A DNA stretch of 64,000 nucleotides from Anaerolineales bacterium (GTDB lineage Bacteria > Chloroflexota > Anaerolineae > Anaerolineales > UBA6663). The notes under the pieces are model-generated. The model had not been told where the DNA came from and ran no database searches. It worked only from the letters and a program-made list of their open reading frames with translations. The stretch is from positions 253,941 through 317,940 of the forward strand of contig JBGAGY010000006.1 of assembly GCA_044226485.1 (NCBI GenBank). The letters run 5' to 3'. Below, one piece after another: positions 1 through 64,000 of the stretch. The position numbers and the translations under genes were made by a program. The first letter of the stretch is position 1, and each line of letters begins with the position of its first letter.

Positions 1-1519
1 AGCCTGTCACGACAGTCTGACGGCGGCCGGCATCAACCTGTCCGCATACACCACAGCCGCCAGCGCCGCCGATGTGCGCGACATCGCTCGGGCGCTGCAC
101 TACAGTCGCGTTGACCTGTACGGCATCTCGTATGGCACGCGCCTTGCCATGACGATCATGCGCGACGATCCCACTCTTGTGCGCGCTGCAGTGCTCGACT
201 CGGCGTTGCCGCCGGAGGTCTTGCGCATCAATGAGACCGCCGCTAACGCGGAGCAGGCGCTCGACTCGCTCTTCGCAGACTGCGCGGCTGACCCGGTCTG
301 TGTCGCGACGTATCCCGATCTTGCCGAGACCTTCGATGCGCTCCTGGCTCAGGCCGCGGCCCAGCCCATCGTCATCCCCAGTGCTGACGCCCTCGGCGGC
401 GCTCAATCTTTGCAGTTGGATCCGGCCGGCGTCATCAACGCCGCGGTCTGGGGCCTGCACATCTCGGATTACATTCCCGCCCTGCCGTATGCGATCACGG
501 CCTTACAGCAAGGCGATGTGACGTCGCTGAACCCCGTGGCCGCGATCTTCTCATCGGCTGCGCCTGACATGAGCTCGGTCGTCAACCTGGCGATCACGTG
601 TCACGAACAGATCCTGCCAACGTCAGCCGATGCCTTGAACGCCTCATTCGATGCCCACCCGCGGACGGCGGCCTTCGGGCGCCTACATGTGTTCGGCGAT
701 GCGGCCACCGGCATCGCGGTCTGCCAGGCGTTGGGCCTCAGCGCGGCAGCCGAGGCGGAGCTGCGACCGCTCGAGACGGATCTGCCGAGCCTGATCCTGG
801 CTGGCGGACTCGATCCCACGACGCCGGCCGACTACGGTCGACAGGCGGCGCGCGAATCGAGCGAGAGCGCCTTCGTGCTGTGGCGAGAGGCCGGCCACGC
901 CGTCAGCGTTGGGCCCGACGCCCGCTGTGCGCAGTCGATCATCAGCCAGTTTCTGACCGACCCTGCCGCGCGGCTCGACACGACCTGTGTGGCAACAACC
1001 ACCCGGCGCGCGTTCCTGGCGCCTGGCGACCTGGCGGTGCAGGCGGCGCCGGCTGCCATGGCGGACACAGCTCCCCGCTCGTCCGATCCAGCAACCTCAG
1101 GCTCCTCTGCCGCGACCACCAGCGACGAACCTGCCCCGCAAGACGGTGGCGGGGGCAACAGCGGGGGCGACGACTCAGGTCTGGCGTCCGGCGAACCGTT
1201 CGTCGGACTGATGGGCGTTTCGATCGACCAGTGCCTGGTCTGTCTGAGTCACTTCCTGGGGCTCGAGCCCGGACAGCTGTATTACGAAACCGGCGTCGAG
1301 ACCGGCGGGCAGGTGTGGTTTCTCTATCGGGCCGACAACTACTATGGCCGGATCGTGGACATCGCTGTGGCCGCCGTGCCCGATGGGACGTTGTTCGTCC
1401 TGATGCTCACGGATCCTGGGAACCGTGACGCTTACTACGGCAGTGTGTACCTGCCGACGATCGACGAAGCGACGACTGCTTACTGGGGCGATCTGGAGCC
1501 GAGCGAGCCTGTCACGTAG
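1..1519 (+). CDS. alpha/beta-hydrolase fold serine hydrolase (S33/TAP-like peptidase family), 5'-truncated by window edge; carries a C-terminal low-complexity linker plus extra ~120-aa domain
   Basis: Track ORF 74..1519 stays open in-frame back to position 1, so the true start is outside the window. GISYG (GxSxG) nucleophile elbow. Ser/Asp/Gly-rich linker (SSDPATSGSSAATTSDEPAPQDGGGGNSGGDDSG) precedes the C-terminal domain. Confidence 0.6.
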   Translation, partial: ACHDSLTAAGINLSAYTTAASAADVRDIARALHYSRVDLYGISYGTRLAMTIMRDDPTLVRAAVLDSALPPEVLRINETAANAEQALDSLFADCAADPVCVATYPDLAETFDALLAQAAAQPIVIPSADALGGAQSLQLDPAGVINAAVWGLHISDYIPALPYAITALQQGDVTSLNPVAAIFSSAAPDMSSVVNLAITCHEQILPTSADALNASFDAHPRTAAFGRLHVFGDAATGIAVCQALGLSAAAEAELRPLETDLPSLILAGGLDPTTPADYGRQAARESSESAFVLWREAGHAVSVGPDARCAQSIISQFLTDPAARLDTTCVATTTRRAFLAPGDLAVQAAPAAMADTAPRSSDPATSGSSAATTSDEPAPQDGGGGNSGGDDSGLASGEPFVGLMGVSIDQCLVCLSHFLGLEPGQLYYETGVETGGQVWFLYRADNYYGRIVDIAVAAVPDGTLFVLMLTDPGNRDAYYGSVYLPTIDEATTAYWGDLEPSEPVT

Positions 1520-1543
1520 CGCAAGGGCGTGGCGCGTCGATCG

Positions 1544-2644
1544 TCAGCGCCCCAGCAGTTGTTCGCAGAGCCGGCGATTGCGCGCCATCTGCTGCTTGGC
1601 CACGGGCGCCAGGTCGCTGGCGAGCGCCAGCTGCGAGTAGCCCGTGCGAGCGGCCTCGAAGTGCTTGCGGCTGACCTCCAGCGCGACAAGGGCCTCGGAG
1701 TAGGCCTGCGCCGGCAGGTCGGGTCGCGCTGCGGCGGCGGCATCGTCGGCCGCGCGTTGGCCGAGCGTGATGTGGGCCTGCGCCCAGGTCAAGAGCGCCA
1801 GTGAGTTGCCCTCGCTCGGGATCGCCGTCAGGCTCGCTTCGGCGTGTTTCAGGGCGGCTCGCGCGTCACCGGCCTGAAGGGCAAGGCTCGACAAAAGCCG
1901 TTCGGTCAGGGCACGCTCCGTGACACTCAACCGAGTCCCAAAACTCGCGGCGCGCTCGAGATAGAGCTCGGCTTCACCCAGCTGGTTCTCGCGTAGCGCT
2001 AGAGATCCCAATTGGAACCAGAGATGGGCGTTGTCGGGCTCGCGTCGCAAGACGCCCTCGATGATGTCGCGGTCGCGTTGCGAGCGCGAGTCTCCACCCT
2101 GTACCGTCGCGCGCAGATAGCCGTAATGCGTCAACCTCAGGTCGCTGGGTTCGACGCGCCCCCCGGCGCGCTGGATCGAGGGCAGCACCTGCTCGTGGAT
2201 CGCCTGCTCGAATCGATACTCTTTGCGATTTCGAAAGAGCCTGAGCACAGGATGTTCGGTGAACGACACGGCCTCGCCGGGCGGCATCGGGCTGTGATAC
2301 AGCATGGCCCAGCCGTCGATGCGCGGCGACGCCGCGTCGGCGCCGTCCAGGAATGCGTGAAGCGCGCCACGGGTGTCCTCAGGGACTTCATCGTCGGCAT
2401 CCAGCACCAGGATCCAGTCGCCGGTTGCCGCGTCGAGGCTGACATTGCGGGCCTCGGCGAAGTCGTGGCGCCAGGCATGTTCGATCACTCGAGCGTCGAA
2501 CGAGCGCGCGATGGCGATGGTGTCGTCGGTCGAACCTGTGTCGACCACCACGACCTCGTCGGCCAGGCCCCTGGCGCTCGACAGGCAGCGCGCGAGGTCG
2601 GCCGACTCGTTCCTGGCGATCATGCAGACGGAGAGACGAGGCAT
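1544..2644 (-). CDS. family-2 glycosyltransferase (N-terminal GT-A domain) fused to C-terminal TPR repeats
   Basis: N-terminal CMIARNE...VVVVDTGSTDDT...ILVLDADDE, typical of GT2 (DxD). C-terminal half has TPR-like helical repeats. Overlaps the upstream paralog by 25 nt. Confidence 0.8.
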   Translation of the reverse strand: MPRLSVCMIARNESADLARCLSSARGLADEVVVVDTGSTDDTIAIARSFDARVIEHAWRHDFAEARNVSLDAATGDWILVLDADDEVPEDTRGALHAFLDGADAASPRIDGWAMLYHSPMPPGEAVSFTEHPVLRLFRNRKEYRFEQAIHEQVLPSIQRAGGRVEPSDLRLTHYGYLRATVQGGDSRSQRDRDIIEGVLRREPDNAHLWFQLGSLALRENQLGEAELYLERAASFGTRLSVTERALTERLLSSLALQAGDARAALKHAEASLTAIPSEGNSLALLTWAQAHITLGQRAADDAAAAARPDLPAQAYSEALVALEVSRKHFEAARTGYSQLALASDLAPVAKQQMARNRRLCEQLLGR

Positions 2645-4590
2645 GTCAGGGCTCTCACTACGGCGTCGATGAGATGCGGATGTCGGTCGTACTGATGGAC
2701 GATGGCAGGTGCATGCCCGTCGGCGGCCAGGACACGGCCGCCGTCGTCGGCGGTCAGGTCTTCGGGGAACATGGATCCAGCCGTCAGGAAGCGACCGCCG
2801 TTGGGCACCGCCACGGCGCCCGGCAGGCGACCCGAGTGGAGCAGGGCGTTGTGGGCGCCTTGATCGAGCCCGGCGAGACGTCCATCGGTCGAGTGTGCCA
2901 CGAGCTCACGCGACAGGCTGTCGAGGTAGCGGCCGATCGCGCCGGATGTGCCCAGCACCGTGCCCGAGCACGCGATCGGCAGATCGCTCATCTCCGCCCA
3001 GCGCTCACGCCCATACAACGAGCGCAGCCATTCGGCGTTGTTGGTCTCACAGCCGAGCGTGAAGAGCGGATCCTCGAGCGGCAACACAAGCTCGGCCTCG
3101 AGGGGCTCGGCGAATGGATCGCCCTGGAAGATCACGTCGCGGACGTCGGTCAGGAGCGCGCCATCAACGTCGGGATGGGCAGCCAGCCACTCCGCATACA
3201 GACGATAGCGCTCGACGTTGACCGACTGCGTCCCCGGCTTGAACGGGACGAGCGTTGCATGGCGCCGGATCTCGGCCTCGGTCTCGGCGTCGAGGTCCGC
3301 CCCGAAGATGACAAGGCGCGCACCCGGATTCCGACGCCCGATGTGCTGAGACCACGACTCGAAGAACGGCCACAGCCCGCCCCAGGGCAGGCCGCGCACA
3401 GCGCCGAGTGTCGCCGGCTGCATCAGGCGGACGGGCTGGCCGCGGCGCGCCGTGGCCGCGCATTCCGATGACAGCGTCAGCCCCGACGCGCGCGCCATCA
3501 GGCGGTCGCACAACCCCAGCTGGGCCCGGGCCACCTGAAAGCGGTCGCTCAGGTTGGCGCGGTGCTCGGCTCGCAAGCCCGGGTCGTCGATCAGGGCCTT
3601 GAAGCCGTCGACGGCTTCAGCCAGCGCCCCGCGCGCTGAGGGCAGCATGACGCGCTGCGCGGCCAGGGTCGCCTGGCCCTTGTGGGCGCGAAGCAGCACT
3701 TCGACAGTGCGTTGCGCGCCGATCTGAAGGGCGGCGTTGGCGCTGATCAGGTGCAGGGTGGGGCTCACTCGCCCGTTCTGCGGAAGCTCGAGGCCGAGTC
3801 GAGCGAAGTGACGGGCCTCAGGGAAGTCGGCGCGTCGGTCGGCGATCGCAGCCAGGGCGGCGAGGCTCTGCTGCAACACGTCGACGTTCACGCCGTCGAC
3901 GGACAGGTCCTGCCAGACATGCAGGAGCGTGCGCTGCGCCTCGTCGTCGAGGCCGAGCACCTGCTGCGTCAGGCCAAGCTTGATCCACGAATACGCATCG
4001 TCGGGGCGGCGTTCGGCTTCGGCGCGGAGCAACTCAAGGTTGCGCTGCTGTCGGCTGGCGCCCTGGGCCTGCTCGCTCAGATAACCGTAGTGCAAGATGC
4101 GCAAACCGCTCGGCGCGACAGTGCCGCCCGAGCGCTGAATGCTCGGCAGGATCTGAGTGTGAAGGTTGAGTTCGAAGCGGTGCTCCGGCCGATTGCGAAA
4201 CACGCGCACCTCGTCCGACTCGAGATGGTCGGTCAGGACGTCGGTCGGCGTGAAGTGATGCATGGTGAACAGCAGCCCGTCGACGGAGCAGGCCGACACG
4301 ACGTCGCGGAGGACGCGGGCGGTCTCGGGCGGCACTTCCTCATCGGCGTCGAGGTGAAGGATCCACTCGCCGTTGGCGGCGTCGAGCCCGACGTTGCGCG
4401 CCACTCCGAAGTCGTTCGTCCAGGCGTGCTCGATCACTCGAGCTCCGAGCGAGGTCGCGAGGGCGATTGTGTCGTCGGTCGAGCCCGTGTCGACCACGAC
4501 GATCTCGTCAACCACGCCGTTGATGCTCTGCAAACAGCGGCGCAGGTTAGCGGCTTCGTTCTTGACGATCAGGGTCGCCGTGAGAAGCAT
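2620..4590 (-). CDS. family-2 glycosyltransferase + TPR repeats + ~280-aa C-terminal domain of unknown function
   Basis: N-terminal LIVKNEAANL...VVVVDTGSTDDT...HLDADEE is paralogous to the downstream gene. Central TPR-like region. C-terminal region (GADLDAETE...GLDQGAHNALLHSG...) has no family I can name. Confidence 0.75.
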   Translation of the reverse strand: MLLTATLIVKNEAANLRRCLQSINGVVDEIVVVDTGSTDDTIALATSLGARVIEHAWTNDFGVARNVGLDAANGEWILHLDADEEVPPETARVLRDVVSACSVDGLLFTMHHFTPTDVLTDHLESDEVRVFRNRPEHRFELNLHTQILPSIQRSGGTVAPSGLRILHYGYLSEQAQGASRQQRNLELLRAEAERRPDDAYSWIKLGLTQQVLGLDDEAQRTLLHVWQDLSVDGVNVDVLQQSLAALAAIADRRADFPEARHFARLGLELPQNGRVSPTLHLISANAALQIGAQRTVEVLLRAHKGQATLAAQRVMLPSARGALAEAVDGFKALIDDPGLRAEHRANLSDRFQVARAQLGLCDRLMARASGLTLSSECAATARRGQPVRLMQPATLGAVRGLPWGGLWPFFESWSQHIGRRNPGARLVIFGADLDAETEAEIRRHATLVPFKPGTQSVNVERYRLYAEWLAAHPDVDGALLTDVRDVIFQGDPFAEPLEAELVLPLEDPLFTLGCETNNAEWLRSLYGRERWAEMSDLPIACSGTVLGTSGAIGRYLDSLSRELVAHSTDGRLAGLDQGAHNALLHSGRLPGAVAVPNGGRFLTAGSMFPEDLTADDGGRVLAADGHAPAIVHQYDRHPHLIDAVVRALTCLVSPSA

Positions 4591-4597
4591 AAGGGCC

Positions 4598-5446
4598 TCA
4601 TGTCAACGCGAGACGAAAGCCGAGGCCGGTGGATGTGTAAGACGGCAGCAGGCTTTCGCGCGCGGAGCAGCGAGCCAGCTTTCGGCTGTAATACCACGAG
4701 CCACCGCGCACCACGCGCTTGCCCTCGGCATGTGGATCTTCGCGGCCGTCGCCGGCCACGTACGGATACGGCCTCAAGATCGAGGCCGTCCACTCGTACA
4801 CGTTGCCGGCCATGTCCTGGACGCCGTCGGCGCTGACGCCGCCCGGGACATACATGTGGAGCGGTGAGGTGTCGCGCCGGTTGTTCTCGGCGGTGTTGCA
4901 GCGCCAGGCGTCGAAGTCGGCGCCCCAGGGGTAGATGCGGCCGTCGGTGCTGCGCGCCGCGCGCTCCCACTCGATCTCGGTCGCCAGGCGATAGGCCTGT
5001 CCGGTCTGCTGCTTCAGCCAGGCGCAGTAGGCGATGGCGTCGTGCCAGGAGACGTTGACGACCGGGTGCTCCTCGATACCCTTGGGGATGTCGAAGTTGA
5101 TCCAGTGCCGCGGCGCCTTGTAGCCGGTCGACCAGATGAAGGGCCGATACTCCAGGTTCGTCACAGGATGCTGGCCGATGCTGAACGCCGCCAGCTCGAC
5201 GGTGTGCGCCGGCTGCTCGGCCATGAACATGTTGCGGCTGTCCCACTCATTGGCCCAATCCTCGCGCAGGAGCAGATACTTGACCTGCTCGTCGGGCGTC
5301 CCGATCAGGCAATGCCCGGCAGGGATGTGGATCATGGGCGCCACACGCACCATCAATTTCTCGAGATCCTTCTCGGCGACGGTCTCGTGTTCTTCGGCGG
5401 CCCTCAGGTCCGCCGCGATCTGGGCCAGGCGATCGAGTTTGCTCAT
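4598..5446 (-). CDS. FGE-sulfatase (SUMF1/EgtB/PvdO) family domain protein lacking the FGE catalytic Cys pair
   Basis: Conserved FGE-family blocks (HPVVNVSWHDAIAYCAWL, RLATEIEWERAAR, YPWG, DMAGNVYEWT, RGGSWYYS). Only a single Cys sits after RGGSW, not CxPxYCxRYR. N-terminal coiled-coil-like segment. ATGA start/stop overlap with the upstream gene. Confidence 0.8.
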   Translation of the reverse strand: MSKLDRLAQIAADLRAAEEHETVAEKDLEKLMVRVAPMIHIPAGHCLIGTPDEQVKYLLLREDWANEWDSRNMFMAEQPAHTVELAAFSIGQHPVTNLEYRPFIWSTGYKAPRHWINFDIPKGIEEHPVVNVSWHDAIAYCAWLKQQTGQAYRLATEIEWERAARSTDGRIYPWGADFDAWRCNTAENNRRDTSPLHMYVPGGVSADGVQDMAGNVYEWTASILRPYPYVAGDGREDPHAEGKRVVRGGSWYYSRKLARCSARESLLPSYTSTGLGFRLALT

Positions 5447-6600
5447 GGCGCCATCCTTTCAGCTCGCTGTGCGGCGACGTCCACGGCCAGCGCGTTGGTC
5501 TGCGCCTGCTCGTGGATACGCCTGTAAACGTCAAGCATGTCCGGCACCATCGCGTCGGACGTGAAGCGGGCCGCCTGGGCGCGGTTCGCGCGCGCCAGCA
5601 GGCGTCGTTCGCTCAAGGTGTCGATGTGGGTCAGGATGGCTCGCTCCCAGGCATAGGCCGTGTTTTCGACGAGCGTGCCGAAGTGGCGCAGACCCGAATA
5701 GACGGATCCTTCTGAGGCGATCCAGGGCACACCGACCGCCAGGTACTCGAGCGCCTTGATCCAGCTGCGCCGTTCGTCGTAGCTGCCAGAGAGCGGCGCG
5801 AGGCCGATGTCGAGCCCGCGCAGTTGCGCTGGCCACTCGTTGTACGGCACCCAGGGTCGCAGGACCTTCTGCTCGTGGGAGACCTTCAGCGCGTCGAGCA
5901 GGCGGCCGTCGTTTCCGTGGATGACGATCTCGACATCCGGTCGGGCTCGGCAGACGCGCTGCAACGCCGTCAGCACGCCGCTTTCGGTGAAGGATTGCAG
6001 GTGCGACAGGCTGCCGCCCCAGCCGATGCGAATCTTGCCAGGCTCTGCGGTGGCGCTCAGTTCGCCGGTGTCGCGCGTCGGGCGCTCGTCGGCGCGGTAG
6101 ATGGCAGGGTCGAGCGCGTTCGGGAGGTGATAGGTCGGGAGCAGATGAGCCCAATCTTCAGCCAGGCGTTGCGACGGCATCGTGGCCGCATGGCAGAGCT
6201 TGAGGCCCCAGGCGAATTGCTCGATGGGCGTCGGCGACATCGTCTCGTAACCGCCGTCGGGGTGCCGCACCCAGCCCTTGTGCCAGTAGGCGTAGGCCGG
6301 GTTGCTGTCGGGCATTTGATCGTAGGCATCGTCGAACTCGGCGATGATCGTTTTGCCCTGCGCTTTCCAGTGAAGGATGGCGGCCAGGACGGGTCCGACC
6401 AGGTTGCGCTGGATGATCAGAACATCGGCCGCGCGACAGGCCGACATGGCCACTGGCGTGCCGCTCAGCCACTCGCGCAGATCGACGAGCGTCGCGTGGG
6501 CGAGGCCTGAGCGATGGATGGCGCGAGCAGGCACGGCGCAACGCCACTCGCTGCTGTTCCACTCGTGCGGATTGTCCGCCGTCACAAAGACGAGTTTCAT
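5443..6600 (-). CDS. GT-B-fold glycosyltransferase-like protein (GT1/GT4-like), paralog of the C-terminal domains of the two upstream genes; no TPR
   Basis: Start chosen at MKLVFVTADNPHEW (track ORF extends to 6747 through an Arg/Pro-rich, probably non-coding extension). C-terminal block LDIGLAPL...VGVPWIASE aligns with FDVLVQPL...GLPWLASP and FDVLMAPV...SLPFAASP of the paralogs. Start overlaps the upstream stop by 4 nt (ATGA). Confidence 0.65.
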   Translation of the reverse strand: MKLVFVTADNPHEWNSSEWRCAVPARAIHRSGLAHATLVDLREWLSGTPVAMSACRAADVLIIQRNLVGPVLAAILHWKAQGKTIIAEFDDAYDQMPDSNPAYAYWHKGWVRHPDGGYETMSPTPIEQFAWGLKLCHAATMPSQRLAEDWAHLLPTYHLPNALDPAIYRADERPTRDTGELSATAEPGKIRIGWGGSLSHLQSFTESGVLTALQRVCRARPDVEIVIHGNDGRLLDALKVSHEQKVLRPWVPYNEWPAQLRGLDIGLAPLSGSYDERRSWIKALEYLAVGVPWIASEGSVYSGLRHFGTLVENTAYAWERAILTHIDTLSERRLLARANRAQAARFTSDAMVPDMLDVYRRIHEQAQTNALAVDVAAQRAERMAP

Positions 6601-8327
6601 GACCGGGCGCCCCCCCAGGCGCGATGAGCGACGTCGAAGGCCGCCGGCACTGGCGTGCCGAGCGGGTTGAGGGCGAGTGGTGTCGGGCTTTCGTTCGTCA
6701 GCGCTTCGAGGCGGGCCAGCGGGAGCGCGCCCGTCGTCGTGCGCCACCAGGCATCTGCCAGCGCACCCGCTTCAAAGTCCTGGGCGGCGCGCCGGCCGTG
6801 TTCGGCCAGTTCGGCGCGCAACTGCGGCTGTTCGATCAGGCGCGTGAGCTGGGTGAACCACGCGTCCGAGTCGGTCGCCACGAGCCCCCCTGACCAGTTG
6901 CTCGAGGTCATGGTGGGCGAGGCCAGCCACGGCAGGCCCAGAGCTCCCGCTTCAATGAAGGGTTGGCCGCCGATGCTCTCGGCGTAAGCGCCAGGTCGCA
7001 GCGGCTGGACGAGGACGTCGAACTGCGAGAGCAGATACGGCCGATCGGATCCGCCAACGGGCGGAAGGTATAGTCTCTGGCTGTCCGGGACCGACTGCGC
7101 GAACTGCTGGTAGGCCAGCGGATCGCCCGCCACGACCAGGCGCGCGTCAGGGTGGGTCTTCAACACCCGCGACAGCTCGCGTCGAATGAGGGCCAGGTCG
7201 AGATGCGTGCCTGGGCCGGCCAGCCACCCGATGCTCAATTGGGCCTTCGGCTGATGCGGCAGATCCCAACCGCCTCCGGCACGCGCCCAACCGCCGGCGA
7301 TCACGCGGACGCGCTGCCCGGCCTCGCGCAGCACTTCGGCCATCGGCTCCGAAGGCGCGACGACCATGTCGGCCAGGCTCAGGGCCGTGATGAACGACTC
7401 GACCCGTTCGGGCGAACCCAGACCGACGCGATGGAAGGCCGGGTGCTCGCCGGGAAGACGGGCATAGTCGCAGGCCAGGCTGACGACGATGGCCACGCCC
7501 TCCGCTGCCGCCATGGCCAGACCCTGGGTCAGCTGCGCGTCGGCATGCGGCTCGTGGGCGATGATGACGTCGTAATCGCGCGTGCGCTCAGGCGCCAGCG
7601 CCAGGCACTCGTCGACCTCGGCGCCGCGCGCGCGCAGGGCCGCGGCGGGCACGCGTGTGAAACCCGAACCGGCCACCGGCGCGACGACCAGCGCACGCAA
7701 CGGACCCGCGCGGCGATGCGGTTCCGGGGCCGTCTCGGCCTGGCGTTGCAGTCGCAGGGAGATGAGCAACTGACCGAGCGCCTCGGCGACTTCGTGCTGG
7801 CCCTCGCGGCGAGCGGCGCGAATGTTGAGCTCGACCAGGGCGGGCAGCAATCGATCGATTTCAGTCAGACGTGAAGCGATCAGCGCAGCCGGTTCGCGCG
7901 AGTTGACGATTTCGTCGAGCAAGGCCGCGGCGCGGCGCACGTCGGCCTCGCGCACAAATGAAAGACCTTCGTCGACAGAACCCAGGTCGCGGCGCAGATT
8001 GGCCAGATCCTGCTCGACGAACGAGGCCGTCGTGGCGCTTCGGTTCGGCGGGGCCGTCTCGCCGTGTTCGGCGCGGATCAGGCTCAGCCGGTTGAGGACG
8101 TCGTGCCCCTCGGGCCGCAGGGCCTGGGCCGCTGCGTAGCGTTCTTCGGCCGCCGACAAACGCCCGGCCGCGAGTTCGGCATCGCCCAGCCAGAGCAGGG
8201 CTTCGACATCGTCCGGCGCGGCCTCGACGACGGTGCGAAGCAAATCGCGCGCGCTGTCGACCCGGCCGGCATGAAGCTCAGCACGGGCCTGGGCGCGGCG
8301 GAGGTGGAGGGCGGTGGGCAAAGGCAT
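6597..8327 (-). CDS. TPR-repeat protein fused to a GT-B-fold glycosyltransferase-like C-terminal domain (OGT/GT41- or GT4-like architecture)
   Basis: N-terminal TPR repeats (DVEALLWLGDAELAAGRLSAAEERYAAAQALRPEG). C-terminal IGWLAGPGTHLDLALIRRELSRVLKTHPDARLVVAGD...FDVLVQPLRPGAYAESIGGQPFIEAGALGLPWLAS resembles the GT-B donor-binding half. Start set at MPLPTAL (8327); the track ORF runs to 8474 as an alternative. Confidence 0.65.
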   Translation of the reverse strand: MPLPTALHLRRAQARAELHAGRVDSARDLLRTVVEAAPDDVEALLWLGDAELAAGRLSAAEERYAAAQALRPEGHDVLNRLSLIRAEHGETAPPNRSATTASFVEQDLANLRRDLGSVDEGLSFVREADVRRAAALLDEIVNSREPAALIASRLTEIDRLLPALVELNIRAARREGQHEVAEALGQLLISLRLQRQAETAPEPHRRAGPLRALVVAPVAGSGFTRVPAAALRARGAEVDECLALAPERTRDYDVIIAHEPHADAQLTQGLAMAAAEGVAIVVSLACDYARLPGEHPAFHRVGLGSPERVESFITALSLADMVVAPSEPMAEVLREAGQRVRVIAGGWARAGGGWDLPHQPKAQLSIGWLAGPGTHLDLALIRRELSRVLKTHPDARLVVAGDPLAYQQFAQSVPDSQRLYLPPVGGSDRPYLLSQFDVLVQPLRPGAYAESIGGQPFIEAGALGLPWLASPTMTSSNWSGGLVATDSDAWFTQLTRLIEQPQLRAELAEHGRRAAQDFEAGALADAWWRTTTGALPLARLEALTNESPTPLALNPLGTPVPAAFDVAHRAWGGARS

Positions 8328-8370
8328 GGCGTCGGCTAAGTCGGCAGAGCGCGATCGAAGGCGATGATCC

Positions 8371-10068
8371 TCATCGTGCTCGCGCGAGATCTCCGATGAG
8401 TTCGTGCCAGAAGGCCCCGACAGCCTCGGCCCGGCGAGACTGCGCCAGCTCGTGGCCAGCCCGTGCCAGCTCACCGCGCCAGGCGTTCTCGTCGACGAGG
8501 CGGTTCAACTGTGTGGTCCACTCGTCGGTCGTCGCGCAGAACACGCCGCCCGAGGCCCACTCAGCCAGCGCCGGCGCCGGGCTCGCGGCAAAGGGCAGGC
8601 TGCGCGCCCCGGCTTCCATGAGGCGCTGGTCACTCCCGATGCAGGCCCAGGCCTCGTGTCGCACCGGCGCCATGAGCACGTCAAAGTGCGCCAGTAAGTA
8701 CGGGTAGTCGTCGGGGCCGACCATCGGCAGGAAGAGCTTACGCGGCTCGGGCACGTCGTCGAAGAGCTGATAGGCCGTCGGCGAGCCCGCGATGGCCAGG
8801 TGGACATGGGGTCGTGACTTGATCACGGCGCAGATCGCGTCATGGATGCTGACGAGGTCCAGATCCTGGCTCGGATCGCCGACCCAGCCGAGCACCGTTC
8901 CGGCGTGGGCGGGCGCTGGCCGCGTCCACCACGCGTTGGCCGGCGACCACGCGCTCGGCGCCACGGCCGTCCGGCGGCAGCGCGAGGACAGCGCTGCAGC
9001 GAGATGCGTGCTCGCTGTCGTCACGAGGTCGGCCTGCGCGAGCACCAGTTCCAGGTTGCCCAGCGCTTCGCGGCTTGCCAGGTATGAGCGTCGCGGGTGA
9101 TCGGCGGGGAGGGCGAAGTCATCGCAGACCACGTCGACGATGATCTTTCGGCCGGCGGACTGCGCGCGCTTGAAGGTATGCATCAGCTCGCTCGAGAGAT
9201 GCGGGCGGCTGAAGACGAGCACGTCGAATTGATTGAGATCGTCGGCGTCGGGCGTGCGCGTGAGCTTGACGCGGTGTCGCCGGTCGGCGAGTGCATTGGC
9301 GGGGACGCCAAGGCGCGTGGCATCGCTCGATTCGCCGGTGCCGTAGAAAGCCACAGCAGCCGGGTGGGTCGGCGCCTGGTTTCCCGACGTTCCGTTGGGC
9401 GTGGACGTCGCGGGCGCCTGGCGCGCAGATGCCTTGAGCCGCGCGAGCTTGTCGCTCAGGTCGGGCCGCGCCAGCACGGCTTCTGGTTGAGCCGGAGCGA
9501 CGCGAGCCAGAGCGGTCTGGAACTCGGGCTCGGTCGGGCACAGCGAAACAGCCTGTCGATACAGCGCGCGCGCCGACTCGAGATCCTCAACCTCCTCGTA
9601 GCATGTGCCCAGGAGATGCAGGGCTTCGGCGTCGTCGGGCACTGAGCGAACGCGGCTCACCAGCAAGGCGACGCCTTCCTGAAGCCGATCCAGGTCAAGG
9701 TACAGTTGCGCCAGGTTGCGTGTAGCGGCGCCGTGTTCGGGATCCTGCTCGAGCGCACTCAAGAACGCCGACTCCGCGGCTTCTGCCTGGCCGTTGAGCG
9801 CGCAGGCAAAGCCGAGGTTGTTGTACATTTCGGCGTTGTTCGGCGCCAGCTGCACTGCGTGTTGGAACTCGCCGAGCGCGTCGGGAAGACGACCCAGGCG
9901 CAGAAGGCTGATCCCCAGGCCCGTGGCCACGCCGGCGTCATGCGGCGCCAGGATCCGGGCTTGAGCGAGATGCTGCTGAGCGGTGGCCCAGTCTCCAGCG
10001 CCGGCACTGGCGTCGGCACTGTTGAGCAAGGACTGTAGGTCGAAGGTTGCAGTGGTCATGGCAGGCAC
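8371..10068 (-). CDS. TPR-repeat protein fused to a GT-B-fold glycosyltransferase-like C-terminal domain, paralog of 6597..8327
   Basis: N-terminal ~200 aa of TPR repeats (AEMYNNLGFACALNGQAEAAESAFLSALEQDPEH...). C-terminal domain is colinear with the two downstream paralogs. First gene of the operon, with a 213-bp promoter region upstream. Confidence 0.7.
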   Translation of the reverse strand: MPAMTTATFDLQSLLNSADASAGAGDWATAQQHLAQARILAPHDAGVATGLGISLLRLGRLPDALGEFQHAVQLAPNNAEMYNNLGFACALNGQAEAAESAFLSALEQDPEHGAATRNLAQLYLDLDRLQEGVALLVSRVRSVPDDAEALHLLGTCYEEVEDLESARALYRQAVSLCPTEPEFQTALARVAPAQPEAVLARPDLSDKLARLKASARQAPATSTPNGTSGNQAPTHPAAVAFYGTGESSDATRLGVPANALADRRHRVKLTRTPDADDLNQFDVLVFSRPHLSSELMHTFKRAQSAGRKIIVDVVCDDFALPADHPRRSYLASREALGNLELVLAQADLVTTASTHLAAALSSRCRRTAVAPSAWSPANAWWTRPAPAHAGTVLGWVGDPSQDLDLVSIHDAICAVIKSRPHVHLAIAGSPTAYQLFDDVPEPRKLFLPMVGPDDYPYLLAHFDVLMAPVRHEAWACIGSDQRLMEAGARSLPFAASPAPALAEWASGGVFCATTDEWTTQLNRLVDENAWRGELARAGHELAQSRRAEAVGAFWHELIGDLARAR

Positions 10069-10221
10069 CCGGCCGGAGCGGCGTCCGGCGAAAGACCCGT
10101 GCCAGCCTCATGCGGCTCGGGCAGTTCTCACTCTACGGCCCGCGGCGGCCCATCGCCATAAACCACGAGTGAACGGGCACTAAACCAGGGGTGAATTGCG
10201 AGGACGGGCGCTGAAGTAGGG

Positions 10222-10258
10222 GGGAAAACGGACGGGCCAGGCATTTGCCTGGCCCGTC
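10222..10258 (-). terminator. intrinsic terminator for the FTR1/ABC transcription unit
   Basis: Perfect 12-bp stem gacgggccaggc/gcctggcccgtc with a 4-nt loop, followed on the minus strand by TTTTC. Sits directly 3' of the FTR1 stop. Confidence 0.6.
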
Positions 10259-10281
10259 GAGGAGACGTAAAGCGGGTTGGA

Positions 10282-11133
10282 TCAGGAGCCGGTCGCCAAC
10301 GCGGCCCGGTGCGTCTTTCGGGCGATGCGGCGATCGATCCACCAGCGCATGCCGAACAGCGTGGCCAACCAGTAGGCCACGTACACGATGACCGATTCGA
10401 TCGAGGGGCTGGCCTGATAGCCGAACACGATCGACGCGACCTGACCGACCGGGGACTCTTCAGACAACGCGCCGCTCAGATCCCACACATGCTCGCTGGC
10501 GGTGGGCAGCACGCCGGCCTCCTGGAACTCATGCACGCCGCGCGCCAGAAGCCCGGCCGCGAAGGCCAGCAGGAGCAGGCTGGTGACCGAGAAGAAAAGG
10601 CTCAGATTCAGACGGATCGTCGACGCGTAGATGAGCGCGCCAAGCACAGCGGCCAAAACTAACCCGATGGCGGCGCCGGCCAGCGCACCGACGGCATCGG
10701 TGGTGAACGCCGCGGCTGACAGCAGGAGCGCGGTCTCGACGCCCTCGCGGAACACCGCCAGGAACGCGACGGCCGCGAGGCCCCAGCCTGCGCCACCGCC
10801 GATGGCCGTCTGCATTTGGGTCTCGAGCGACGATTTCATGGTGCGCGCCTGAGTCCGCATCCACATGACCATCCAGGTCAGCACGACTACGGCCAGGACC
10901 ATGGCGGTGCCCTCGAAGATCGCTTCGGCCGGGCCTTCGAGTTCCGCGCCTGCGATCTGGATGCCGACCGCGAGCGCCACGCTCAGCGCGATCGCGCCGA
11001 ACACGCCGATCCAGATCTGTCGCCCATGAGCCGACTGCCCGGTCTTCTTCAAATAGCCGAGCATGATCCCGACGATCAAAGCCGCCTCGAGACCTTCACG
11101 GAGCGCGATCAACAAAGTCACCAGCATAGTCAT
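10282..11133 (-). CDS. FTR1/EfeU-family high-affinity iron permease
   Basis: Two REGLE/REGVE motifs (ALREGLEAAL, VFREGVETALL) within multi-pass hydrophobic segments. Confidence 0.8.
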   Translation of the reverse strand: MTMLVTLLIALREGLEAALIVGIMLGYLKKTGQSAHGRQIWIGVFGAIALSVALAVGIQIAGAELEGPAEAIFEGTAMVLAVVVLTWMVMWMRTQARTMKSSLETQMQTAIGGGAGWGLAAVAFLAVFREGVETALLLSAAAFTTDAVGALAGAAIGLVLAAVLGALIYASTIRLNLSLFFSVTSLLLLAFAAGLLARGVHEFQEAGVLPTASEHVWDLSGALSEESPVGQVASIVFGYQASPSIESVIVYVAYWLATLFGMRWWIDRRIARKTHRAALATGS

Positions 11134-11272
11134 CCCTCGTCAGACGAATGGATGCACTATACGGATGGAATCGCTCCAAATCAAGGTGAGGGCGTCAAGT
11201 TCGCTTTTGCGCGCGAGCGAGAACCAATTTGACGTCAGTCAAAAACGACCGACCCGACGAACCTGGTGCATC

Positions 11273-12130
11273 CTACAGATCGCGCCGCGAGAACCAGCGG
11301 ACGCCGATGAGCACGGCCACGACGGCATAACCGATGCCGTAGTAGACCATCAGCGGGCTGGGCGGGGATCCGAGGCCCGAGAGCGGGGTGACGCTGCCGA
11401 CAGTTTGAGTCAGCGCCGAACTCATCTCGAAGGCCGCGCGGCGCCAGATGGCCTCGGTCGGCACGACAAGACTCGAGAAGATGCCGATGTTGATGGCCGT
11501 CTGGTTCTGGAGGATGGCGCCGACCTGTTCGACCATGCTTCCGATGAACCCGAGGCCGTAGAGGCCGAAGATGACGCCGCCCGTGGCAAGCGCCGACAAC
11601 CGGCTCGAACACATCAGCGTGATCGACATGACGATCAGGCTGATCAGATAGATCAGCGGCAGCCCCTGAACGAGGCCCACGATGACGTAGTTCGCCTGCA
11701 GCCACATGCCGACGGCCACGCCCGCATCCATCGCCGCCTGGTACACCGCGAGCATGAGCGCGAAGCCCAGCCACTTGCCGGCCACGACGTGCCAGCGCGC
11801 GATCGGCTTGGTGACGATCGACTGAATGGCCCCCGACCCGATCTCGCCCGCCAACGTGTCGGCGGCGAGCAGTGCGCCGAGGGCCAGCGACAGGAAGTTG
11901 ATGGCATACATGCCGGCCAGCGAGAGGAAGTTCAAGATGCCGCGTTGAAAAACCTCTTGCTCAGGGCCGCCGGTCACATTGGGGCCGCGCCAATCGTTCA
12001 AGATGAAGTAGAGGGCGGCGTTGTAGATCAGGATGAAGGCAAGTCCGAGGACGAAGGCCGCAAGGGCGATCCTCCGGCGCACAGCCTCTCGAAACGTCAA
12101 CCCCGCGATGGTGAATATGGCGTTCAGCAT
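11273..12130 (-). CDS. ABC-2 type exporter permease
   Basis: Polytopic membrane protein immediately downstream of an ABC ATPase. Start set at MLNAIFTIAG, 22 codons inside the track ORF. Confidence 0.6.
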   Translation of the reverse strand: MLNAIFTIAGLTFREAVRRRIALAAFVLGLAFILIYNAALYFILNDWRGPNVTGGPEQEVFQRGILNFLSLAGMYAINFLSLALGALLAADTLAGEIGSGAIQSIVTKPIARWHVVAGKWLGFALMLAVYQAAMDAGVAVGMWLQANYVIVGLVQGLPLIYLISLIVMSITLMCSSRLSALATGGVIFGLYGLGFIGSMVEQVGAILQNQTAINIGIFSSLVVPTEAIWRRAAFEMSSALTQTVGSVTPLSGLGSPPSPLMVYYGIGYAVVAVLIGVRWFSRRDL

Positions 12131-12212
12131 GGGTGATTGGATTCTGTCATTCGTCTTTTTGCGACAGGCCATTGACCGTTCAATGACCGATCGCAAAGGA
12201 CCGATGACCCTG

Positions 12213-13106
12213 TCAAAGCACGCCTTCCGTGCCGACGGTGCGGATGAAGATCTCTTCGAGCGACAGTCGTTGCGGCGTCAAAGCATAGACGTCAACGCCT
12301 TGCGAAACCAGATAGCGTGCGATCTCAGGCAGCGCCGCTTCGCCGCCGGGCAGAACGAGCGTAGCCTGCTCACCGTCGGCGCGGATACCCGTGGCCCACG
12401 ACTCGAGCCCGGTCAACACGGCCGGCGTCAGGCCGCGGGCGCGCAGGGTGGCCTGCACCTCGCCCTGGGCCAGGTCATGCAGCGCTTCGGTGCGTATGAC
12501 CTCGCCATGTTGAATAAAGGCGACCCTGTCGCACGTGACTTCGATCTCGCCCAACAGATGGCTGTTCAGAAAGACTGTGGTGCCCTCGCCGCGCAGCTCG
12601 CGGATCATGTCGCGCACCAGGCGCCTGCCGACGGGGTCGAGCCCCGACGTCGGCTCGTCAAGGAAGACGAGATCCGGCTTGTTGATCAGAGCCTGGGCCA
12701 GCCCGACCCGCTGCAGCATGCCCTTCGAATACGTCCGCAGTTGTTTGCCTCGAAAGGGGCTCAACCCGACCCGATCGAGCAGATCGTCGATCCGGCGCTT
12801 CAGTGACGCGGCGTTCATGCCGTGCAGCTGACCATGAAGCGTCAGGAACTCCTGGGCGGTGAGCCAATCGTGGAAGCGAAAGTGCTCGGGCAGGAACCCG
12901 ACCCGGCCGCGAGTGGCCTGGTTGCCGAGGGGCATCCCCAACAGCCTTCCGCCTCCGCTCGTCGGCGCGACGAGGCCGAGCAGCATCTTGATCGATGTCG
13001 TCTTGCCGGCGCCGTTCGGGCCGAGGAAGCCGAACACTTCGGCCCGTTGAACCTCCAGGCTCAAACCGCGGACGGCCACCTGCGGCCCGAACTCCTTGCG
13101 CAGCAA
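12213..13106 (-). CDS. ABC transporter ATP-binding protein
   Basis: Walker A GPNGAGKTT, signature LSKGMLQRV, Walker B LVFLDEPTSGLD. The start appears to be TTG; the N-terminus may lie a few codons upstream. Confidence 0.85.
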   Translation of the reverse strand: MLRKEFGPQVAVRGLSLEVQRAEVFGFLGPNGAGKTTSIKMLLGLVAPTSGGGRLLGMPLGNQATRGRVGFLPEHFRFHDWLTAQEFLTLHGQLHGMNAASLKRRIDDLLDRVGLSPFRGKQLRTYSKGMLQRVGLAQALINKPDLVFLDEPTSGLDPVGRRLVRDMIRELRGEGTTVFLNSHLLGEIEVTCDRVAFIQHGEVIRTEALHDLAQGEVQATLRARGLTPAVLTGLESWATGIRADGEQATLVLPGGEAALPEIARYLVSQGVDVYALTPQRLSLEEIFIRTVGTEGVL

Positions 13107-13247
13107 GTTGGTCTGGTTGGCCTGGTCGGTCTTTGGGAGATCATATTCCGGTTTGGTGGGGGACCTGATGGCGACGGGCGATGGACGTGTGACGTAGATG
13201 GACCAGCCGGTCCGCCTCAGTCACTCGTCCTTCGCCGTTCGTCGGGA

Positions 13248-14411
13248 TTATTTGAGGCTATTCGCCAGTGCCAACCCTGCGTCGGCGCCATTGGACCCGA
13301 TGACGGCGTAGAGGAAGCCATCCTTGGTCCAGACGATGGTGTACATGTCTGGCGACTTGGCCTTGTCGACGGCCGTGATCAGTTTGCCCGGCACGCCATC
13401 GACGACGACATCCTGCGAGGCTGCGGCCTGGCTCGGCAGCGGCACGACAAGGGTGGTGCCCCAGTCGAACTGGGCGGCCGTCTGACGGGCCTCGGCGTCG
13501 CTCATGCCCGTGATCTGGAGCGCGAGGACGGCGAGCTCAGCCGGGTCGAAAGGTTTGTCGCTCGTCACCGACGGGCTCGGCATCTGTTGCACGAGCACGC
13601 AATCGACGTTGGTCAGGTCGACCTCTTCGTCGCCACGCCGCTGAGTATCGAGACGCGGGCATGTGCCGTAGGCAGTCGACACGGCGTTCGGGATCTTGAC
13701 GGTCAGCGCCGCGCCATCAGCTGCGGTCGGGAAGGTGAGGTCCGGCCGGCCCAGGTCCGTCAGGATCGACTGCGCGCGCGCCGCGCTCAGGGTCATCACG
13801 AACTCGCTGCCACCGCGCACGACGTGCTGCACGAAGGATTGATCCGCCACACGCACGGTGAACCCGGCAAGTTCGGAGGCCCGGGCCGTATCGGTCGTGG
13901 TCTCGAGAAGATCGCTTTCGCTGCGGACCTCGACCGAGTCGGCGATGGCCTGCGAGGCGCGCCGCATCGAGGCCGAGTTGTTGTCGAAAGCTACGCTGTC
14001 GAACCGGTTGAAGTCGATGGGCAGGGTGGCCACCTGCTGGACCCGGAACAGCGCCAGGAACTGGCTGAACGCCTGTTGGACAGGCGTGAACGAGAAGGCC
14101 ACGGCGATCACAGCGACGCCAAGGCCTGTCAACAGAAGCGGTCGTAGCCGCGTGATAATCGAACGGAACATGTTGGTCTCCTTCATTTGATACTCGCGTT
14201 GAAAACGACGCCAGGCAGCGGCGGCTGGTAGCGGCGTCGACTCGGCGCTGGCCAGGGACCTCAGTTGTCCCTGGATCACCGAGCTCCGACCCACCACCTG
14301 CGCGAGCCGGGCACGACACTCGGCACATTGCTCGAGATGACGCGCTCCTTCAGCATCCAGTTGTCCATCCAGGTGAGCGCGCAAAGCGCCGTCGTCGAGG
14401 TGTGTCATCAT
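13248..14411 (-). CDS. anti-sigma factor (zf-HC2 type) with one transmembrane helix and a large extracytoplasmic domain
   Basis: HLEQCAECRARLAQ zinc-finger motif near the N-terminus, then a TM helix (LLLTGLGVAVIAVAF) and a ~280-aa periplasmic domain. ATGATG start overlaps the sigma-factor stop (ATGA). Confidence 0.7.
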   Translation of the reverse strand: MMTHLDDGALRAHLDGQLDAEGARHLEQCAECRARLAQVVGRSSVIQGQLRSLASAESTPLPAAAAWRRFQREYQMKETNMFRSIITRLRPLLLTGLGVAVIAVAFSFTPVQQAFSQFLALFRVQQVATLPIDFNRFDSVAFDNNSASMRRASQAIADSVEVRSESDLLETTTDTARASELAGFTVRVADQSFVQHVVRGGSEFVMTLSAARAQSILTDLGRPDLTFPTAADGAALTVKIPNAVSTAYGTCPRLDTQRRGDEEVDLTNVDCVLVQQMPSPSVTSDKPFDPAELAVLALQITGMSDAEARQTAAQFDWGTTLVVPLPSQAAASQDVVVDGVPGKLITAVDKAKSPDMYTIVWTKDGFLYAVIGSNGADAGLALANSLK

Positions 14412-14971
14412 CTCGTTCCCCCGTCTCGTTCTTCCTGTCGGCGCCATTGCGCCTCGAACGCGGCCTCGGCTCGAACCAGAAGTGTGCCCACCGAACCGGG
14501 CGCCACTTTCAAGGCGTCTGCGATCTCCTGATACGAATAGCCTGAGTGCCGCAGCATGAGCAATTGCCCGTCCCGCTCCGGCAGTGCCGCCAGCGCCGCT
14601 CGGACTCGATTGGCCTGATCGCGGTCGGCCGCGACGGCCTCGGGCGCAACGGCCTCAGCCTCGTCGGCCCAGGCCTGGCCGCCGGTCGTCTCGTAACCCT
14701 GGCGGCGCCTCCGCGCCCGCAGCGCGTTGAAGCCCAGGTTCATGGCCACCCGGTGCAGCCAACCGCCGACGCCGCTGCCGCGGTCTTGCGGTGGCCGGCG
14801 ATACAGCCTCCAAAACGCCTCGAGGGCCAGATCCTCGGCTTCATCGGAATCGCCGACCAGGCGGGTCAGGGTCGCATGGATGCGCGGCCACATCGCCAAA
14901 AAGACCCGTTCGAACGCGTCATCCGGGCCGTTTCCGTCAGCCAGGCCGGTTTGCTCCAAGTCGATGGCCAT
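14408..14971 (-). CDS. ECF (sigma-70 family, group 4) RNA polymerase sigma factor
   Basis: Region 2 (DLALEAFWRLYRR) and region 4 HTH (YSYQEIADALKVAPGSVGTLLVRAEAAF). Translationally coupled to the downstream anti-sigma gene. Confidence 0.85.
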   Translation of the reverse strand: MAIDLEQTGLADGNGPDDAFERVFLAMWPRIHATLTRLVGDSDEAEDLALEAFWRLYRRPPQDRGSGVGGWLHRVAMNLGFNALRARRRRQGYETTGGQAWADEAEAVAPEAVAADRDQANRVRAALAALPERDGQLLMLRHSGYSYQEIADALKVAPGSVGTLLVRAEAAFEAQWRRQEERDGGTR

Positions 14972-15118
14972 CTTCTACCTATATCACACCGCCCGCCCGA
15001 CGTTTGTGACGGATGGGTCTGGCCAGTATGAGCCCAAAACGCCTGCCCATATGTGATACTTTCGAGAGCGTCGCCTTCGCCCCGATCGACGCCGTGGCGC
15101 AGGCTGATTGGAGGACCC

Positions 15119-16078
15119 ATGAAATACGGGCAGGTCGCAGGCATTGCCAAGCCGATATCGCGCCTGGTCCAGGGGACCGTGATGATATCGGGCGAAGACC
15201 CTGAGCGCGAGTTCGCGTTGCTGGATGCCATCGCGTCTTTGGGCTGCAACACGTTCGATACGGCCCATGTGTACGGCAACGGCGCCAACGAGCGCGCCTT
15301 TGGCCGCTGGGTGCGCGACCGCGACCTGCGAGATCGAATCGTCATCCTGGCCAAGGGCGCTCACCACAACGCCGACCGTCGGCGCGTGACACCGTTCGAC
15401 ATCAGCGCAGACCTCTTCGACACGCTGGCCCGCTTTCAACTCGACTCGGTCGATCTCTACGTCCTCCATCGTGACGACCCGGCGGTGCCCGTTGGCCCCA
15501 TCGTCGAGGCCCTTCACTCTCACAAAGAAGCTGGACGCATCCAGGCCTACGGTGGTTCGAACTGGACCCACGAGCGGATCGCGGCCGCCAATGCTTACGC
15601 TGCCGAACATGGTCTGACGCCGTTCGCGGTCTCGAGCCCCAACCTCAGCCTGGCCGAACAGCTTCAGCCGCCGTGGGAGGGCTGCGTCAGCATCGGTGGC
15701 CCGTCGGGGGCCGCGGCGCGCGCGTACTACCAGCGGACCGGCCTGCCGATCTTTGCCTGGTCGAGCCTGGCCGGGGGCTTCTTTTCAGGTCGATTGCGCC
15801 GGGACAATCTCGGCACCTTCACGACCTACCTCGACAAGCTGGCCGTGACGTCGTATGCCGGACCCGACAACTTCGCCCGACTCGATCGAGCCGAGGAACT
15901 GGCGCAGCGGAAAGGCGTCAGCCTGCCGCGGGTGGCGCTCGCTTACGTGCACGCGCTGTCGCTCAACGTGTTCACGCTGGTGGGATGTCAGACGCCCGAG
16001 GAGTTCAGGGCCAACGCCGAAGCGCTGGACCTCGAGCTGACGGCTGACGAAGTTCGCTGGCTCGAGAGCGGCGACTAA
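15119..16078 (+). CDS. aldo/keto reductase family oxidoreductase
   Basis: GGAGG SD 4 nt before ATG 15119. AKR hallmarks (DTAHVYG, LDSVDLYVLHRDD, tyrosine in YGNG). Track ORF starts earlier at 15053. Confidence 0.8.
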   Translation: MKYGQVAGIAKPISRLVQGTVMISGEDPEREFALLDAIASLGCNTFDTAHVYGNGANERAFGRWVRDRDLRDRIVILAKGAHHNADRRRVTPFDISADLFDTLARFQLDSVDLYVLHRDDPAVPVGPIVEALHSHKEAGRIQAYGGSNWTHERIAAANAYAAEHGLTPFAVSSPNLSLAEQLQPPWEGCVSIGGPSGAAARAYYQRTGLPIFAWSSLAGGFFSGRLRRDNLGTFTTYLDKLAVTSYAGPDNFARLDRAEELAQRKGVSLPRVALAYVHALSLNVFTLVGCQTPEEFRANAEALDLELTADEVRWLESGD

Positions 16079-16584
16079 TCGTCGAACACGATGACGAGCC
16101 GGCCGTCGGCGTCGTAGTGGTAGTGAGCGGAGAAGGGCGCGTCAGCGTCGGCGTGCGCGAGCACCCGCGGGACGATCGTGGTCAGGTCCTCGACCAGATC
16201 GAGCGCGGCGAGCGAGCCGGGGCGCACCCATTCGAGCTGGCCCTCGGTCGACGCGATCACCGCGCGGCTCAGCGACCAGGCGCTGTACACGTACAGGCCG
16301 ATGCCGACGGGCTCGCCGGTGTGGATCGTGATCACGCCGCGCAGCCGAAGGTCGGCGACCTCCAGGCCGGTCTCCTCGCGGATCTCGCGCCGGGCCGCAG
16401 CGGTCGGGCTCTCGCCGGCCTCGACGTGCCCGCCGACCCCGTTGTACTTGCCGGCCCAGATGCGTTTGGTGGCGGCCCCGCGGAGCAGAAGCACCTCGTC
16501 GCCGTGGCGCACGAAGCAGAGCACACGCGGGATGATTTGAAAGCGGTGGCGCGAGACACCCACGCCCTGATCGGAGGCTGGCAT
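16075..16584 (-). CDS. NUDIX hydrolase
   Basis: Nudix box GHVEAGESPTAAARREIREETGL. Start set at MPASDQ (16584). The longer track ORF (to 16704) reads through the palindrome and is probably spurious. Confidence 0.75.
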   Translation of the reverse strand: MPASDQGVGVSRHRFQIIPRVLCFVRHGDEVLLLRGAATKRIWAGKYNGVGGHVEAGESPTAAARREIREETGLEVADLRLRGVITIHTGEPVGIGLYVYSAWSLSRAVIASTEGQLEWVRPGSLAALDLVEDLTTIVPRVLAHADADAPFSAHYHYDADGRLVIVFDD

Positions 16585-16598
16585 GGGCCGTTTTATAC

Positions 16599-16686
16599 CA
16601 GAAATCGGGAGTGTCCCGATGTCCCCCGATGTACAACCGGGGTGGCCACCAGACATCGGGGGACATCGGGACACTCCCGATTTCTG
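16599..16686. repeat. 88-bp region with perfect 34-bp inverted arms and a 20-nt spacer, carrying 4 copies of CCCGATGT/ACATCGGG, with a 5th copy at the downstream -10 region
   Basis: cagaaatcgggagtgtcccgatgtcccccgatgt ... acatcgggggacatcgggacactcccgatttctg. The arms are exact reverse complements. Located 15 nt upstream of the NUDIX start and 126 nt upstream of the divergent 16813 gene. Confidence 0.85.
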
Positions 16687-16812
16687 CTGGGCTCGCAACC
16701 GCAAAACGTCGTCTTGCGTAATAATCCCTGTGACACGGCCCCGACCAGCGGGCGCAGTTGCGCGCCCCGATGTAGAATACGGGCATCTGGTCCACTTGTG
16801 AGGAGCCTTGCA

Positions 16813-17328
16813 ATGACCGACCTGTTCAAGAAAATCACTGACTCGCGCGGCTTGCTCGAAAACCTGGTTTCCAAGATCCCTGGCTTTTCGGGTTACATGA
16901 ACAAAGAGGCGCGGCGAGAGTCCGATCGGTTGCTCCGCAACACGATCGCGAACCGCTACGGCGAGCAGCTTGGCCGCGTCCGCGATATGCAGACGCAGCT
17001 GCTGACTGGCGCTGGCATCGAGTACGTCGACGACCTGCAGGATGCCGCGCAGCGGCTGACCCGTTTCATCGACATGGTCAAGACCGCGGCGATGGGCTAC
17101 GGCGGGCTCTTTGACGCCGTGAAGGTCGAAGAGAAGCAGCTCGAGCAGCTGTACGCCTTCGACTACACCCTGCTCGACAACGTCAGCAAGGTGGCCGCCG
17201 CCGTCGACACGATCGAAGCCGGCCTGAGCGACACGAGCGGTCTGCCGGCCGCGATTCGCACGCTGGTCAAGACCGTGGCCGAGTGCAATGACACCTACGA
17301 ACGGCGCAAGGAAGTGCTCTTGAGCTGA
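16813..17328 (+). CDS. 171-aa hypothetical helical protein, first gene of a two-gene module with the SPFH-HTH protein
   Basis: ATG at 16813 with AGGAG 7 nt upstream. No recognisable family. 52 bp before the next gene. Confidence 0.6.
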   Translation: MTDLFKKITDSRGLLENLVSKIPGFSGYMNKEARRESDRLLRNTIANRYGEQLGRVRDMQTQLLTGAGIEYVDDLQDAAQRLTRFIDMVKTAAMGYGGLFDAVKVEEKQLEQLYAFDYTLLDNVSKVAAAVDTIEAGLSDTSGLPAAIRTLVKTVAECNDTYERRKEVLLS

Positions 17329-17380
17329 GCTCGAGCCGGCCGACTAATTCATCTCGCGAAAAGTTCACAGGACGAACGAC

Positions 17381-18478
17381 ATGTTCAAAAATCCTTCCGG
17401 CCGCATTTTCGACATCATCGAATACGCCAGCATGGGGCCGAACGAAATCGTGCGGCGTCTGCCCGAGGGCGGCAACGGCAACTTCCGCATTGGCTCGCAG
17501 GTCCGCGTGTACGAAGGCCAGGCCGCTGTCTTCTTCCGCGACGGCAAGGCCCTCGACGTCTTTGGCCCCGGCCAGCACACGATCACGACAGCCAACATCC
17601 CGTACCTCGTCGACCTGATCGGCAAGCTTTTCAACGACCGCTCGCCGTTTGCGGCCGACGTCGTCTTCGTCAACACCCGTGAGTTCCCGGACATGGGTTG
17701 GGGCACGTCGCAGCCGATCCTCGTCCGCAACCCCGGCATGGGCCTCGGCGTCGCGCTGCTCAAGGCGCACGGCACCTACGCCTTCCAGATCACGAACCCG
17801 CAGCAGTTCGTGTCGCAGGTCGTCGGCGCGGCCGGCGCGTTCAAGACCGAGCAGATCCAGACCCGGTTCCGCTCCATCCTGCTCTCCAAGCTGCAGGACC
17901 TGATCGCCGAGCTCGGCACCAAGGGCGGCAAGTCGGTGCCCGAGATGATCGCCCTGACCGATGAGATCGGTTCGGGTCTGCTGGCGAAGTGCCAGGAAGA
18001 CTTCAAGGCCGTCGGTGTCACGCTCAAGCAGGTCTATGCCCAGAGCATTTCGCCCGACGAACGCGGCGCCGAGCAACTGCGCGCGATGGGCATGCTCGAC
18101 ATGGCCACGTACACGCAGCTGCAGGCGGCTGACGCGATGCGTGACGCTGCCAAGAACCCCTCGGGCGGTGCCGGCCTGACCGCCGGTATCGGCGCGGGTA
18201 TGGGCATCGGCCAGGTGCTGGGCGGCGCCTTGCAGCAGGGCATGGCCAACACCGCCGGCTCGTCAATCCCGGCCGCCGGCGCGGCCGCTGGGGCTGCGGC
18301 GGGCGCCGCCGCAGCGGCAACGCCCGACGTCATGTCGCCGGCCCAGGCCGCTGCGTACCTTCAGGTGGCCGAGGCCGACGTGATGCAGATGATCACGGGC
18401 GGGCAGTTGAAGGCCAAGCAGATCGGCAGCCAGTACCGCATCTCGAAGTCGGCGCTCGACGACTTCCTCAAGAGCTGA
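17381..18478 (+). CDS. SPFH/Band-7 (Band_7_1, 'virion core protein'-like) domain protein fused via a Gly/Ala-rich linker to a C-terminal excisionase/MerR-type HTH DNA-binding domain
   Basis: MFKNPSGRIFDIIEY..., typical of the Band_7_1 N-terminus. Low-complexity GAGLTAGIGAGMGIG...AAGAAAGAAAGAAAAA linker. C-terminal MSPAQAAAYLQVAEADVMQMITGGQLKAKQIGSQYRISKSALDDFL matches excisionase-family HTH_17. Confidence 0.7.
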   Translation: MFKNPSGRIFDIIEYASMGPNEIVRRLPEGGNGNFRIGSQVRVYEGQAAVFFRDGKALDVFGPGQHTITTANIPYLVDLIGKLFNDRSPFAADVVFVNTREFPDMGWGTSQPILVRNPGMGLGVALLKAHGTYAFQITNPQQFVSQVVGAAGAFKTEQIQTRFRSILLSKLQDLIAELGTKGGKSVPEMIALTDEIGSGLLAKCQEDFKAVGVTLKQVYAQSISPDERGAEQLRAMGMLDMATYTQLQAADAMRDAAKNPSGGAGLTAGIGAGMGIGQVLGGALQQGMANTAGSSIPAAGAAAGAAAGAAAAATPDVMSPAQAAAYLQVAEADVMQMITGGQLKAKQIGSQYRISKSALDDFLKS

Positions 18479-18501
18479 CGCTCTCGAGTTCGACGCAACC
18501 C

Positions 18502-18537
18502 AAAAGGGGCGGCGACCAATCGGTCGCCGCCCCTTTT
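18502..18537. terminator. bidirectional intrinsic terminator between convergent genes
   Basis: AAAA + 12-bp perfect stem ggggcggcgacc/ggtcgccgcccc + TTTT. Confidence 0.7.
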
Positions 18538-18553
18538 GCATATCGATCGGGCG

Positions 18554-21073
18554 TCAGGGTTGAATGACCGTCTGGAACGCGCCGGCCGTCAGATCCAGAT
18601 GCACGAGCCCGGCGCCGATCTGCAGCCACAGCCCCTCGCCGTCCTGCAAAAGGCGAATGGGGTGGCTCAGCGTGAACTGCGCGGCAATCGGCATCTGCGC
18701 CAGTGACCGGGTGGAACCGTCGGATAGCGTGATCTGCTCAGCCCTCAACCGCGAGGCGCCGCCCGCCTCGGTACCGACGGCATAGGTCAGCATCAGGACT
18801 TGCCCCGTGGATTCAGGGATCACATCCACATAGGTCCCGCCGTCATTGAGGCTGTAACTGTCAGCCGCCCACAGAAGCTGGCTCTTTCCGAGGTCGATCG
18901 TCCAGATCGGTTTGGCGGTGACAGGATCGACCAGCCACAGCTCGCTGGTGGGTGTGCCCACCTCGCGCGTGTGCACCACCATGAGGCCGGCCTCACCCGC
19001 TGCAATCGCATGATAGGTCACATCGGTATCGGCCAGCACGGTCCGCGGGTTGCCCAGATCGTGATCGAAAGCCAGGACGGCGCCTTGAAAGTCGATGAAC
19101 ACGGCGTCAGGGCCGACGATCAGGGGCCAGGGGTCAAGCCCGCCGTTGTCCGACACACCCGCTGTGCGCCACTGACCCGCTGGAGCCGTCAGGTCGCCGC
19201 GCGCGACACACGTGCCGAAGAACCCGAAGGTCAAGTACAGGTCACGGCCGTCTTCGCCCAGAGCAAACTCCGCGTTGCGTGAGACGTCGTCGGGCAGCGA
19301 CCCGGCGTTGCACGTCATGGAGGCCCGTTCGGCATTGCCCGACGCGGGATCGACGAAGACGATCGCGCTGGGCTTGTCCTGGGGCTCATCGATGACGACG
19401 ACGCGATCGCCGAGCAGGTCGAAGCCGTAGAAGTCGTTGCCGAGATTAAGCGACCAGGCGATCTCGCCCGTATTTGAGTCGAAGGCGGTGAGCTTGCGGT
19501 CCAGCGTCGCCACCACGATCCGTTGGCCGACGACGGCCACGCAATGCGGCCTCAGACAGGTGGTCACGACGTCGCTCAGGGTGGCGCGCCAGATCGCCTC
19601 GCCCGTTCCACCCTCGAGGACCGTCAGTTCGCTGTCGTTGATCAGGGCAAGCAGCCCATCGCCTGCGGCGAGGTATTGGCTGTTCGAGTACGCGCCGGCG
19701 TCTCGGCTCCACAGCACACTGCGTTCCTTGAGGTCGATGGCCACGACTGAAGCCGTCGAGGCGGCATACGGATAACCGAGGGTGTACGCGCTTCCGCTCT
19801 GCGCGTCCACGACTGTCTTTCCCGTGATGCGAAAGCCCTCCAAATCGCCCCCGTTGAGCGCCGCGACGGTGGGGGAGGACGCCGGCAGCGGGGTCGGACG
19901 CGGTGTGCGAGTGGCTTCAGGCAAAGCCGTCGGTGTGGACGTCACGAGCGCCACAGCGGTGGCTGTGGCGGGTCGCGGCGTGAGCGTCGAAGTGGGACCG
20001 AAGGTCCGACTGACCAGTAGACCGCCGAGGCCGAGAGCGACGAAGCCAAACACGCCAAGCGCCACAAGCGCCGCGCACCCGATGATCCACCAGACCGCGG
20101 TGTTCGATGCCGCGCGCCCGGGGTTGCTGACCGGTTCCGCGACCACCCGAGTGGCGATCACGGGAGGCTCGGTCGGCGCATCCGGGCTTGAGACGCCCGG
20201 CAACGGCACGGTCGGCGCGTTCTCGGAGGGAGAGAGTGACTCGCCGAAACCGCGTTCACTGGGGCGGGTCTGCAGCGAAGCAGCCAGTGCCGCATGCAGA
20301 TGGCTGGCGGTGGCGAAACGATCGCGCGGGTCTTTGGCCATGGCGCGACAAAGCACAGCATCGGCCTGCTCAGGCAAATCGGGGCGCGCCTCACGCAGAT
20401 GGGGCGGGGCCTCCATGACGTGCTTGAGCGCCAGGGCGATCGGCGTGTCCGCCTCATACGGCACGCGCCCGGCAAGCATCTGATAGGCCACCACGCCCAG
20501 GGCGTAAAGATCGGCGCGCCCGTCGATGTCCTTGGCACCCTTGGCCTGTTCGGGGCTCATGTAGGCGGGCGTGCCATACACGGCGGTGGCACTCAAGTTG
20601 ACATCGGCGTTGGCGATCTTGGCCAGGCCGAAGTCGGCGACGTAGGCGTTTTCGTCGCGGTCGAAGAGGATGTTGGCGGGTTTCAGATCGCGGTGGACGA
20701 TGCCGGCCCGATGCGCTTGATCGAGCGCGGGCGCCAGTTGACCGACGATCCGGAGCGTTTCGGATAGCGGCAGCGGGCCGAGTTTGAGGCGATCGGCCAG
20801 GCTTCCTCCGGGCATGTAGCGCATGACCAGATAGGGCTGGCCATCGTCCTCGCCGAAATCGTGAACGGGCACGATCGCGGGGTGTTCGAGCGTGGCGATG
20901 GTCTGCGCTTCGCGAAGAAAGCGGGCCTTGAAGCCCGCGTCATGCAACAACTCGCGCGGCAGCACCTTGATGGCGACATCGCGGTTGAAATTGGGATCGC
21001 GAGCGCGATAGACGACGGCCATGCCGCCGCGCCCGATCTCGCTCAGAATCTGATAGCGACCGATCTGGTTCAT
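18554..21073 (-). CDS. Ser/Thr protein kinase with one TM helix and an extracellular PQQ-repeat beta-propeller domain
   Basis: Hanks kinase motifs GRGGMAVVY, VAIK, HRDLKPANIL, DFGLAK, SPEQ. Pro/Thr-rich linker, TM helix VWWIIGCAALVALGVFGF, then C-terminal repeats with W-containing propeller blades. Confidence 0.9.
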   Translation of the reverse strand: MNQIGRYQILSEIGRGGMAVVYRARDPNFNRDVAIKVLPRELLHDAGFKARFLREAQTIATLEHPAIVPVHDFGEDDGQPYLVMRYMPGGSLADRLKLGPLPLSETLRIVGQLAPALDQAHRAGIVHRDLKPANILFDRDENAYVADFGLAKIANADVNLSATAVYGTPAYMSPEQAKGAKDIDGRADLYALGVVAYQMLAGRVPYEADTPIALALKHVMEAPPHLREARPDLPEQADAVLCRAMAKDPRDRFATASHLHAALAASLQTRPSERGFGESLSPSENAPTVPLPGVSSPDAPTEPPVIATRVVAEPVSNPGRAASNTAVWWIIGCAALVALGVFGFVALGLGGLLVSRTFGPTSTLTPRPATATAVALVTSTPTALPEATRTPRPTPLPASSPTVAALNGGDLEGFRITGKTVVDAQSGSAYTLGYPYAASTASVVAIDLKERSVLWSRDAGAYSNSQYLAAGDGLLALINDSELTVLEGGTGEAIWRATLSDVVTTCLRPHCVAVVGQRIVVATLDRKLTAFDSNTGEIAWSLNLGNDFYGFDLLGDRVVVIDEPQDKPSAIVFVDPASGNAERASMTCNAGSLPDDVSRNAEFALGEDGRDLYLTFGFFGTCVARGDLTAPAGQWRTAGVSDNGGLDPWPLIVGPDAVFIDFQGAVLAFDHDLGNPRTVLADTDVTYHAIAAGEAGLMVVHTREVGTPTSELWLVDPVTAKPIWTIDLGKSQLLWAADSYSLNDGGTYVDVIPESTGQVLMLTYAVGTEAGGASRLRAEQITLSDGSTRSLAQMPIAAQFTLSHPIRLLQDGEGLWLQIGAGLVHLDLTAGAFQTVIQP

Positions 21074-21138
21074 GCTCGCCCCGCCACACTATCCATTGGC
21101 TGCAGCGACAAAACGCGCCTGTAGTCCGCCTGAAACGC

Positions 21139-22329
21139 TCAGCGACTCAGGGCCCGCAGCTGACGCAGATGCACCTGATCGTGATCCAGCACCACTTGCA
21201 GCAATTCCTTGAGAGACGTCCTGCCAAACAGAGCGTGACGGGCTGTGCGTTCATAGGCCTCAGGGGCCAGGCCGCGCAACCTGTCGATCAACGCTCGACG
21301 CGCTTTCACAAAACCATCCAGCGCGGCCCGCCCATCCGCCTGCGCATAGCCACGCTCGCCCGCCCACTGATCGGTATCGACTCCGGCGATAAAGGGATTG
21401 GCCTGAGTCAACACGGCTTCGACCCGCTGTGCGTTCACTTCGACCTCGACATCCCGCAGGTGCGCGGCGATCTCGTTGGCGGACCAGGCGTCCGACGCCG
21501 GTCGGTCGGACCACGTGTCCGATCGATCTTCGAGAGCAGCGAACTCGGCCCACAGACGCGCGAGGTTGCCCGTCAACAGGTCGGGCAGGGCGGTGGCGGG
21601 TGAGGGAGCCGGCGTGAGTGAGTCGAGACATTCGCGCGCCCAGCGCCCAAAGACCTCGAGCGGCCCCTGGCCGACGACGAGCGTTCCCGCAGGCGGCTCG
21701 GCCAGACGATCGTCGGTGATCCACCAACACGGCATCCCGAGCGACGACGCCGGGGCGATATCGTCGCTGGGATCGTTGCCGATCATCAGGGCTTCATCGG
21801 GCCGCAGGCCCAGGTCGGCCAGGATCTCGGAGAAATAAGCGGGGTTCGGCTTGGCGAAGTGCCAGTCCTCGAGGACTGTGACGCGTTCGAGCGCAAGATC
21901 ACGCACACCGGCCCACGCCAACCGGGCTTCGATCGCGGCTCGCGGGAACAAGGCGTTTGTGGCGATGACGATCCGATAGCCTGAGGCGATGGCCCACTCG
22001 AGCACACCGCGCGCTTCGGGACGTTGGGCCGTCAGCGGCTGCAGCGCGTGAAAACCTTTGGCGTAGAAGGCGGCGTAGCGCTCGCGCCACTCGACCTCCG
22101 GGCGGCCGACCTGCGGCGTGAAGGCTTCAGCGAAGATGCTGTCGAGCGTCCTAGTCGGGTCCTGATTGTTGAGCATGGACGCCACGGAGCGCTGGGTCGC
22201 CGACACAACGACTTTGGGGTCAAGTTCCGGATATTGCCGCGCGAGCTGGCCGAAGTACGGGGGCAAAAACGACTCCATGCTGTTGACCAGCAGGGTGTCG
22301 TCGAGGTCGAACAACAGGGCTTTGATCAT
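21139..22329 (-). CDS. HAD-superfamily hydrolase fused to a DinB/YfiT-like (DinB_2) C-terminal domain
   Basis: HAD motif I LLFDLDDTLL near the N-terminus (start set at MIKALLFD). C-terminal ~170 aa with the conserved His pattern of the DinB_2 four-helix bundle. Confidence 0.65.
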   Translation of the reverse strand: MIKALLFDLDDTLLVNSMESFLPPYFGQLARQYPELDPKVVVSATQRSVASMLNNQDPTRTLDSIFAEAFTPQVGRPEVEWRERYAAFYAKGFHALQPLTAQRPEARGVLEWAIASGYRIVIATNALFPRAAIEARLAWAGVRDLALERVTVLEDWHFAKPNPAYFSEILADLGLRPDEALMIGNDPSDDIAPASSLGMPCWWITDDRLAEPPAGTLVVGQGPLEVFGRWARECLDSLTPAPSPATALPDLLTGNLARLWAEFAALEDRSDTWSDRPASDAWSANEIAAHLRDVEVEVNAQRVEAVLTQANPFIAGVDTDQWAGERGYAQADGRAALDGFVKARRALIDRLRGLAPEAYERTARHALFGRTSLKELLQVVLDHDQVHLRQLRALSR

Positions 22330-22406
22330 GGCGTGCTTCAGTATGTGCGGATGGGGGTGGCCAGGCCACGACTCGTCTGGCACGGTCGCTCAAACAACCA
22401 CTCGCA

Positions 22407-22745
22407 TCATCCATTATCCAGAGCGTCTTCGAACACCTTCAGGTCATGGCATTGGCCACACCCAACATGCGGGTTTTCGACAGCGCCGCCGGATTTGCGG
22501 CATATGGCCGACGCCACGATCTTGCGACCGAGGCCCAGCCAGGTCTTGACGACCTGCGCTTCGACCATCAGGTGCGGGCAGGCGTTGGCGCGTTCGATTT
22601 TCGGCACCGGGCAATCGCGACACAGTCCGGGCGTCCACGGCTCACTCTGCGGATGGCGGGCGATCAGACGGCATTCCTCGACGTGTCGACCACGGAAGTA
22701 ATCGCCGTGAAAGTGTTGGCATTCGAAGCCGGCAGGCGTCTTCAT
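22407..22745 (-). CDS. small Cys-rich (8 Cys, two CxxC) putative metal-binding protein
   Basis: C9, C25, C42-x2-C45, C56, C81, C96-x2-C99. The overlapping plus-strand ORFs look like random translation. Confidence 0.4.
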   Translation of the reverse strand: MKTPAGFECQHFHGDYFRGRHVEECRLIARHPQSEPWTPGLCRDCPVPKIERANACPHLMVEAQVVKTWLGLGRKIVASAICRKSGGAVENPHVGCGQCHDLKVFEDALDNG

Positions 22746-22832
22746 ACGCGCATTGTAACGCGGCCGCTGTTAGAAACTTCTCAACGCACGAGCCGAGAAC
22801 CGGTTCTTACACGCTTCTCATGGTATAGGACG

Positions 22833-22864
22833 AAAAAGAGCGCGGCGTGTGAGTCGCCGCGCTC
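22833..22864 (-). terminator. intrinsic terminator of efp
   Basis: 10-bp stem gagcgcggcg/cgccgcgctc with a 7-nt loop, followed on the minus strand by TTTTT. 24 nt 3' of the efp stop. Confidence 0.7.
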
Positions 22865-22887
22865 TTCATTGTTCGTGATCCAACCCC

Positions 22888-23445
22888 TCAGGCGCGCGTG
22901 ACGTAAGCGCCGGTCTCGGTGTTGACGCGGATGGTGTCGCCGACATTGATGAACAGCGGGACCATCACCTTGAGGCCGGTCTCCAGCGTGACAGGTTTGT
23001 TGGCGCCGGTGGCGGTGTCGCCGCGCACGCCGGGTTCGCCGTCGACCACCTTGAGGTCGACGTTGGCCGGCAACTCGACGTCGAGCGGAGCGCCTTCGTA
23101 GAACGTCACTTTGACGTCGAGGTTCTCGCGCAGGTAGTCGGTGTGCTCGCCGAGCTGGGTCGCGCTGATCGGCGTCTGCTCGAACGACGAGTTATCCATG
23201 AAGTAGTAGAAGTCGCCGTCGTTGTACAGGTACTGTGCCGAGCGGGTCTCGAGGCGGATGTCCTGCACCCGGTCGCCCGAGGTGAAGGTCTTGTCGGTGA
23301 TGGAGCCCGAGCGGAGGTTGTAGAGCTTGGTGCGGATGGTGGCATTGCCGCGGCCCGGTTTGTGGTGGCTGTATTCCAACACCCGGTAGAGGTTGCCGTC
23401 CATGGTAAAGGTGACCCCTTTGCGGAGGTCGTTGACGTCGATCAT
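22888..23445 (-). CDS. efp: translation elongation factor P
   Basis: Full-length colinear similarity to EF-P (YLYNDGDFYYFMD, GEPGVRGDTATGANKP, MVPLFINVGD). Loop KPGRGNA has Arg at the position of E. coli Lys34. Confidence 0.95.
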   Translation of the reverse strand: MIDVNDLRKGVTFTMDGNLYRVLEYSHHKPGRGNATIRTKLYNLRSGSITDKTFTSGDRVQDIRLETRSAQYLYNDGDFYYFMDNSSFEQTPISATQLGEHTDYLRENLDVKVTFYEGAPLDVELPANVDLKVVDGEPGVRGDTATGANKPVTLETGLKVMVPLFINVGDTIRVNTETGAYVTRA

Positions 23446-23522
23446 GCGCGTGCCTGTCCTTCGTTACAAAACGGTTCCGGTGCAGCAAACGGCGCAGGCG
23501 ATTGCCTGCGCCGCGGCACGCT

Positions 23523-23552
23523 ATTATAGCCGGGTGCCCGGCCCGGCGTCAA
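23523..23552 (-). promoter_or_regulatory. putative sigma-70 promoter of efp (TTGACG - 18 nt - TATAAT)
   Basis: The minus strand reads ttgacgccgggccgggcacccggctataat about 75 nt upstream of the efp ATG. Confidence 0.45.
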
Positions 23553-23664
23553 CGGATCCGGCCTGCGGGCCTGCGTCTGCCCCGCATCGAAGGGCCTTTC
23601 AATCGCAAAATGCACGATTCTGCGCAAAAAAAGCGCTCACCCTACGCGTATACTCCGGAGCCTG

Positions 23665-24564
23665 ATGAACACCCCTTTGCCTCCATCTCCCCGCCGTGAG
23701 CGTCGCTGGCCTCGACGAGCCCTGATTGCCGTCGTCGTGGTGCTGGTCGCGGCTTTGGCCGCCTTCGGTTGGCTGGGCCAGCGGATGGCTTACGGCTATC
23801 TGCACCCCCGGCGCGTCTTGCCCTCGTCGAGCCCGGCCGCCTTCGGCATCGACTATCAGGACGTGACGCTCACGACCAGCGACGGCGTGTCGCTGGCGGC
23901 CTGGTACACGCCACCCCAGAACGGCATCGTGGTCCTCGCCGCTCATGGTCATGCCTCAGCCCGGCTCGCCGACGTGCACGCCATGTTCGCGTCGCACGGC
24001 TACGGCGTCCTCTCGTGGGACTTCCGTGCTCATGGTGCCAGCGGCGGGGAGTTCACGAGCCTCGGCTACTACGAACAGCGCGATGTCGCGGCCGCCTTCG
24101 ACTACGCCCGCGCTCAACCCGACGTGGCACACGTGGCCATCTGGGGCCAAAGCATGGGCGCTGCCACGGCGATCCTTGCAGCGGCCGAACAGCCGGCCAT
24201 CGAGGCCGTCATCGCCGACTCGGCCTACACCTCGCTCTCCGAAACCATCGACACCGCCGTGCCCATCGCGATCCTGCGCCCGTTCATCCGGCCCTTCGCT
24301 GAGGCCGAGGCCGGCGTAAGCGCGGACACCGTCCGCCCGATCGACGCAGTCGCGCGGCTGGCGCCAAGGCCTGTCTTCCTGATCGACAACGAGCTCGATG
24401 ACGTCGTGCCGCCACATTCAGGCCAACGCCTCTACGACGCCGCCGGCGATCCGAAGGTGTACTGGCTCATTCGGGGTGCGGGCCACGTCGGCGGCCGTTT
24501 GCTCGAACCCGACGAATACGAGACTCGCGTGCTTGAGTTCTTGCGGGCGACGTTTGAGCGTTGA
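23665..24564 (+). CDS. alpha/beta hydrolase with N-terminal membrane anchor
   Basis: N-terminal TM helix (ALIAVVVVLVAALAAFGW), GQSMG nucleophile elbow, HGHAS oxyanion region. Confidence 0.75.
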   Translation: MNTPLPPSPRRERRWPRRALIAVVVVLVAALAAFGWLGQRMAYGYLHPRRVLPSSSPAAFGIDYQDVTLTTSDGVSLAAWYTPPQNGIVVLAAHGHASARLADVHAMFASHGYGVLSWDFRAHGASGGEFTSLGYYEQRDVAAAFDYARAQPDVAHVAIWGQSMGAATAILAAAEQPAIEAVIADSAYTSLSETIDTAVPIAILRPFIRPFAEAEAGVSADTVRPIDAVARLAPRPVFLIDNELDDVVPPHSGQRLYDAAGDPKVYWLIRGAGHVGGRLLEPDEYETRVLEFLRATFER

Positions 24565-24582
24565 ACGCAGGGGAGGAAGCTT

Positions 24583-24615
24583 GGAGGAGGGAGGCGATTT
24601 TCGCGCCTCCCTCTT

Positions 24616-24616
<1 letters not shown>
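24583..24616. terminator. bidirectional terminator hairpin between convergent hydrolase and dinG-like genes
   Basis: ggaggagggaggcg ... cgcctccctcttct stem with an attttc loop. Confidence 0.5.
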
Positions 24617-27429
<2,813 letters not shown>

Positions 27430-27514
27430 ATGTTCGGGGAGTATAGCAGACCATGGTATACTCCCCTTTGTGCCCTGGTAAACGTAAGCGAAACACTCGA
27501 CTTAACGAGATGAA

Positions 27515-27565
27515 AGAGGCGGGGAGCGCGGCTCAAGCGGCTCAACTCCCCGCCTCTCTCTTTTG
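27515..27565 (+). terminator. terminator-like hairpin plus T-tract in the 5' leader of the lipoprotein gene (possible attenuator or sRNA 3' end)
   Basis: 12-bp stem agaggcggggag/ctccccgcctct enclosing a loop with direct repeat gcggctcaa x2, followed by ctcttttg. No upstream plus-strand gene for it to terminate. Confidence 0.35.
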
Positions 27566-27615
27566 TATGGAGCTTAGCGAGGAATCAGCGTGGCTCGCCA
27601 CGTTCGTGTTAGCCT

Positions 27616-28947
27616 ATGGCGATGACAACCCGACGACTGTGGGCGTTCAGCGCCGCGGGGTGGGCGCTTGCGGCGGCGGTCCTCGCGGGCTGCTCGCGAC
27701 CGCAGCCCCTCCCTTTAGTGACCGCCACAGCGCGCGAGATCGGTCAATCCGCGAACGGAACGGACGACGCCCATACCCGGGCGACCCCCGGGATCGTGGG
27801 CTCGGTGAGTTCCACGCCCACCCCGACCCATATTCCCAATTATCTGCCGGGCATCTACCAGAACGACGCCCCACCCACTCCTTCGCCGACGGTGACGCCG
27901 GCGGTCTCGGACACGCCGAGCCAGACGCCGGCGCCCACGCCGACGCCAACTCCGCCCTGGCCAGACGCGATCGACGGCCCGAGCGCCAGCAAGCTCGGTC
28001 TGCACGCCGTCGGCGTCAGCGACCCGTTCGTCTTCGAGTTCATCCGGCGCGTGAAGCCGGCGGTTGTGAAGGGCGCGGGCAGCTACGGTTGGCTGGCCGA
28101 GGTCAAGCAGATCTCGCCGTCCACGGTTACTGTGGCGCGCATCATCGAGGACAACCAGGAGAGCTGGTACACGCAGGGGCTCAGTCCAGAGGCGGCGGCG
28201 CAGGGCTACGTCGAGAGCCATCTCAACGAGTACCGCGTGAACGCCGGCATCGATTATTGGGAGGGCTGGAACGAGATCGGCTACGATGCCGAAGGCATCG
28301 CCAAGCTGGCCTGGTACGGCCGCTTCGAGGCGGCTCGCGCGTGCTTGATGCAGCAATACGGCTTCAAGGCAGCTGTGGGTGGTTTTGCCACGGGTTGGCC
28401 GCGCGATTACGCCGATCTGGAATCGTTCATGCCGGCCTTGCAGGCTGCCGCGCGCTGCGGCGGGGTCTGGCATCTCCACGAATACAATCGGCCCTATCTG
28501 AGCTGTGGCGTGATGCCGGCCGGGACGGCCAGTATCATCCCCGGGGCGCCGGCGATCAGCGTGCCCGCCGGTCCGTTGACTCTACGCTATCGCCTCTGGT
28601 ACGAGGGGTACCTCAAGCCACGCGGCCTGGGCAATCTCAAATTGATCATCAGCGAGATGGGCATGGATGTCGTGCCGATCTCGGGCGGTTGCCCGGATCC
28701 GGGCGACGCTGCGGCCTGGCGGCAACTGGAGCCCTTCTGGGTGGCGAACAAGCGCGCGGACGACGGCATCCAGGCTTATCTCAACGAGTTGATCTGGTAC
28801 GACCAGCAGATCCGGCAAGACTCCTACGTCATCGGCGCCACGATCTTCACGGCCGGGTACCCGGAAGGCGGTCCCGACGGCTGGGGGCCGTACGACATCC
28901 ACAACCTGCTGGTGCCTCTGGCCAACTACCTGGCCACACAGCGCTGA
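27616..28947 (+). CDS. secreted lipoprotein with Pro/Thr-rich linker and TIM-barrel glycoside-hydrolase-like domain
   Basis: Signal peptide plus lipobox LAGCS. PTPSPTVTPAVSDTPSQTPAPTPTPTPP linker. Candidate catalytic GWNEIG and IISEMG motifs (GH clan A-like NE/E pair). Confidence 0.55.
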   Translation: MAMTTRRLWAFSAAGWALAAAVLAGCSRPQPLPLVTATAREIGQSANGTDDAHTRATPGIVGSVSSTPTPTHIPNYLPGIYQNDAPPTPSPTVTPAVSDTPSQTPAPTPTPTPPWPDAIDGPSASKLGLHAVGVSDPFVFEFIRRVKPAVVKGAGSYGWLAEVKQISPSTVTVARIIEDNQESWYTQGLSPEAAAQGYVESHLNEYRVNAGIDYWEGWNEIGYDAEGIAKLAWYGRFEAARACLMQQYGFKAAVGGFATGWPRDYADLESFMPALQAAARCGGVWHLHEYNRPYLSCGVMPAGTASIIPGAPAISVPAGPLTLRYRLWYEGYLKPRGLGNLKLIISEMGMDVVPISGGCPDPGDAAAWRQLEPFWVANKRADDGIQAYLNELIWYDQQIRQDSYVIGATIFTAGYPEGGPDGWGPYDIHNLLVPLANYLATQR

Positions 28948-29010
28948 ACGGGGCGCTCCTGACGAGCTGGCTGGCGCGCGGCCCGCGTGGACCGGACCGG
29001 ATCGCGCCTG

Positions 29011-30727
<1,717 letters not shown>

Positions 30728-30753
30728 CGCGTGTCCTTGGCGCGCTGAAGGAC

Positions 30754-30800
30754 GAACGCCGAAGGTGGAATGGCTATTCCACCTTCGGCGTTCTTGTTTG
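30754..30800 (+). terminator. intrinsic terminator of pyrG (18-bp perfect stem)
   Basis: gaacgccgaaggtggaat ggct attccaccttcggcgttc followed by ttgtttg. Confidence 0.75.
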
Positions 30801-30910
30801 CGTTAGCGGTTGTTTGGCTGAACGGTCGTGCGGAGGGCCGGCCAGGCTCCCCTTCGTCGTCCGCCGTCTCGTGGAGCCGGACGACGACTGCCTGCGTCCA
30901 TCGTGTTGCG

Positions 30911-30967
30911 GAAACGAAAAGGACGAATGACTCGGTTGAAAGGCACTTCAACTTTCGTCATTCGTCC
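30911..30967 (-). terminator. intrinsic terminator of the flotillin gene (compound hairpin)
   Basis: Outer stem ggacgaatgac/gtcattcgtcc, inner stem gttgaa/ttcaac. The minus strand continues TTTTCGTTTC. Confidence 0.6.
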
Positions 30968-31003
30968 TTGGTCGTTCGTCAGCGCCGCAGGCGACCCCGT
31001 GGG

Positions 31004-32998
31004 TTACGCTCCCGTCGTGGTCCCCGCGCTTCCCGCCTCGGGCTTGGTCATGCTCTGGCGGATCTGCTCACGCAAGGCCTCGGCCTCGGGCGAGCGCGGC
31101 GCCGTCTGATTTTGCAGACTGACCCCGAGCTTGTCGGAGAGCAGCAGCGTCAGCAGCCCTTCCATGATGCTGCCGGTGCCGCCGCCTGAGCCGTTCTGGC
31201 CGCCGCCTCCCACCACCACACGAGGCACCACGTCGACACGCGATTGTTGGATGGCGTCCGCGAAGCGGCTCATCACGGTCTGTGTCACCTGGAACTGCGG
31301 GCCACCGTAGGCGCGCACCTGTTCCTCGGTCGCCAGAGCCTGAGCGATACCGACGCGGGCAACCTTCTCGGCCTCGGCCTCGGCCAGAGCTCGGATCTGC
31401 GCGGCCTGTTGCAGGGCGCGCTGATACTCGGCCTTGCCCTGGTTGCTCTGGACCGTGATGCTCAATTCGGATTCGGTGATGTTACGCTGCTGCTGTGCGC
31501 GGGCCTCGGCCTCACGCAGTTCACGCTCCTTGGTCGCCGCGGTTTCCTGCCGCGTATACGTCTCGATCTGTTCGACCGCGATCTGGCGCTGGCGCAGCTG
31601 AGCCAGGATCGTCTCGATGGCCTTGTCGCCGGCCGTTGACGAAGGCGTGCCGATCAGCACTTCCTCGAGCTGCAGGTTGTAGTGCAGGAACTTCTCTCGC
31701 ATCTCCTGCCCGGCCTGGGCCTGGATCTGGCTGCGCTCCTGCAGCAACTGGATCAGGGTGCGCGTCTGACCGACGTTCTTGAAATAGGCCGAGACCATCG
31801 GGTCGAGGGTCTGCTCGACGAGGCGCTTGACGTCGCCGAAGCGCTGGATCACCAATGGAGCCTTCTGATAGTCGATGTGGATCACGACCGAAAGCGGCAA
31901 CGACGGCTCGAATGCATCTTTCGTGATCAGCGAGACCTCAGAGAGGTTCTCGTCAAGGCGATGCGCGCCGACGTCGCTGCGGATCCACTTCAGGATGATG
32001 TTTGTCGTCGGAACGGGCAGCACCTTGCCGGCATAGGTGTTGAAGGCGTACTTGCCAGGCAGCAGCGGCTCGCTCCACACGCCGCGTCGGCCGCGCTCGA
32101 CAAGTTCGCCGTGCCGGTAGTCAAGGCCCGACTGGTCAGCTCCGGCGGTTCCCGTGTACGACACCACGACGCCGACCATGCCGACGTCGATGATGGTCTT
32201 TGAGATCATCTCGACCGTCGCGAAGAGGCGGTTGATGTAGTAAGTGCCTTCGACGAGCACCTGCAGCTGGCGCCCGCGATGGCCGCCCGCTGCCAGGAAG
32301 TAATCGGGATTCTGGAAGTTGTTGTGGTACGTGGTCGTCGCGGACGAATCCTCGCCGACGATCGGCGCGATGATCTCGCCCTGCGGCAGCGACGGCCCGT
32401 CATGCACCGTCACGATGCCGACGACGTCGTCGGTGTCCTTGATCACGACCGGCCGGAAGCCCTTGCGTTCTCCGATGACTTCCGCCATCTTCTGGATCAC
32501 CTGGCCGTCTTCGCGGCTGAGCGGGAGGCTGTAGACTTTCTCCTCCGTGATCACCACGAACTGCATCAGATTGATGGCGTAGGTGCCTTCGCGCAGCACC
32601 CGGCGCTGAGGGCCGCGCTGACCACCGTTCTTCAGGAATGCTGTCACGTCCTGGAAGTCGTGCACGGCAACGTTCGAGGCCAGCGTCTGGTCCGGCGCGA
32701 GCGGCGCGCCGTCACGCGAGAACACGTAGCCGACCTTGCCCTGGGTGATGGTCACCAGCGGCGCGATGTGGACCGTATGCTGGATCGGCATAAGGTAGTG
32801 AAGGCCGCCGCGCAACACCTGCGGTTGAAAGCCAGCTTCGCCGTTCATGGCGATGAGGCCGCTCTTGATCGAACCGCGGAAGCCGAAGTTCCGCTCGACG
32901 ATGCCGACTCGGTTGTTTGGTATATAGCGGATACCGGACAACAAGATCAAGCCAAAGATCACTATCAGGATGCCAAGAACGATCAGGAATATTTCCAT
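31004..32998 (-). CDS. flotillin-like SPFH/Band-7 family membrane protein (YqiK/FloT type)
   Basis: N-terminal TM helix (MEIFLIVLGILIVIFGLILL), SPFH domain, long coiled-coil with EA/Q repeats, Gly-rich C-terminus. Start set at MEIF. Confidence 0.8.
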   Translation of the reverse strand: MEIFLIVLGILIVIFGLILLSGIRYIPNNRVGIVERNFGFRGSIKSGLIAMNGEAGFQPQVLRGGLHYLMPIQHTVHIAPLVTITQGKVGYVFSRDGAPLAPDQTLASNVAVHDFQDVTAFLKNGGQRGPQRRVLREGTYAINLMQFVVITEEKVYSLPLSREDGQVIQKMAEVIGERKGFRPVVIKDTDDVVGIVTVHDGPSLPQGEIIAPIVGEDSSATTTYHNNFQNPDYFLAAGGHRGRQLQVLVEGTYYINRLFATVEMISKTIIDVGMVGVVVSYTGTAGADQSGLDYRHGELVERGRRGVWSEPLLPGKYAFNTYAGKVLPVPTTNIILKWIRSDVGAHRLDENLSEVSLITKDAFEPSLPLSVVIHIDYQKAPLVIQRFGDVKRLVEQTLDPMVSAYFKNVGQTRTLIQLLQERSQIQAQAGQEMREKFLHYNLQLEEVLIGTPSSTAGDKAIETILAQLRQRQIAVEQIETYTRQETAATKERELREAEARAQQQRNITESELSITVQSNQGKAEYQRALQQAAQIRALAEAEAEKVARVGIAQALATEEQVRAYGGPQFQVTQTVMSRFADAIQQSRVDVVPRVVVGGGGQNGSGGGTGSIMEGLLTLLLSDKLGVSLQNQTAPRSPEAEALREQIRQSMTKPEAGSAGTTTGA

Positions 32999-33307
32999 GC
33001 CTGCGACTGTTCCTCTCCATCGTGTAAACGCCCGGAATGGGCTGGAGTGGTGCACCGGCTCTCAGCCGCGATGGAACTGAGGCCGGTCCAATGATAGTAC
33101 GAATAACTGAGCCGCCGGTGTCGAGGTTCGGCTTGACCCACTCAGCCGCGCCCCAAAACGTTCGCCCGAGGCGCGGAACCGCGAAGGAGAGCGGATTGGT
33201 TTGTTTTTCCGGATCGGCGGTACACCTACTTAAAAGGAGCAGGCCCGGCGCCTGTGGCGGATCACATCCTTTTCGGTCCGCAGGCGGCGGTGCCGTACAA
33301 TATCACC

Positions 33308-33976
33308 ATGTTCATGCCCATCGGAGACGACAACCGCAACCGGAAGCGGACGCCGATCGTCACGTACATCCTGATCGCGCTCAACGTCGTGGTCTTTCTG
33401 GCGCAGATGTCTTTCGGCGACCAGTTCACCGTCGATTGGTCGGTTGTGCCGAGCCGACTCCTGTCCAACCCGCTGACCGACTGGATCACCATCTTCTCGG
33501 CCATGTTCATGCACGCCGGCCTGGCTCACATCGGCGGCAACATGCTCTACCTCTGGATCTTCGGCGACAACGTCGAGGATCGCCTCGGCCCCTGGCTGTT
33601 CTTGATCTTCTATTTCTTCTGCGGTGTGGCGGCGACGATCGCGCAAGTGGTGGTGGATCCCGGATCCAATATCCCTAACCTGGGAGCGTCGGGCGCCATT
33701 GCGGGCGTCCTCGGCGCCTACCTGTTGTTATATCCTCGTCAATCCGTGCTGGTCGTTTTCGGCTACCGCACCGTCCCGGTGCCGGCGCTGATCGTGATCG
33801 GCCTGTGGTTCGCGTTACAGCTGTTCGGCGGCTTCGGCCAACTGGCGGCTCCGGGCGAAGGCGGCGTGGCCTACATGGCGCACGTCGGCGGCTTCGTGGC
33901 GGGGCTGCTCGGGGCGCTGCCGTTCCGCGCGGCTCGTCAGGCGAACCAACAATTGTATGATCCGTATCGACGGTGA
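33308..33976 (+). CDS. rhomboid-family intramembrane serine protease
   Basis: Six TM helices. Catalytic GASGAIAGVLGAY (Ser) and AHIGGNM (His). Start set at MFMPIG; track ORF begins at 33254. Confidence 0.85.
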   Translation: MFMPIGDDNRNRKRTPIVTYILIALNVVVFLAQMSFGDQFTVDWSVVPSRLLSNPLTDWITIFSAMFMHAGLAHIGGNMLYLWIFGDNVEDRLGPWLFLIFYFFCGVAATIAQVVVDPGSNIPNLGASGAIAGVLGAYLLLYPRQSVLVVFGYRTVPVPALIVIGLWFALQLFGGFGQLAAPGEGGVAYMAHVGGFVAGLLGALPFRAARQANQQLYDPYRR

Positions 33977-33979
33977 TCT

Positions 33980-35854
33980 ATGCCTCTTCCTATTCAACGT
34001 GTTGTCCTCAGTCACTCGCTCGCGGAACCGGCCCTGAACGATCGCGCCGACGCCGTCTACTTCGTTCGCTCGGCCGACGGCAGGCGCAGCATCGTGCGCC
34101 AATCGCTGTCGACCGGCCTGAGCGAGATCGTCTCGGCCGAACCTGCTCCCGCCGGCTCAGTCGGCTACGGGTCGGGCTTTTTCGCGCTTCAGGGCGACGT
34201 CCTCGTCTACGCCGCCAAGGGCGGGCTGCTGGTGGGGCTCGATCTGCGGTCCGGCGCGCAGTGGAACGTCACGCCTGCCTACGACGGCGTGGCGATGCCG
34301 GTGTTCTCGCCTTGCGGCCAATACGTGGCTTTTCTGGCCGAAAGCGGTGAGCGCTGCAACGTGTTGTTGGTCGACGTTCGCGGCAAGACACTGCCCGTCA
34401 AATTGTCGAACGACCCCTGGTACGCGTTCAACCCGAGTTTCGCCGGCGATGGTCGCCGCATCGCGTGGATGGAGTGGGACTCGGCCGTCATGCCCTGGGA
34501 TGAATCGCGACTCGTGATCGCCGCGTTCGGTAAGCCGACCGCGCGCGCTTCCGTCAGCCATCAACTGCTGCCCATCACGACGCAGATCGTGGCGCGGCCG
34601 GGCGTCAGCCTTGCAAATCCGCAGTTCAGCCCGGGTGGGAAGTACCTGGCGTACACAAGCGACGAGAGCGGCTGGCGGTCGCTGTGGGTGGCTGAGGCCG
34701 ATGGCGCCAGCCCGGCCTGCATCGACACGGGCACCGGCGAGATCGGCAAGCCCGATTGGGCGCCCGGGCAATCGGCCGTGCGTTGGTCGCCCGACGGCCA
34801 GAACCTGTACGCGATCCGGCGCCATGAGGGCCGCGATACCCTGCTGGCGATCAGCTGGCCGGCCCGTCAGGTCAACGAGGTGCCCACGCCCGGCTACACC
34901 GACCTCAGCGGCCTTGCCGTCGGCCGGGGCGGGGTGCTGGCGCTGACGGCGATCGGCCCGCTGCAGCCTGCCGAGGTCATCACGTTGGAGCCGCAAGGCC
35001 GCGGCGACCCGCTGGCCCGCACGCTCACGGTGCGCGCGACCTCGTCGGTCGGCTTGCTCGATCGCGCGTCGCTGGCGACCCCTGAGCTCGTGACCTATTC
35101 CGCCGTCGATGGAACTCCGGTGACGATGATCCTCCACAAAGCGGTCGGGGTCGAAGGGCCGGCGCCGCTCATCGTTGCCGTGCATGGCGGCCCGACCTCC
35201 GAGACCCCGCTGCGTTGGGACGCGCAGGCCCAGTACTTCGCCACGCGCGGCTGGCACTACGCCTCCATCAATCATCGCGGCGGCACCGGATACGGCCGTG
35301 CTTTTCAGGACAAGCTCAATGGCCAGTGGGGTGTGGTGGACATTCAGGATGCGCGTTCAGCAGCCGAGCATCTGATCGGCCTCGGCCAGGCCGAACCGCA
35401 ACAGGTCGTGATCACCGGCGGAAGCGCCGGCGGGTACACGACGCTCATGGCGCTGACGCAGGATCCTGAGTTCTGGGCGGCCGGCGTGTCGTTGTTCGGC
35501 ATCGGCGACATGTACATGCTCAAGCAGGGCTCGCACCGGTTTGAAGTCAACTACGAGGAAGGCCTCATCGGCCCGTTGCCGCGCTCCGGCAAGCTGTGGA
35601 AGCAGCGGTCCCCACTGACCTTCGTCAAGTCTGTCAAGCGGCCTGTCCTCCTCTTCCACGGCAAAGAGGACAAGGCGGTGCCGTACCAGCAATCGGTCGA
35701 CTTCGCCGAGGCGGTGCGTCGTCAGGGTGGGGTGGCAGAACTGGTCCTGTACGATGACGAAGGCCACGGCTTCGGTCGCGAAGCCAACCGGCGTCGCACG
35801 CTCGAAGAGATGGAGCGCTTCCTGGATCGATACGTCGTCAACCAGCAGGGTTGA
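33980..35854 (+). CDS. S9-family serine peptidase (prolyl oligopeptidase/acylaminoacyl-peptidase type) with N-terminal beta-propeller
   Basis: C-terminal alpha/beta hydrolase with GGSAGGY nucleophile and HGGP. N-terminal ~380 aa of WD40/TolB-like repeats. Confidence 0.85.
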   Translation: MPLPIQRVVLSHSLAEPALNDRADAVYFVRSADGRRSIVRQSLSTGLSEIVSAEPAPAGSVGYGSGFFALQGDVLVYAAKGGLLVGLDLRSGAQWNVTPAYDGVAMPVFSPCGQYVAFLAESGERCNVLLVDVRGKTLPVKLSNDPWYAFNPSFAGDGRRIAWMEWDSAVMPWDESRLVIAAFGKPTARASVSHQLLPITTQIVARPGVSLANPQFSPGGKYLAYTSDESGWRSLWVAEADGASPACIDTGTGEIGKPDWAPGQSAVRWSPDGQNLYAIRRHEGRDTLLAISWPARQVNEVPTPGYTDLSGLAVGRGGVLALTAIGPLQPAEVITLEPQGRGDPLARTLTVRATSSVGLLDRASLATPELVTYSAVDGTPVTMILHKAVGVEGPAPLIVAVHGGPTSETPLRWDAQAQYFATRGWHYASINHRGGTGYGRAFQDKLNGQWGVVDIQDARSAAEHLIGLGQAEPQQVVITGGSAGGYTTLMALTQDPEFWAAGVSLFGIGDMYMLKQGSHRFEVNYEEGLIGPLPRSGKLWKQRSPLTFVKSVKRPVLLFHGKEDKAVPYQQSVDFAEAVRRQGGVAELVLYDDEGHGFGREANRRRTLEEMERFLDRYVVNQQG

Positions 35855-35863
35855 GGCGGGCGG

Positions 35864-35933
35864 CGAAAGACGAAGGACGAAAAACAAGGGTTGAACGGCC
35901 GTTCAACCCTTGTTTTTCGTCCTTCGTCTTTCG
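35864..35933. repeat. perfect ~70-bp palindrome (34/35-bp arms, no spacer) acting as a bidirectional terminator
   Basis: gaaagacgaaggacgaaaaacaagggttgaacgg|ccgttcaacccttgtttttcgtccttcgtctttc. Lies between the S9 peptidase stop (35854) and the PRC-barrel stop (35942). T-rich tail on the plus side. Confidence 0.85.
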
Positions 35934-35941
35934 TGTTTGGG

Positions 35942-36463
35942 TCAGGCCGGCTCGTAGCCCGGGATCGTCAACGACTCGGCCTGGGTCATCACGGCAACCA
36001 TCGGGATCTTGTCGCCGCCGCAACTGGTGATAGCGTCGCGGTGGATGGCCTTGCGCTCTGCGAGCGGGCCAGGCACAAGCACCTTGCCGAGAGCGAAGCC
36101 CAACACCTTACCGCTATCGTCGAAGATCACATCGTCGACGACCGCGATCTTGCTGCCGCCCTCGGTCGCGATGTCGCGGCCGCGCACGTCGTCGAACTTG
36201 ATCAAGTCTTCGTGGTCGGGCACCGTGTCGAAGTTCACGACGACGTCGGGCCCGCCGACCAGCCAGACGTCGATGCCCAGCACCTTGATCGAAGCGCGGG
36301 TCACCGCGAACGTCTTGCGCGAGAGCAGGCCCTCTTTTCCGGTGAAGACCGCCGCGAGGGTCGTCAGCTTGCTGTCGAGGAAGTAATCCTTGACTTCACC
36401 CACGTGCTTGCCGTCGGTCAGGCTGATGAGCGGCTTGTTGCGATGCTGCTTGCCGATGATCAT
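35942..36463 (-). CDS. PRC-barrel domain protein (two PRC repeats)
   Basis: Two GxxVGxVxD-like PRC motifs (DGKHVGEVKDYFLD, GSKIAVVDDVIFDD). Confidence 0.65.
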   Translation of the reverse strand: MIIGKQHRNKPLISLTDGKHVGEVKDYFLDSKLTTLAAVFTGKEGLLSRKTFAVTRASIKVLGIDVWLVGGPDVVVNFDTVPDHEDLIKFDDVRGRDIATEGGSKIAVVDDVIFDDSGKVLGFALGKVLVPGPLAERKAIHRDAITSCGGDKIPMVAVMTQAESLTIPGYEPA

Positions 36464-36503
36464 GTTGTCCCCCTGTGCCACGACGTGGCCGCAGTTCGTT
36501 GTC

Positions 36504-36743
36504 TTACGAGCTTGTCCCGGTAACGTGCGTCACGATGGAGCCGACCATCAGGCCGGCGATCACGACCCCGGTGATGGCCGCGATGGGCAGTGGCCGGGCG
36601 GGCGCCTTGACCTCACGGACTTCGGGCGCTGCGATGTCGTCACGAGAAGACTCGGTAGCGCGACGTCTGGCTTCGTTCTGTTTGCCGTGCGCGGCGGCAC
36701 CGAGCGCGGCTGCTGCGGGGATGGCTGCACAAAAGACACACAT
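36504..36743 (-). CDS. small hypothetical protein with C-terminal TM helix, possibly co-transcribed with the PRC-barrel gene
   Basis: 79-aa ORF with an Ala-rich N-terminus and a hydrophobic C-terminus (LPIAAITGVVIAGLMVGSIV). Weak evidence only. Confidence 0.3.
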   Translation of the reverse strand: MCVFCAAIPAAAALGAAAHGKQNEARRRATESSRDDIAAPEVREVKAPARPLPIAAITGVVIAGLMVGSIVTHVTGTSS

Positions 36744-36804
36744 GGCGGCATTATAACGCGCCGACCACAGGACAGGGCTCGTCCGGCTGCGGCGCGGCTC
36801 CTAT

Positions 36805-38466
36805 TCAATCGAGTTCGTTCTCGGGTTCGAGCCGACTGTCGACGTGAAGGCTCGCGGCCGTGGGTTCGAGCGTCCAGCGTCCGAACTCGACGGCCAACAC
36901 GTCCGGTCGCAACGGCTGCACGTCTGCCTGAACCTTGCCGAGTTGCTTCTTGATCTGCGTCGCCAGCAGTCGGGCATAGTCGAGCGCGTCGGCGTCGCCC
37001 GGGTTGCGCGCCAGGAAATCGAGCACGCGGTTGTGGGCGGTGTGCAGGTCATTGATTCCGCCAAGACGGTCCTGCGCGCGGATGAAGATGGGCAGGAGCC
37101 GCTCGGCCGGATCGCCGAACAGCGGCACCAGGAACTCGATCGTGAAGCGCACGCGTTTGAGCGCAATACGCACCTGATGCAACGCCGGCAATTCCTCGTC
37201 GCGGTCGAGCTGGTCGAAGGCCTCACGCAGGCGCTTGAGCGGACGCAGGAGGAGTGCCGGGGCGGCCTGGCCGAGCCGGGTCATGGACCCCTTCTTCAGC
37301 GGGGCCTGGACAAGGAATTGCTCGAGGTCGTGGCGCAGGGCATCGGCGTTGGCTTCGAACCAGATAGCGGCCTTCTTGCGCGCGCGCTCGTGCTGTTTGC
37401 GCCAATCCGCCAGCAAGCCGTTGTCCTCGCCCTCGAAAGCTTCTTCGGCCTCGTCGATGGCGAGATCCCAATCGCGGACTTCGCCGAGGACGGACTCGGC
37501 TTCCTTGAGGCGCGCCCGCAACGTCTTGATCGGTTTGCGGCGGAAACACTCGCCGAAGACCCAGAGGGCGGCGTTGCTGCGTCGGGCGGCGGCACGTAAC
37601 GCTTTGAGGTCGCGTTGGTCGTCGGCCTTTGCGCCGGCCTGGGAGGCGTGCCAGCGGCGGAGTTGATCGGCTAGCGCCCGACTGACCGCAGTGACAAGGC
37701 TGGCCGACGGCACAAGCTCCTGGGCTGATAGCGCCTCGAGGTCCGGCACGATCTCGATCTCTAGGGGCTCCTGCGCGGTACGGCGCCAGAGATCGGCTTT
37801 GGCCAAGGCTCGCGCGGCGTCCTGCGGAGCTTTCGACCCCATGACCGTCAGGCGCAGGGACGAGCCGTCGCGATCGATGCGCGTGATCCGGGTGGTCTGC
37901 GAAGTGGAGTAATCGAGCCCATCGGCCATGCGGAGCAGGGCGCTCAAGAGCAGCGTCGGGTTTTGCCAGCGCACAGGAAGACTCGTGAAGAGCGGCTCCT
38001 CGTTCGGATGAACCGCCTTCCGATGAAAACGGATGGCGCAGGCGATGGCGCGTTGTTCGAGCGGCGTCACGCCGACCAGGCGCATGGCCATGAGGAGGTC
38101 TCGGCCGGCCAGGTGGTGCCGTGGCTCGTCGATGCGGATCCCGATGTTATGCAGCAAAGCCATCTGCTCGAGCAGCTGGCGGTGGCGCGGCTGAAGGTCG
38201 TGATCCGCCGCGCAGGCATCGAAGAGGGCCAGCGCATGGGCCGTGACCTGTTGGGCGTGGGCCATGTCAACGCTGGCCAGCTTGAGCAACTCGTCGGTGA
38301 ACACGGCCGGCCGTCGAAACAAACCAAGTCCCTTCAAGGCATGTTGAGCTCTTAACCGTGGCGATGGATTGTTGGAGAGCAGGCTCTCAGCCCGCGCGCG
38401 AACTGACCGATCAGGGCTCTGAGCGTGCCAGGTAAACACCAACTTTTCAATCGGAGTAATCGACAT
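36805..38466 (-). CDS. CHAD-domain protein with N-terminal Ppx/GppA-type HD-like domain
   Basis: N-terminal LLSALLRMADGLDYSTSQ resembles the Ppx/GppA C-terminal region. C-terminal CHAD motifs with conserved His/Arg (LHQVRIALKRVRFTIEF). Confidence 0.65.
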   Translation of the reverse strand: MSITPIEKLVFTWHAQSPDRSVRARAESLLSNNPSPRLRAQHALKGLGLFRRPAVFTDELLKLASVDMAHAQQVTAHALALFDACAADHDLQPRHRQLLEQMALLHNIGIRIDEPRHHLAGRDLLMAMRLVGVTPLEQRAIACAIRFHRKAVHPNEEPLFTSLPVRWQNPTLLLSALLRMADGLDYSTSQTTRITRIDRDGSSLRLTVMGSKAPQDAARALAKADLWRRTAQEPLEIEIVPDLEALSAQELVPSASLVTAVSRALADQLRRWHASQAGAKADDQRDLKALRAAARRSNAALWVFGECFRRKPIKTLRARLKEAESVLGEVRDWDLAIDEAEEAFEGEDNGLLADWRKQHERARKKAAIWFEANADALRHDLEQFLVQAPLKKGSMTRLGQAAPALLLRPLKRLREAFDQLDRDEELPALHQVRIALKRVRFTIEFLVPLFGDPAERLLPIFIRAQDRLGGINDLHTAHNRVLDFLARNPGDADALDYARLLATQIKKQLGKVQADVQPLRPDVLAVEFGRWTLEPTAASLHVDSRLEPENELD

Positions 38467-38591
38467 AAGTCTGTAACTCGACGTCAGCGCCAGCCACATA
38501 AAGTTAGCAAACGCCAACTGTCCCCAGCTTGACCCTAAAGGGTAGCTTATGCAAACATGCTATACTAGAAAGTAGGACGGGGAGCGTTGTC

Positions 38592-39479
38592 ATGGAACCA
38601 TTTTTGACCGAGTTTTTGCAGGCTTTAGGCTCTCAGAAGGGGTACTCTGAGAACACCGTCGTTGCCTATAAAAACGATCTGACCCAGTTTGGCGAGTACG
38701 TCCACAGCCAACAGGGTGGTGCCTTCGACCCCGGCTCCATCACGGCCAGCCTGGTGGGGGGATATCCCGACTATCTGCAGAGCCACAACGGAGGCTACGC
38801 CCCCAGCACCGTGGCCCGCAAGATCGCTGCCGTGAAGTCCTTCTTCCATTATCTCTCAGATCGACAGCTGGTGACCACCGACCCGGCCAGCCGGCTGAAC
38901 TCGCCCCGCATCAAGAAATCGATCCCACGGACGTTGACCCAGGGCGAGCTGGAGCAGCTGCTTGCCGCTCCTCGCCGCGGATTTGGGCCCAAGGCCCTAC
39001 GAGACGCGGCGCTGCTTGAGCTTTTGGCCGCGACCGGCCTGCGTGTGACCGAAGTGGTCAATCTGCGGCAGGATGACATCGATTGGGAGCGGGGTGAGGT
39101 GCTATGTCGAGGCAAGGCGGACCGCAATCGCCACGTCCCGCTGGGCAGCGCCCGACAATCGCTCGAAACCTATCTCAAGCAAGCGCGGCCCGAGCTCGCC
39201 GGCGAGGGTTCGGGCGACGCTCTCTTCTTGAATCACCGCGGCAAGAAACTAACCCGACAAGGGGTTTGGTTAATCATCAAGGAGGCTGCGGACTCGGCCG
39301 GCATCGCGACCGAAGTGACGCCGCACACCTTGCGCCACTCCTTCGCCCGCTACCTGGTGGGCTCCGGCGCCGACCTGCGGCGAGTGCAGGAACTGCTCGG
39401 CCACGCTAACCTGTCGACCACTCAGGTTTATCGACAGCCCGGCGTGCATCCGGTGGCCACGGACCCGACGGCGGCCTGA
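38592..39479 (+). CDS. tyrosine recombinase XerC/XerD family
   Basis: N-terminal SAM-like domain (GYSENTVVAYKNDLTQF). Catalytic R..HxxR..Y (LRHSFARYL, LGHANLSTTQVY). Extended -10 (tgctatact) upstream. Confidence 0.85.
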   Translation: MEPFLTEFLQALGSQKGYSENTVVAYKNDLTQFGEYVHSQQGGAFDPGSITASLVGGYPDYLQSHNGGYAPSTVARKIAAVKSFFHYLSDRQLVTTDPASRLNSPRIKKSIPRTLTQGELEQLLAAPRRGFGPKALRDAALLELLAATGLRVTEVVNLRQDDIDWERGEVLCRGKADRNRHVPLGSARQSLETYLKQARPELAGEGSGDALFLNHRGKKLTRQGVWLIIKEAADSAGIATEVTPHTLRHSFARYLVGSGADLRRVQELLGHANLSTTQVYRQPGVHPVATDPTAA

Positions 39480-39486
39480 GCGTTCA

Positions 39487-39543
39487 CGAACGACGACGGA
39501 GAATAACGAAGGTTGGCTGATCGCCAACCTTCGTTCGTTATTC
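39487..39543 (+). terminator. long imperfect hairpin terminator after the xer-type gene (CGAAGG hairpin family)
   Basis: gaataacgaaggttggc tgatc gccaaccttcg(ttcg)ttattc. Confidence 0.55.
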
Positions 39544-40783
39544 AGCATCGCAGCCTGACGTCGCCGGAGTCGTGGTCGAAGACTCGATCGAGCCAGTCGA
39601 AGACCACGGCGTGGGCGAGGCGCAGGTTGTTGAGCTGGCAATGACCATCGGCGCCCTCAGCGTCGGTGAACTCACGAAGGGTCACGTCGACGCCGCGTCG
39701 CTTGAAGTCATCGTAGAGCGCGAGAGTCTGCCGGCGCAATTCAGGGCCTTCGCCCTCGCTGAGGAGGAGCAGCGTCGGGATCGTGACGTTCGAGCAGTCC
39801 ACGACCTCGGCCTGATCAAGGACACCCTGGGCCGCGCTCTTGAAATCGGCAGTGCCGAACTGCCAGGCATACTTGTCGAGGTTCACGGCCGCGATCGCGT
39901 TGACGGATCCGACCAGCCGCAGCAGGGTGTTGAGTGCCCAGCCGGGCGAGGCCAGGGCGCGCCCAAATTCGCGCGTGAACACAGCCTGCATGTCGAGGAT
40001 CGGTGTCGCTGCGACCCAGGCCTTGAGCCGCGGATCCGCGACCACGGCCTGCGCCGTGAAGTAACCGCCGCCGCTGACTCCATAGATGGCGATCTGCGTG
40101 GGCTGCGCCGCAGCGTTAGCCTCGAGCCAGTCGAGCGCCGCCCGGATCGGGGCCGCGCTATCCACCTGAAAGGTCAGGCCGTCGTCGGGCAGCAGGCCCT
40201 GGCCGGGCAGGTCGACCATCAGCACGTTGTAGCCGCGCTTCCAACCGGAATGGCCCGCGAAGTAATACAGATCCTCACGGAAGGTGTCGCCGCCGCCGAT
40301 CATCACGACAACCGGGCGCGAGGAGTCGTCGTGTTCGAGATAGTAGCCGGGCAGGGTGGTCGTTGTGTAGGGCACAGCGATGGCCCGGATGGGCACGCCG
40401 AGGCAGGCCACGCCGGCTTGAAAGGCGCGCTCCATGGCATGGGCAGAGGCTCCGTACTCCCGTAATCGCGGGCTGGTGAACTGAAGCGCGGCCCGATACG
40501 CATAGGCGACGCCGAGCCAGGCCTGGCCGGCCGCGACAGTGTGGCTTTGAGCCTGTAGCGCTTCGGCCTGCGCGATCAGGTCACCGGCCTGGCCGGTGAA
40601 CCCCGCTCGCCAGCCTTCGGGATCGCCATCCTTGACATTCCGCAGCGCGCGGAAGATCTGCGAGGTCGACAGCCCGAGAACCTGGCTGACACCGACGGCC
40701 CAGTTGAAGGCAAAGTCCATGTCGCCGTTGGTGAACCTGGTCGTGTGAGCCTGCCGGGTCAGGATGACGTCGTGGTTGTTCAT
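39542..40783 (-). CDS. alpha/beta hydrolase family protein
   Basis: GVSGGGY nucleophile elbow and a dienelactone-hydrolase/peptidase-like fold signature. No signal peptide seen. Confidence 0.65.
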   Translation of the reverse strand: MNNHDVILTRQAHTTRFTNGDMDFAFNWAVGVSQVLGLSTSQIFRALRNVKDGDPEGWRAGFTGQAGDLIAQAEALQAQSHTVAAGQAWLGVAYAYRAALQFTSPRLREYGASAHAMERAFQAGVACLGVPIRAIAVPYTTTTLPGYYLEHDDSSRPVVVMIGGGDTFREDLYYFAGHSGWKRGYNVLMVDLPGQGLLPDDGLTFQVDSAAPIRAALDWLEANAAAQPTQIAIYGVSGGGYFTAQAVVADPRLKAWVAATPILDMQAVFTREFGRALASPGWALNTLLRLVGSVNAIAAVNLDKYAWQFGTADFKSAAQGVLDQAEVVDCSNVTIPTLLLLSEGEGPELRRQTLALYDDFKRRGVDVTLREFTDAEGADGHCQLNNLRLAHAVVFDWLDRVFDHDSGDVRLRC

Positions 40784-40879
40784 GGTGGAGCTCCTCTCAA
40801 GCCAAGATCCTCATCGGCACGTTGATTACCGAACGCCGTGTTGATAAATGTCATGATATGCTCGCGGTGAACACGGTCA

Positions 40880-41578
40880 ATGCCCAAAGACGCGGTCGTG
40901 TTGAATAGTCGACAGGTGTCGAGGAACATGAGCACCACGGAACCGAAGGCCCGCAAACTTGATCGACGGACGGTCCGCACTCGCCGCGCGCTGCGCGATG
41001 CCCTGGTCGCCCTGATCATTGAGAAGGGCTACGAGGCCGTCACCGTTCAAGACATCACCGATCAGGCCGACCTCAACCGCGGCACGCTTTATCTGCACTA
41101 CCGTGACAAGCAGGATCTGCTGCTCAGGAGCAGCGGCGATGCCCACGAGGAGTTGATCGCGCAGTTCACGCCACTCGCGCCCGACAGCCTGAGCCTCGAG
41201 CATGCCGAGCGACACCTCACGCTCGTGTTCGAGCATGTGGCCGCGAACGCCGACTTCTACAGAGTCATGCTGGGCGAGCACGGGGTGGCCGTGTTCTCGA
41301 AACGACTGCGTGAGGTCGTGGCGCAGGTCGGGTTGGCACGTCTGGATCAGTTGAGCAGGCTCCGGCCCGTTCGAGCAGTAGCGCCCGATCTCATCGCCGG
41401 GTATGCCGGTGGCGCGATCATCGGCGTGATCGAATGGTGGTTGCAGCACAACTTTCCGATGCCGCCGGCGGTCGCGGCTCGCGAGACCCTTCGACTCTTC
41501 ATCAGCGGGGTCTACCCCACGCTCGGCCTTGAGGACCCGTGGTCAGACGACGAGTCGCCACGGCATCCGATGAAGTGA
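40880..41578 (+). CDS. TetR/AcrR-family transcriptional regulator
   Basis: N-terminal HTH (RRTVRTRRALRDALVALIIEKGYEAVTVQDITDQADLNRGTLYLHY). Alternative start at MSTTEP (40928). Divergent from the hydrolase. Confidence 0.75.
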   Translation: MPKDAVVLNSRQVSRNMSTTEPKARKLDRRTVRTRRALRDALVALIIEKGYEAVTVQDITDQADLNRGTLYLHYRDKQDLLLRSSGDAHEELIAQFTPLAPDSLSLEHAERHLTLVFEHVAANADFYRVMLGEHGVAVFSKRLREVVAQVGLARLDQLSRLRPVRAVAPDLIAGYAGGAIIGVIEWWLQHNFPMPPAVAARETLRLFISGVYPTLGLEDPWSDDESPRHPMK

Positions 41579-41668
41579 CTCGTTGGGCCCATCCCCTCGA
41601 ACGGCAGACGCGTTCTGGGCTCGTGTTATAGTGACCGCGTTACGAAACCCTCACGGAGCGTCGACATC

Positions 41669-42505
41669 ATGGATTCGTATTTGACTCGAGCCGAGTTCCA
41701 GGAAGCAGCCGATTACGTCCGCTCGCATACCCGCCATCAGCCGCGCGTCGGCATCGTGTTGGGGTCAGGCCTTGGCGCGCTGGCCGACTCTGTCGAAGAC
41801 GCCGACGTGCTCAACTGTTCCGAGATCCCGCACTGGCCGAAGTCGACAGTGGAAGGCCACGCGGGTCGTGTGCTGATCGGAAAGCTCGAAGGCCAGACGG
41901 TGCTCGTCCAACAGGGCAGGGCTCACTTCTACGAAGGCCACGACCTGCAACATGTGACGCTGCCGATCCGTGTCATGCAATTGCTGGGCATGGAGGCCGT
42001 CATCCTCACGAACGCGGCCGGCGCCATTCATCCGGATTACGTGCCCGGCGACGTCATGCTCATCACGGATCACATCAACTTCATGGGCATGGCGGGCTTC
42101 TCGCCTTTGCGTGGCCCCAACGACCCGACGCTCGGCCCGCGCTTCCCTGACATGAGCCGCACGTATGATCGCGGGCTGGGCGATCTGTCGCGCGAGGTCG
42201 CCCGCGAGTCCGGGTTCACGCTCCACGAGGGCGTCTACATCGGGCTCTCCGGCCCGACCTTCGAGTCGCCGGCCGATCTACGGTTCTTGAGGGCGGCCGG
42301 CGCCGATGCCGTCGGCATGTCCACGGTGCCGGAAGCCATCGTCGCCCACCATGGCGGCGTGCGCGTGCTCGGCTTCTCGGGCATCAGCAACAAGGCCAAC
42401 CTCGACGGCGCCACGATCACGACCCATCAGGAAGTGCTTGACGCCGGAAAGATCATCACGCCGCGCCTGACCACCCTGGTGCGTGGCGTGCTGCGGCGCC
42501 TATAG
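41669..42505 (+). CDS. punA: purine nucleoside phosphorylase (PNP/MTAP family, PunA-type)
   Basis: VLGSGLG phosphate-binding loop. GPTFESPAD and MSTVPE motifs of trimeric PNP. Confidence 0.8.
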   Translation: MDSYLTRAEFQEAADYVRSHTRHQPRVGIVLGSGLGALADSVEDADVLNCSEIPHWPKSTVEGHAGRVLIGKLEGQTVLVQQGRAHFYEGHDLQHVTLPIRVMQLLGMEAVILTNAAGAIHPDYVPGDVMLITDHINFMGMAGFSPLRGPNDPTLGPRFPDMSRTYDRGLGDLSREVARESGFTLHEGVYIGLSGPTFESPADLRFLRAAGADAVGMSTVPEAIVAHHGGVRVLGFSGISNKANLDGATITTHQEVLDAGKIITPRLTTLVRGVLRRL

Positions 42506-42518
42506 GAGCCGAGGGCTG

Positions 42519-43211
42519 ATGGATGCGCTGGTCAGTGCGCTCCTGGGCAGCCTCGAGTGGCTGGCCCGCTACGAGATCTACGTCTACGGGGTGATGGCGG
42601 TCGGCGCGGCCTGGTGCGTGTACGGAATCGTGCAGGCGGCACGCCGCCTCGAGGACACCCCCTTTGGCCTCGAACGGGCGGAGGCCGAACAGACGCGCAC
42701 GCAGGCGGTCGTCGGCTTGGCGGCGCTCGCAATATTGGCCGGCGGCCTTTTCTGGTCCACGCGCTACGGCATGCTGACGCTGTCGGGATCTGTCGTCATC
42801 CCGCCGACACCGACGCTCGTGCTGACCCCCACGCCGATCACGGATGGCGGCGCCATTGCCGTCGACTCGAGCGGCTGCAACGAGACCCTGATCATCAGCC
42901 AGCCCGCCGATGGCACCCTGATCAATACGACCTACGAGATCCTGGGCACTGTCAACACGCCGAACCTGGCGTTTTACAAGCTCGAGTTGAGCGGCGCCGC
43001 CACAAACGGCAACTGGGTGACGATCACGGTCAACACCACGCCGGTGATGAACGGCGTCCTCCTTCCGTCCTTCAGCCCGAACCCCTACACGCCCGGGAAC
43101 TACGCGATGCGGCTGATCGCCTTCGACAATGACGGCAACAGCGCGCCGCCCTGCGCCGTCGCGGTTTCGCTGGATCGCCCAGGCCAACCGACCGCGCCGC
43201 CGGTGCCGTAA
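42519..43211 (+). CDS. hypothetical membrane protein with two TM helices and an extracytoplasmic beta-sandwich-like domain
   Basis: Two hydrophobic helices followed by a Thr/Asn-rich domain (NTTYEILGTVNTPNLAFYKLELSGAATNGNW). Confidence 0.5.
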   Translation: MDALVSALLGSLEWLARYEIYVYGVMAVGAAWCVYGIVQAARRLEDTPFGLERAEAEQTRTQAVVGLAALAILAGGLFWSTRYGMLTLSGSVVIPPTPTLVLTPTPITDGGAIAVDSSGCNETLIISQPADGTLINTTYEILGTVNTPNLAFYKLELSGAATNGNWVTITVNTTPVMNGVLLPSFSPNPYTPGNYAMRLIAFDNDGNSAPPCAVAVSLDRPGQPTAPPVP

Positions 43212-43215
43212 TTCG

Positions 43216-43264
43216 AGGAGCGAAGGGCGAGGGGCGAGGGGTGAGGAGCGAAGGGCGAGCGCAG
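43216..43264. repeat. homopurine-rich tandem heptamer repeat (GARGRGY x7)
   Basis: gaggagc gaagggc gaggggc gaggggt gaggagc gaagggc gagcgca lies between the membrane-protein stop and the GNAT start. Confidence 0.6.
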
Positions 43265-43339
43265 CGCGCCAGAGCCCTGTCGGGTTCGGTCCTCGACGAT
43301 GCTATTTGCGCCAACGCGAATTTGGTCTATAAACACCGT

Positions 43340-43879
43340 ATGCCCCAACTACATGTCAGGCCGGCGCAGACCACGGATCTTCCGGCCATTCTGGCGATCG
43401 ACCCGACCTACAGCACCGACTACGTGTGGCAGATGGAGGCCCGCGAAGAAGGCCCCACCACGCAGATCACGTTCCGCAACGTGCGCTTGCCCAGGTCGGT
43501 GCGGGTCAGCCTGCCGCGAGATGCGGCGCATCTCCAGGACGCGTGGGCGCAGCGCGTCTGCTTCCTGGTGGCCGAAGAGGGTGGCCAGGTGCAGGGCTAC
43601 CTGAACCTGACGCTGGCGACCATGCCGGCGACCGGGTGGATCGCTGATCTGGGTGTGGTCCAACGCGTGCGTCGCACAGGTGTCGGCACGGTCTTGCTGG
43701 CTTCGGCCGTCCAGTGGGCACGCGCCAACGGCCTGCAGCGCCTGGTCCTCGAGATGCAATCGAAGAACTACCCCGGCATCTGCTTTGCTCAAAAGAACGG
43801 GTTGACTTTCTGCGGATACAACGATCGCTACTACCCCAATCAAGATGTCGCCTTGTACTTCGCGGCGACGCTGAAGTGA
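43340..43879 (+). CDS. GNAT-family N-acetyltransferase
   Basis: Acetyl-CoA motif A-like QRVRRTGVGTVLL. Start set at MPQLHVRPAQ. Confidence 0.7.
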   Translation: MPQLHVRPAQTTDLPAILAIDPTYSTDYVWQMEAREEGPTTQITFRNVRLPRSVRVSLPRDAAHLQDAWAQRVCFLVAEEGGQVQGYLNLTLATMPATGWIADLGVVQRVRRTGVGTVLLASAVQWARANGLQRLVLEMQSKNYPGICFAQKNGLTFCGYNDRYYPNQDVALYFAATLK

Positions 43880-44029
43880 GGCCGCGGAGCGTCTGAGCGC
43901 CGACGGATTCATGAAGGCCCTTGACGAAGGTTGAGTGGCCATTCGCCCCCGAGCACTCGTCCTTCGCGAATCGTCGGAGCTTCGACGTGCCAGGCTCCCG
44001 ATCTGCGCTCCGCAAGTACAATTCTCCAC

Positions 44030-45985
44030 ATGTCGACCGCCGTTACCGTGCTTCAGACCCTGAGCCAGATCCTGGCCTCAGGGATCGTGATCACGTCGTT
44101 TTCGCTGCTCCTGTATGCCCTGACGTTCAACCTGCGCGAGCGCGTCGCCCGTGCTTTCGCTGTGTTGACGGCGCTTGTCACCGCCGTGTACTTCTGCGAC
44201 GTCCTGATCAGCACGCTCGGGAACCCGAGCAGCGTGCTGTTCTGGCTGCGTCTGCAGTGGACGGGCATCGCCTTCGTTCCGGCGGCGTTTCTGCATTTTT
44301 CGGACGCTGTGTTGGCGAGCACGGGCCGGCCCTCGCGGGGCCGACGGCGCCTTGCGATCCGAGTGTTGTACGTGGCTGCGGGCGCTTTCTGGATCCTGGT
44401 ACTGAGTTCCAATTGGATCGTGGGCGGCACCGAAAACACACCGGTGCCGCATCTGACGGCCGAGACGGGCTTCTGGGCTTTTCTGGTGCAGGGCGCGTTC
44501 GCCATCGGCTGGGCGGCCTGGAACTTCTGGCGGGCCTTTGGGCGCGCCCAGACGGCCACCACACGCCGACGCATGCGCTATCTCATCGCATCGGCCGCCG
44601 CGCCGCTGGTCGGCACGTTCCCGTTCGTATTGCTCGTCGGCCAGGAGGCGTCCCTCCACGCGTTGACGTTCTGGACGCTGGTCATCATCTCAAACCTGAT
44701 CGTCAGCGCATTGCTTTTGGCGATGGCGTATACCGTTGCCTACTATGGCGTGACGCTGCCGGACCGAGTGGTCAAAGCCCGGTTCTTCCAATGGTTCTTG
44801 CGCGGGCCTGTGGTGGCGTCGTCGGTGCTGGCCGTTTACGTGCTGGTGAGCCGTTTTGGGCCGAGCCTTCCTTACTACGACACCCGCGTCCTCCCGTTTC
44901 TCTTGATCGGCTCGTTGCTGCTTTTGCAGTTCTTCATCACGCTCGTACGGTTGCCGATCGAACGCCGCTTCTTCTATGGCACCGGCCGCGACGAGTTGCG
45001 TCGGCTTGTCACGCTCGAGGAGCGTCTGCTCACGACTCAGGACTTGCGCCAGTTCTTCGAGTCAGTTCTGGCGAACCTCAGCGACAGCCTCGGCACGCCT
45101 GGCGCGTTTCTGATCGCCTTCGACGAAGCCGGGCACGTGGCCTATGAAGTCGTCGTCGGCGCGCCGCGCCCCGAGCCCACGCTGCCGCCCCTCGACAAAC
45201 TGCGCGCCGTGCGGCTCGTGATGGCAGGCACCGAGCGCGAGTTGTTCGCCGACGGCAACGGCGGGTGGGGGGCGTTCGTGTGGGGCGCGAGCTGGCTCGT
45301 GCCGTTGTACGGACCTAACGGCCATGGGCGCCCGCTCGGCCTCGTCGGTGTCGCCACGCCGCAGGAACCGGGCGAGGTCGTCAGCCTCAGCCCCGAGGAG
45401 AGCGAGGTCCTGCAGCGCCTTGTCAAACGCGCGGCGACGGCGCTCGAAGACCGGCGGCTTCAGCTTGAGGTGTTCGAAGCGCTCGATCGCCTTCTGCCCG
45501 AAATGGAAACCGTGCAGCGCCTGCGCGCATCAGCCTACGCCGACGTCCGCAACATGGAGGGCGTCGGCATGACGGATGGGCAGGAGCTGCCGCAGCTGGT
45601 GCGCGATGCGCTGCGCGACTACGCGATCGGCCCGCGCCTGAACCAGAGTCCGTTGCTGCGGCTCAGGGTCGTTGAACAGGCCATGGTCGACCATGATGGA
45701 AATGCGACGCAGGCGCTGCGTTCGGTGCTGCGCCAGGCCATCGAGCGCATCCGACCTGAAGGTCAACGCAAGACCACTGGCGAGTGGCTCCTCTATAACA
45801 TCCTCGAGATGAAGTTCCTGCAGGGCCAGAAAGTGCGTGATATCGCCATGCGCCTGGCTGTTAGTGAGGCCGACTTCTATCGCAAGCAGCGCCTCGCGCT
45901 CGAGGAAGCCGCAGCCGCAATCGCTCAGATGGAGCGTGAGGCCCGCGCGGCCGCCGACGAAGTACGCGCGCCGAATCCCCTGTAA
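44030..45985 (+). CDS. membrane-anchored putative transcriptional regulator: N-terminal 7-TM sensor-like domain, central GAF-like domain, C-terminal sigma-70 region-4/LuxR-like HTH
   Basis: Seven hydrophobic segments in the first ~330 aa resembling histidine-kinase 7TM receptors. C-terminal EWLLYNILEMKFLQGQKVRDIAMRLAVSEADFYRKQRLALEEA resembles an HTH. Confidence 0.55.
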   Translation: MSTAVTVLQTLSQILASGIVITSFSLLLYALTFNLRERVARAFAVLTALVTAVYFCDVLISTLGNPSSVLFWLRLQWTGIAFVPAAFLHFSDAVLASTGRPSRGRRRLAIRVLYVAAGAFWILVLSSNWIVGGTENTPVPHLTAETGFWAFLVQGAFAIGWAAWNFWRAFGRAQTATTRRRMRYLIASAAAPLVGTFPFVLLVGQEASLHALTFWTLVIISNLIVSALLLAMAYTVAYYGVTLPDRVVKARFFQWFLRGPVVASSVLAVYVLVSRFGPSLPYYDTRVLPFLLIGSLLLLQFFITLVRLPIERRFFYGTGRDELRRLVTLEERLLTTQDLRQFFESVLANLSDSLGTPGAFLIAFDEAGHVAYEVVVGAPRPEPTLPPLDKLRAVRLVMAGTERELFADGNGGWGAFVWGASWLVPLYGPNGHGRPLGLVGVATPQEPGEVVSLSPEESEVLQRLVKRAATALEDRRLQLEVFEALDRLLPEMETVQRLRASAYADVRNMEGVGMTDGQELPQLVRDALRDYAIGPRLNQSPLLRLRVVEQAMVDHDGNATQALRSVLRQAIERIRPEGQRKTTGEWLLYNILEMKFLQGQKVRDIAMRLAVSEADFYRKQRLALEEAAAAIAQMEREARAAADEVRAPNPL

Positions 45986-46099
45986 TGTCGCTATTTTAGT
46001 CGGTGGTCTTCGACAATAAACATTCGCTTGTCCAAGGATGCCGCTTGCGTGCCCAGTTGAATCTGAGTATGCTTCGCGCGACTCCTATAAGAGGTGTGT

Positions 46100-47041
46100 A
46101 TGCCGGACGAGCGAAGGACCGAGGTCCAGGGGGCGGAGCTCGTGGACGAAGGCTGGTGGCAGTCGGTACTGGCGGAAGACACAAGTCGCGGTAGCGCACC
46201 TCCCTCTGCGCCCATCGAAACGAACGATCCCGAAGCGGATTGGGCGTACGCTCACCGTCTCCACGAAGACGACGAACCCGTCGAACTCCTTGTCACAGGT
46301 TTCAACCGAGGCGGCCTGCTCGTCGGGCTGCGATCCCTGCGCGGGTTCGTCCCCGCCTCCCATCTCGTCGATCTCCCGACTCATCTCAACGATGAAGAAC
46401 GCCGGGCCGCTCTGGCCGCTCGCACGGGTCAGCGCCTGCTGCTCAAGGTCATCGAGTACGATCGGACCAAGGGCCGCGTCGTGTTGTCGCAACGGGCGGC
46501 ATTGGCGTCGCCAGGGTCGCGCACCGCGTTGCTCGATCGGCTGGCGCCCGGCCAGGTTGTGACCGGGCTCGTCACCAACCTCACGGACTTCGGAGTCTTC
46601 GTGGACCTTGGCGGGCTCGAAGGGCTTGTCCACGTCTCTGAAGTTTCGTGGAGCCGGGTCAACCACCCGCGAGACGTCCTCCAGATCAACGACACCATCG
46701 AAGTCCAGGTGCTCTCGATCGATCGCGATCAGGCGCGGGTCGCGCTCAGCCTCAAGCGCTGCCGCCCGGATCCCTGGAAAACAGTCGCCGAGCGCTACGC
46801 CATCGGCCAGGTCGTGTCTGGCAAGATCACGAACGTCGTCAACTTCGGCGCGTTCATTTCGGTCGAAGACGGGCTCGAGGGCCTGATCCATGTGTCCGAG
46901 CTGGCTGAGGGTCACTTCCTTCATCCGCGCAACGTCGTCCAGGAGGGCGAGACGGTGCGGGCTCGCATCTTACACATCGACCCGCCGAACCGCCGCTTGA
47001 GCCTGAGCCTGCGACAACCCACCGAGAACGGCGAGGCCTGA
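46100..47041 (+). CDS. S1 RNA-binding domain protein (three S1 repeats; ribosomal protein S1-like)
   Basis: AAGAGG SD 5 nt upstream of the ATG. Three repeats of the G.V..GxV......FGAFV...G..GLxHxSE type. Confidence 0.75.
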   Translation: MPDERRTEVQGAELVDEGWWQSVLAEDTSRGSAPPSAPIETNDPEADWAYAHRLHEDDEPVELLVTGFNRGGLLVGLRSLRGFVPASHLVDLPTHLNDEERRAALAARTGQRLLLKVIEYDRTKGRVVLSQRAALASPGSRTALLDRLAPGQVVTGLVTNLTDFGVFVDLGGLEGLVHVSEVSWSRVNHPRDVLQINDTIEVQVLSIDRDQARVALSLKRCRPDPWKTVAERYAIGQVVSGKITNVVNFGAFISVEDGLEGLIHVSELAEGHFLHPRNVVQEGETVRARILHIDPPNRRLSLSLRQPTENGEA

Positions 47042-47191
47042 GCTCACCGCGTCAGCCGACCCGCCCCATCTGGGGCGCCCTCTGGCGGCCGATCTCTCGA
47101 TTCCGCCTGGATTTGCCTCTGCTTCAATTCGGTGTATAACCAGATCAACGCTGTTGACATTCAATCGCAGCGCCAGGAAGCGGGTGCCGGC

Positions 47192-50053
47192 ATGTCGCCG
47201 AGAGCGCGACGTGTGGGCACTCCTTTGTTCGTCAAAGACCGCCTCATTCACACCGGTATGAATCGTCCTCGTCAACAGCCCGAGAAGGGGCCCGCCCGGC
47301 GGTCGCCGGGTCGCTCCGCGCCGGCCCCTGTGGCGCCCACGGCGCGCCGCCGCATCGATCCGATGCCGGCGCGAAAGCCCGCGCGTCGGTTCAACGCCGA
47401 TCAGGCGGTGGCGATGCGCAACGACGCGCCGCCCGCGCCGAGCGAATCGCCGGCGTCCCGCAAGAAGATCGCGGTGCCGGATCCGAACATGGTGCGCGTG
47501 GTCGTGCTGGGCAATCGCCTGCGCAAATACAGCGACGACCTCGTCGCGCTCCTGCTCATCGTCCTGGCGGCGTTGACCCTGTTCGCGCTGACCGGCCTGT
47601 CGACCGGCACGTTGCTCGAGCCGTGGTCGGGCTTCCTGCGAACGTGGTTCGGCTGGGGCGCGATCCTGATCCCGATCTCGCTCGGCATCGTGGGCGGCGC
47701 GATCATGCTGCACAACCTCGGCCGGCTGCCGCAGGTGCGCTGGGGCCGCGTCATCTGGGGCGAACTGGCGATCTTCACGCTGCTGGCGTTGCTCAATTAC
47801 GGCAACGGCGGCAGCGTGCTGCTGGCGGCGAATGGCGAGGGCGGCGGCGTCGTCGGTTGGGCAGTGGGCTGGATCTTCCAGCGCATCTTCGCGCCCGCCG
47901 ATCCATTCGTGGTCGGGCTGGCGTTCCTCATCTCGCTGGTGCTGGCGCTCGACATCACGGCCAACCGCATCGAGCGCGGCCTCAAGTGGTTGACCTCGCA
48001 GGGCTTCGAGAACGATCCCGGCAAGCAGCTGCCGTTGCCGCTGGATGAGAAGCCGGCGCGCGCCAAACCTGAGCCCATTGAAGAGAAGGCGGCGCCTGCC
48101 CCGATCGAGGAGAAGGCCCGCGTCAAGCTCGCGAAGGGCGAGCGCCTCAAGAACGTGCCGGTCCAGGCCGTGCAGCCCGAGTCGCGCAAGGCCAAACCCA
48201 AACGCGACAAGCGGCTGCCGTCGCTTGACCTGCTCGACGATCTCGATCTGCGCCGACCCGCTCAGCGTGAGATCGACGACACGGCTTCGATCATCGTCAA
48301 GACCCTGGCCGAGTTCGGTGTGCCCGTGAACGTCCTCGGCGCGCGCGTCGGCCCCTCGGTGACGCAGTATCAGGTCGAGCCCGGCTTCGTCGCCAAACCC
48401 GGCGCAGACGGCATCAGCAAGCAGTGGAAGGTGCGCGTCGCGCAGATCGCATCGCTGCAGAACGACATGGCGCTGGCGCTCTCGGCGACGACGCTGCGCA
48501 TCGAGGCCCCGGTGCCGGGCCAGCACTACGTCGGCATCGAAGTGCCGCACCGGCGCACGTCGGTCGTCGGCCTCAAGCCCGTGATCGAAAGCGAGTCGTT
48601 CCAGAAGATCGGGAGCCCGCTCAAGCTGGGCCTGGGCCGCGACGTCTCGGGCGCTGCCATCGCCGCCGACCTGAGCAAGATGCCGCACCTCTTGATCGCC
48701 GGCACCACCGGCTCGGGCAAGAGCGTGGCGATCACATCGATGGTCGCGTCGCTGATCCTGACCAACACGCCCGACGATCTGCGCCTTGTGATGATCGACC
48801 CGAAGATGGTCGAGCTGGTGCGCTTCAACGGCGTGCCGCATCTCCTCGGCAAGGTCGAGACCGAAGTCACGCGCATCCTCGGCGTGCTGCGCTGGACCGT
48901 GCGCGAGATGGAGCGGCGCTACAAGCTCTTCGAGACCTACCACGTCCGCAACCTCGACACCTACATGGCCAAGGCGGCCAAGAAGCTTGACATCGAGAAG
49001 CTGCCGCGCGTGGCGGTCTTCATCGACGAGCTGGCGGACCTGATGATGCAGGCGCCGGACGAGACCGAGCGCATGGTCGTGCGTCTGGCGCAGATGGCGC
49101 GCGCCACGGGCATCCACCTCGTGGTCGCGACACAGCGCCCGAGCACCGACGTAGTGACCGGCCTGATCAAGGCCAACTTCCCGGCGCGCATCGCCTTCGC
49201 CGTGACCTCGTCGGTCGACTCGCGCGTCATCCTCGACTCGGTCGGCGCCGAGAGCCTGTTGGGCAAGGGCGATATGCTCTTTCAGTCCCCTGAGATGCAG
49301 GCGCCGCAGCGCGTGCAGGGCTGCTTCCTGAGCGACAAGGAGATCGACAGGCTCGTCGCGTGGTGGAAGGAGCAGGCCGACATCTACGCCGAGGAAGCGT
49401 TGGCCGAGGTCGAGATTGAGGCCGACGACATGCCGCCGACCATCGGTGGGCCCGGCACGCCGCCGCCGCCGCGCCCGCCTGTGGGTGGGCCGCCGCCGGC
49501 CGTCGAGAAACCCAAGGCGTCGACTCAGAAGCCGGCCACGATCCCGGAGCCCACCCCTCCGGCAGAGAAGCCGCACGAGCAATTGACCAAGGCCGAAGCG
49601 GCGCGACGCCGCGCCCAGATCCAGGACGCCGTGCGGACGGCCCCGAAGGTCGAGCGCGAGGAGCCTGTCGAAAAGGCCCCGGCCAAGCCGGAGCGCGCCG
49701 CGAAGCCGGCGAAGCGCCCGGCCGCCGAGCCTGAGGCCCCGCCTGCAGCGCCGGCCAAGCAGGCCGCGCCGTGGGACGAGATGCTGGCGCGCGAGGCCGC
49801 GATCGAGGACAAGGACCAGCAGATCGAGCAGGCGATCGAGATCGTGAAGAAACACGGCACGGCGAGCGCGTCGTTGCTGCAACGCAAAATGCGCATCGGC
49901 TACCCGCGCGCCGCGCGCTTGATGGATGAGCTCAAGGCCATGGGCTTGATCGGCCGCGAACAGCAGGGCGGCAAGACCCGCGAGGTCTTCATGAACAAGG
50001 ACGACGATCCGATCGGCGATCAGGCACGCAAGATCATGGATGAGGATGAATGA
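47192..50053 (+). CDS. ftsK: DNA translocase FtsK/SpoIIIE
   Basis: N-terminal TM helices, Pro/Ala/Lys-rich linker. Motor domain with Walker A GTTGSGKS and Walker B FIDELADL. C-terminal winged-helix gamma domain (LLQRKMRIGYPRAARLMDELKAMG). GTG alternative start at 47132. Confidence 0.9.
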   Translation: MSPRARRVGTPLFVKDRLIHTGMNRPRQQPEKGPARRSPGRSAPAPVAPTARRRIDPMPARKPARRFNADQAVAMRNDAPPAPSESPASRKKIAVPDPNMVRVVVLGNRLRKYSDDLVALLLIVLAALTLFALTGLSTGTLLEPWSGFLRTWFGWGAILIPISLGIVGGAIMLHNLGRLPQVRWGRVIWGELAIFTLLALLNYGNGGSVLLAANGEGGGVVGWAVGWIFQRIFAPADPFVVGLAFLISLVLALDITANRIERGLKWLTSQGFENDPGKQLPLPLDEKPARAKPEPIEEKAAPAPIEEKARVKLAKGERLKNVPVQAVQPESRKAKPKRDKRLPSLDLLDDLDLRRPAQREIDDTASIIVKTLAEFGVPVNVLGARVGPSVTQYQVEPGFVAKPGADGISKQWKVRVAQIASLQNDMALALSATTLRIEAPVPGQHYVGIEVPHRRTSVVGLKPVIESESFQKIGSPLKLGLGRDVSGAAIAADLSKMPHLLIAGTTGSGKSVAITSMVASLILTNTPDDLRLVMIDPKMVELVRFNGVPHLLGKVETEVTRILGVLRWTVREMERRYKLFETYHVRNLDTYMAKAAKKLDIEKLPRVAVFIDELADLMMQAPDETERMVVRLAQMARATGIHLVVATQRPSTDVVTGLIKANFPARIAFAVTSSVDSRVILDSVGAESLLGKGDMLFQSPEMQAPQRVQGCFLSDKEIDRLVAWWKEQADIYAEEALAEVEIEADDMPPTIGGPGTPPPPRPPVGGPPPAVEKPKASTQKPATIPEPTPPAEKPHEQLTKAEAARRRAQIQDAVRTAPKVEREEPVEKAPAKPERAAKPAKRPAAEPEAPPAAPAKQAAPWDEMLAREAAIEDKDQQIEQAIEIVKKHGTASASLLQRKMRIGYPRAARLMDELKAMGLIGREQQGGKTREVFMNKDDDPIGDQARKIMDEDE

Positions 50054-50172
50054 CAGCGGGTCGACAGCAGACGGTTGATGGCGGGTAGGGGCGATGCCTA
50101 CGTCGACCGCCCTTGTGGTTGCCAACCCACGTTTCCGAAAGACGAAGCACCCATGACGAAGGACGACAGCCG

Positions 50173-51621
50173 ATGAGCGCACGCGCCTTCTTGAACGAAT
50201 TGGCAGCGATCTTCCCCAAGGATCGCTTGCTGACCAACGCGTCGCAGTTGACGGCGTACGAGTCGGATGCGTTGACCGCGTATCGCTCGACGCCGGGCGC
50301 TGTGGTGTTGCCGACGAGTGTCGATGAAGTCGTCGCTGCGGTGCGCGCCTGCCACAAGCACAAAGTGCCGTTCGTGGCGCGCGGCTCGGGCACCAGCCTG
50401 TCTGGCGGCTCGCTGCCGATCGCGGATGGGCTCGTGATCGGGCTCAATCGCCTCAACCGCATCGTGCGCCTCGACCCAGCCGAGCGTATCGCCGTGGTCG
50501 AGCCGGGCGTGATCAACCTCGCGGTCACGCAGGCGGCCGCGCCGCACGGCCTGTATTACGCGCCGGATCCCTCGTCGCAACTCATCTGCACCATCGGCGG
50601 CAACGTCGCCTTCAACTCGGGCGGCGCGCACTGCCTGAAGTACGGCATGACCAGCAACCATGTGCTCGGGCTCAAGGTCGTCCTCCCGGACGGCGAGCTC
50701 GTGCAACTTGGCGGCGAGTCGCTTGAATCGGTCGGGCCCGATTGGCATGGGCTGTTTGTCGGGCACGAAGGCCTGTTCGGCGTCGCCGTCGAGGTGACGC
50801 TGCGGTTGCTGCCGAAGCCCGAGACTTTTCGCACGGTGCTGGCCGCCTACCGTTCGATGCAGCAGGCCGGCGATGCCGTCGCCGCCGTGGTGGCGTCGGG
50901 CCTGTTGCCGGGCGCGATGGAGATCATGGACCGGTTGGCGTTGCAGGCGGCCGAAGCGGCTGTGCATGCCGGCTATCCGGCCGGCGCGGCTGCCGTGCTC
51001 ATCGTCGAACTCGACGGCGAGTCGCAGGCTGTCGAGGCGGAGTTCCAGCACCTGAAGCGTTTGATCGACCAGACCGGCGCCTACGAGGTTCGCGTGCCGG
51101 CGACGGAAGCCGAGCGGCAGATGATCTGGAAAGGCCGCAAGAGCGCGTTCTCGGCGGTCGGGCGGATCAGCCCTGACTATATCGTGCAAGACGGCGTCGT
51201 GCCGCGCAGCAAACTCGGCCAGGCCCTGGCCGAGATCGACGCGCTAAGCGCCAGGCACAACATCCGGGTGGCCAACGTCTTTCACGCCGGTGACGGCAAT
51301 CTCCACCCCCTGATCCTCTACGATGGCCGGCAGCCGGGCGCTTACGACCGCGCCGAGGCGTTGGCCTCCGAGATCATGAAGATGTGCATCAGACTCGGCG
51401 GCTCGATCACGGGCGAGCACGGCGTGGGCATGGAGAAGCGCGCGTACATGCCGGCGCTCTTCAGCCCCGTCGATCTCGATGTGATGTGGCAGTTGCGCTG
51501 CGTGGTCGACGACTTGCAGATCGCCAATCGCGGCAAAGTGTTCCCGGGCGGCGAAGCGCCGGCCTTGAGCCATAAGGGCCCGCATCCGCTCGAACGCGCC
51601 GGGATCATCTCGCGCGAGTGA
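50173..51621 (+). CDS. glcD: glycolate oxidase subunit GlcD (FAD-linked oxidase)
   Basis: Colinear with E. coli GlcD (FAD PCMH domain [42 protein letters not shown]). Confidence 0.85.
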
Positions 51622-51797
51622 AGCTTATCCGTCGTGTGGCGGGGCAGAGTCCAGCCACGTATGTCGGCGATGGGCACGAAGGGTCTGAAAGCGATGGTCG
51701 GTTGGACTCTGAGGATCAGTGACACGTTGGGCGAGAGTCCACTCACCGGCCATTCGCGCTCATACGTCGAGATTCGTGGAAACAAAGCACTGGTCAA

Positions 51798-52895
51798 ATG
51801 ATACCGACGACTGTTGACGCCGTTTGCGAAGCGGTGCGGGCTCACACACAGGTGGTCCCGCGCGGACGCGGCACCAAGCCGCTGCTGATCGACCTGCCGC
51901 CGGGGGCCGTCGTGCTCGACGTGAGCGGCCTGCGCGGCGTGCTCGAGTACGACCCAGGCGAGTTCACCTTCACGGCCCTCGCCGGAACACCGGTGGCTGA
52001 GGTCGAGGCGCTGTTGGCGCAGCAGGGCCAATACCTGCCCTTCGATCCGCCGCTGTCGAAACGCGGCGCAACGCTCGGCGGCACTGTGGCCTCGGGCCTC
52101 AGCGGGCCGGGGCGCTATCGCTACGGCGGCGTGCGTGACTTCATCCTCGGCGTGCGCTGGGTCGATGGGCGCGGGCAGCTGGTACACGGTGGCGGCAAGG
52201 TGGTCAAGAACGCCGCCGGCTTCGATTTCCCGAAGCTGATGGTCGGCAGCCTGGGTCAGCTGGGCGTGATCGTCGAACTGACATTCAAGGTCTTCCCGCG
52301 GCCGCGAGCCTACGCGACGTACCTGGTCGAGGCCGGTTCGCTGGCGACGGCCCTCGATATTCAGCGCCGCTTGATGGGCGCGCCGCTCGATCTCGAGGCC
52401 CTCGACGTCGTGCCCGGGCCGCGCGGCGTTCAGGTGCAGGTGCGACTTGGCGGTCTCGCTGAGGCGCTGCCGGCGCGTCTCGAACGGTTGCGATCGATGG
52501 CGGGCGACGGGCTCGTGCGCGACGGCGCCGATGACGCTGCCCTGTGGGACGTCGTGCGCGAGTTCGGCTGGGTGCCCGCCGATGCCGCGCTGATCAAGGT
52601 GCCGCTGACGCCGGCGCGCATCCCGTTGCTCGAAGCGGCCCTCGAGCAGACCTCGGCGGTGCGCCGCTACAGCGCCGGGGGACAGGTGGCCTGGTTGAGT
52701 TGGCCGCACGCCGTCGACGTCCTCGATGCCGAACTCGTGCGCCTGGGTCTGGCCGGCCTCGCCATCCTGGGACCGGCGAGCGCCGTTGGTTCGGTGGGTC
52801 CCATCGGCCTGATCGGCGCCTCGCCTTCGCGCCATGCCTTCGCCGCACGCGTCAAGGCCGCGCTCGATCCGGCCGCGCGCTTTCCGGAGCTATAA
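51798..52895 (+). CDS. glcE: glycolate oxidase FAD-binding subunit GlcE
   Basis: FAD-binding PCMH-type domain ([23 protein letters not shown]). Follows glcD and precedes glcF. Confidence 0.8.
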
Positions 52896-52903
52896 CCAAC
52901 GAC

Positions 52904-54172
52904 ATGCAGCACACCATCCCCGCAGACCGACTCGGCGCAGAGGGCAAGGTCATGGCGGACGCGATCAGCGCCTGCGTGCATTGTGGCTTCTGTCTGTCGG
53001 CCTGCCCGACGTACCGACTGCTCGGCGAGGAAATGGACTCGCCGCGCGGCCGGATCATGTTGATGAAGTCCGCGCTCGAGGGCAGCGTGTCGGTCGAAGA
53101 GACGTTGCCGTACATCGATCGTTGCCTTGGCTGTGAAGCCTGTGTGCCGGCCTGTCCGTCGGGCGTGCGCTACGACGCGCTGTTGCCTCTCTACCGCCAT
53201 CACGCCGAGCCTTCGCGGCAGCGATCGTTGACCGAACGCGTCGCGCGCCGCCTGACGCATGAGACCCTTCCGCATCCGGATCGATTCAGAATGGCGGCCG
53301 CCGCCGGAAAAGTCGGCAGGGCGATGCGTGGCGCCTTGCCAGGTCCGTTTCAGGCGATGCTCGACCTGCTGCCCGCAGAGCTGCCCCCTGTGGTGGAGCT
53401 ACCGCGCAAAGTGGAGGCGGTCGGCAAGCGTCGCGCGCGCGTCGCTCTGCTCGCGGGTTGCGTGCAGCAGGCCCTGTCGCCGGGCATCAATCGGGCGACG
53501 CTCGAAGTGTTGGCGGCCAACGGCGTCGAGGTGATCGTCCCGGAGGGGCAGGGTTGTTGCGGCTCACTCGGCTTTCACACCGGCGAGCTGGACCGCGCGC
53601 GCGATCTCGCCCGCGCCAACCTCAAGGCATTTCCCAAAGACGTCGATGCCGTGTTGACCAACGCCGCCGGCTGCGGCTCCGGCATGAAAGCCTACGACGT
53701 GCTCTTCGCCGGCCAGCCGGAGGCTGTCGACGCCGCGATCTTCGTGTCGCGCGTCAAGGATGTTGCCGAATTCCTGGACGGCCTGGGCATCGTGGCGCCG
53801 CCCGCGCTGGCGCAGCCCACCCGTCTGGCTTACCACGACGCCTGCCATCTGGCGCACGCGCAGGGCGTTTCGGCGGCGCCGCGTCGTCTGCTGCGGGCGA
53901 TTTCCGGGCTGGAGGTCGTCGATGTGCCCGAAGGCGAGATGTGCTGCGGTTCGGCAGGCACCTATAACCTCGAACAGCCGGCACTGGCCGCTCAACTGGG
54001 GGAGCGCAAGGCGCGCCACATCCTTTCGACCGGCGCGCAGGTGTTGGCGGCCGGCAATATCGGCTGCCTGGTGCAGATCGCCACGCAATTGCAGCGATTG
54101 AAGCGACCGCTGCCCATCTGGCATACCATAGAGGTCCTGGCTCGGGCGTACCGGGGCGAATCTTTAGTCTGA
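52904..54172 (+). CDS. glcF: glycolate oxidase iron-sulfur subunit GlcF
   Basis: Two 4Fe-4S ferredoxin motifs ([28 protein letters not shown]). Two CCG domains ([16 protein letters not shown]). Start is 8 nt after the glcE stop. Confidence 0.85.
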
Positions 54173-54283
54173 ACGGCCGGATGATTCACCGACTATTTAC
54201 GGTTCGGCCCGGCGCAAGCCCACACAATAGGTCAAGTTGCGACACCATTGTGTCACTGTCGATGGACCTGATCTGAGTCGACG

Positions 54284-56977
54284 ATGCCTGACCTGAAGTG
54301 GCCCACACGCATGGGGCTCATCGCGCTGACGTGCGTCACCTACGTCGGCCTGTTCTTCCTCATCACCCCCGTCCTCGGGTTGACGGTCGGCCTTTTGTCG
54401 CTGTTCGTCCTGAGCCTGACCGTGTTCCTGGCCGGGCGCCATCCCTGGACGATCGTCGTCGCGCTGGCAGTCAGCACGCTGAATCTGCAGCTGTATTTGT
54501 CCGTCGGCTTTGAGACACACTGGCACGAGCACCTCATCGGTAGCGTGTTCGGTGTGGTCCTCGGGATGATGGGCCTGAGGGCCAACACCTGGCTTCGGGC
54601 GCTCAAACAACAACAACTCGACCTGCAGGCGGAGCGCGCGCGACTGGAGGCCGAAATGAGCCGCCGCGAGTTCGTCGAGGCCAGCCTCCAGGCCGAGCGC
54701 GATTTCGCCCGCTTGATCATCGACAGCCTCGGCCAGGGCCTGGTGTTGATGAACTCGCGGCTCCGCTTTGAGTACGTCAACCCGGCCTATGCCGCCATGG
54801 TTGGCCGACGGCCCGAGGAGATCATCGGCAAGACGCCCTTCGATCTCAGTGATGCCTCCGACCACGCCCGCATCCAGGCATCGCTCGATCGTCGTCAGCG
54901 CGGCGAGCCGCACACCTACGATTTGCGCCTGAAGCACGCCGACGGTCGGTCGATCGACGTGCTTGTCACCGTGACGCCCCGGTACTCGGAGGGCACGGTC
55001 AACGGGTCGATCGTGGTCGTCACGGATGTCTCCGATCACAAGCGGATCGAGGCCGAGCTGCGGCACAGCCGCGAGCAAGCCGAGCGTCAGAGCCGAATCC
55101 TGGAGCAGACTCAAAGCACGGCCCGGGTGGGCGGCTGGGAGCTCGATCTGCGCACCGGAGCGATGTACTGGACCCCCGAAATGCACCGGCTGCTCGAGGT
55201 CGATCCCGACACGTTCGAGGTGACGGTCGAGAAAGCCACCGCGATCTATGCGCCAGAGCATCAAGACCGGGTCAGCGCCGTCGTCCAACGTGCGGTGGCG
55301 CTGGGCGAACCGTACGTCCTGGACGTCGAGATCATCACATACGGCGGGCGCCGCTTGTGGGTTCGCACCGCCGCTCAGCCGGTATTCAAGGATGGGAACC
55401 CGATCAAGCTTTACGGGTCCTTTCAGGACATCTCCGAACAGAAACGTGCCGAGGAGCAGTTGCGGCGCGCCGAAGCCGAGTACCGCTCGCTCTACGAAAA
55501 TGTGCCGATCGGCATCTATCGCTCGACCCGCGATGGGTCCCAGGCCCACGTCAACCCATATCTCGTGCGTCTGAACGGCTTCCAGACCGAGGCCGAGCAG
55601 ATCGCGGCGATCAAGGACATCGGCCAGGATTGGTACGTCGATCCGACTCGCCGAGCAGCGTTTGTCGAGGCAATCGAGCGCGATGGCGAGGTCATCAATT
55701 TCGAGTCGGAGATCCGACGCCCCACGACCGGCGAGCGATTGTGGATCACCGAGAACGCGCGAGCCATCCGCGACGCGGACGGCAACGCCACGCAATACGA
55801 AGGCTCGGTGCTCGACATCACCGATCGAAAACGCATCGAGCTCGCCCTGGAATCCGAGCGCCAGTTCGCAACCAGCGTGATGAATGCCATGGGTCAGGGT
55901 CTGACGGTCACAGGCCTGGATGGGCGGTTCATCTACGTCAACGCCGCCTGCGCCCACCTGCTCGGATGCAAGCCCGAGGAGATAATCGGCCTCACCCCGA
56001 TGGACTTCATTGTCGAGAGCGATCATCCGATCTTTCAGACCGCCCTCAAGGCTCGCGCCACCGGCGAACGGACGAGCTATGAGACGACGTTGCGCCGGCG
56101 CGACGGTGGCACGGTTGTCGTGTTGATCACCGGCGTTGCCCGCTTCGATCAGGGCAAGATGGTGGGCTCGATCGCCACGCTGACCGACCTGACGGCCCTG
56201 CGCCAGCGCGAGCAGGAGTTGCGCGAGGTAAACCAGGAACTGGCCTCGAAGAACCGCGAGATGGAGACCTTCACGTACTCCGTCTCGCACGACCTGAAGG
56301 CTCCTCTACGCGGCATCGACGGCTACAGCCGGATCCTGCTCGAGGATTACAGCGACAAGCTCGACGACGAGGGCCGGCGTTTCCTGCGCACGATCCGAAG
56401 CGCCACCGAGCAGATGAACCAGCTGATCACCGATCTGCTGGCCTATTCGCGGCTTGAGCGTCGGGCCCTGTCAGATGCGCCGATCAATCTGTCGGAGCTC
56501 GTTGGGGCCGTGATCGCTCAGCGCCTGCGGGATGCGAATGGGCGAGAACCCACGCTCCTGCTCGATCTGCCGCCGCTCACGATCGTGCGCGGCGACCGCG
56601 ACGGCCTGGCCCAGGCCGTCCGCAACCTTGTCGACAACGCCTTCAAGTTCACACGCGACGCTGAACAACCGCAGATCGAGGTCCGCGCCGAACGTATTCA
56701 GGCAGAACAAGACGACTCAGTGGTGCGGCTGTCGGTGCGCGACAACGGCGTCGGATTCGACATGCAATATCACGACAAGATTTTTGGCATTTTTACGCGG
56801 CTGCACCGCGCGGAAGACTATCCTGGAACGGGCGTGGGCCTGGCCCTCGTGCGCAAAGCGATGGAGCGCATGGGCGGGCGGGTTTGGGCGGAGAGCCAAC
56901 CCGGTGCCGGCGCCACGTTCTATTTGGAACTGCCGGCGGCCGATGAAGCCGCCTTCAGTGTTGAGGCGAGGACTTAG
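54284..56977 (+). CDS. membrane-anchored multi-PAS sensor histidine kinase
   Basis: N-terminal TM helices, at least four PAS/PAC repeats. HisKA (FTYSVSHDLKAPLR) and HATPase_c (DNGVGFD, GTGVGLALV). Confidence 0.85.
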   Translation: MPDLKWPTRMGLIALTCVTYVGLFFLITPVLGLTVGLLSLFVLSLTVFLAGRHPWTIVVALAVSTLNLQLYLSVGFETHWHEHLIGSVFGVVLGMMGLRANTWLRALKQQQLDLQAERARLEAEMSRREFVEASLQAERDFARLIIDSLGQGLVLMNSRLRFEYVNPAYAAMVGRRPEEIIGKTPFDLSDASDHARIQASLDRRQRGEPHTYDLRLKHADGRSIDVLVTVTPRYSEGTVNGSIVVVTDVSDHKRIEAELRHSREQAERQSRILEQTQSTARVGGWELDLRTGAMYWTPEMHRLLEVDPDTFEVTVEKATAIYAPEHQDRVSAVVQRAVALGEPYVLDVEIITYGGRRLWVRTAAQPVFKDGNPIKLYGSFQDISEQKRAEEQLRRAEAEYRSLYENVPIGIYRSTRDGSQAHVNPYLVRLNGFQTEAEQIAAIKDIGQDWYVDPTRRAAFVEAIERDGEVINFESEIRRPTTGERLWITENARAIRDADGNATQYEGSVLDITDRKRIELALESERQFATSVMNAMGQGLTVTGLDGRFIYVNAACAHLLGCKPEEIIGLTPMDFIVESDHPIFQTALKARATGERTSYETTLRRRDGGTVVVLITGVARFDQGKMVGSIATLTDLTALRQREQELREVNQELASKNREMETFTYSVSHDLKAPLRGIDGYSRILLEDYSDKLDDEGRRFLRTIRSATEQMNQLITDLLAYSRLERRALSDAPINLSELVGAVIAQRLRDANGREPTLLLDLPPLTIVRGDRDGLAQAVRNLVDNAFKFTRDAEQPQIEVRAERIQAEQDDSVVRLSVRDNGVGFDMQYHDKIFGIFTRLHRAEDYPGTGVGLALVRKAMERMGGRVWAESQPGAGATFYLELPAADEAAFSVEART

Positions 56978-56982
56978 ATCTC

Positions 56983-57408
56983 ATGAATGATGTGATGCGG
57001 CCGATCCTTCTGGTTGAAGACAACCCGATGGATCTCGAGTTGACCCGGCGCGCGTTCGCCAAGCACCGCCTGGGCAACCCTTTGCTTGTCGCCCGCGACG
57101 GCGTCGAAGCGCTCGAGATGCTCCCGCGCTGGGAGTCGGGCGAGCCTTTGCCGCTAGTCGTGTTGCTTGACCTCAAGCTGCCACGGCTCGACGGCCTCGA
57201 AGTGCTTCGTCGCTTCAAGGAGAGCGTCGTCGCCAGCAACATCCCTGTGGTCGTCCTGACCACGTCGGACGAGGATCGCGATATCCGCTCCGCGTATGAG
57301 CTCGGAGCGAACTCCTATATCGTGAAGCCCGTGGACTTCGACAAGTTCATGGATGTCGCGTCGCAGATCGAGTTGTACTGGGTGGCCCTTAACCAGCCCA
57401 CCCGCTGA
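56983..57408 (+). CDS. single-domain response regulator (CheY-like receiver)
   Basis: ILLVEDNPMD ... LVVLLDLKLPRLDG ... VVVLTTS ... IVKP receiver motifs. 5 nt after the kinase stop. Confidence 0.85.
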   Translation: MNDVMRPILLVEDNPMDLELTRRAFAKHRLGNPLLVARDGVEALEMLPRWESGEPLPLVVLLDLKLPRLDGLEVLRRFKESVVASNIPVVVLTTSDEDRDIRSAYELGANSYIVKPVDFDKFMDVASQIELYWVALNQPTR

Positions 57409-57413
57409 GCGAG

Positions 57414-59549
57414 ATGGGTATGCGCGTTCTGTACGTTGAGGACAACGCGCTGGATGCCGATCTGACCAAGCGGCATCTGCGCAAATCGGCGCCGGACATC
57501 GCGCTTGACGTCGTCGCGACGATCAGCGAGGCGTTACTGCGTCTGCGCGCCCATGGCGCCCAGGATTACGACCTGGTGCTGACCGACCTGAACCTGCCCG
57601 ATGGCGAGGGCCTCGCGCTGTACGGTCAGATCCGGGCCCGCAACTGGCAGCTCCCGGTCGTTGTGATCACCGGCCTCGGCGATGACGCGACGGTCTCGGC
57701 CGCCCTGCGCGCCGGCGCCTCGGATTACGTGGTCAAGCGCGAGGATTACCTCGACAAACTCCCCGCCACCCTGCGTGACGCCGTCGAACGCTTCAAGGAT
57801 GAACGCGAGCGACAGGGCCAACCGCTGCGCGTGCTCTACGCCGAAGACGACAACGAGACTTTCGAGCTGACGTCTCGGCAGTTCGCGCGCCAGGCGCCTA
57901 ACATCCGCTTGCAGCGGGTCACCACTGGCGCAGAGGTGCTGCAGCGCCTGACTGACGTCGATCCTCAGGATCTGCCCGACCTCCTCCTGCTCGATTACCA
58001 GTTGCCGGATCAGAACAGCCTCGACCTGTTGCGCGCGCTGCGCATCGGCACCACCAGCCGTGTGCCCGCCGTTGTGATCACGGCCGCCCCCGAAGAAGAG
58101 ATCGCGCTCGGCGTCTTCAAGTTCGGCGCCAACGACTACCTGGTCAAGAGCGCCGGCTACCTGACCCGGTTGCCACGCGTCCTCGAGAGCGTGGCCTATC
58201 GCGCGCAACTGCAGCGAGAGCAAGAGGCGCTCCACGAGAGCCAGCAGCGGTTGCAGGCCGCGTACGCGGATGCACGCCGACAGCTGGCCGATCAGCGCAT
58301 GTTGTTCGAAACCGGCCAGGTCCTGTCGGCCGCCCAGACGGAGTCCGAAGTCTGGCACATCGTCTGCGAGCGCATGCTCGACTACATCGGGGCCACGTCA
58401 AGCAGCATGGTCACGGCTTCTCCGGCCGAAGAAGTCGTCCTGCTTTACCATCTCTGCGGCGTCGAGGCCAGTGACGCCGAACGAGTGCCGACCCTCGACC
58501 GGCCCTTGTTCATTCGGGATTTCCCGCATTGGGAACACGAGCTGAGGGCAGGGCGCCTCTACCAGGCGGTGTTCGGGAAGAGCGAGCTTTCGCCGGTCGA
58601 GGCTGGCGCGATGCAAGGGCGCCAGTGCAAGCGGCTGGTGATCGTGCCGTTGATCGCCCGCGGCCGCCAGTTGGCCATCGTCATCCTGTGGGATTCGCGC
58701 AACGACGTCCCGGTGCCCGACCAGGCCGCCCAGATCCTGGTGACCATCGGCGCGCAGGCCGCTCTCAAACTCGAAAACTTGCAGCTTGTGAGCCGCCTCG
58801 AAACGGCGGCGCATGAAGCCACCGAGCTGGCCCGCGCCGCCCAGTCGGCCAGCCAGCTCAAGAGCGATTTCCTGGCCAACACGTCGCACGAGTTGCGATC
58901 GCCGCTGACGGCCATGCAGAGCGCGCTCTCGATGGTGCTCGACGACATGTGCCAGTCGCCGGAAGAAGAGCGGCACTGGCTGTCGATGTCGTACGCCGCG
59001 TCGGAGCAACTGCAGCGCTTTATCTCGGATCTGCTCGACTTCGCTCAAATCGAGGCCGGTCGCGTGCGTCTGGAGACGCAGGATTTCGACCTTCAACTGC
59101 TGATCGAGGAAGTCGTGGCACGCAACAAGACTCGAGCGCAGGAAAAGGGCCTGGCCCTCATCGTGAACTACCCGGCGGGTCCCCGTCAGCAGGCGCTTGT
59201 CGACTACACAAAGGCACGGCGCGTGCTCGACAACCTGCTCGATAACGCCATCAAGTTCACGGATCACGGCCACGTATCGATCAGCGTCGAGCCGAACGTG
59301 CCCTCCGGCTTCGTCGACATCGTCGTCGCGGACAGCGGGCTCGGCATCCCGGTCGAGATGCAGGCCCAGGTGCTCGAGCCGTTCGTCCAGGTCGACAGCA
59401 GCTCGACCCGCACCCACAGCGGCTTCGGCCTCGGGCTGAGTATGGCGCGTCGCCTGACCGAGCTCATGGGCGGAAGCCTGCTCATCGCCAGCCCGGGCGT
59501 CGACCAGGGCACTAACGTGACGTTGCGGCTGCCGCTGGCAGTTGGGTGA
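57414..59549 (+). CDS. hybrid sensor kinase: two N-terminal receiver domains, GAF domain, HisKA and HATPase_c
   Basis: REC1 (VLYVEDN...LVLTDLNLPDG). REC2 (VLYAEDD...LLLLDYQLPD). GAF-like middle region. H-box SHELRSPL and G-boxes (DSGLGIP, GFGLGLS). Confidence 0.85.
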   Translation: MGMRVLYVEDNALDADLTKRHLRKSAPDIALDVVATISEALLRLRAHGAQDYDLVLTDLNLPDGEGLALYGQIRARNWQLPVVVITGLGDDATVSAALRAGASDYVVKREDYLDKLPATLRDAVERFKDERERQGQPLRVLYAEDDNETFELTSRQFARQAPNIRLQRVTTGAEVLQRLTDVDPQDLPDLLLLDYQLPDQNSLDLLRALRIGTTSRVPAVVITAAPEEEIALGVFKFGANDYLVKSAGYLTRLPRVLESVAYRAQLQREQEALHESQQRLQAAYADARRQLADQRMLFETGQVLSAAQTESEVWHIVCERMLDYIGATSSSMVTASPAEEVVLLYHLCGVEASDAERVPTLDRPLFIRDFPHWEHELRAGRLYQAVFGKSELSPVEAGAMQGRQCKRLVIVPLIARGRQLAIVILWDSRNDVPVPDQAAQILVTIGAQAALKLENLQLVSRLETAAHEATELARAAQSASQLKSDFLANTSHELRSPLTAMQSALSMVLDDMCQSPEEERHWLSMSYAASEQLQRFISDLLDFAQIEAGRVRLETQDFDLQLLIEEVVARNKTRAQEKGLALIVNYPAGPRQQALVDYTKARRVLDNLLDNAIKFTDHGHVSISVEPNVPSGFVDIVVADSGLGIPVEMQAQVLEPFVQVDSSSTRTHSGFGLGLSMARRLTELMGGSLLIASPGVDQGTNVTLRLPLAVG

Positions 59550-59565
59550 CGACCGAATAGGCGAA

Positions 59566-59607
59566 GAGCGAAGGTTGAACAGCCGTCCAACCTTCGCCCT
59601 TCGTTAT
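59566..59607 (+). terminator. hairpin terminator after the hybrid kinase (CGAAGG hairpin family, one mismatch)
   Basis: cgaaggttgaac agcc gtccaaccttcg followed by cccttcgtt. Confidence 0.45.
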
Positions 59608-59733
59608 CCTTCGAGCGCGCGTCTGCTTATTCCAAACTCATCTTTCGACAGGCCCCGGTCTGTGATCCGCCGACCACAGTCTGCATGATATAACTTCCCC
59701 GACGCGTGTTCACGCATTCCCGGAGGTCGATTC

Positions 59734-60702
59734 ATGTTCTCCGCCCCGCAGGATGTGAGCCAGGCCTTGGCTCGCCAGCAGTACATATCGACGGACGAGA
59801 TCGCCACTGTCGTCTTTCTTGCCGCTCAACTCGGCAAGCCGATCCTGGCTGAGGGCCCGGCCGGCGTTGGCAAGACCGAACTGGCCAAGGCCTGGGCCTC
59901 AGCCGTCGGCCGCCCGCTCATCCGACTCCAGTGCTACGAAGGCCTCGACGAAACCAAGGCCCTCTACGAATGGGAGTACGCCAAGCAGATGCTCTATACG
60001 CAACTGCTGCGCGACAAGCTCAGTCAGCTTCTATCGGATAGTCAGACTCTGTCGCAGGCTGCCGATCGCCTCGCCAGCGAGGAAGACGTCTTCTTCTCGA
60101 AGCGCTTCCTGCTGCCGCGCCCGCTGCTGCAGGCCCTGCTCTCCGAAGAGCCCGTCGTGCTCTTGATCGACGAGATCGACCGCGCCGACGCCGAGTTCGA
60201 GGCCTTCTTGCTCGAAGTGCTCTCCGACTTCCAGGTGTCGGTGCCCGAGCTTGGCACGTTGACGGCGCGCCATCAGCCGCTCGTTCTGCTGACGTCAAAC
60301 AACACGCGTGAGTTATCCGAGGCGCTCAAGCGCCGCTGCGTCTATCTGCACATCGACTACCCGTCGATCGACGCCGAACTGGCCGTGGTCCGTCTGAAGG
60401 TGCCCGACCTGGCTCCAGGGCTGGCGCGTCAGGCCGTCGAATTGGTGCAGTCGCTGCGCGGCATGGATCTGAAGAAGGCGCCGTCGGTCAGCGAGACCCT
60501 CGACTGGGCGAGGGCGCTCGTCCTGCTCAACGCTCGCGCACTCGATCCGCAGACGCTCGAGCACACCCTCTCGATCCTGCTCAAGCACGAGACCGACCTG
60601 CAGCGCGCCAAGCTGAGCCTTCAGCGCGGCTCCGAACCCTCGCGGCGCGGCAACAACAACAACCTTCCGCGCCGCCTGCGCGGATCGCAATGGGATGAAT
60701 AG
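59734..60702 (+). CDS. MoxR-family AAA+ ATPase (CoxD-like subfamily)
   Basis: GGAGG SD 7 nt upstream. Walker A GPAGVGKT, Walker B LLIDEIDRA, sensor region SNNTREL. Confidence 0.8.
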   Translation: MFSAPQDVSQALARQQYISTDEIATVVFLAAQLGKPILAEGPAGVGKTELAKAWASAVGRPLIRLQCYEGLDETKALYEWEYAKQMLYTQLLRDKLSQLLSDSQTLSQAADRLASEEDVFFSKRFLLPRPLLQALLSEEPVVLLIDEIDRADAEFEAFLLEVLSDFQVSVPELGTLTARHQPLVLLTSNNTRELSEALKRRCVYLHIDYPSIDAELAVVRLKVPDLAPGLARQAVELVQSLRGMDLKKAPSVSETLDWARALVLLNARALDPQTLEHTLSILLKHETDLQRAKLSLQRGSEPSRRGNNNNLPRRLRGSQWDE

Positions 60703-60728
60703 TCGAAAAGTTTCGTGGCCAGGTGATG

Positions 60729-60774
60729 GACTACCCGACTACCTGACTACCTGACTACTCGACTACCTGACTAT
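60729..60774. repeat. 6 tandem copies of an 8-bp unit GACTACCY ending exactly at the start codon of the VWA gene
   Basis: gactaccc gactacct gactacct gactactc gactacct gactatat | ATG. No purine-rich SD is present. Confidence 0.8.
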
Positions 60775-62154
60775 ATGGACGACCGTCTTGTTCAATTCAT
60801 CGCGGGGCTGAGGGCCGCGGGCGTGAGGGTGTCGTTGGCGGAGAGCCAGGATGCCGCGCGCGCCGCCGAGGTGCTCGGCGTGCGCGATCGACGCACGTTC
60901 AAGGACGCGCTCAAGGCGACGCTCATCAAAGAGCACGGCGATGGCGAAGCGTATGAGCGCCTCTTCCCGCTGTTCTTCGGGTCGGGCGGTCCGCCGCTCA
61001 TCCCGCCGCAGCAGGCGCTGACGCCTGAGCAACAACGCGCCCTCGAAGACGCTTTGCGGGCCCTGGCCGGCGACCTGAGCCGGCTGCTTCAGCGCATGGC
61101 CCAGGGCGAAGCGCCCACTCAAGAAGAGATGGAGCGCGCCGCGCGCGTCGCCGGGGCGCAGAGCGCCACACGCCCGGGTCAGCAGGATCGACTGACGCGC
61201 GACATGCTGCGTCAGCTCGGGCTCGACCGGCTGGCTCGTGAGATCGAGCAGTTGATGCGTCAGCTCGAGCAGATGGGCATGAGCCCCGAAGGACGCGAGG
61301 CCGTGGAGCAGATGCTGGCCGCCAATCAGGAAGCCCTGGCCGAGCAGGCCGCCCGCTTCGCCGGGCAGAGCATCGCCCGCAATCTGTCTGAACAGCCGCG
61401 CCAGTCGTTCGATGAGCAGGGCTTGATGGAAACGCCCTTCAGCGAACTGACCGAGGCCGAGGCGCGCGAGCTGCGCAAGCTCGTCACGCGCCTGGCCGCT
61501 CGTCTGCGCTCACGCGCGGCACTGCGCCAGAAGAAGGGCGACGGCAAACAACTCGACGCCAAGACCACCCTGCGCGCCAACCTGCGCACCGGCGGCGTGC
61601 CTTTCAACATCCACTACAAAAAGCGCCAGATCAAGCCCAAGTTCGCCCTGATCTGCGATATCTCAACCTCGATGCGCCCGGTAGCCGAGTTCATGCTGCG
61701 CCTCATGTACGAGATGCAGGACCAGGTCGGCAAGGCGCGCTCCTTCGCCTTCAACGACCACCTTGAGGAAGTCAGCGACGAGTTCCTGCTGCAGCGGCCC
61801 GATGAGGCCATCCCGCAGGTGCTCACGCGCATCCCGCCAGGCTACTACGCCACGGATCTGGGCTTCAGCCTGCAGAACTTCGTCGAGAGCTTCTTCGATT
61901 CTGTGGACAATCGCACCACGGTCATCGTCCTTGGCGACGGCCGCAACAACCACCGCGATCCCCGGCTCGACCTCTTCGAGCGGGTCCGTGCCCGCGCCAG
62001 GCGGGTGGTGTGGTTCAACCCGGAGCCGAACTTCCAGTGGGGCCAGGGCGACAGCGACATGCTTGCCTACGGCCCGTTGTGCTCGGCCGTCCATCAGGTC
62101 AGCAACCTGGCCGAGTTGAGCGCCGCCGTCGACACCCTCTTCGTTCAGCGCTGA
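60775..62154 (+). CDS. VWA-domain protein of the CoxE family (MoxR-associated)
   Basis: MIDAS motif ALICDISTSM (DxSxS). C-terminal VWA fold (VIVLGDGRNN). Gene pair with the upstream MoxR ATPase. Confidence 0.75.
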   Translation: MDDRLVQFIAGLRAAGVRVSLAESQDAARAAEVLGVRDRRTFKDALKATLIKEHGDGEAYERLFPLFFGSGGPPLIPPQQALTPEQQRALEDALRALAGDLSRLLQRMAQGEAPTQEEMERAARVAGAQSATRPGQQDRLTRDMLRQLGLDRLAREIEQLMRQLEQMGMSPEGREAVEQMLAANQEALAEQAARFAGQSIARNLSEQPRQSFDEQGLMETPFSELTEAEARELRKLVTRLAARLRSRAALRQKKGDGKQLDAKTTLRANLRTGGVPFNIHYKKRQIKPKFALICDISTSMRPVAEFMLRLMYEMQDQVGKARSFAFNDHLEEVSDEFLLQRPDEAIPQVLTRIPPGYYATDLGFSLQNFVESFFDSVDNRTTVIVLGDGRNNHRDPRLDLFERVRARARRVVWFNPEPNFQWGQGDSDMLAYGPLCSAVHQVSNLAELSAAVDTLFVQR

Positions 62155-62303
62155 ATCTATATAAACCTCGGCCCACGGCCGTTTTGGTCGCATGAACCGG
62201 TGACTCGGGAACCGGGTCGGATAGCCCGGCGTCCGGGCTTGTATCTCCTGTCTGTGGTATCGTGGCCGGCGTGCGTTAAGCAGGGCGGGAGATGAGGTGA
62301 CCA

Positions 62304-64000
62304 ATGGCGTCCGTCAGGCATGGTGTCCGGTTCATACTGGCAGCCCTGCTGCTGGTGAGCGGGTTAGGGTTTTCGTCAGGCCCCGCCCAGGCTCGAGCGG
62401 GTCTGGCCCGCAAAGATCAATCGGTGGTGCAGGCTCGGCGCGAGCGCGCTGTCACGTTCGCGGCGCTCCGTGAGCGGCTTCAGCAAGAGGGCGGCAAGGT
62501 CCGCGTCATCGTACGGCTGAACACCGATTTCACACCCGAGGCGGATCTGCCGGCCGCCGAATCCCTCGATCAGCGCGCCGCCATCGATCGGGCGGCGGGC
62601 TCGCTCGAGGCCGAACTCGGCGCGGCTGCCGAGGCGTTCGAGAGCCTCGATCGGCTGCCCATCGCCATCCTCGTCGCTGACGCGCAGGCCCTGACCGTCC
62701 TGCAGAACTCACCCCGCGTCCTTTCGATCCAGGAAGACGTTCCCGAGCAGATGCAATTGGCCGAGAGCACAGCCCTGATCGGCGCGTCGGGCACGTTCGG
62801 CGCACACGCCGCGGGGTACACCGGCGCCGGCTATTCCGTCGCGATTCTGGACGTTGGCGTCGACAAACTTCACCCGTTCCTGTCGGGCCGGGTCGTGGTC
62901 GAAGCCTGTTTCTCGACGTCGTACAGTGGTTCATATACGACGACCACGCTCTGCCCGAACGGCCAGGGCGAGCAGCATGGCACCGATTCGGCGCGGCCAT
63001 GCAGCGTCAACAACCTAGATCCACTCAACGCCTGCGACCACGGCACTCACGTGGCCGGGATTGCGGCGGGCCATCAATATGCCACCATGGTCTCCGCCGG
63101 AAACGCATCGGCCCTCTACGACGGCGTGGCGCCGGACGCCAACATCATCGCTGTCCAGGTGTTTTCGCGGATGGATACCGCCTCCCAATGCGGCGGCGCC
63201 TCGTACACGCCGTGCTATCTGACGTTCCCCAGCGATCAACTCAAAGCGCTCAACTGGCTCAGCACGGTCGCCTCGACCTATAGCCTGGCCGCCATCAACA
63301 TGAGCCTGGGCGGCACGACCAAGTACACCAGCAACTGCGACGCAGATACGCGCAAGGTCGGCATCGACAACCTGCGGGCCGCCGGAGTCGTCACGTTCAT
63401 TGCGGCCGGCAACTCGGGCTGGACGGATGGCGTCAGCGCGCCGGGCTGCATCTCGAGCGTGGTGACCGTCGGCTCGACTCGCGACGGCGGGCCGGCGGCG
63501 ACCCCGGCTGACTCGATCTCGTCGTTCTCCAACAGTTCGTCGCTGGTCGAGATGTGGGCGCCCGGCGAGTGGATCCAGTCCTCGACGTTGAACAGCAAGT
63601 TCACGCTGAAGGCCGGCACTTCGATGGCCACGCCGCACGTCGCGGGCGGCTATCTGGTCTTCAAGCAGATGTATCCGGCGGACAGCGTCGACACGCTCTT
63701 GAGCCGCATGTACTCGGCCGGCGTGCTCGTGACGGATCCTCGCAACGGCATCACAAAACCCCGACTGGCCCTGAACACTGGCCTTCCATCGGCGTTCACC
63801 GACTCGTCGCCGGTGGGCTTCGGCTCCGTCGTCGTCGACCTGGGCTCCGATCGGGTCGTGACCTTCCAGAACACGAGCAGCCAGGTGGTATCGCTGACCG
63901 GCCCGGCCGTCACGGGCACTGGCTTTTCTTTCAAGGGCGGAACGTATCCCGGCACGGGCGGCACCTGTGCCGCCAGCCTCGCGGCGCACGCCACCTGCAC
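62304..64000 (+). CDS. secreted subtilisin-like serine protease (peptidase S8), 3'-truncated by window edge
   Basis: Not in the track because it has no stop inside the window. ATG 62304 has a GAGGT SD. Signal peptide present. Catalytic triad D (AILDVGVD), H (HGTHVAGI), S (GTSMATPHVAG). I27/inhibitor-like propeptide. Confidence 0.85.
   Translation, partial: MASVRHGVRFILAALLLVSGLGFSSGPAQARAGLARKDQSVVQARRERAVTFAALRERLQQEGGKVRVIVRLNTDFTPEADLPAAESLDQRAAIDRAAGSLEAELGAAAEAFESLDRLPIAILVADAQALTVLQNSPRVLSIQEDVPEQMQLAESTALIGASGTFGAHAAGYTGAGYSVAILDVGVDKLHPFLSGRVVVEACFSTSYSGSYTTTTLCPNGQGEQHGTDSARPCSVNNLDPLNACDHGTHVAGIAAGHQYATMVSAGNASALYDGVAPDANIIAVQVFSRMDTASQCGGASYTPCYLTFPSDQLKALNWLSTVASTYSLAAINMSLGGTTKYTSNCDADTRKVGIDNLRAAGVVTFIAAGNSGWTDGVSAPGCISSVVTVGSTRDGGPAATPADSISSFSNSSSLVEMWAPGEWIQSSTLNSKFTLKAGTSMATPHVAGGYLVFKQMYPADSVDTLLSRMYSAGVLVTDPRNGITKPRLALNTGLPSAFTDSSPVGFGSVVVDLGSDRVVTFQNTSSQVVSLTGPAVTGTGFSFKGGTYPGTGGTCAASLAAHATC

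Follow-up and report, generated by a model that had tools for sequence, protein, structure and literature searches.

The six genes at positions 1544–10068 of the 64-kb window (the whole stretch of DNA that was analyzed, 64,000 nucleotides) probably make up an island for the glycosylation of flagellin in a bacterium of the Anaerolineae (Chloroflexota), a reading to which we assign a probability of about 0.75. Flagellin is proposed as the target because the conserved neighbors of these genes are flagellin and motility genes. The island most likely represents a known kind of system with one unusual member, an FGE-fold protein that is conserved and has an altered catalytic site. In the proposed mechanism, five soluble glycosyltransferases and the FGE-fold accessory protein would attach sugars to the central, Ser/Thr-rich part of flagellin prior to its export.

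All six ORFs described in the initial annotation were present on the minus strand. In the order of transcription, G1 (8371..10068; 565 aa from GTG at 10068 or 562 aa from ATG at 10059) and G2 (6597..8327; 576 aa) encode TPR plus GT-B glycosyltransferases, G3 (5443..6600; 385 aa) encodes a stand-alone GT-B (GT4-like) glycosyltransferase, and G4 (4598..5446; 282 aa) encodes an FGE-sulfatase-fold protein. G5 (2620..4590; 656 aa) comprises a GT2 domain, a helical region, and a C-terminal domain without a recognized family, and G6 (1544..2644; 366 aa, or 359 aa from Met8) comprises GT2 and TPR. The same genes were called in two public assemblies of this DNA (L001 and L002), with the start of G1 placed at the ATG at 10059 in the public gene calls and at the GTG at 10068 in the initial annotation. 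The third-position GC content was 0.80–0.87 in the five ORFs scored (all except G3).

Direct reading of the junctions revealed every overlap and gap that had been claimed: ATGA overlaps between G2 and G3 (6597–6600) and between G3 and G4 (5443–5446), a 7-nt gap between G4 and G5 (4591–4597), a 25-nt overlap between G5 and G6 (2620–2644), and a 43-nt gap between G1 and G2 (8328–8370). Use of the alternative start Met8 of G6 would create a third ATGA overlap. Scans for terminators and promoters within the cluster gave no excess over shuffled sequence, and the six genes probably form a single operon.

Upstream of G1 lies a conserved non-coding block (10125..10205, minus strand), which is a candidate promoter/operator. 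It contains TTCAC...CCCGTTCAC...TGGTTTATGG and a -10-like TAGAGT at 10135–10130, and these motifs were invariant when the upstream regions of seven relatives were aligned, including L003, whose proteins are only 42–70% identical. The flagellin genes have a sigma-28 consensus, but the region upstream of G1 showed none. Just past the FTR1 gene lies a terminator-like hairpin (10225..10258, minus strand) with a 12-bp GC-rich stem and an AAAT loop followed by CGTTTT, which was kept in L006, L009, L010, and L011. This hairpin was found by direct reading, its T-run being too short for the rule applied in the scan; it is predicted to set the glycosylation operon apart from the transporter genes upstream.

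Glycosyltransferases of the cluster

Pfam analysis supported the TPR, GT-B, FGE-sulfatase, and GT2 assignments of the initial annotation, apart from the TPR of G5. G1 gave strong TPR matches together with Glyco_trans_1_4, G2 matched TPR_16/TPR_19, Glyco_transf_4, and Glyco_trans_1_4, and G3 matched Glyco_trans_1_4 with a score under the threshold; in NCBIfam, the TPR plus GT-B proteins gave TPR-family matches only. The proposed paralogy was also confirmed, with 32% identity across 532 aa between G1 and G2 (E 9e-49) and 52% identity across 210 aa in the region of the GT2 domain between G5 and G6 (E 5e-65). Homology was likewise detected between G3 and the GT-B domain of G2 (E 4e-8).

In the AF2 model of G2 (pLDDT 77), residues 1–200 form a helical repeat and residues 210–535 form two Rossmann-like lobes. 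A Foldseek search with the entire model returned SPY and bacterial and human OGT as top matches (E about 1e-10) at TM-scores of only 0.22–0.25 and an rmsd above 20 A, and the glycosyltransferase part matched MshA. OGT/SPINDLY (GT41) enzymes, which act on protein acceptors, have the layout of a TPR superhelix followed by GT-B in common with G2, and the resemblance to GT41 put forward earlier thus holds at the level of architecture only: Glyco_transf_41 was not matched in Pfam, GT4-type profiles were matched instead, and the catalytic domain looks GT4-like. Membership of GT41 was rejected on the lack of its catalytic domain and these low TM-scores. For G3, the AF2 model had a pLDDT of 92, and its Foldseek matches were the retaining GT4 enzymes MshA, PimA, GlgM, SdgB, BshA, and PglA, with E-values down to 2e-14.

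The donor-binding motifs of the GT-B domains, the G-W-x-G loop and Glu285, are intact and were invariant throughout the G1, G2, and G3 families. The G3 family was seen in Anaerolineae/Chloroflexota genomes only and comprised 691 cluster representatives at E<=1e-30, and the best 150 representatives listed were all G3-like. Several relatives carry a second TPR-glycosyltransferase gene, of the G1 type, upstream of the core genes for G2, G3, and G4. G1 is a candidate flagellin-binding glycosyltransferase. In both G2 and its paralogue G1, the N-terminal TPR would bind flagellin and the C-terminal GT-B domain would transfer the sugar, as in FlmG, while G3, a TPR-less GT-B protein of the G2 family, may add or extend the sugar.

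G5 and G6 matched Glycos_transf_2 with E-values of 3.8e-20 and 2.2e-24, respectively, and G6 additionally gave weak TPR matches. For G5, which had been described as GT2 plus TPR plus an unknown domain, the GT2 domain (residues 1–190, followed by the helical region) and the unrecognized C-terminal domain stood, but TPR was not detected by Pfam; the C-terminal domain of about 290 aa had no Pfam match even at E<=10. The DXD motif was intact in the GT2 domains (LDADEE in G5). The best solved match was GmaR (PDB chain 22ao_A) for both G5 (E 2.5e-26) and G6 (E 5.7e-31), spanning the glycosyltransferase domain at residues 2–202, and SunS came next (E 2.5e-16 for G6).

The G5 gene was found in close relatives only (L003, L006, and L009–L012), and both G5 and G6 were missing from most loci that retain the core genes. 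Judging from this distribution, they appear to be lineage-specific accessory glycosyltransferases, which may add further sugars as the variable part of the island.

The SunS matches raise the question of a glycocin/RiPP-type system. Here, a small secreted peptide would be the acceptor of SunS-like GT2-TPR proteins, and the FGE-like protein would introduce a modification related to thiols. The SunS family (peptide S-glycosyltransferases) was the top NCBIfam match of G5 and G6, and SunS structures were their second-best solved matches. However, the family cut-off is 350 bits and the scores reached 62.6 and 69.6, the SunS matches were weaker than those to GmaR, and genes for a precursor peptide, a peptidase-ABC exporter, or a thiol-disulfide oxidoreductase were not found in or beside the cluster. 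Moreover, most loci that keep the core genes lack G5 and G6, and G4 has neither the FGE catalytic cysteines nor the iron-binding DinB domain of EgtB. We regard such a system as highly improbable. Membership of G5 and G6 in the SunS family itself was rejected on the sub-cut-off scores and the absence of an adjacent precursor and exporter.

GmaR of Listeria monocytogenes is both a flagellin O-GlcNAc transferase and an antirepressor of MogR (PMC9638930), and the TPR proteins might by analogy serve chiefly to regulate flagellar gene expression or to act as chaperones in flagellar assembly, with glycosyl transfer being secondary or lost. The extra C-terminal domain of G5 would fit such a role, as would the several genomes in which the cluster stands beside chemotaxis genes and two-component regulators instead of flagellin. 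Yet the donor-binding motifs are kept in all five glycosyltransferase domains, and the similarity of G5 and G6 to GmaR is confined to its glycosyltransferase domain and does not reach its linker or antirepressor domains. In addition, five glycosyltransferases, joined in relatives by methyltransferase and further glycosyltransferase genes, are typical of a glycan-building island. A mainly regulatory function is thus very unlikely, and glycosylation of flagellin is the preferred reading.

Flagellin and motility genes in the neighborhood

No flagellar gene was found inside the 64-kb window. The L001 contig, which is 100% identical to positions 1–13026 of the window, continues beyond its left edge and encodes a flagellin N-terminus 4.2 kb past G6 on the same strand. 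The insertion between the cluster and flagellin consists of the same two genes, for a hydrolase and an MFS protein, as in the 94% relative L006, where they are followed by flagellin, FliD, and FlaG. In L003 (70%), flagellin directly follows G6, and in L004 (65%) and L005 (57%) the triad of TPR-glycosyltransferase, GT-B, and FGE-like genes adjoins genes for flagellin, FliD, FlaG, FliS, and the basal body. In relatives, fliC-fliD-flaG-fliS thus come immediately after the cluster.

We surveyed 63 species-level loci, all from Anaerolineae. A TPR-glycosyltransferase gene was located directly upstream of G3 in 52 of 54 species loci, and an FGE-like gene directly followed the GT-B gene (G3) in 50 of 60. 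The order TPR-glycosyltransferase, GT-B, FGE-like is conserved, and the linkage of the FGE-like gene to TPR-glycosyltransferases noted in the initial annotation recurs in other genomes. A lack of such linkage elsewhere, the outcome that the initial annotation had set against its own reading, was looked for in this survey and was not seen.

Of the 52 loci with sufficient downstream sequence, 25 encoded flagellin within 10 kb downstream of the triad. One or more motility or chemotaxis genes were present within 10 kb in 39 of the 63 loci; the remaining 24, many on short contigs, had no motility gene within this distance. Other loci were flanked by cheA/cheB and motA/motB; Thermanaerothrix daxensis, for example, has cheB/cheC/cheA on one side of the cluster and motA/motB on the other. 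In Leptolinea, the genes found between the triad and flagellin encode a TPR protein, GT92-TPR proteins, a GT4 protein, and an FkbM methyltransferase. The neighboring flagellins have an S/T-rich central region with a Ser plus Thr content of 17–43%. Our literature search yielded no experimental evidence that flagellin is glycosylated in Chloroflexota.

The motility neighborhood could be incidental if the true target were a different protein, an S-layer protein, or an exopolysaccharide, in keeping with the window lacking flagellar genes, with the 24 loci lacking motility genes within 10 kb, with TPR-glycosyltransferases being generic protein-binding enzymes, and with GT4 and GT2 folds being common in polysaccharide synthesis. 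Against this, flagellin lies 4.2 kb away in the same genome and within 10 kb in about half of the long-enough loci, with che/mot flanks elsewhere, and among solved structures the GT2 domains best match that of a flagellin glycosyltransferase. Hydropathy analysis detected no transmembrane segments or signal peptides in the six proteins, which are all predicted to be soluble and cytoplasmic, and no flippase, polymerase, exporter, or priming transferase was encoded in the cluster or the annotated loci. The target is therefore unlikely to be other than flagellin. These results favor protein-directed glycosyltransferases over polysaccharide synthases, as first suggested, and speak against the S-layer or EPS decoration suggested with them, since the conserved neighbors identify flagellin as the target.

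The FGE-fold protein G4

G4 matched PF03781 (FGE-sulfatase) over its full length (residues 36–280, E 5.6e-47). Its nearest solved structures were ToxD (7spq, E 1.6e-38) and CalU17 (E 1.1e-26), and FGE structures were matched at E about 1e-20. In an alignment with a 3-residue deletion, C336 and C341 of human FGE correspond to Tyr253 and Ala258 of G4, respectively, and both residues were invariant in 56 G4 orthologues. The protein had been called Cys-less; the catalytic cysteine pair is indeed absent, but G4 has four cysteines in total. The signature GG[SA]W[YF]Y plus W[RK]CN, located at the former FGE active site, was found in 87 of 94 single-domain top matches, and the GGSWYY and WRCN motifs mark G4 as a separate FGE-fold subfamily.

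The initial annotation read the FGE-like protein as a Cys- or thiol-modifying enzyme. Because the catalytic cysteines are missing, both having been replaced, G4 cannot be a Cys/thiol-oxidizing FGE, and this reading fails. The identity of a formylglycine-generating enzyme was rejected on the absence of the copper-binding pair (human C336 and C341). The [CS]xPxR motif, which an FGE substrate such as a sulfatase would carry, occurred in none of 32 neighboring flagellins, 30 of which lack any cysteine, and no sulfatase gene was found within the 64-kb window. An EgtB/OvoA/SenA-type sulfoxide/selenoxide synthase was also rejected, as G4 lacks the DinB domain carrying the iron-binding histidines: no DinB match was obtained in Pfam for its 282 aa, and the NCBIfam EgtB model was matched only at positions 272–413 of 413, with 101 bits against a cut-off of 360.

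The G4 gene is tightly coupled to the G3 gene in most species, and the gap between the two can be 30 nt or less in 33 of 45 species. All deep branches of the G3 tree include G4, with losses in a few lineages, and the coupling appears to be ancestral. For its role, we favor acceptor or glycan recognition or an accessory function. G4 would most likely be a non-redox partner of the TPR-less G3, for which it would recognize either the unfolded segment of flagellin or its glycan; a glycan-modifying enzyme is less likely. Three observations weaken the adaptor idea: about 10 species have G3 beside flagellin but lack G4, the matches listed included no fusion of G3 with an FGE domain, and some G3 homologues have their own TPR or adjoin one. 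That G4 is a functionally required, hitherto unrecognized component of flagellin glycosylation in Anaerolineae, as a peptide- or glycan-recognition subunit for G3 or as a cysteine-independent modifier of the glycan or flagellin, is a tentative proposal. If it holds, a G4 recognition subunit would make the TPR-less G3 flagellin-specific, and the resulting tripartite system would be new and would have put the peptide-binding groove of FGE to another use; alternatively, G4 would be a new type of enzyme that works without cysteines and alters flagellin or its glycan chemically. Our literature search found no paper linking an FGE-family protein with flagellin glycosylation.

Comparison with known systems

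Like G4, ToxD (PDB 7spq) and CalU17 (PDB 7ml6 and 6vqp) consist of a single FGE domain that lacks the cysteine pair in alignments. They belong to the toxoflavin and calicheamicin clusters, which make small molecules, whereas G4 belongs to a glycosylation locus, and ToxD lacks the G4 signature residues WRCN and GGSWYY in the alignment. Both proteins are cytoplasmic, and to our knowledge their biochemical functions are not settled.

The initial annotation envisaged an undescribed pathway, but the cluster does not appear to be of a new kind: its neighbors point to flagellin, its GT2 domains are nearest to GmaR, and its TPR plus GT-B layout is that of FlmG. FlmG of Caulobacter crescentus (596 aa) binds flagellin through its TPR domain (PMC7591256), and the choice of donor lies with its GT-B domain; FlmG systems are described for C. 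crescentus and Brevundimonas subvibrioides (PMC7591256; bioRxiv 10.1101/2022.03.25.485807). G1 and G2 have the FlmG-type layout according to Pfam and the hydropathy check and, for G2, also the AF2 model and fold search. The likeness is one of size and architecture: all are soluble proteins of about 600 aa (596 versus 565 and 576) with TPR followed by GT-B. The genetic tie to flagellar genes is likewise shared (flagellin 4.2 kb downstream in the same genome, and within 10 kb in 25/52 loci). FlmG uses pseudaminic or legionaminic acid supplied by dedicated genes, whereas no nucleotide-sugar biosynthesis genes (e.g., for these two acids) were found in the 64-kb window or the Pfam-annotated loci L001–L007. 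FlmG systems are not described as having two TPR-glycosyltransferase paralogues, a further paralogue without TPR such as G3, or a partner with the FGE fold, and the FlmG hosts are Alphaproteobacteria, whereas the present host belongs to Chloroflexota.

The glycosyltransferase domain of GmaR is homologous to the N-terminal GT2 domains (about 190–200 residues) of G5 and G6. No solved-structure match extended past this domain into the linker or antirepressor parts of GmaR; TPR-like helices follow in G6, and an unrecognized, alpha/beta-looking domain takes the place of the C-terminal parts of GmaR in G5. The GmaR-like proteins are present here in two copies, as lineage-specific accessories and not as the conserved core.

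A further parallel, for G4, is conceptual. Maf-2, a glycosyltransferase without an acceptor-binding domain, needs GlfM, a small cis-encoded specificity factor, whereas its TPR-bearing paralogue Maf-1 is self-sufficient (bioRxiv 10.1101/2023.12.03.569772). Maf enzymes are unrelated to the GT-B family of G1–G3, and GlfM is a predicted four-helix bundle, whereas G4 has the FGE fold. In the present cluster, the TPR-bearing G2 similarly stands next to the TPR-less G3 and its tightly coupled G4, which may serve G3 as a recognition partner in a role comparable to that of GlfM in Maf-2 systems.

Organization of the gene cluster and its predicted transcription unit

The cluster at 1544–10068 consists of six minus-strand genes, designated G1 to G6 in transcription order, and Pfam searches upheld the domains that the initial annotation had assigned to each of them. 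G1 (8371–10068) and G2 (6597–8327) encode TPR proteins with a GT-B domain (Glyco_transf_4 / Glyco_trans_1_4), G3 (5443–6600) encodes a GT-B protein with a weak Glyco_trans_1_4 match, and G4 (4598–5446) encodes a protein with a full-length FGE-sulfatase domain (E = 5.6e-47). G5 (2620–4590) and G6 (1544–2644) have an N-terminal Glycos_transf_2 (GT2) domain, accompanied in G6 by a weak TPR match; the C-terminal domain of G5 matched no Pfam family with E-values up to 10 allowed. Neither transmembrane segments nor signal-like N-termini were found in the six proteins. Third-position GC was 0.80–0.87 in the five ORFs scored, and in L001 and L002, two public assemblies containing this DNA, the cluster had the same gene calls.

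The tight gene junctions proposed initially were read in the sequence, namely ATGA overlaps between G2 and G3 and between G3 and G4, gaps of 43 nt between G1 and G2 and of 7 nt between G4 and G5, and a 25-nt overlap between G5 and G6. At the last junction, an ATG at 2623–2621 (Met8 of G6; window 2623–2644) would create an ATGA overlap with the stop codon of G5. The G6 homologue in the related locus L006 was called at 359 aa, which fits this start; the first strand of the GT2 domain is alignable from residue 5, which favors the longer form.

A GC-rich hairpin with a 12-bp stem (10258–10231) is located 3′ of the upstream FTR1 gene. Between the hairpin and G1, a conserved block (10125–10205, minus strand) contains a −10-like TAGAGT at 10135–10130 and, across seven relatives, the invariant motifs TTCAC, CCCGTTCAC, TGGTTTATGG, and CGTAnAnT, which were kept down to 42–70% protein identity. 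This block is a candidate promoter/operator for G1; a sigma-28 consensus was not found upstream of G1, in contrast to the flagellin gene. Consensus scans inside the cluster detected no excess of promoters or terminators over shuffled sequence. Together with the hairpin after FTR1 and the conserved block before G1, this makes it plausible, as a prediction from sequence, that the six genes form a single operon with its own promoter.

The remaining content of the window was housekeeping and regulatory genes. An ECF-type sigma factor gene (14408–14971) and an overlapping ORF of 399 aa without a Pfam family, possibly encoding its anti-sigma factor, occupy 13248–14971 on the minus strand; downstream of them are an ABC-2 transporter pair and the gene for the FTR1 permease. 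Elsewhere, the window encodes a 414-aa HAD-family hydrolase fused to a DinB_2 domain (21139–22383, minus strand), SPFH/Band-7 proteins (17381–18478 and 31004–33055), a tyrosine recombinase (38529–39479), and a MoxR-like AAA ATPase followed by a VWA CoxE-like protein (59734–62154, plus strand), the latter two being a common chaperone pair.

Flagellin genes and conservation of the cluster

No flagellin, FliD, FlaG, FliS, FliF, or FliG gene was found in the window by tblastn. The cluster was linked to flagellin in this DNA by the L001 contig, which is 100% identical to window positions 1–13026 and reaches past the left window edge. There it contains a convergent hydrolase gene, an MFS gene, and then a flagellin N-terminus, 4.2 kb past G6 and on the same strand as the operon. 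The locus L006 (94% identical) is laid out in the same way and continues with flagellin, FliD, and FlaG. L003, whose FGE-like protein is 70% identical, has the complete set of six genes, with flagellin directly after G6. In L004 and L005 (65% and 57%), a shorter version consisting of the TPR-glycosyltransferase, GT-B, and FGE-like genes adjoins flagellin, FliD, FlaG, and FliS, after which come flgB/C, fliE, fliF, and fliG. The neighboring flagellins are short (about 280–420 aa) and have Ser/Thr-rich central segments. The convergent genes, encoding an 840-aa alpha/beta-hydrolase (TAP-like) and an MFS transporter (window 1–1519, plus strand, continued in L001:11508–15410), stand between the operon and the flagellin gene in the window's lineage and L006 but are absent from L003, and look like a lineage-specific insertion.

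The flagellin 5′ leader (L001:15531–15733, minus strand; 2.5–2.7 kb beyond window position 1) was compared with the flagellin upstream regions of ten relatives (L003–L006, L010, L012, L013, L015, L022, and L032). In most of them, the leader opens about 195 nt 5′ of the flagellin ATG with a sigma-28-like GCCGATA, and all of the leaders have two conserved GGA-displaying hairpins, GGGGGAAGGACCCCC and GTAACACGGAGGTTAC, the second of which spans the Shine-Dalgarno sequence. These hairpins resemble the sites that CsrA binds in the Bacillus hag leader. A CsrA gene was not identified; a 60-aa ORF after fliS in L005 had no Pfam match and was not recognizable as CsrA.

To define the distribution of the cluster, one genome per species was scanned with an alignment of the G3 family, which yielded 63 real loci, all from Anaerolineae/Chloroflexota. 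Cultured carriers among them include Thermanaerothrix daxensis, T. solaris, Leptolinea tardivitalis, Leptolinea sp. HRD-7, and Ornatilinea apprima. Onto these loci we then mapped the filament proteins together with all six cluster proteins, with L019 corrected by hand. A TPR-glycosyltransferase gene lay directly 5′ of G3 in 52 of 54 loci, and an FGE-like gene directly 3′ of it in 50 of 60. Flagellin was encoded no more than 10 kb downstream in 25 of 52 loci, and 39 of 63 had one or more motility or chemotaxis genes within 10 kb; in T. daxensis, the cluster is flanked by cheB-cheC-cheA on one side and motA-motB on the other.

G1, G5, and G6 were limited to closer relatives. An additional gene of about 1070 aa with methyltransferase, GT4, and GT2 domains was located between G1 and G2 in L006 (3882–7103) and L003 (3817–7005) and was absent from the window and L009, which suggests strain-level glycan variation. 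In Leptolinea sp. HRD-7, the 5 kb from the three conserved genes to flagellin contains genes for an FkbM methyltransferase, two GT92-TPR proteins, and a GT4 protein, and a 187-aa TPR gene is inserted between G3 and G4. The cluster is thus a conserved core of three genes (TPR-glycosyltransferase, GT-B, and FGE-like) with a variable shell of glycosyltransferases and methyltransferases, an arrangement typical of flagellar glycosylation islands.

We interpret the cluster as a cytoplasmic flagellin O-glycosylation island, a reading that we hold with a probability of roughly three in four. The TPR-glycosyltransferases G2 and G1 would recognize flagellin, and G3, G5, and G6 would attach or extend sugars. 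A different protein or a polysaccharide as the target is less likely; the wider gene context, including the core genes that directly adjoin flagellin in L004 and L005, points to flagellin. Nucleotide-sugar biosynthesis genes were found neither in the window nor in the annotated loci.

The FGE-like protein

G4 consists of one FGE-fold domain, and its N-terminus is hydrophilic and looks helical. The nearest solved relatives of the protein are ToxD and CalU17, ahead of genuine FGEs, EgtB, PvdO, and PorK. The catalytic C336 and C341 of human FGE align to Tyr253 and Ala258 of G4, with a 3-residue deletion, and these two residues and a WRCN motif (181–184) were invariant in 56 orthologues. The motif pair GG[SA]W[YF]Y and W[RK]CN was present in 87 of the 94 single-domain top database matches and absent from all 26 tandem-domain paralogues. 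Tandem FGE-like duplications of 450–493 aa without GGSWYY and WRCN accounted for many of the closest relatives that are not orthologues (database representatives P0016, P0023, P0094, and P0118); the longer homologues (450–490 aa), being such duplications, were rejected as informative fusions.

True FGE activity on flagellin was rejected, since G4 lacks the catalytic Cys, 30 of the 32 neighboring flagellins contain no Cys, and none of the 32 has a [CS]xPxR motif, and EgtB/OvoA-type chemistry was excluded because G4 has no DinB domain. In the G3 tree, the FGE-like partner occurred in all deep branches and was absent from five or six scattered lineages, in which G3 directly adjoins flagellin; G4 is therefore ancestral to the module yet dispensable. 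The distance from the G3 stop to a possible G4 start was at most 30 nt in 33 of 45 species. A Rosetta-stone search of 1.8 billion representatives returned no G3-FGE fusion among the best 150 matches. G3 homologues fused to a C-terminal TPR or to a GT2 domain were seen. One representative, P0253 (657 aa; JGI metagenome, 4.2-kb contig), combines a G3-type GT-B domain with a radical-SAM/SPASM domain. Anaerobic sulfatase maturases are radical-SAM/SPASM enzymes and functional analogues of FGE. P0253 is a singleton whose best NCBIfam matches are generic SPASM families, and the fusion may be a gene-call artefact.

At the position of the groove in which FGE holds its unfolded peptide substrate, G4 has a highly conserved surface, but the protein has no recognizable redox site, and its gene shows tight coupling to that of the TPR-less G3. 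For these reasons we favor a recognition or accessory role, which would be analogous to that of GlfM in Maf-2 systems (bioRxiv 10.1101/2023.12.03.569772). A glycan-modifying enzyme is possible.

The glycosyltransferases and known flagellin glycosylation systems

G1 and G2 share 32% identity over 532 aa, G5 and G6 share 52% across the GT2 domain, and G3 and the GT-B half of G2 are homologues (E = 4e-8). The G3 family comprises hundreds of cluster representatives; a search of plasmids with the G2 protein gave just weak, uninformative glycosyltransferase matches. For G3, a confident model (pLDDT 92) was obtained, and its best superpositions were with retaining GT4 enzymes, among them MshA, PimA, GlgM, SdgB, and BshA. 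The G2 model (pLDDT 77) had a helical-repeat N-terminus and a two-lobed GT-B domain, and as a whole retrieved SPINDLY and bacterial and human OGT in a fold search, with TM-scores of just 0.22–0.25, whereas its catalytic half retrieved MshA. The likeness to OGT (GT41) suggested initially thus holds for the architecture and does not extend beyond it.

A mainly regulatory role of the cluster is less likely than flagellin glycosylation; donor-binding motifs were conserved in all five glycosyltransferase domains. In sequence comparison with solved structures, both GT2 domains matched best to a chain deposited under the name GmaR (G6, E = 5.7e-31; G5, E = 2.5e-26). SunS, the sublancin S-glycosyltransferase, also matched, which would suit a glycocin-type peptide system, but it ranked behind GmaR at about 1e-16, and we consider such a system less likely than a flagellin island.

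Flagellin glycosylation has been studied thoroughly in Proteobacteria and Firmicutes, in work on Maf, FlmG, GmaR, and the Fgt enzymes. The literature searched contained nothing on it in Chloroflexota and nothing joining FGE-family proteins with it. The cluster defines a phylum-specific system and gives a likely biological context to the GT-B family of G3 and also to one separate subfamily within the FGE-sulfatase superfamily, which is very large and mostly unassigned. How cytoplasmic O-glycosyltransferases choose their acceptors is an open question in the field, to which G4 would provide a new answer if it were a factor that sets specificity or a modifying enzyme of a new kind; if it were neither, the locus would be an ordinary flagellin glycosylation island.

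In GmaR of Listeria, GlcNAc is added to flagellin by an N-terminal glycosyltransferase domain, and a TPR domain lies C-terminal to it (PMC9638930). FlmG binds flagellin through its TPR domain, and its GT-B domain determines which donor is used (PMC7591256; bioRxiv 10.1101/2022.03.25.485807); going by its published description, FlmG (596 aa) is matched by G1 and G2 in size and domain order. The kind of system is already known, and what is new is its composition, in which an FGE-fold member is conserved and the GT-B family is specific to the phylum.

What the first reader, a model, noticed from the sequence alone, without database searches (positions are those of the whole stretch)
4598..5446. 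FGE-sulfatase-family protein without the formylglycine-generating Cys pair
The protein has all the structural hallmark blocks of the FGE/SUMF1/EgtB/PvdO fold (WHDAIAYCAW, EIEWERAAR, YPWG, GNVYEWT, RGGSW). After RGGSW it shows YYSRKLARCSARE with a single Cys, not the two catalytic cysteines of bona fide FGEs. It therefore probably does not make formylglycine on sulfatases. No sulfatase is present in the window. Like EgtB/OvoA/SenA-type or substrate-binding FGE-fold proteins, it may catalyse a different oxidative C-S or C-Se chemistry, or act as a recognition module for the glycosyltransferases. Its 35-aa N-terminal coiled-coil extension is also atypical.
Basis: partly seen in the sequence, partly recalled or inferred. 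Interest (0 to 1): 0.6.

Follow-up and report, generated by a model that had tools for sequence, protein, structure and literature searches.

The report
Cys-less FGE-fold protein in flagellin-glycosylation cassette
This gene encodes a protein with the fold of the sulfatase-activating enzyme FGE but without its two catalytic cysteines; across Anaerolineae bacteria it sits beside the same two glycosyltransferase genes, usually next to flagellar genes, so it probably helps put sugars on flagellin.

Summary
The 282-aa ORF at 4598-5446 (-) is a clear PF03781 protein (E 5.6e-47), and it lacks the FGE Cys pair. The loop after RGGS is 3 residues shorter than in true FGEs, and the FGE-specific 13-residue 'CNIWQGxFP' loop is also missing. 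The lone 'ARC' cysteine aligns with the human FGE Cys in 'YRCAAR'.

A Cys-less PF03781 protein is common: the superfamily has more than 214,000 50%-identity clusters. The closest solved relatives are ToxD and CalU17, which share the short loop. EgtB/OvoA/SenA-type chemistry is unlikely because the iron-binding DinB domain is absent.

The new result is the genomic context. The gene is the third, translationally coupled member of a conserved Anaerolineae cassette: a TPR-GT-B protein, a TPR-less GT-B paralog, and the FGE-like protein. In 13-14 of 19 orthologous places this cassette lies within 10 kb of flagellin, hook, motor or chemotaxis genes. The window itself has no flagellar gene.

Best reading: a cytoplasmic accessory subunit of a FlmG-like flagellin O-glycosylation system, acting in recognition or glycan tailoring. 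Its biochemical role is not shown. No paper in the searchable library links FGE-like proteins to flagellin glycosylation. Interest is moderate.

The parts
4598..5446 (-). FGE-fold (PF03781) protein, 282 aa, with no signal peptide and no catalytic Cys pair. It belongs to the ToxD/CalU17-like short-loop clade.
5360..5440 (-). N-terminal leader (aa 3-29), predicted as a single helix at lower confidence. Its sequence varies among orthologs.
4667..4696 (-). Remodelled former catalytic loop W251-Y252-Y253-S-R-K-L-A-R-C260. It is 3 residues shorter than in FGEs and nearly invariant in 95 orthologs (W 92/95, Y 94/95, Y 95/95, C 92/95).
4892..4906 (-). Subfamily-specific motif W181-R-C183-N-T185 (C183 in 94/95 orthologs). 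ToxD and CalU17 have Ala at the Cys position. The 13-residue FGE loop 'RWRCNIWQGRFPH' is deleted just before it.
5443..6600 (-). TPR-less GT-B-like protein (about 385 aa). It is a paralog of the GT domain of the next gene (24% id, E 4e-8). Its TGA stop overlaps the ATG of the FGE-like gene (ATGA). It is always directly upstream of the FGE-like gene in orthologous loci.
6597..8327 (-). N-terminal TPR + C-terminal GT-B (GT1/GT4-like) protein with FlmG/OGT-like architecture. The likely start is M50 of the listed ORF 6597..8474. Its stop overlaps the start of the next gene (ATGA).
8371..10068 (-). Second TPR + GT-B protein, a paralog of 6597..8327 and the first gene of the operon. Its TPR part corresponds to a separate small TPR gene in Leptolinea.
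2620..4590 (-). GT2 domain plus about 270 aa of C-terminal domain with no Pfam match. It starts 7 nt after the FGE-like stop. It is present only in the closest relatives (L001-L003, L081).
1544..2644 (-). GT2 + TPR protein with a weak SunS-like match. It is the last gene of the operon. In L081 it is followed directly by flagellin.

Best explanation
The gene encodes a cytoplasmic FGE-fold protein that is not a formylglycine-generating enzyme. It belongs to the ToxD/CalU17-like 'short-loop' branch of PF03781. It defines an Anaerolineae orthogroup with its own near-invariant motifs (WRCNT, and RGG-x-WYYS-x-x-LARC-x-x-RE).

It is the third gene of a conserved, tightly coupled cassette: a TPR-GT-B protein, a TPR-less GT-B paralog, and the FGE-like protein. 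In this window the cassette is extended by a second TPR-GT-B and two GT2 genes. The cassette most likely glycosylates a protein in the cytoplasm, and flagellin is the most likely target.

By analogy with Caulobacter FlmG, the TPR domains would bind flagellin and the GT-B domains would transfer sugar. Within this system the FGE-like protein most likely works as a partner of the TPR-less GT-B. Either it binds the acceptor peptide or nascent glycan through the aromatic-rich remodelled groove that replaces the FGE active site (an accessory specificity factor, as GlfM is for Maf-2), or it tailors the glycan.

**Shown**
- The FGE fold.
- Loss of the FGE catalytic residues.
- The ToxD/CalU17 affinity.
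- The conserved synteny and the overlapping start and stop codons.
- The enrichment of flagellar genes nearby in orthologous loci.

**Inferred**
- That flagellin is the target.
- That the protein complexes with the GT-B.
- Whether it binds or catalyses.
For: **Fold and loss of the FGE site**
- PF03781 at E 5.6e-47.
- Cys pair absent and loop 3 residues shorter.
- The FGE-specific 13-residue loop is absent.
- Best PDB matches are ToxD (7spq, E 1.6e-38 by sequence) and CalU17.

**Selection on the remodelled site**
- 40 columns are invariant in 95 orthologs that go down to 49% identity, including Y253, R259, R263 and E264.
- W251, Y252, C183 and C260 are at least 97% conserved.

**Cytoplasmic location**
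- The N-terminus is charged, with no signal peptide.

**Synteny**
- The TPR-GT and GT-B-like genes lie directly upstream of the FGE-like gene in L001-L003 and L005-L008; in L004 and L009 tblastn found only the TPR-GT. The pair is also seen at L081, L082, L084-86, L088, the P0117 place and L089-L092.
- ATGA stop/start overlaps occur at both junctions in the window.

**Flagellar or chemotaxis genes within 10 kb**
- L081: fliC directly after the cluster.
- L003: fliC and fliD.
- L002: start of fliC at the contig end.
- L005-L008: flgN, flgK and flgL directly upstream, and fliC downstream.
- L009: fliC.
- L084-86: fliK, flgD, flgE.
- L088: cheA and cheD, plus nucleotide-sugar genes.
- L089 and L090: flbD, motAB, fliLMNO(P).
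- L091: a Maf-type MptE-like + TPR gene.
- L092: fliC, fliD, flaG, fliS ... fliJ directly downstream.

**Precedent**
- FlmG, the Caulobacter flagellin glycosyltransferase, has an N-terminal flagellin-binding TPR domain and a C-terminal GT-B domain, 596 aa in all (PMC7591256).
- Accessory specificity factors in flagellin glycosylation are known: GlfM with Maf-2 (bioRxiv 10.1101/2023.12.03.569772).
Against: - No flagellar, chemotaxis or flagellin gene occurs anywhere in this 64-kb window.
- The closest ortholog locus, L001, and also L004, L082 and the P0117 place show none in the DNA available.
- The association is guilt by neighbourhood only. No biochemical or genetic data exist for any member.
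- The TPR-GT proteins were not shown to be sequence homologs of FlmG. Only the architecture matches.
- The nearest characterised relatives (ToxD, CalU17, PvdO) work in small-molecule biosynthesis, which favours an enzymatic role over a binding role.
- I could not inspect model coordinates. The spatial arrangement of C141, C183 and C260 and of the aromatic residues is therefore not established.
Confidence: 0.6

Rival explanations
1. It is an oxidative tailoring enzyme, as ToxD, PvdO or CalU17 are thought to be. It would act on a nucleotide sugar or on the glycan attached by the neighbouring glycosyltransferases. Its active site would be built from the conserved C183 and C260 and the WYY loop, possibly binding a metal.
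For: - The closest solved relatives are ToxD and CalU17, both encoded in biosynthetic clusters.
- The ToxD-type protein PsdC is genetically required, together with a WD40 protein, for the steps leading to 1,6-didesmethyltoxoflavin (PMC9911603).
- NCBIfam names Cys-less PvdO a dihydropyoverdine dehydrogenase.
- C183 (94/95) and C260 (92/95) are conserved more strongly than the buried C141 (72/95).
- L088 carries nucleotide-sugar biosynthesis genes downstream.
Against: - No metal-binding motif could be demonstrated.
- C183 is Ser in L009 and Ala in one ortholog.
- The Ser of 'RGGS' is Ala in most orthologs (consensus RGGAW).
- No mechanism is known for ToxD or CalU17, so the analogy predicts no specific chemistry.
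- No redox partner gene is conserved in the cassette.
Confidence: 0.3
2. The cluster makes or decorates a cell-surface polysaccharide or another glycoconjugate. The FGE-like protein is a lectin-like component of that pathway, and the flagellar neighbourhood is incidental.
For: - This window has no flagellar genes.
- GT2 and GT1/GT4 families are generic.
- Several orthologous loci carry very large multi-GT proteins upstream (L082, L090-L092).
Against: - TPR + GT-B and GT2 + TPR architectures are typical of protein glycosyltransferases: OGT gives the only PDB sequence hits, through the TPR region, FlmG has this architecture, and there is weak SunS-like similarity.
- No flippase, polymerase, undecaprenyl-phosphate priming transferase or exporter lies in the operon.
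- Motility genes lie within 10 kb at 13-14 of 19 places, far more than a random location would give.
Confidence: 0.12
3. It is a genuine ToxD ortholog working in an azapteridine (toxoflavin-like) pathway, as the JGI labels on many homologs suggest.
For: - ToxD is the best PDB sequence hit (E 1.6e-38).
- Many metagenomic homologs are auto-named 'toxoflavin biosynthesis protein ToxD'.
- The short loop and the LARC motif are shared.
Against: - Only 36% identity to ToxD in the Foldseek alignment.
- No GTP cyclohydrolase II, RibD-like, WD40 (ToxC) or ToxA methyltransferase gene was seen in the window ORFs scanned or in any orthologous locus.
- The subfamily motif WRCNT is AAANT in ToxD.
- The conserved neighbours are glycosyltransferases.
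Confidence: 0.03
4. It is an ordinary formylglycine-generating enzyme, or an EgtB/OvoA/SenA-type sulfoxide or selenoxide synthase.
For: PF03781 membership, and sub-threshold NCBIfam hits to EgtB, SenA and OvoA.
Against: - Both catalytic Cys are absent in two independent alignments.
- The FGE loop is deleted.
- No sulfatase is present.
- The EgtB, SenA and OvoA models match only in their C-terminal FGE-like part and at less than a third of their cut-off scores.
- There is no DinB domain in the 282-aa protein.
Confidence: 0.02

Closest known systems
ToxD (Burkholderia glumae toxoflavin biosynthesis protein, PDB 7spq) and its homolog PsdC
   Same: - Best sequence match among solved structures (E 1.6e-38 over aa 71-281) and second-best fold match.
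- Stand-alone FGE-fold protein with no Cys pair, the same 3-residue-shorter loop and the 'LARC' motif.
- Shares the 6-residue insert after 'W-L' and lacks the FGE 13-residue loop.
   Different: - About 36% identity.
- ToxD has AAANT where this orthogroup has the invariant WRCNT, and FTRFGD where this one has WYYSRK.
- ToxD is encoded with GTP cyclohydrolase II, RibD-like, WD40 and methyltransferase genes (PMC9911603). This protein is always encoded with TPR-GT-B and GT-B genes.
CalU17 (calicheamicin cluster, Micromonospora echinospora; PDB 6vqp, 7ml6)
   Same: - Best Foldseek match (E 6.4e-22, TM 0.72).
- Cys-less short loop with an 'RC' Cys.
- Shares the N-terminal region (EDWA..EW / DREGQAFPRDWF) preceding the core.
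   Different: - 32% identity.
- CalU17 has a long insertion after 'ANTAEH' that this protein lacks.
- It sits in a natural-product cluster, and I found no published function.
Formylglycine-generating enzyme (human SUMF1; S. coelicolor and T. curvata FGE)
   Same: - Same fold (Foldseek E about 1e-18).
- Shared hallmark blocks: HPV..VSW.DA.AY, LPTE.EWE.AAR, PWG, GNV.EW, RGGS, GFR.
- Residues aligned to what I recall as the second Ca2+ site (D211/G214/V216/E218) are retained (for the alignment; the site assignment is from memory).
   Different: - Both Cu(I)-binding cysteines are missing.
- The loop is 3 residues shorter.
- The 13-residue 'RWRCNIWQGRFPH' loop is deleted.
- There is no sulfatase partner.
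FlmG-type flagellin O-glycosylation systems (Caulobacter), and Maf-2 with its accessory factor GlfM
   Same: - This cassette encodes N-terminal TPR + C-terminal GT-B proteins of about 565-576 aa. FlmG has the same layout at 596 aa.
- The cassette lies next to fliC, fliD, flgKL or flgE in most orthologous loci.
- An extra small cis-encoded factor accompanies the transferase, as GlfM accompanies Maf-2.
   Different: - Sequence homology to FlmG was not tested.
- GlfM is predicted to be a four-helix bundle, not an FGE fold.
- No FGE-fold protein has been described in any flagellin glycosylation system in the literature I could search.
PvdO, GldK/PorK and Treponema Tvp1 (other Cys-less FGE-fold proteins)
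   Same: FGE fold without the catalytic cysteines.
   Different: - Much weaker matches (PvdO 71.5 bits vs cut-off 500; GldK 75.8 vs 350).
- By my recollection those proteins are exported periplasmic proteins or lipoproteins. This one has no signal peptide.

Membership tests
PF03781 FGE-sulfatase superfamily (fold level) | Significant match to the Pfam model over its full length, and the FGE fold | tested here: met
   161 bits against a cut-off of 23.3, profile positions 3-254 of 255. AF2 model pLDDT 90.5. Foldseek probability 1.00 to FGE-fold structures.
Formylglycine-generating enzyme (SUMF1-type) | Two catalytic, Cu(I)-binding cysteines in the loop 'GGS-x-x-C-H-x-S-Y-C-x-R-Y-R' (human C336 and C341) | tested here: not met
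   HMMER alignment to 6muj and MAFFT alignment with human, T. curvata and S. coelicolor FGE. The loop is 3 residues shorter and neither position holds a Cys.
Formylglycine-generating enzyme (SUMF1-type) | FGE-specific loop '...C/A-N-I-W-Q-G-x-F-P...' between the PWG and NT-x-ED blocks | tested here: not met
   A 13-residue deletion relative to all three FGEs, shared with ToxD and CalU17.
Formylglycine-generating enzyme (SUMF1-type) | A sulfatase substrate (C/S-x-P-x-R motif protein) encoded nearby or in the genome | tested here: not met
   No sulfatase family hit among about 33 window ORFs scanned. The regex scan gave one loose match, in an ORF with no Pfam family. The rest of the genome was not available.
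EgtB / OvoA / SenA sulfoxide or selenoxide synthases | N-terminal DinB-like domain carrying the iron site, fused to the FGE-like domain, and a score above the NCBIfam cut-off | tested here: not met
   EgtB 101 bits vs 360, SenA 100 vs 420, OvoA 63 vs 400. The best-scoring stretches match only the C-terminal part of each model, e.g. EgtB positions 272-413 of 413. The protein is 282 aa with a 35-aa leader.
ToxD (toxoflavin/azapteridine biosynthesis) | Close sequence and structure similarity, including the short loop and the LARC motif | tested here: met
   E 1.6e-38 to 7spq. Foldseek E 1.1e-21. Loop alignment.
ToxD (toxoflavin/azapteridine biosynthesis) | Encoded in a tox/psd operon with GTP cyclohydrolase II, a RibD-like deaminase, a WD40 protein and methyltransferases | tested here: not met
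   None of these is in the operon, in the window ORFs scanned, or in any orthologous locus. Operon composition is taken from PMC9911603.
Kinase-associated FGE-like domains (Pkn-type) | FGE-like domain fused to a Ser/Thr kinase domain | tested here: not met
   This is a single-domain protein. The only kinase in the window (18554-21073) carries PQQ-type repeats and no PF03781 domain.
PvdO / GldK-PorK-type exported FGE-fold proteins | Score above the family cut-off, and a signal peptide or lipoprotein signal | tested here: not met
   PvdO 71.5 bits vs 500, GldK 75.8 vs 350. The N-terminus is charged and helical with no hydrophobic segment.
Flagellin O-glycosylation island (FlmG-like) | Protein glycosyltransferase with a TPR acceptor-binding domain plus a GT-B domain | tested here: met
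   Genes 6597-8327 and 8371-10068 have N-terminal TPR and C-terminal Glyco_trans_1_4 / Glyco_transf_4 matches. FlmG architecture is from PMC7591256. Sequence homology to FlmG itself was not tested.
Flagellin O-glycosylation island (FlmG-like) | Location beside flagellin or other flagellar genes | tested here: inconclusive
   Met in orthologous loci, at 13-14 of 19 places. Not met in this window: no flagellar gene in 64 kb.
Flagellin O-glycosylation island (FlmG-like) | Flagellin is glycosylated in a cassette-dependent manner | not testable with these tools
   Needs mass spectrometry of flagellin and either genetics or heterologous reconstitution.

The most novel reading that the evidence does not exclude
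The FGE-like protein is a new kind of catalytic or specificity subunit of a flagellin glycosylation machine in Chloroflexota. It would reuse the FGE peptide-binding groove, now lined by the invariant WYY loop and by C183 and C260, in one of two ways: to recognise flagellin for the TPR-less GT-B, or to carry out a previously undescribed oxidative modification of flagellin or its glycan. That would be the first assigned role for the ToxD/CalU17-like branch outside small-molecule biosynthesis.
Probability: 0.2. Interest if true: 0.7.

Novelty: new variant of a known kind. Interest (0 to 1): 0.45.

Why it matters
Cys-less FGE-fold proteins are extremely numerous, with more than 214,000 50%-identity clusters in the superfamily, and almost all lack a known function. 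Even the structurally solved ToxD and CalU17 have no established mechanism.

This orthogroup offers a well-defined and testable context. It is a compact, translationally coupled three-gene cassette next to flagellin genes. Flagellin glycosylation systems can be reconstituted in heterologous hosts, as was done for FlmG and Maf.

If the link holds, it would add a new accessory component to bacterial protein O-glycosylation. It would give the ToxD/CalU17 branch a tractable assay. It would also shed light on the little-studied flagella of Anaerolineae, a group generally described as non-motile filaments (my own knowledge, not checked here).

The practical annotation lesson is that labels such as 'formylglycine-generating enzyme required for sulfatase activity' and 'toxoflavin biosynthesis protein ToxD' on these proteins are misleading.

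Tried and rejected
- **Hidden Cys pair.** Two alignment methods against three true FGEs found none.
- **EgtB, SenA, OvoA, PvdO or GldK membership.** All NCBIfam scores are far below cut-off.
- **ToxD orthology.** Rejected on gene context.
- **Flagellar genes in the window.** tblastn with FlgN, FlgK, FlgL, FliC, FliK, FlgD, FlgE and an FlhB-like protein from related loci found nothing. Pfam on 20 further ORFs found only housekeeping genes.
- **The ORF at the window's left edge (74-1519).** It first looked like a truncated alpha/beta hydrolase. The reading frame is in fact open to base 2, so the gene simply runs off the window. It replaces the MFS-fliC-fliD arrangement seen in L003.
- **Distant homologs (L010-L080, under 46% identity).** They lack both the WRCNT / WYYS..LARC motifs and the GT neighbours. 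They are paralogous PF03781 proteins and were not used for inference.
- **Profile search of 1.84 billion cluster representatives.** It gave the superfamily size, but the top hits were multi-repeat giants ranked by summed scores, which are uninformative for orthology.
- **Literature.** Searches for CalU17, for a ToxD mechanism, and for FGE-like proteins in flagellin glycosylation found nothing usable. One search failed on a syntax error.
- **PDB sequence searches of the neighbours.** The TPR-GT hit only the OGT TPR region, and the TPR-less GT-B hit nothing.
- **Cysteine geometry.** I could not read model coordinates, so distances between C141, C183 and C260 were not measured.
Full report
**1. 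The observation**

The minus-strand ORF 4598..5446 encodes 282 aa and starts with ATG. Pfam PF03781 matches aa 36-280 over essentially the whole model (E 5.6e-47, 161 bits). An AlphaFold2 model built on 95 orthologs is confident (pLDDT 90.5). It shows one N-terminal helix (aa 3-29, lower confidence) followed by the FGE fold. Foldseek against the PDB returns only FGE-fold proteins. The feature is real.

**2. The Cys pair is absent**

- HMMER aligns 'RGGSWYYSR---KLARCSARE' with S. coelicolor FGE 'RGGSYLCHDSYCNRYRVAARS'.
- I recovered human, T. curvata and S. coelicolor FGE segments from PDB search output. I then aligned them with the query, its Leptolinea ortholog, ToxD and CalU17.
- The three true FGEs have C-H-x-S-Y-C. 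The other four sequences have a loop 3 residues shorter with no Cys at either catalytic position.
- Those same four also lack the 13-residue FGE loop 'RWRCNIWQGRFPH'.
C141 ('AYC') aligns with the human 'AYC' Cys.
- By my recollection of the human FGE structure, these are Cys346 and Cys235, a structural disulfide. The catalytic numbering C336/C341 is confirmed by the PDB entry titles.
- C260 is therefore not a remnant of the catalytic pair.

**3. What it is not**

- All NCBIfam models (EgtB, SenA, OvoA, PvdO, GldK) score at a third or less of their cut-offs. The EgtB, SenA and OvoA models match only in their C-terminal FGE-like part.
- A 282-aa protein has no room for the DinB domain, which by my knowledge of EgtB structures holds the iron site.
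- There is no kinase fusion, and no signal peptide or lipobox.
- No sulfatase family or credible sulfatase signature occurs in the window ORFs scanned.

**4. Closest relatives**

- By sequence, the best solved relative is ToxD (7spq, E 1.6e-38), then CalU17 (about 1e-26), then true FGEs (about 1e-20).
- By fold, the best matches are CalU17 (6.4e-22) and ToxD (1.1e-21).
- ToxD-type proteins (PsdC) are genetically required, together with a WD40 protein, for the steps leading to 1,6-didesmethyltoxoflavin. The mechanism is unresolved (PMC9911603). I found no paper on CalU17.
- The superfamily is enormous: 214,435 50%-identity cluster representatives at E <= 1e-3. A Cys-less PF03781 protein is therefore ordinary in itself.

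**5. A distinct orthogroup**

- The 120 best database hits (41-94% identity) and the genome loci L001-L009 (49-95%) share the motifs WRCNT and RGG-x-WYYS-[RH]-[KR]-LARC-x-x-RE.
- More distant homologs (L010-L080, under 46% identity) lack these motifs.
- Among 95 orthologs, 40 columns are invariant. The former catalytic loop is nearly frozen: W251 92/95, Y252 94/95, Y253 95/95, R259, R263 and E264 95/95.
- C183 (94/95) and C260 (92/95) are conserved more strongly than C141 (72/95, otherwise I/V/L). ToxD and CalU17 have Ala at position 183.
- A site at the position of the old FGE active site is therefore under strong selection. Sequence alone cannot say whether it binds or catalyses.
- Twenty-six of the 120 best hits are 450-493 aa long. 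The three scanned are tandem double-FGE proteins, and the one whose locus was examined has a different context.
- All genome-resolved orthologs come from Anaerolineae or other Chloroflexota MAGs, or from Leptolinea isolates. The window itself is 95% identical at this gene to an Anaerolineales MAG (L001).

**6. Operon structure in the window**

Six minus-strand genes run from 10068 to 1544:

| Coordinates | Product |
|---|---|
| 8371-10068 | TPR + GT-B |
| 6597-8327 | TPR + GT-B (likely start at M50 of the listed ORF) |
| 5443-6600 | TPR-less GT-B-like protein |
| 4598-5446 | FGE-like protein |
| 2620-4590 | GT2 + unknown C-terminal domain |
| 1544-2644 | GT2 + TPR |

- The TPR-less protein is a paralog of the GT domain of its upstream neighbour (24% identity over about 290 aa, E 4e-8).
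- ATGA stop/start overlaps join 6597→5443 and 5443→FGE. Only 7 nt separate the FGE-like stop from the next start.
- A terminator-like hairpin followed by a T-run lies in the 210-nt gap upstream of the first gene (read by eye).

**7. Conserved synteny**

- tblastn of the window's proteins against 80 genome loci shows the FGE-like gene directly downstream of the TPR-GT and GT-B-like genes in L001-L003 (full six-gene cluster) and L005-L008. In L004 and L009 only the TPR-GT gave a hit.
- Look-ups of nine further short-form orthologs (50-70% identity) gave the same trio every time: a 543-602-aa TPR protein with weak or no GT Pfam hits, then a 354-385-aa protein with weak or no Pfam hits, then the FGE-like gene. 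Gaps were often 0-10 nt or overlapping.
- The core unit is therefore three genes. The two GT2 genes are an add-on seen only in the closest relatives (L001-L003, L081).

**8. The flagellar connection**

| Locus | Motility genes within 10 kb |
|---|---|
| L081 | Flagellin directly after the six-gene cluster |
| L003 | An MFS gene, then fliC and fliD |
| L002 | Start of fliC at the contig end |
| L005-L008 (four Leptolinea genomes) | flgN-flgK-flgL directly upstream, fliC 6-10 kb downstream |
| L009 | fliC 2 kb downstream |
| L084-86 | fliK, flgD, flgE and an flhB-like gene upstream |
| L088 | cheA and cheD upstream, nucleotide-sugar genes downstream |
| L089, L090 | flbD-motA-motB-fliL-fliM-fliN-fliO(-fliP) 5-10 kb away |
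| L091 | A Maf-type (MptE-like + TPR) gene upstream |
| L092 | fliC-fliD-flaG-fliS-flgBC-fliE-F-G-H-I-J directly downstream |

- This amounts to 13-14 of 19 places, or 10-11 of 16 if Leptolinea is counted once.
- The exceptions are this window, L001 and L082 (both with short contexts), L004 and the P0117 place.
- In the window itself, tblastn with eight flagellar proteins and Pfam on 20 further ORFs found no motility gene.
- At the left edge an alpha/beta-hydrolase gene runs off the window. In L003 the MFS-fliC-fliD genes occupy that position.

**9. Interpretation**

- N-terminal TPR + C-terminal GT-B is the architecture of Caulobacter FlmG. There the TPR domain binds flagellins and the GT domain transfers pseudaminic acid in the cytoplasm (PMC7591256).
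- The only PDB sequence hits of the window's TPR-GT are to the TPR region of O-GlcNAc transferase.
- From memory, GT2 + TPR is the layout of other flagellin or peptide glycosyltransferases (Listeria GmaR, C. difficile CD0240). Here there is weak SunS-like similarity.
- Accessory specificity factors are known in such systems: GlfM for Maf-2.
- I therefore read the cassette as a cytoplasmic protein-glycosylation unit, probably targeting flagellin. The FGE-like protein would be a dedicated partner of the TPR-less GT-B.
- Two roles remain open. The first is acceptor or glycan recognition through the remodelled, aromatic-rich groove; the FGE fold is a peptide-binding relative of the C-type lectin fold. 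The second is oxidative tailoring, as suspected for ToxD, PvdO and CalU17.
- I weight recognition slightly higher because the cassette lacks any conserved redox partner and no metal site can be demonstrated. This is inference.

**10. Novelty and score**

- Full-text searches found no paper connecting FGE-like proteins with flagellin glycosylation.
- The finding as written, a Cys-less FGE-family protein, is a common situation. Its EgtB-like suggestion does not hold.
- The conserved cassette and its flagellar association are new and testable.
- I rate it a new variant of a known kind, with interest 0.45.

Noticed in passing
window 2620-4590 (-), aa ~380-656: The GT2 protein just downstream of the FGE-like gene has a C-terminal domain of about 270 aa with no Pfam or NCBIfam match. 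It contains a 'DVRDVIFQGDPF' segment that looks like a nucleotide-sugar transferase DxD region. It may be a second, undescribed transferase domain.
   Followed up: no
window 21139-22383 (-): A HAD-hydrolase domain is fused to a DinB_2 domain (Pfam E 3.4e-16 and 2.7e-11). DinB is the domain that EgtB pairs with its FGE-like domain. Here it lies 16 kb away, is fused to something else, and is not seen in the orthologous loci, so it is probably unrelated.
   Followed up: partly
window 18554-21073 (-): An 839-aa Ser/Thr protein kinase carries a PQQ/BamB-like beta-propeller region. It has no FGE-like domain, so it is not a kinase-associated pseudo-FGE.
   Followed up: partly
window 1-1519 (+) compared with L003 11600-15561 and L001 13966-15288: There is a synteny break right after the last GT2-TPR gene. 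L001 and L003 have an MFS transporter there, followed in L003 by fliC and fliD. The window has an alpha/beta hydrolase (TAP-like) gene that runs off the left edge. Only 51 bp are shared with L001 at this junction.
   Followed up: partly
L007 12096-17999; L082 1-7015; L090 2701-6891; L091 2840-7090; L092 2273-7012: Many orthologous loci carry very large multi-domain glycosyltransferases (1,400-1,750 aa, combining GT1/GT4 and two GT2 domains). L007 and L082 also carry GT92-like + TPR proteins beside the cassette. The glycan built there may be complex.
   Followed up: no
P0016, P0094, P0118 (L087 10001-11482): Twenty-six of the 120 best hits are 450-493 aa long. The three scanned with Pfam are tandem double-FGE proteins. 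In L087 one follows a 410-aa gene with no Pfam hit, has no TPR-GT neighbour, and sits among sugar ABC-transporter genes. This may be a paralogous function.
   Followed up: partly
window 17381-18478 (+) and 31004-33055 (-): Two SPFH/Band-7 proteins are present. The first is fused to a C-terminal HTH_17 DNA-binding domain, which is an unusual combination.
   Followed up: no
window 46970-50182 (-) vs 47132-50053 (+): A 1,070-aa antisense ORF with no Pfam hit lies opposite the FtsK gene. It is most likely a spurious long ORF of the kind produced by about 66% G+C. Similar shadow ORFs occur throughout the window.
   Followed up: partly
L007 (Leptolinea tardivitalis YMTK-2) 1000-5975 and 19699-20172: The genome of this isolate, which I recall being described as a non-motile filament, encodes FlgN, FlgK, FlgL, rod or hook-like proteins and a flagellin next to the cassette.
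   Followed up: no
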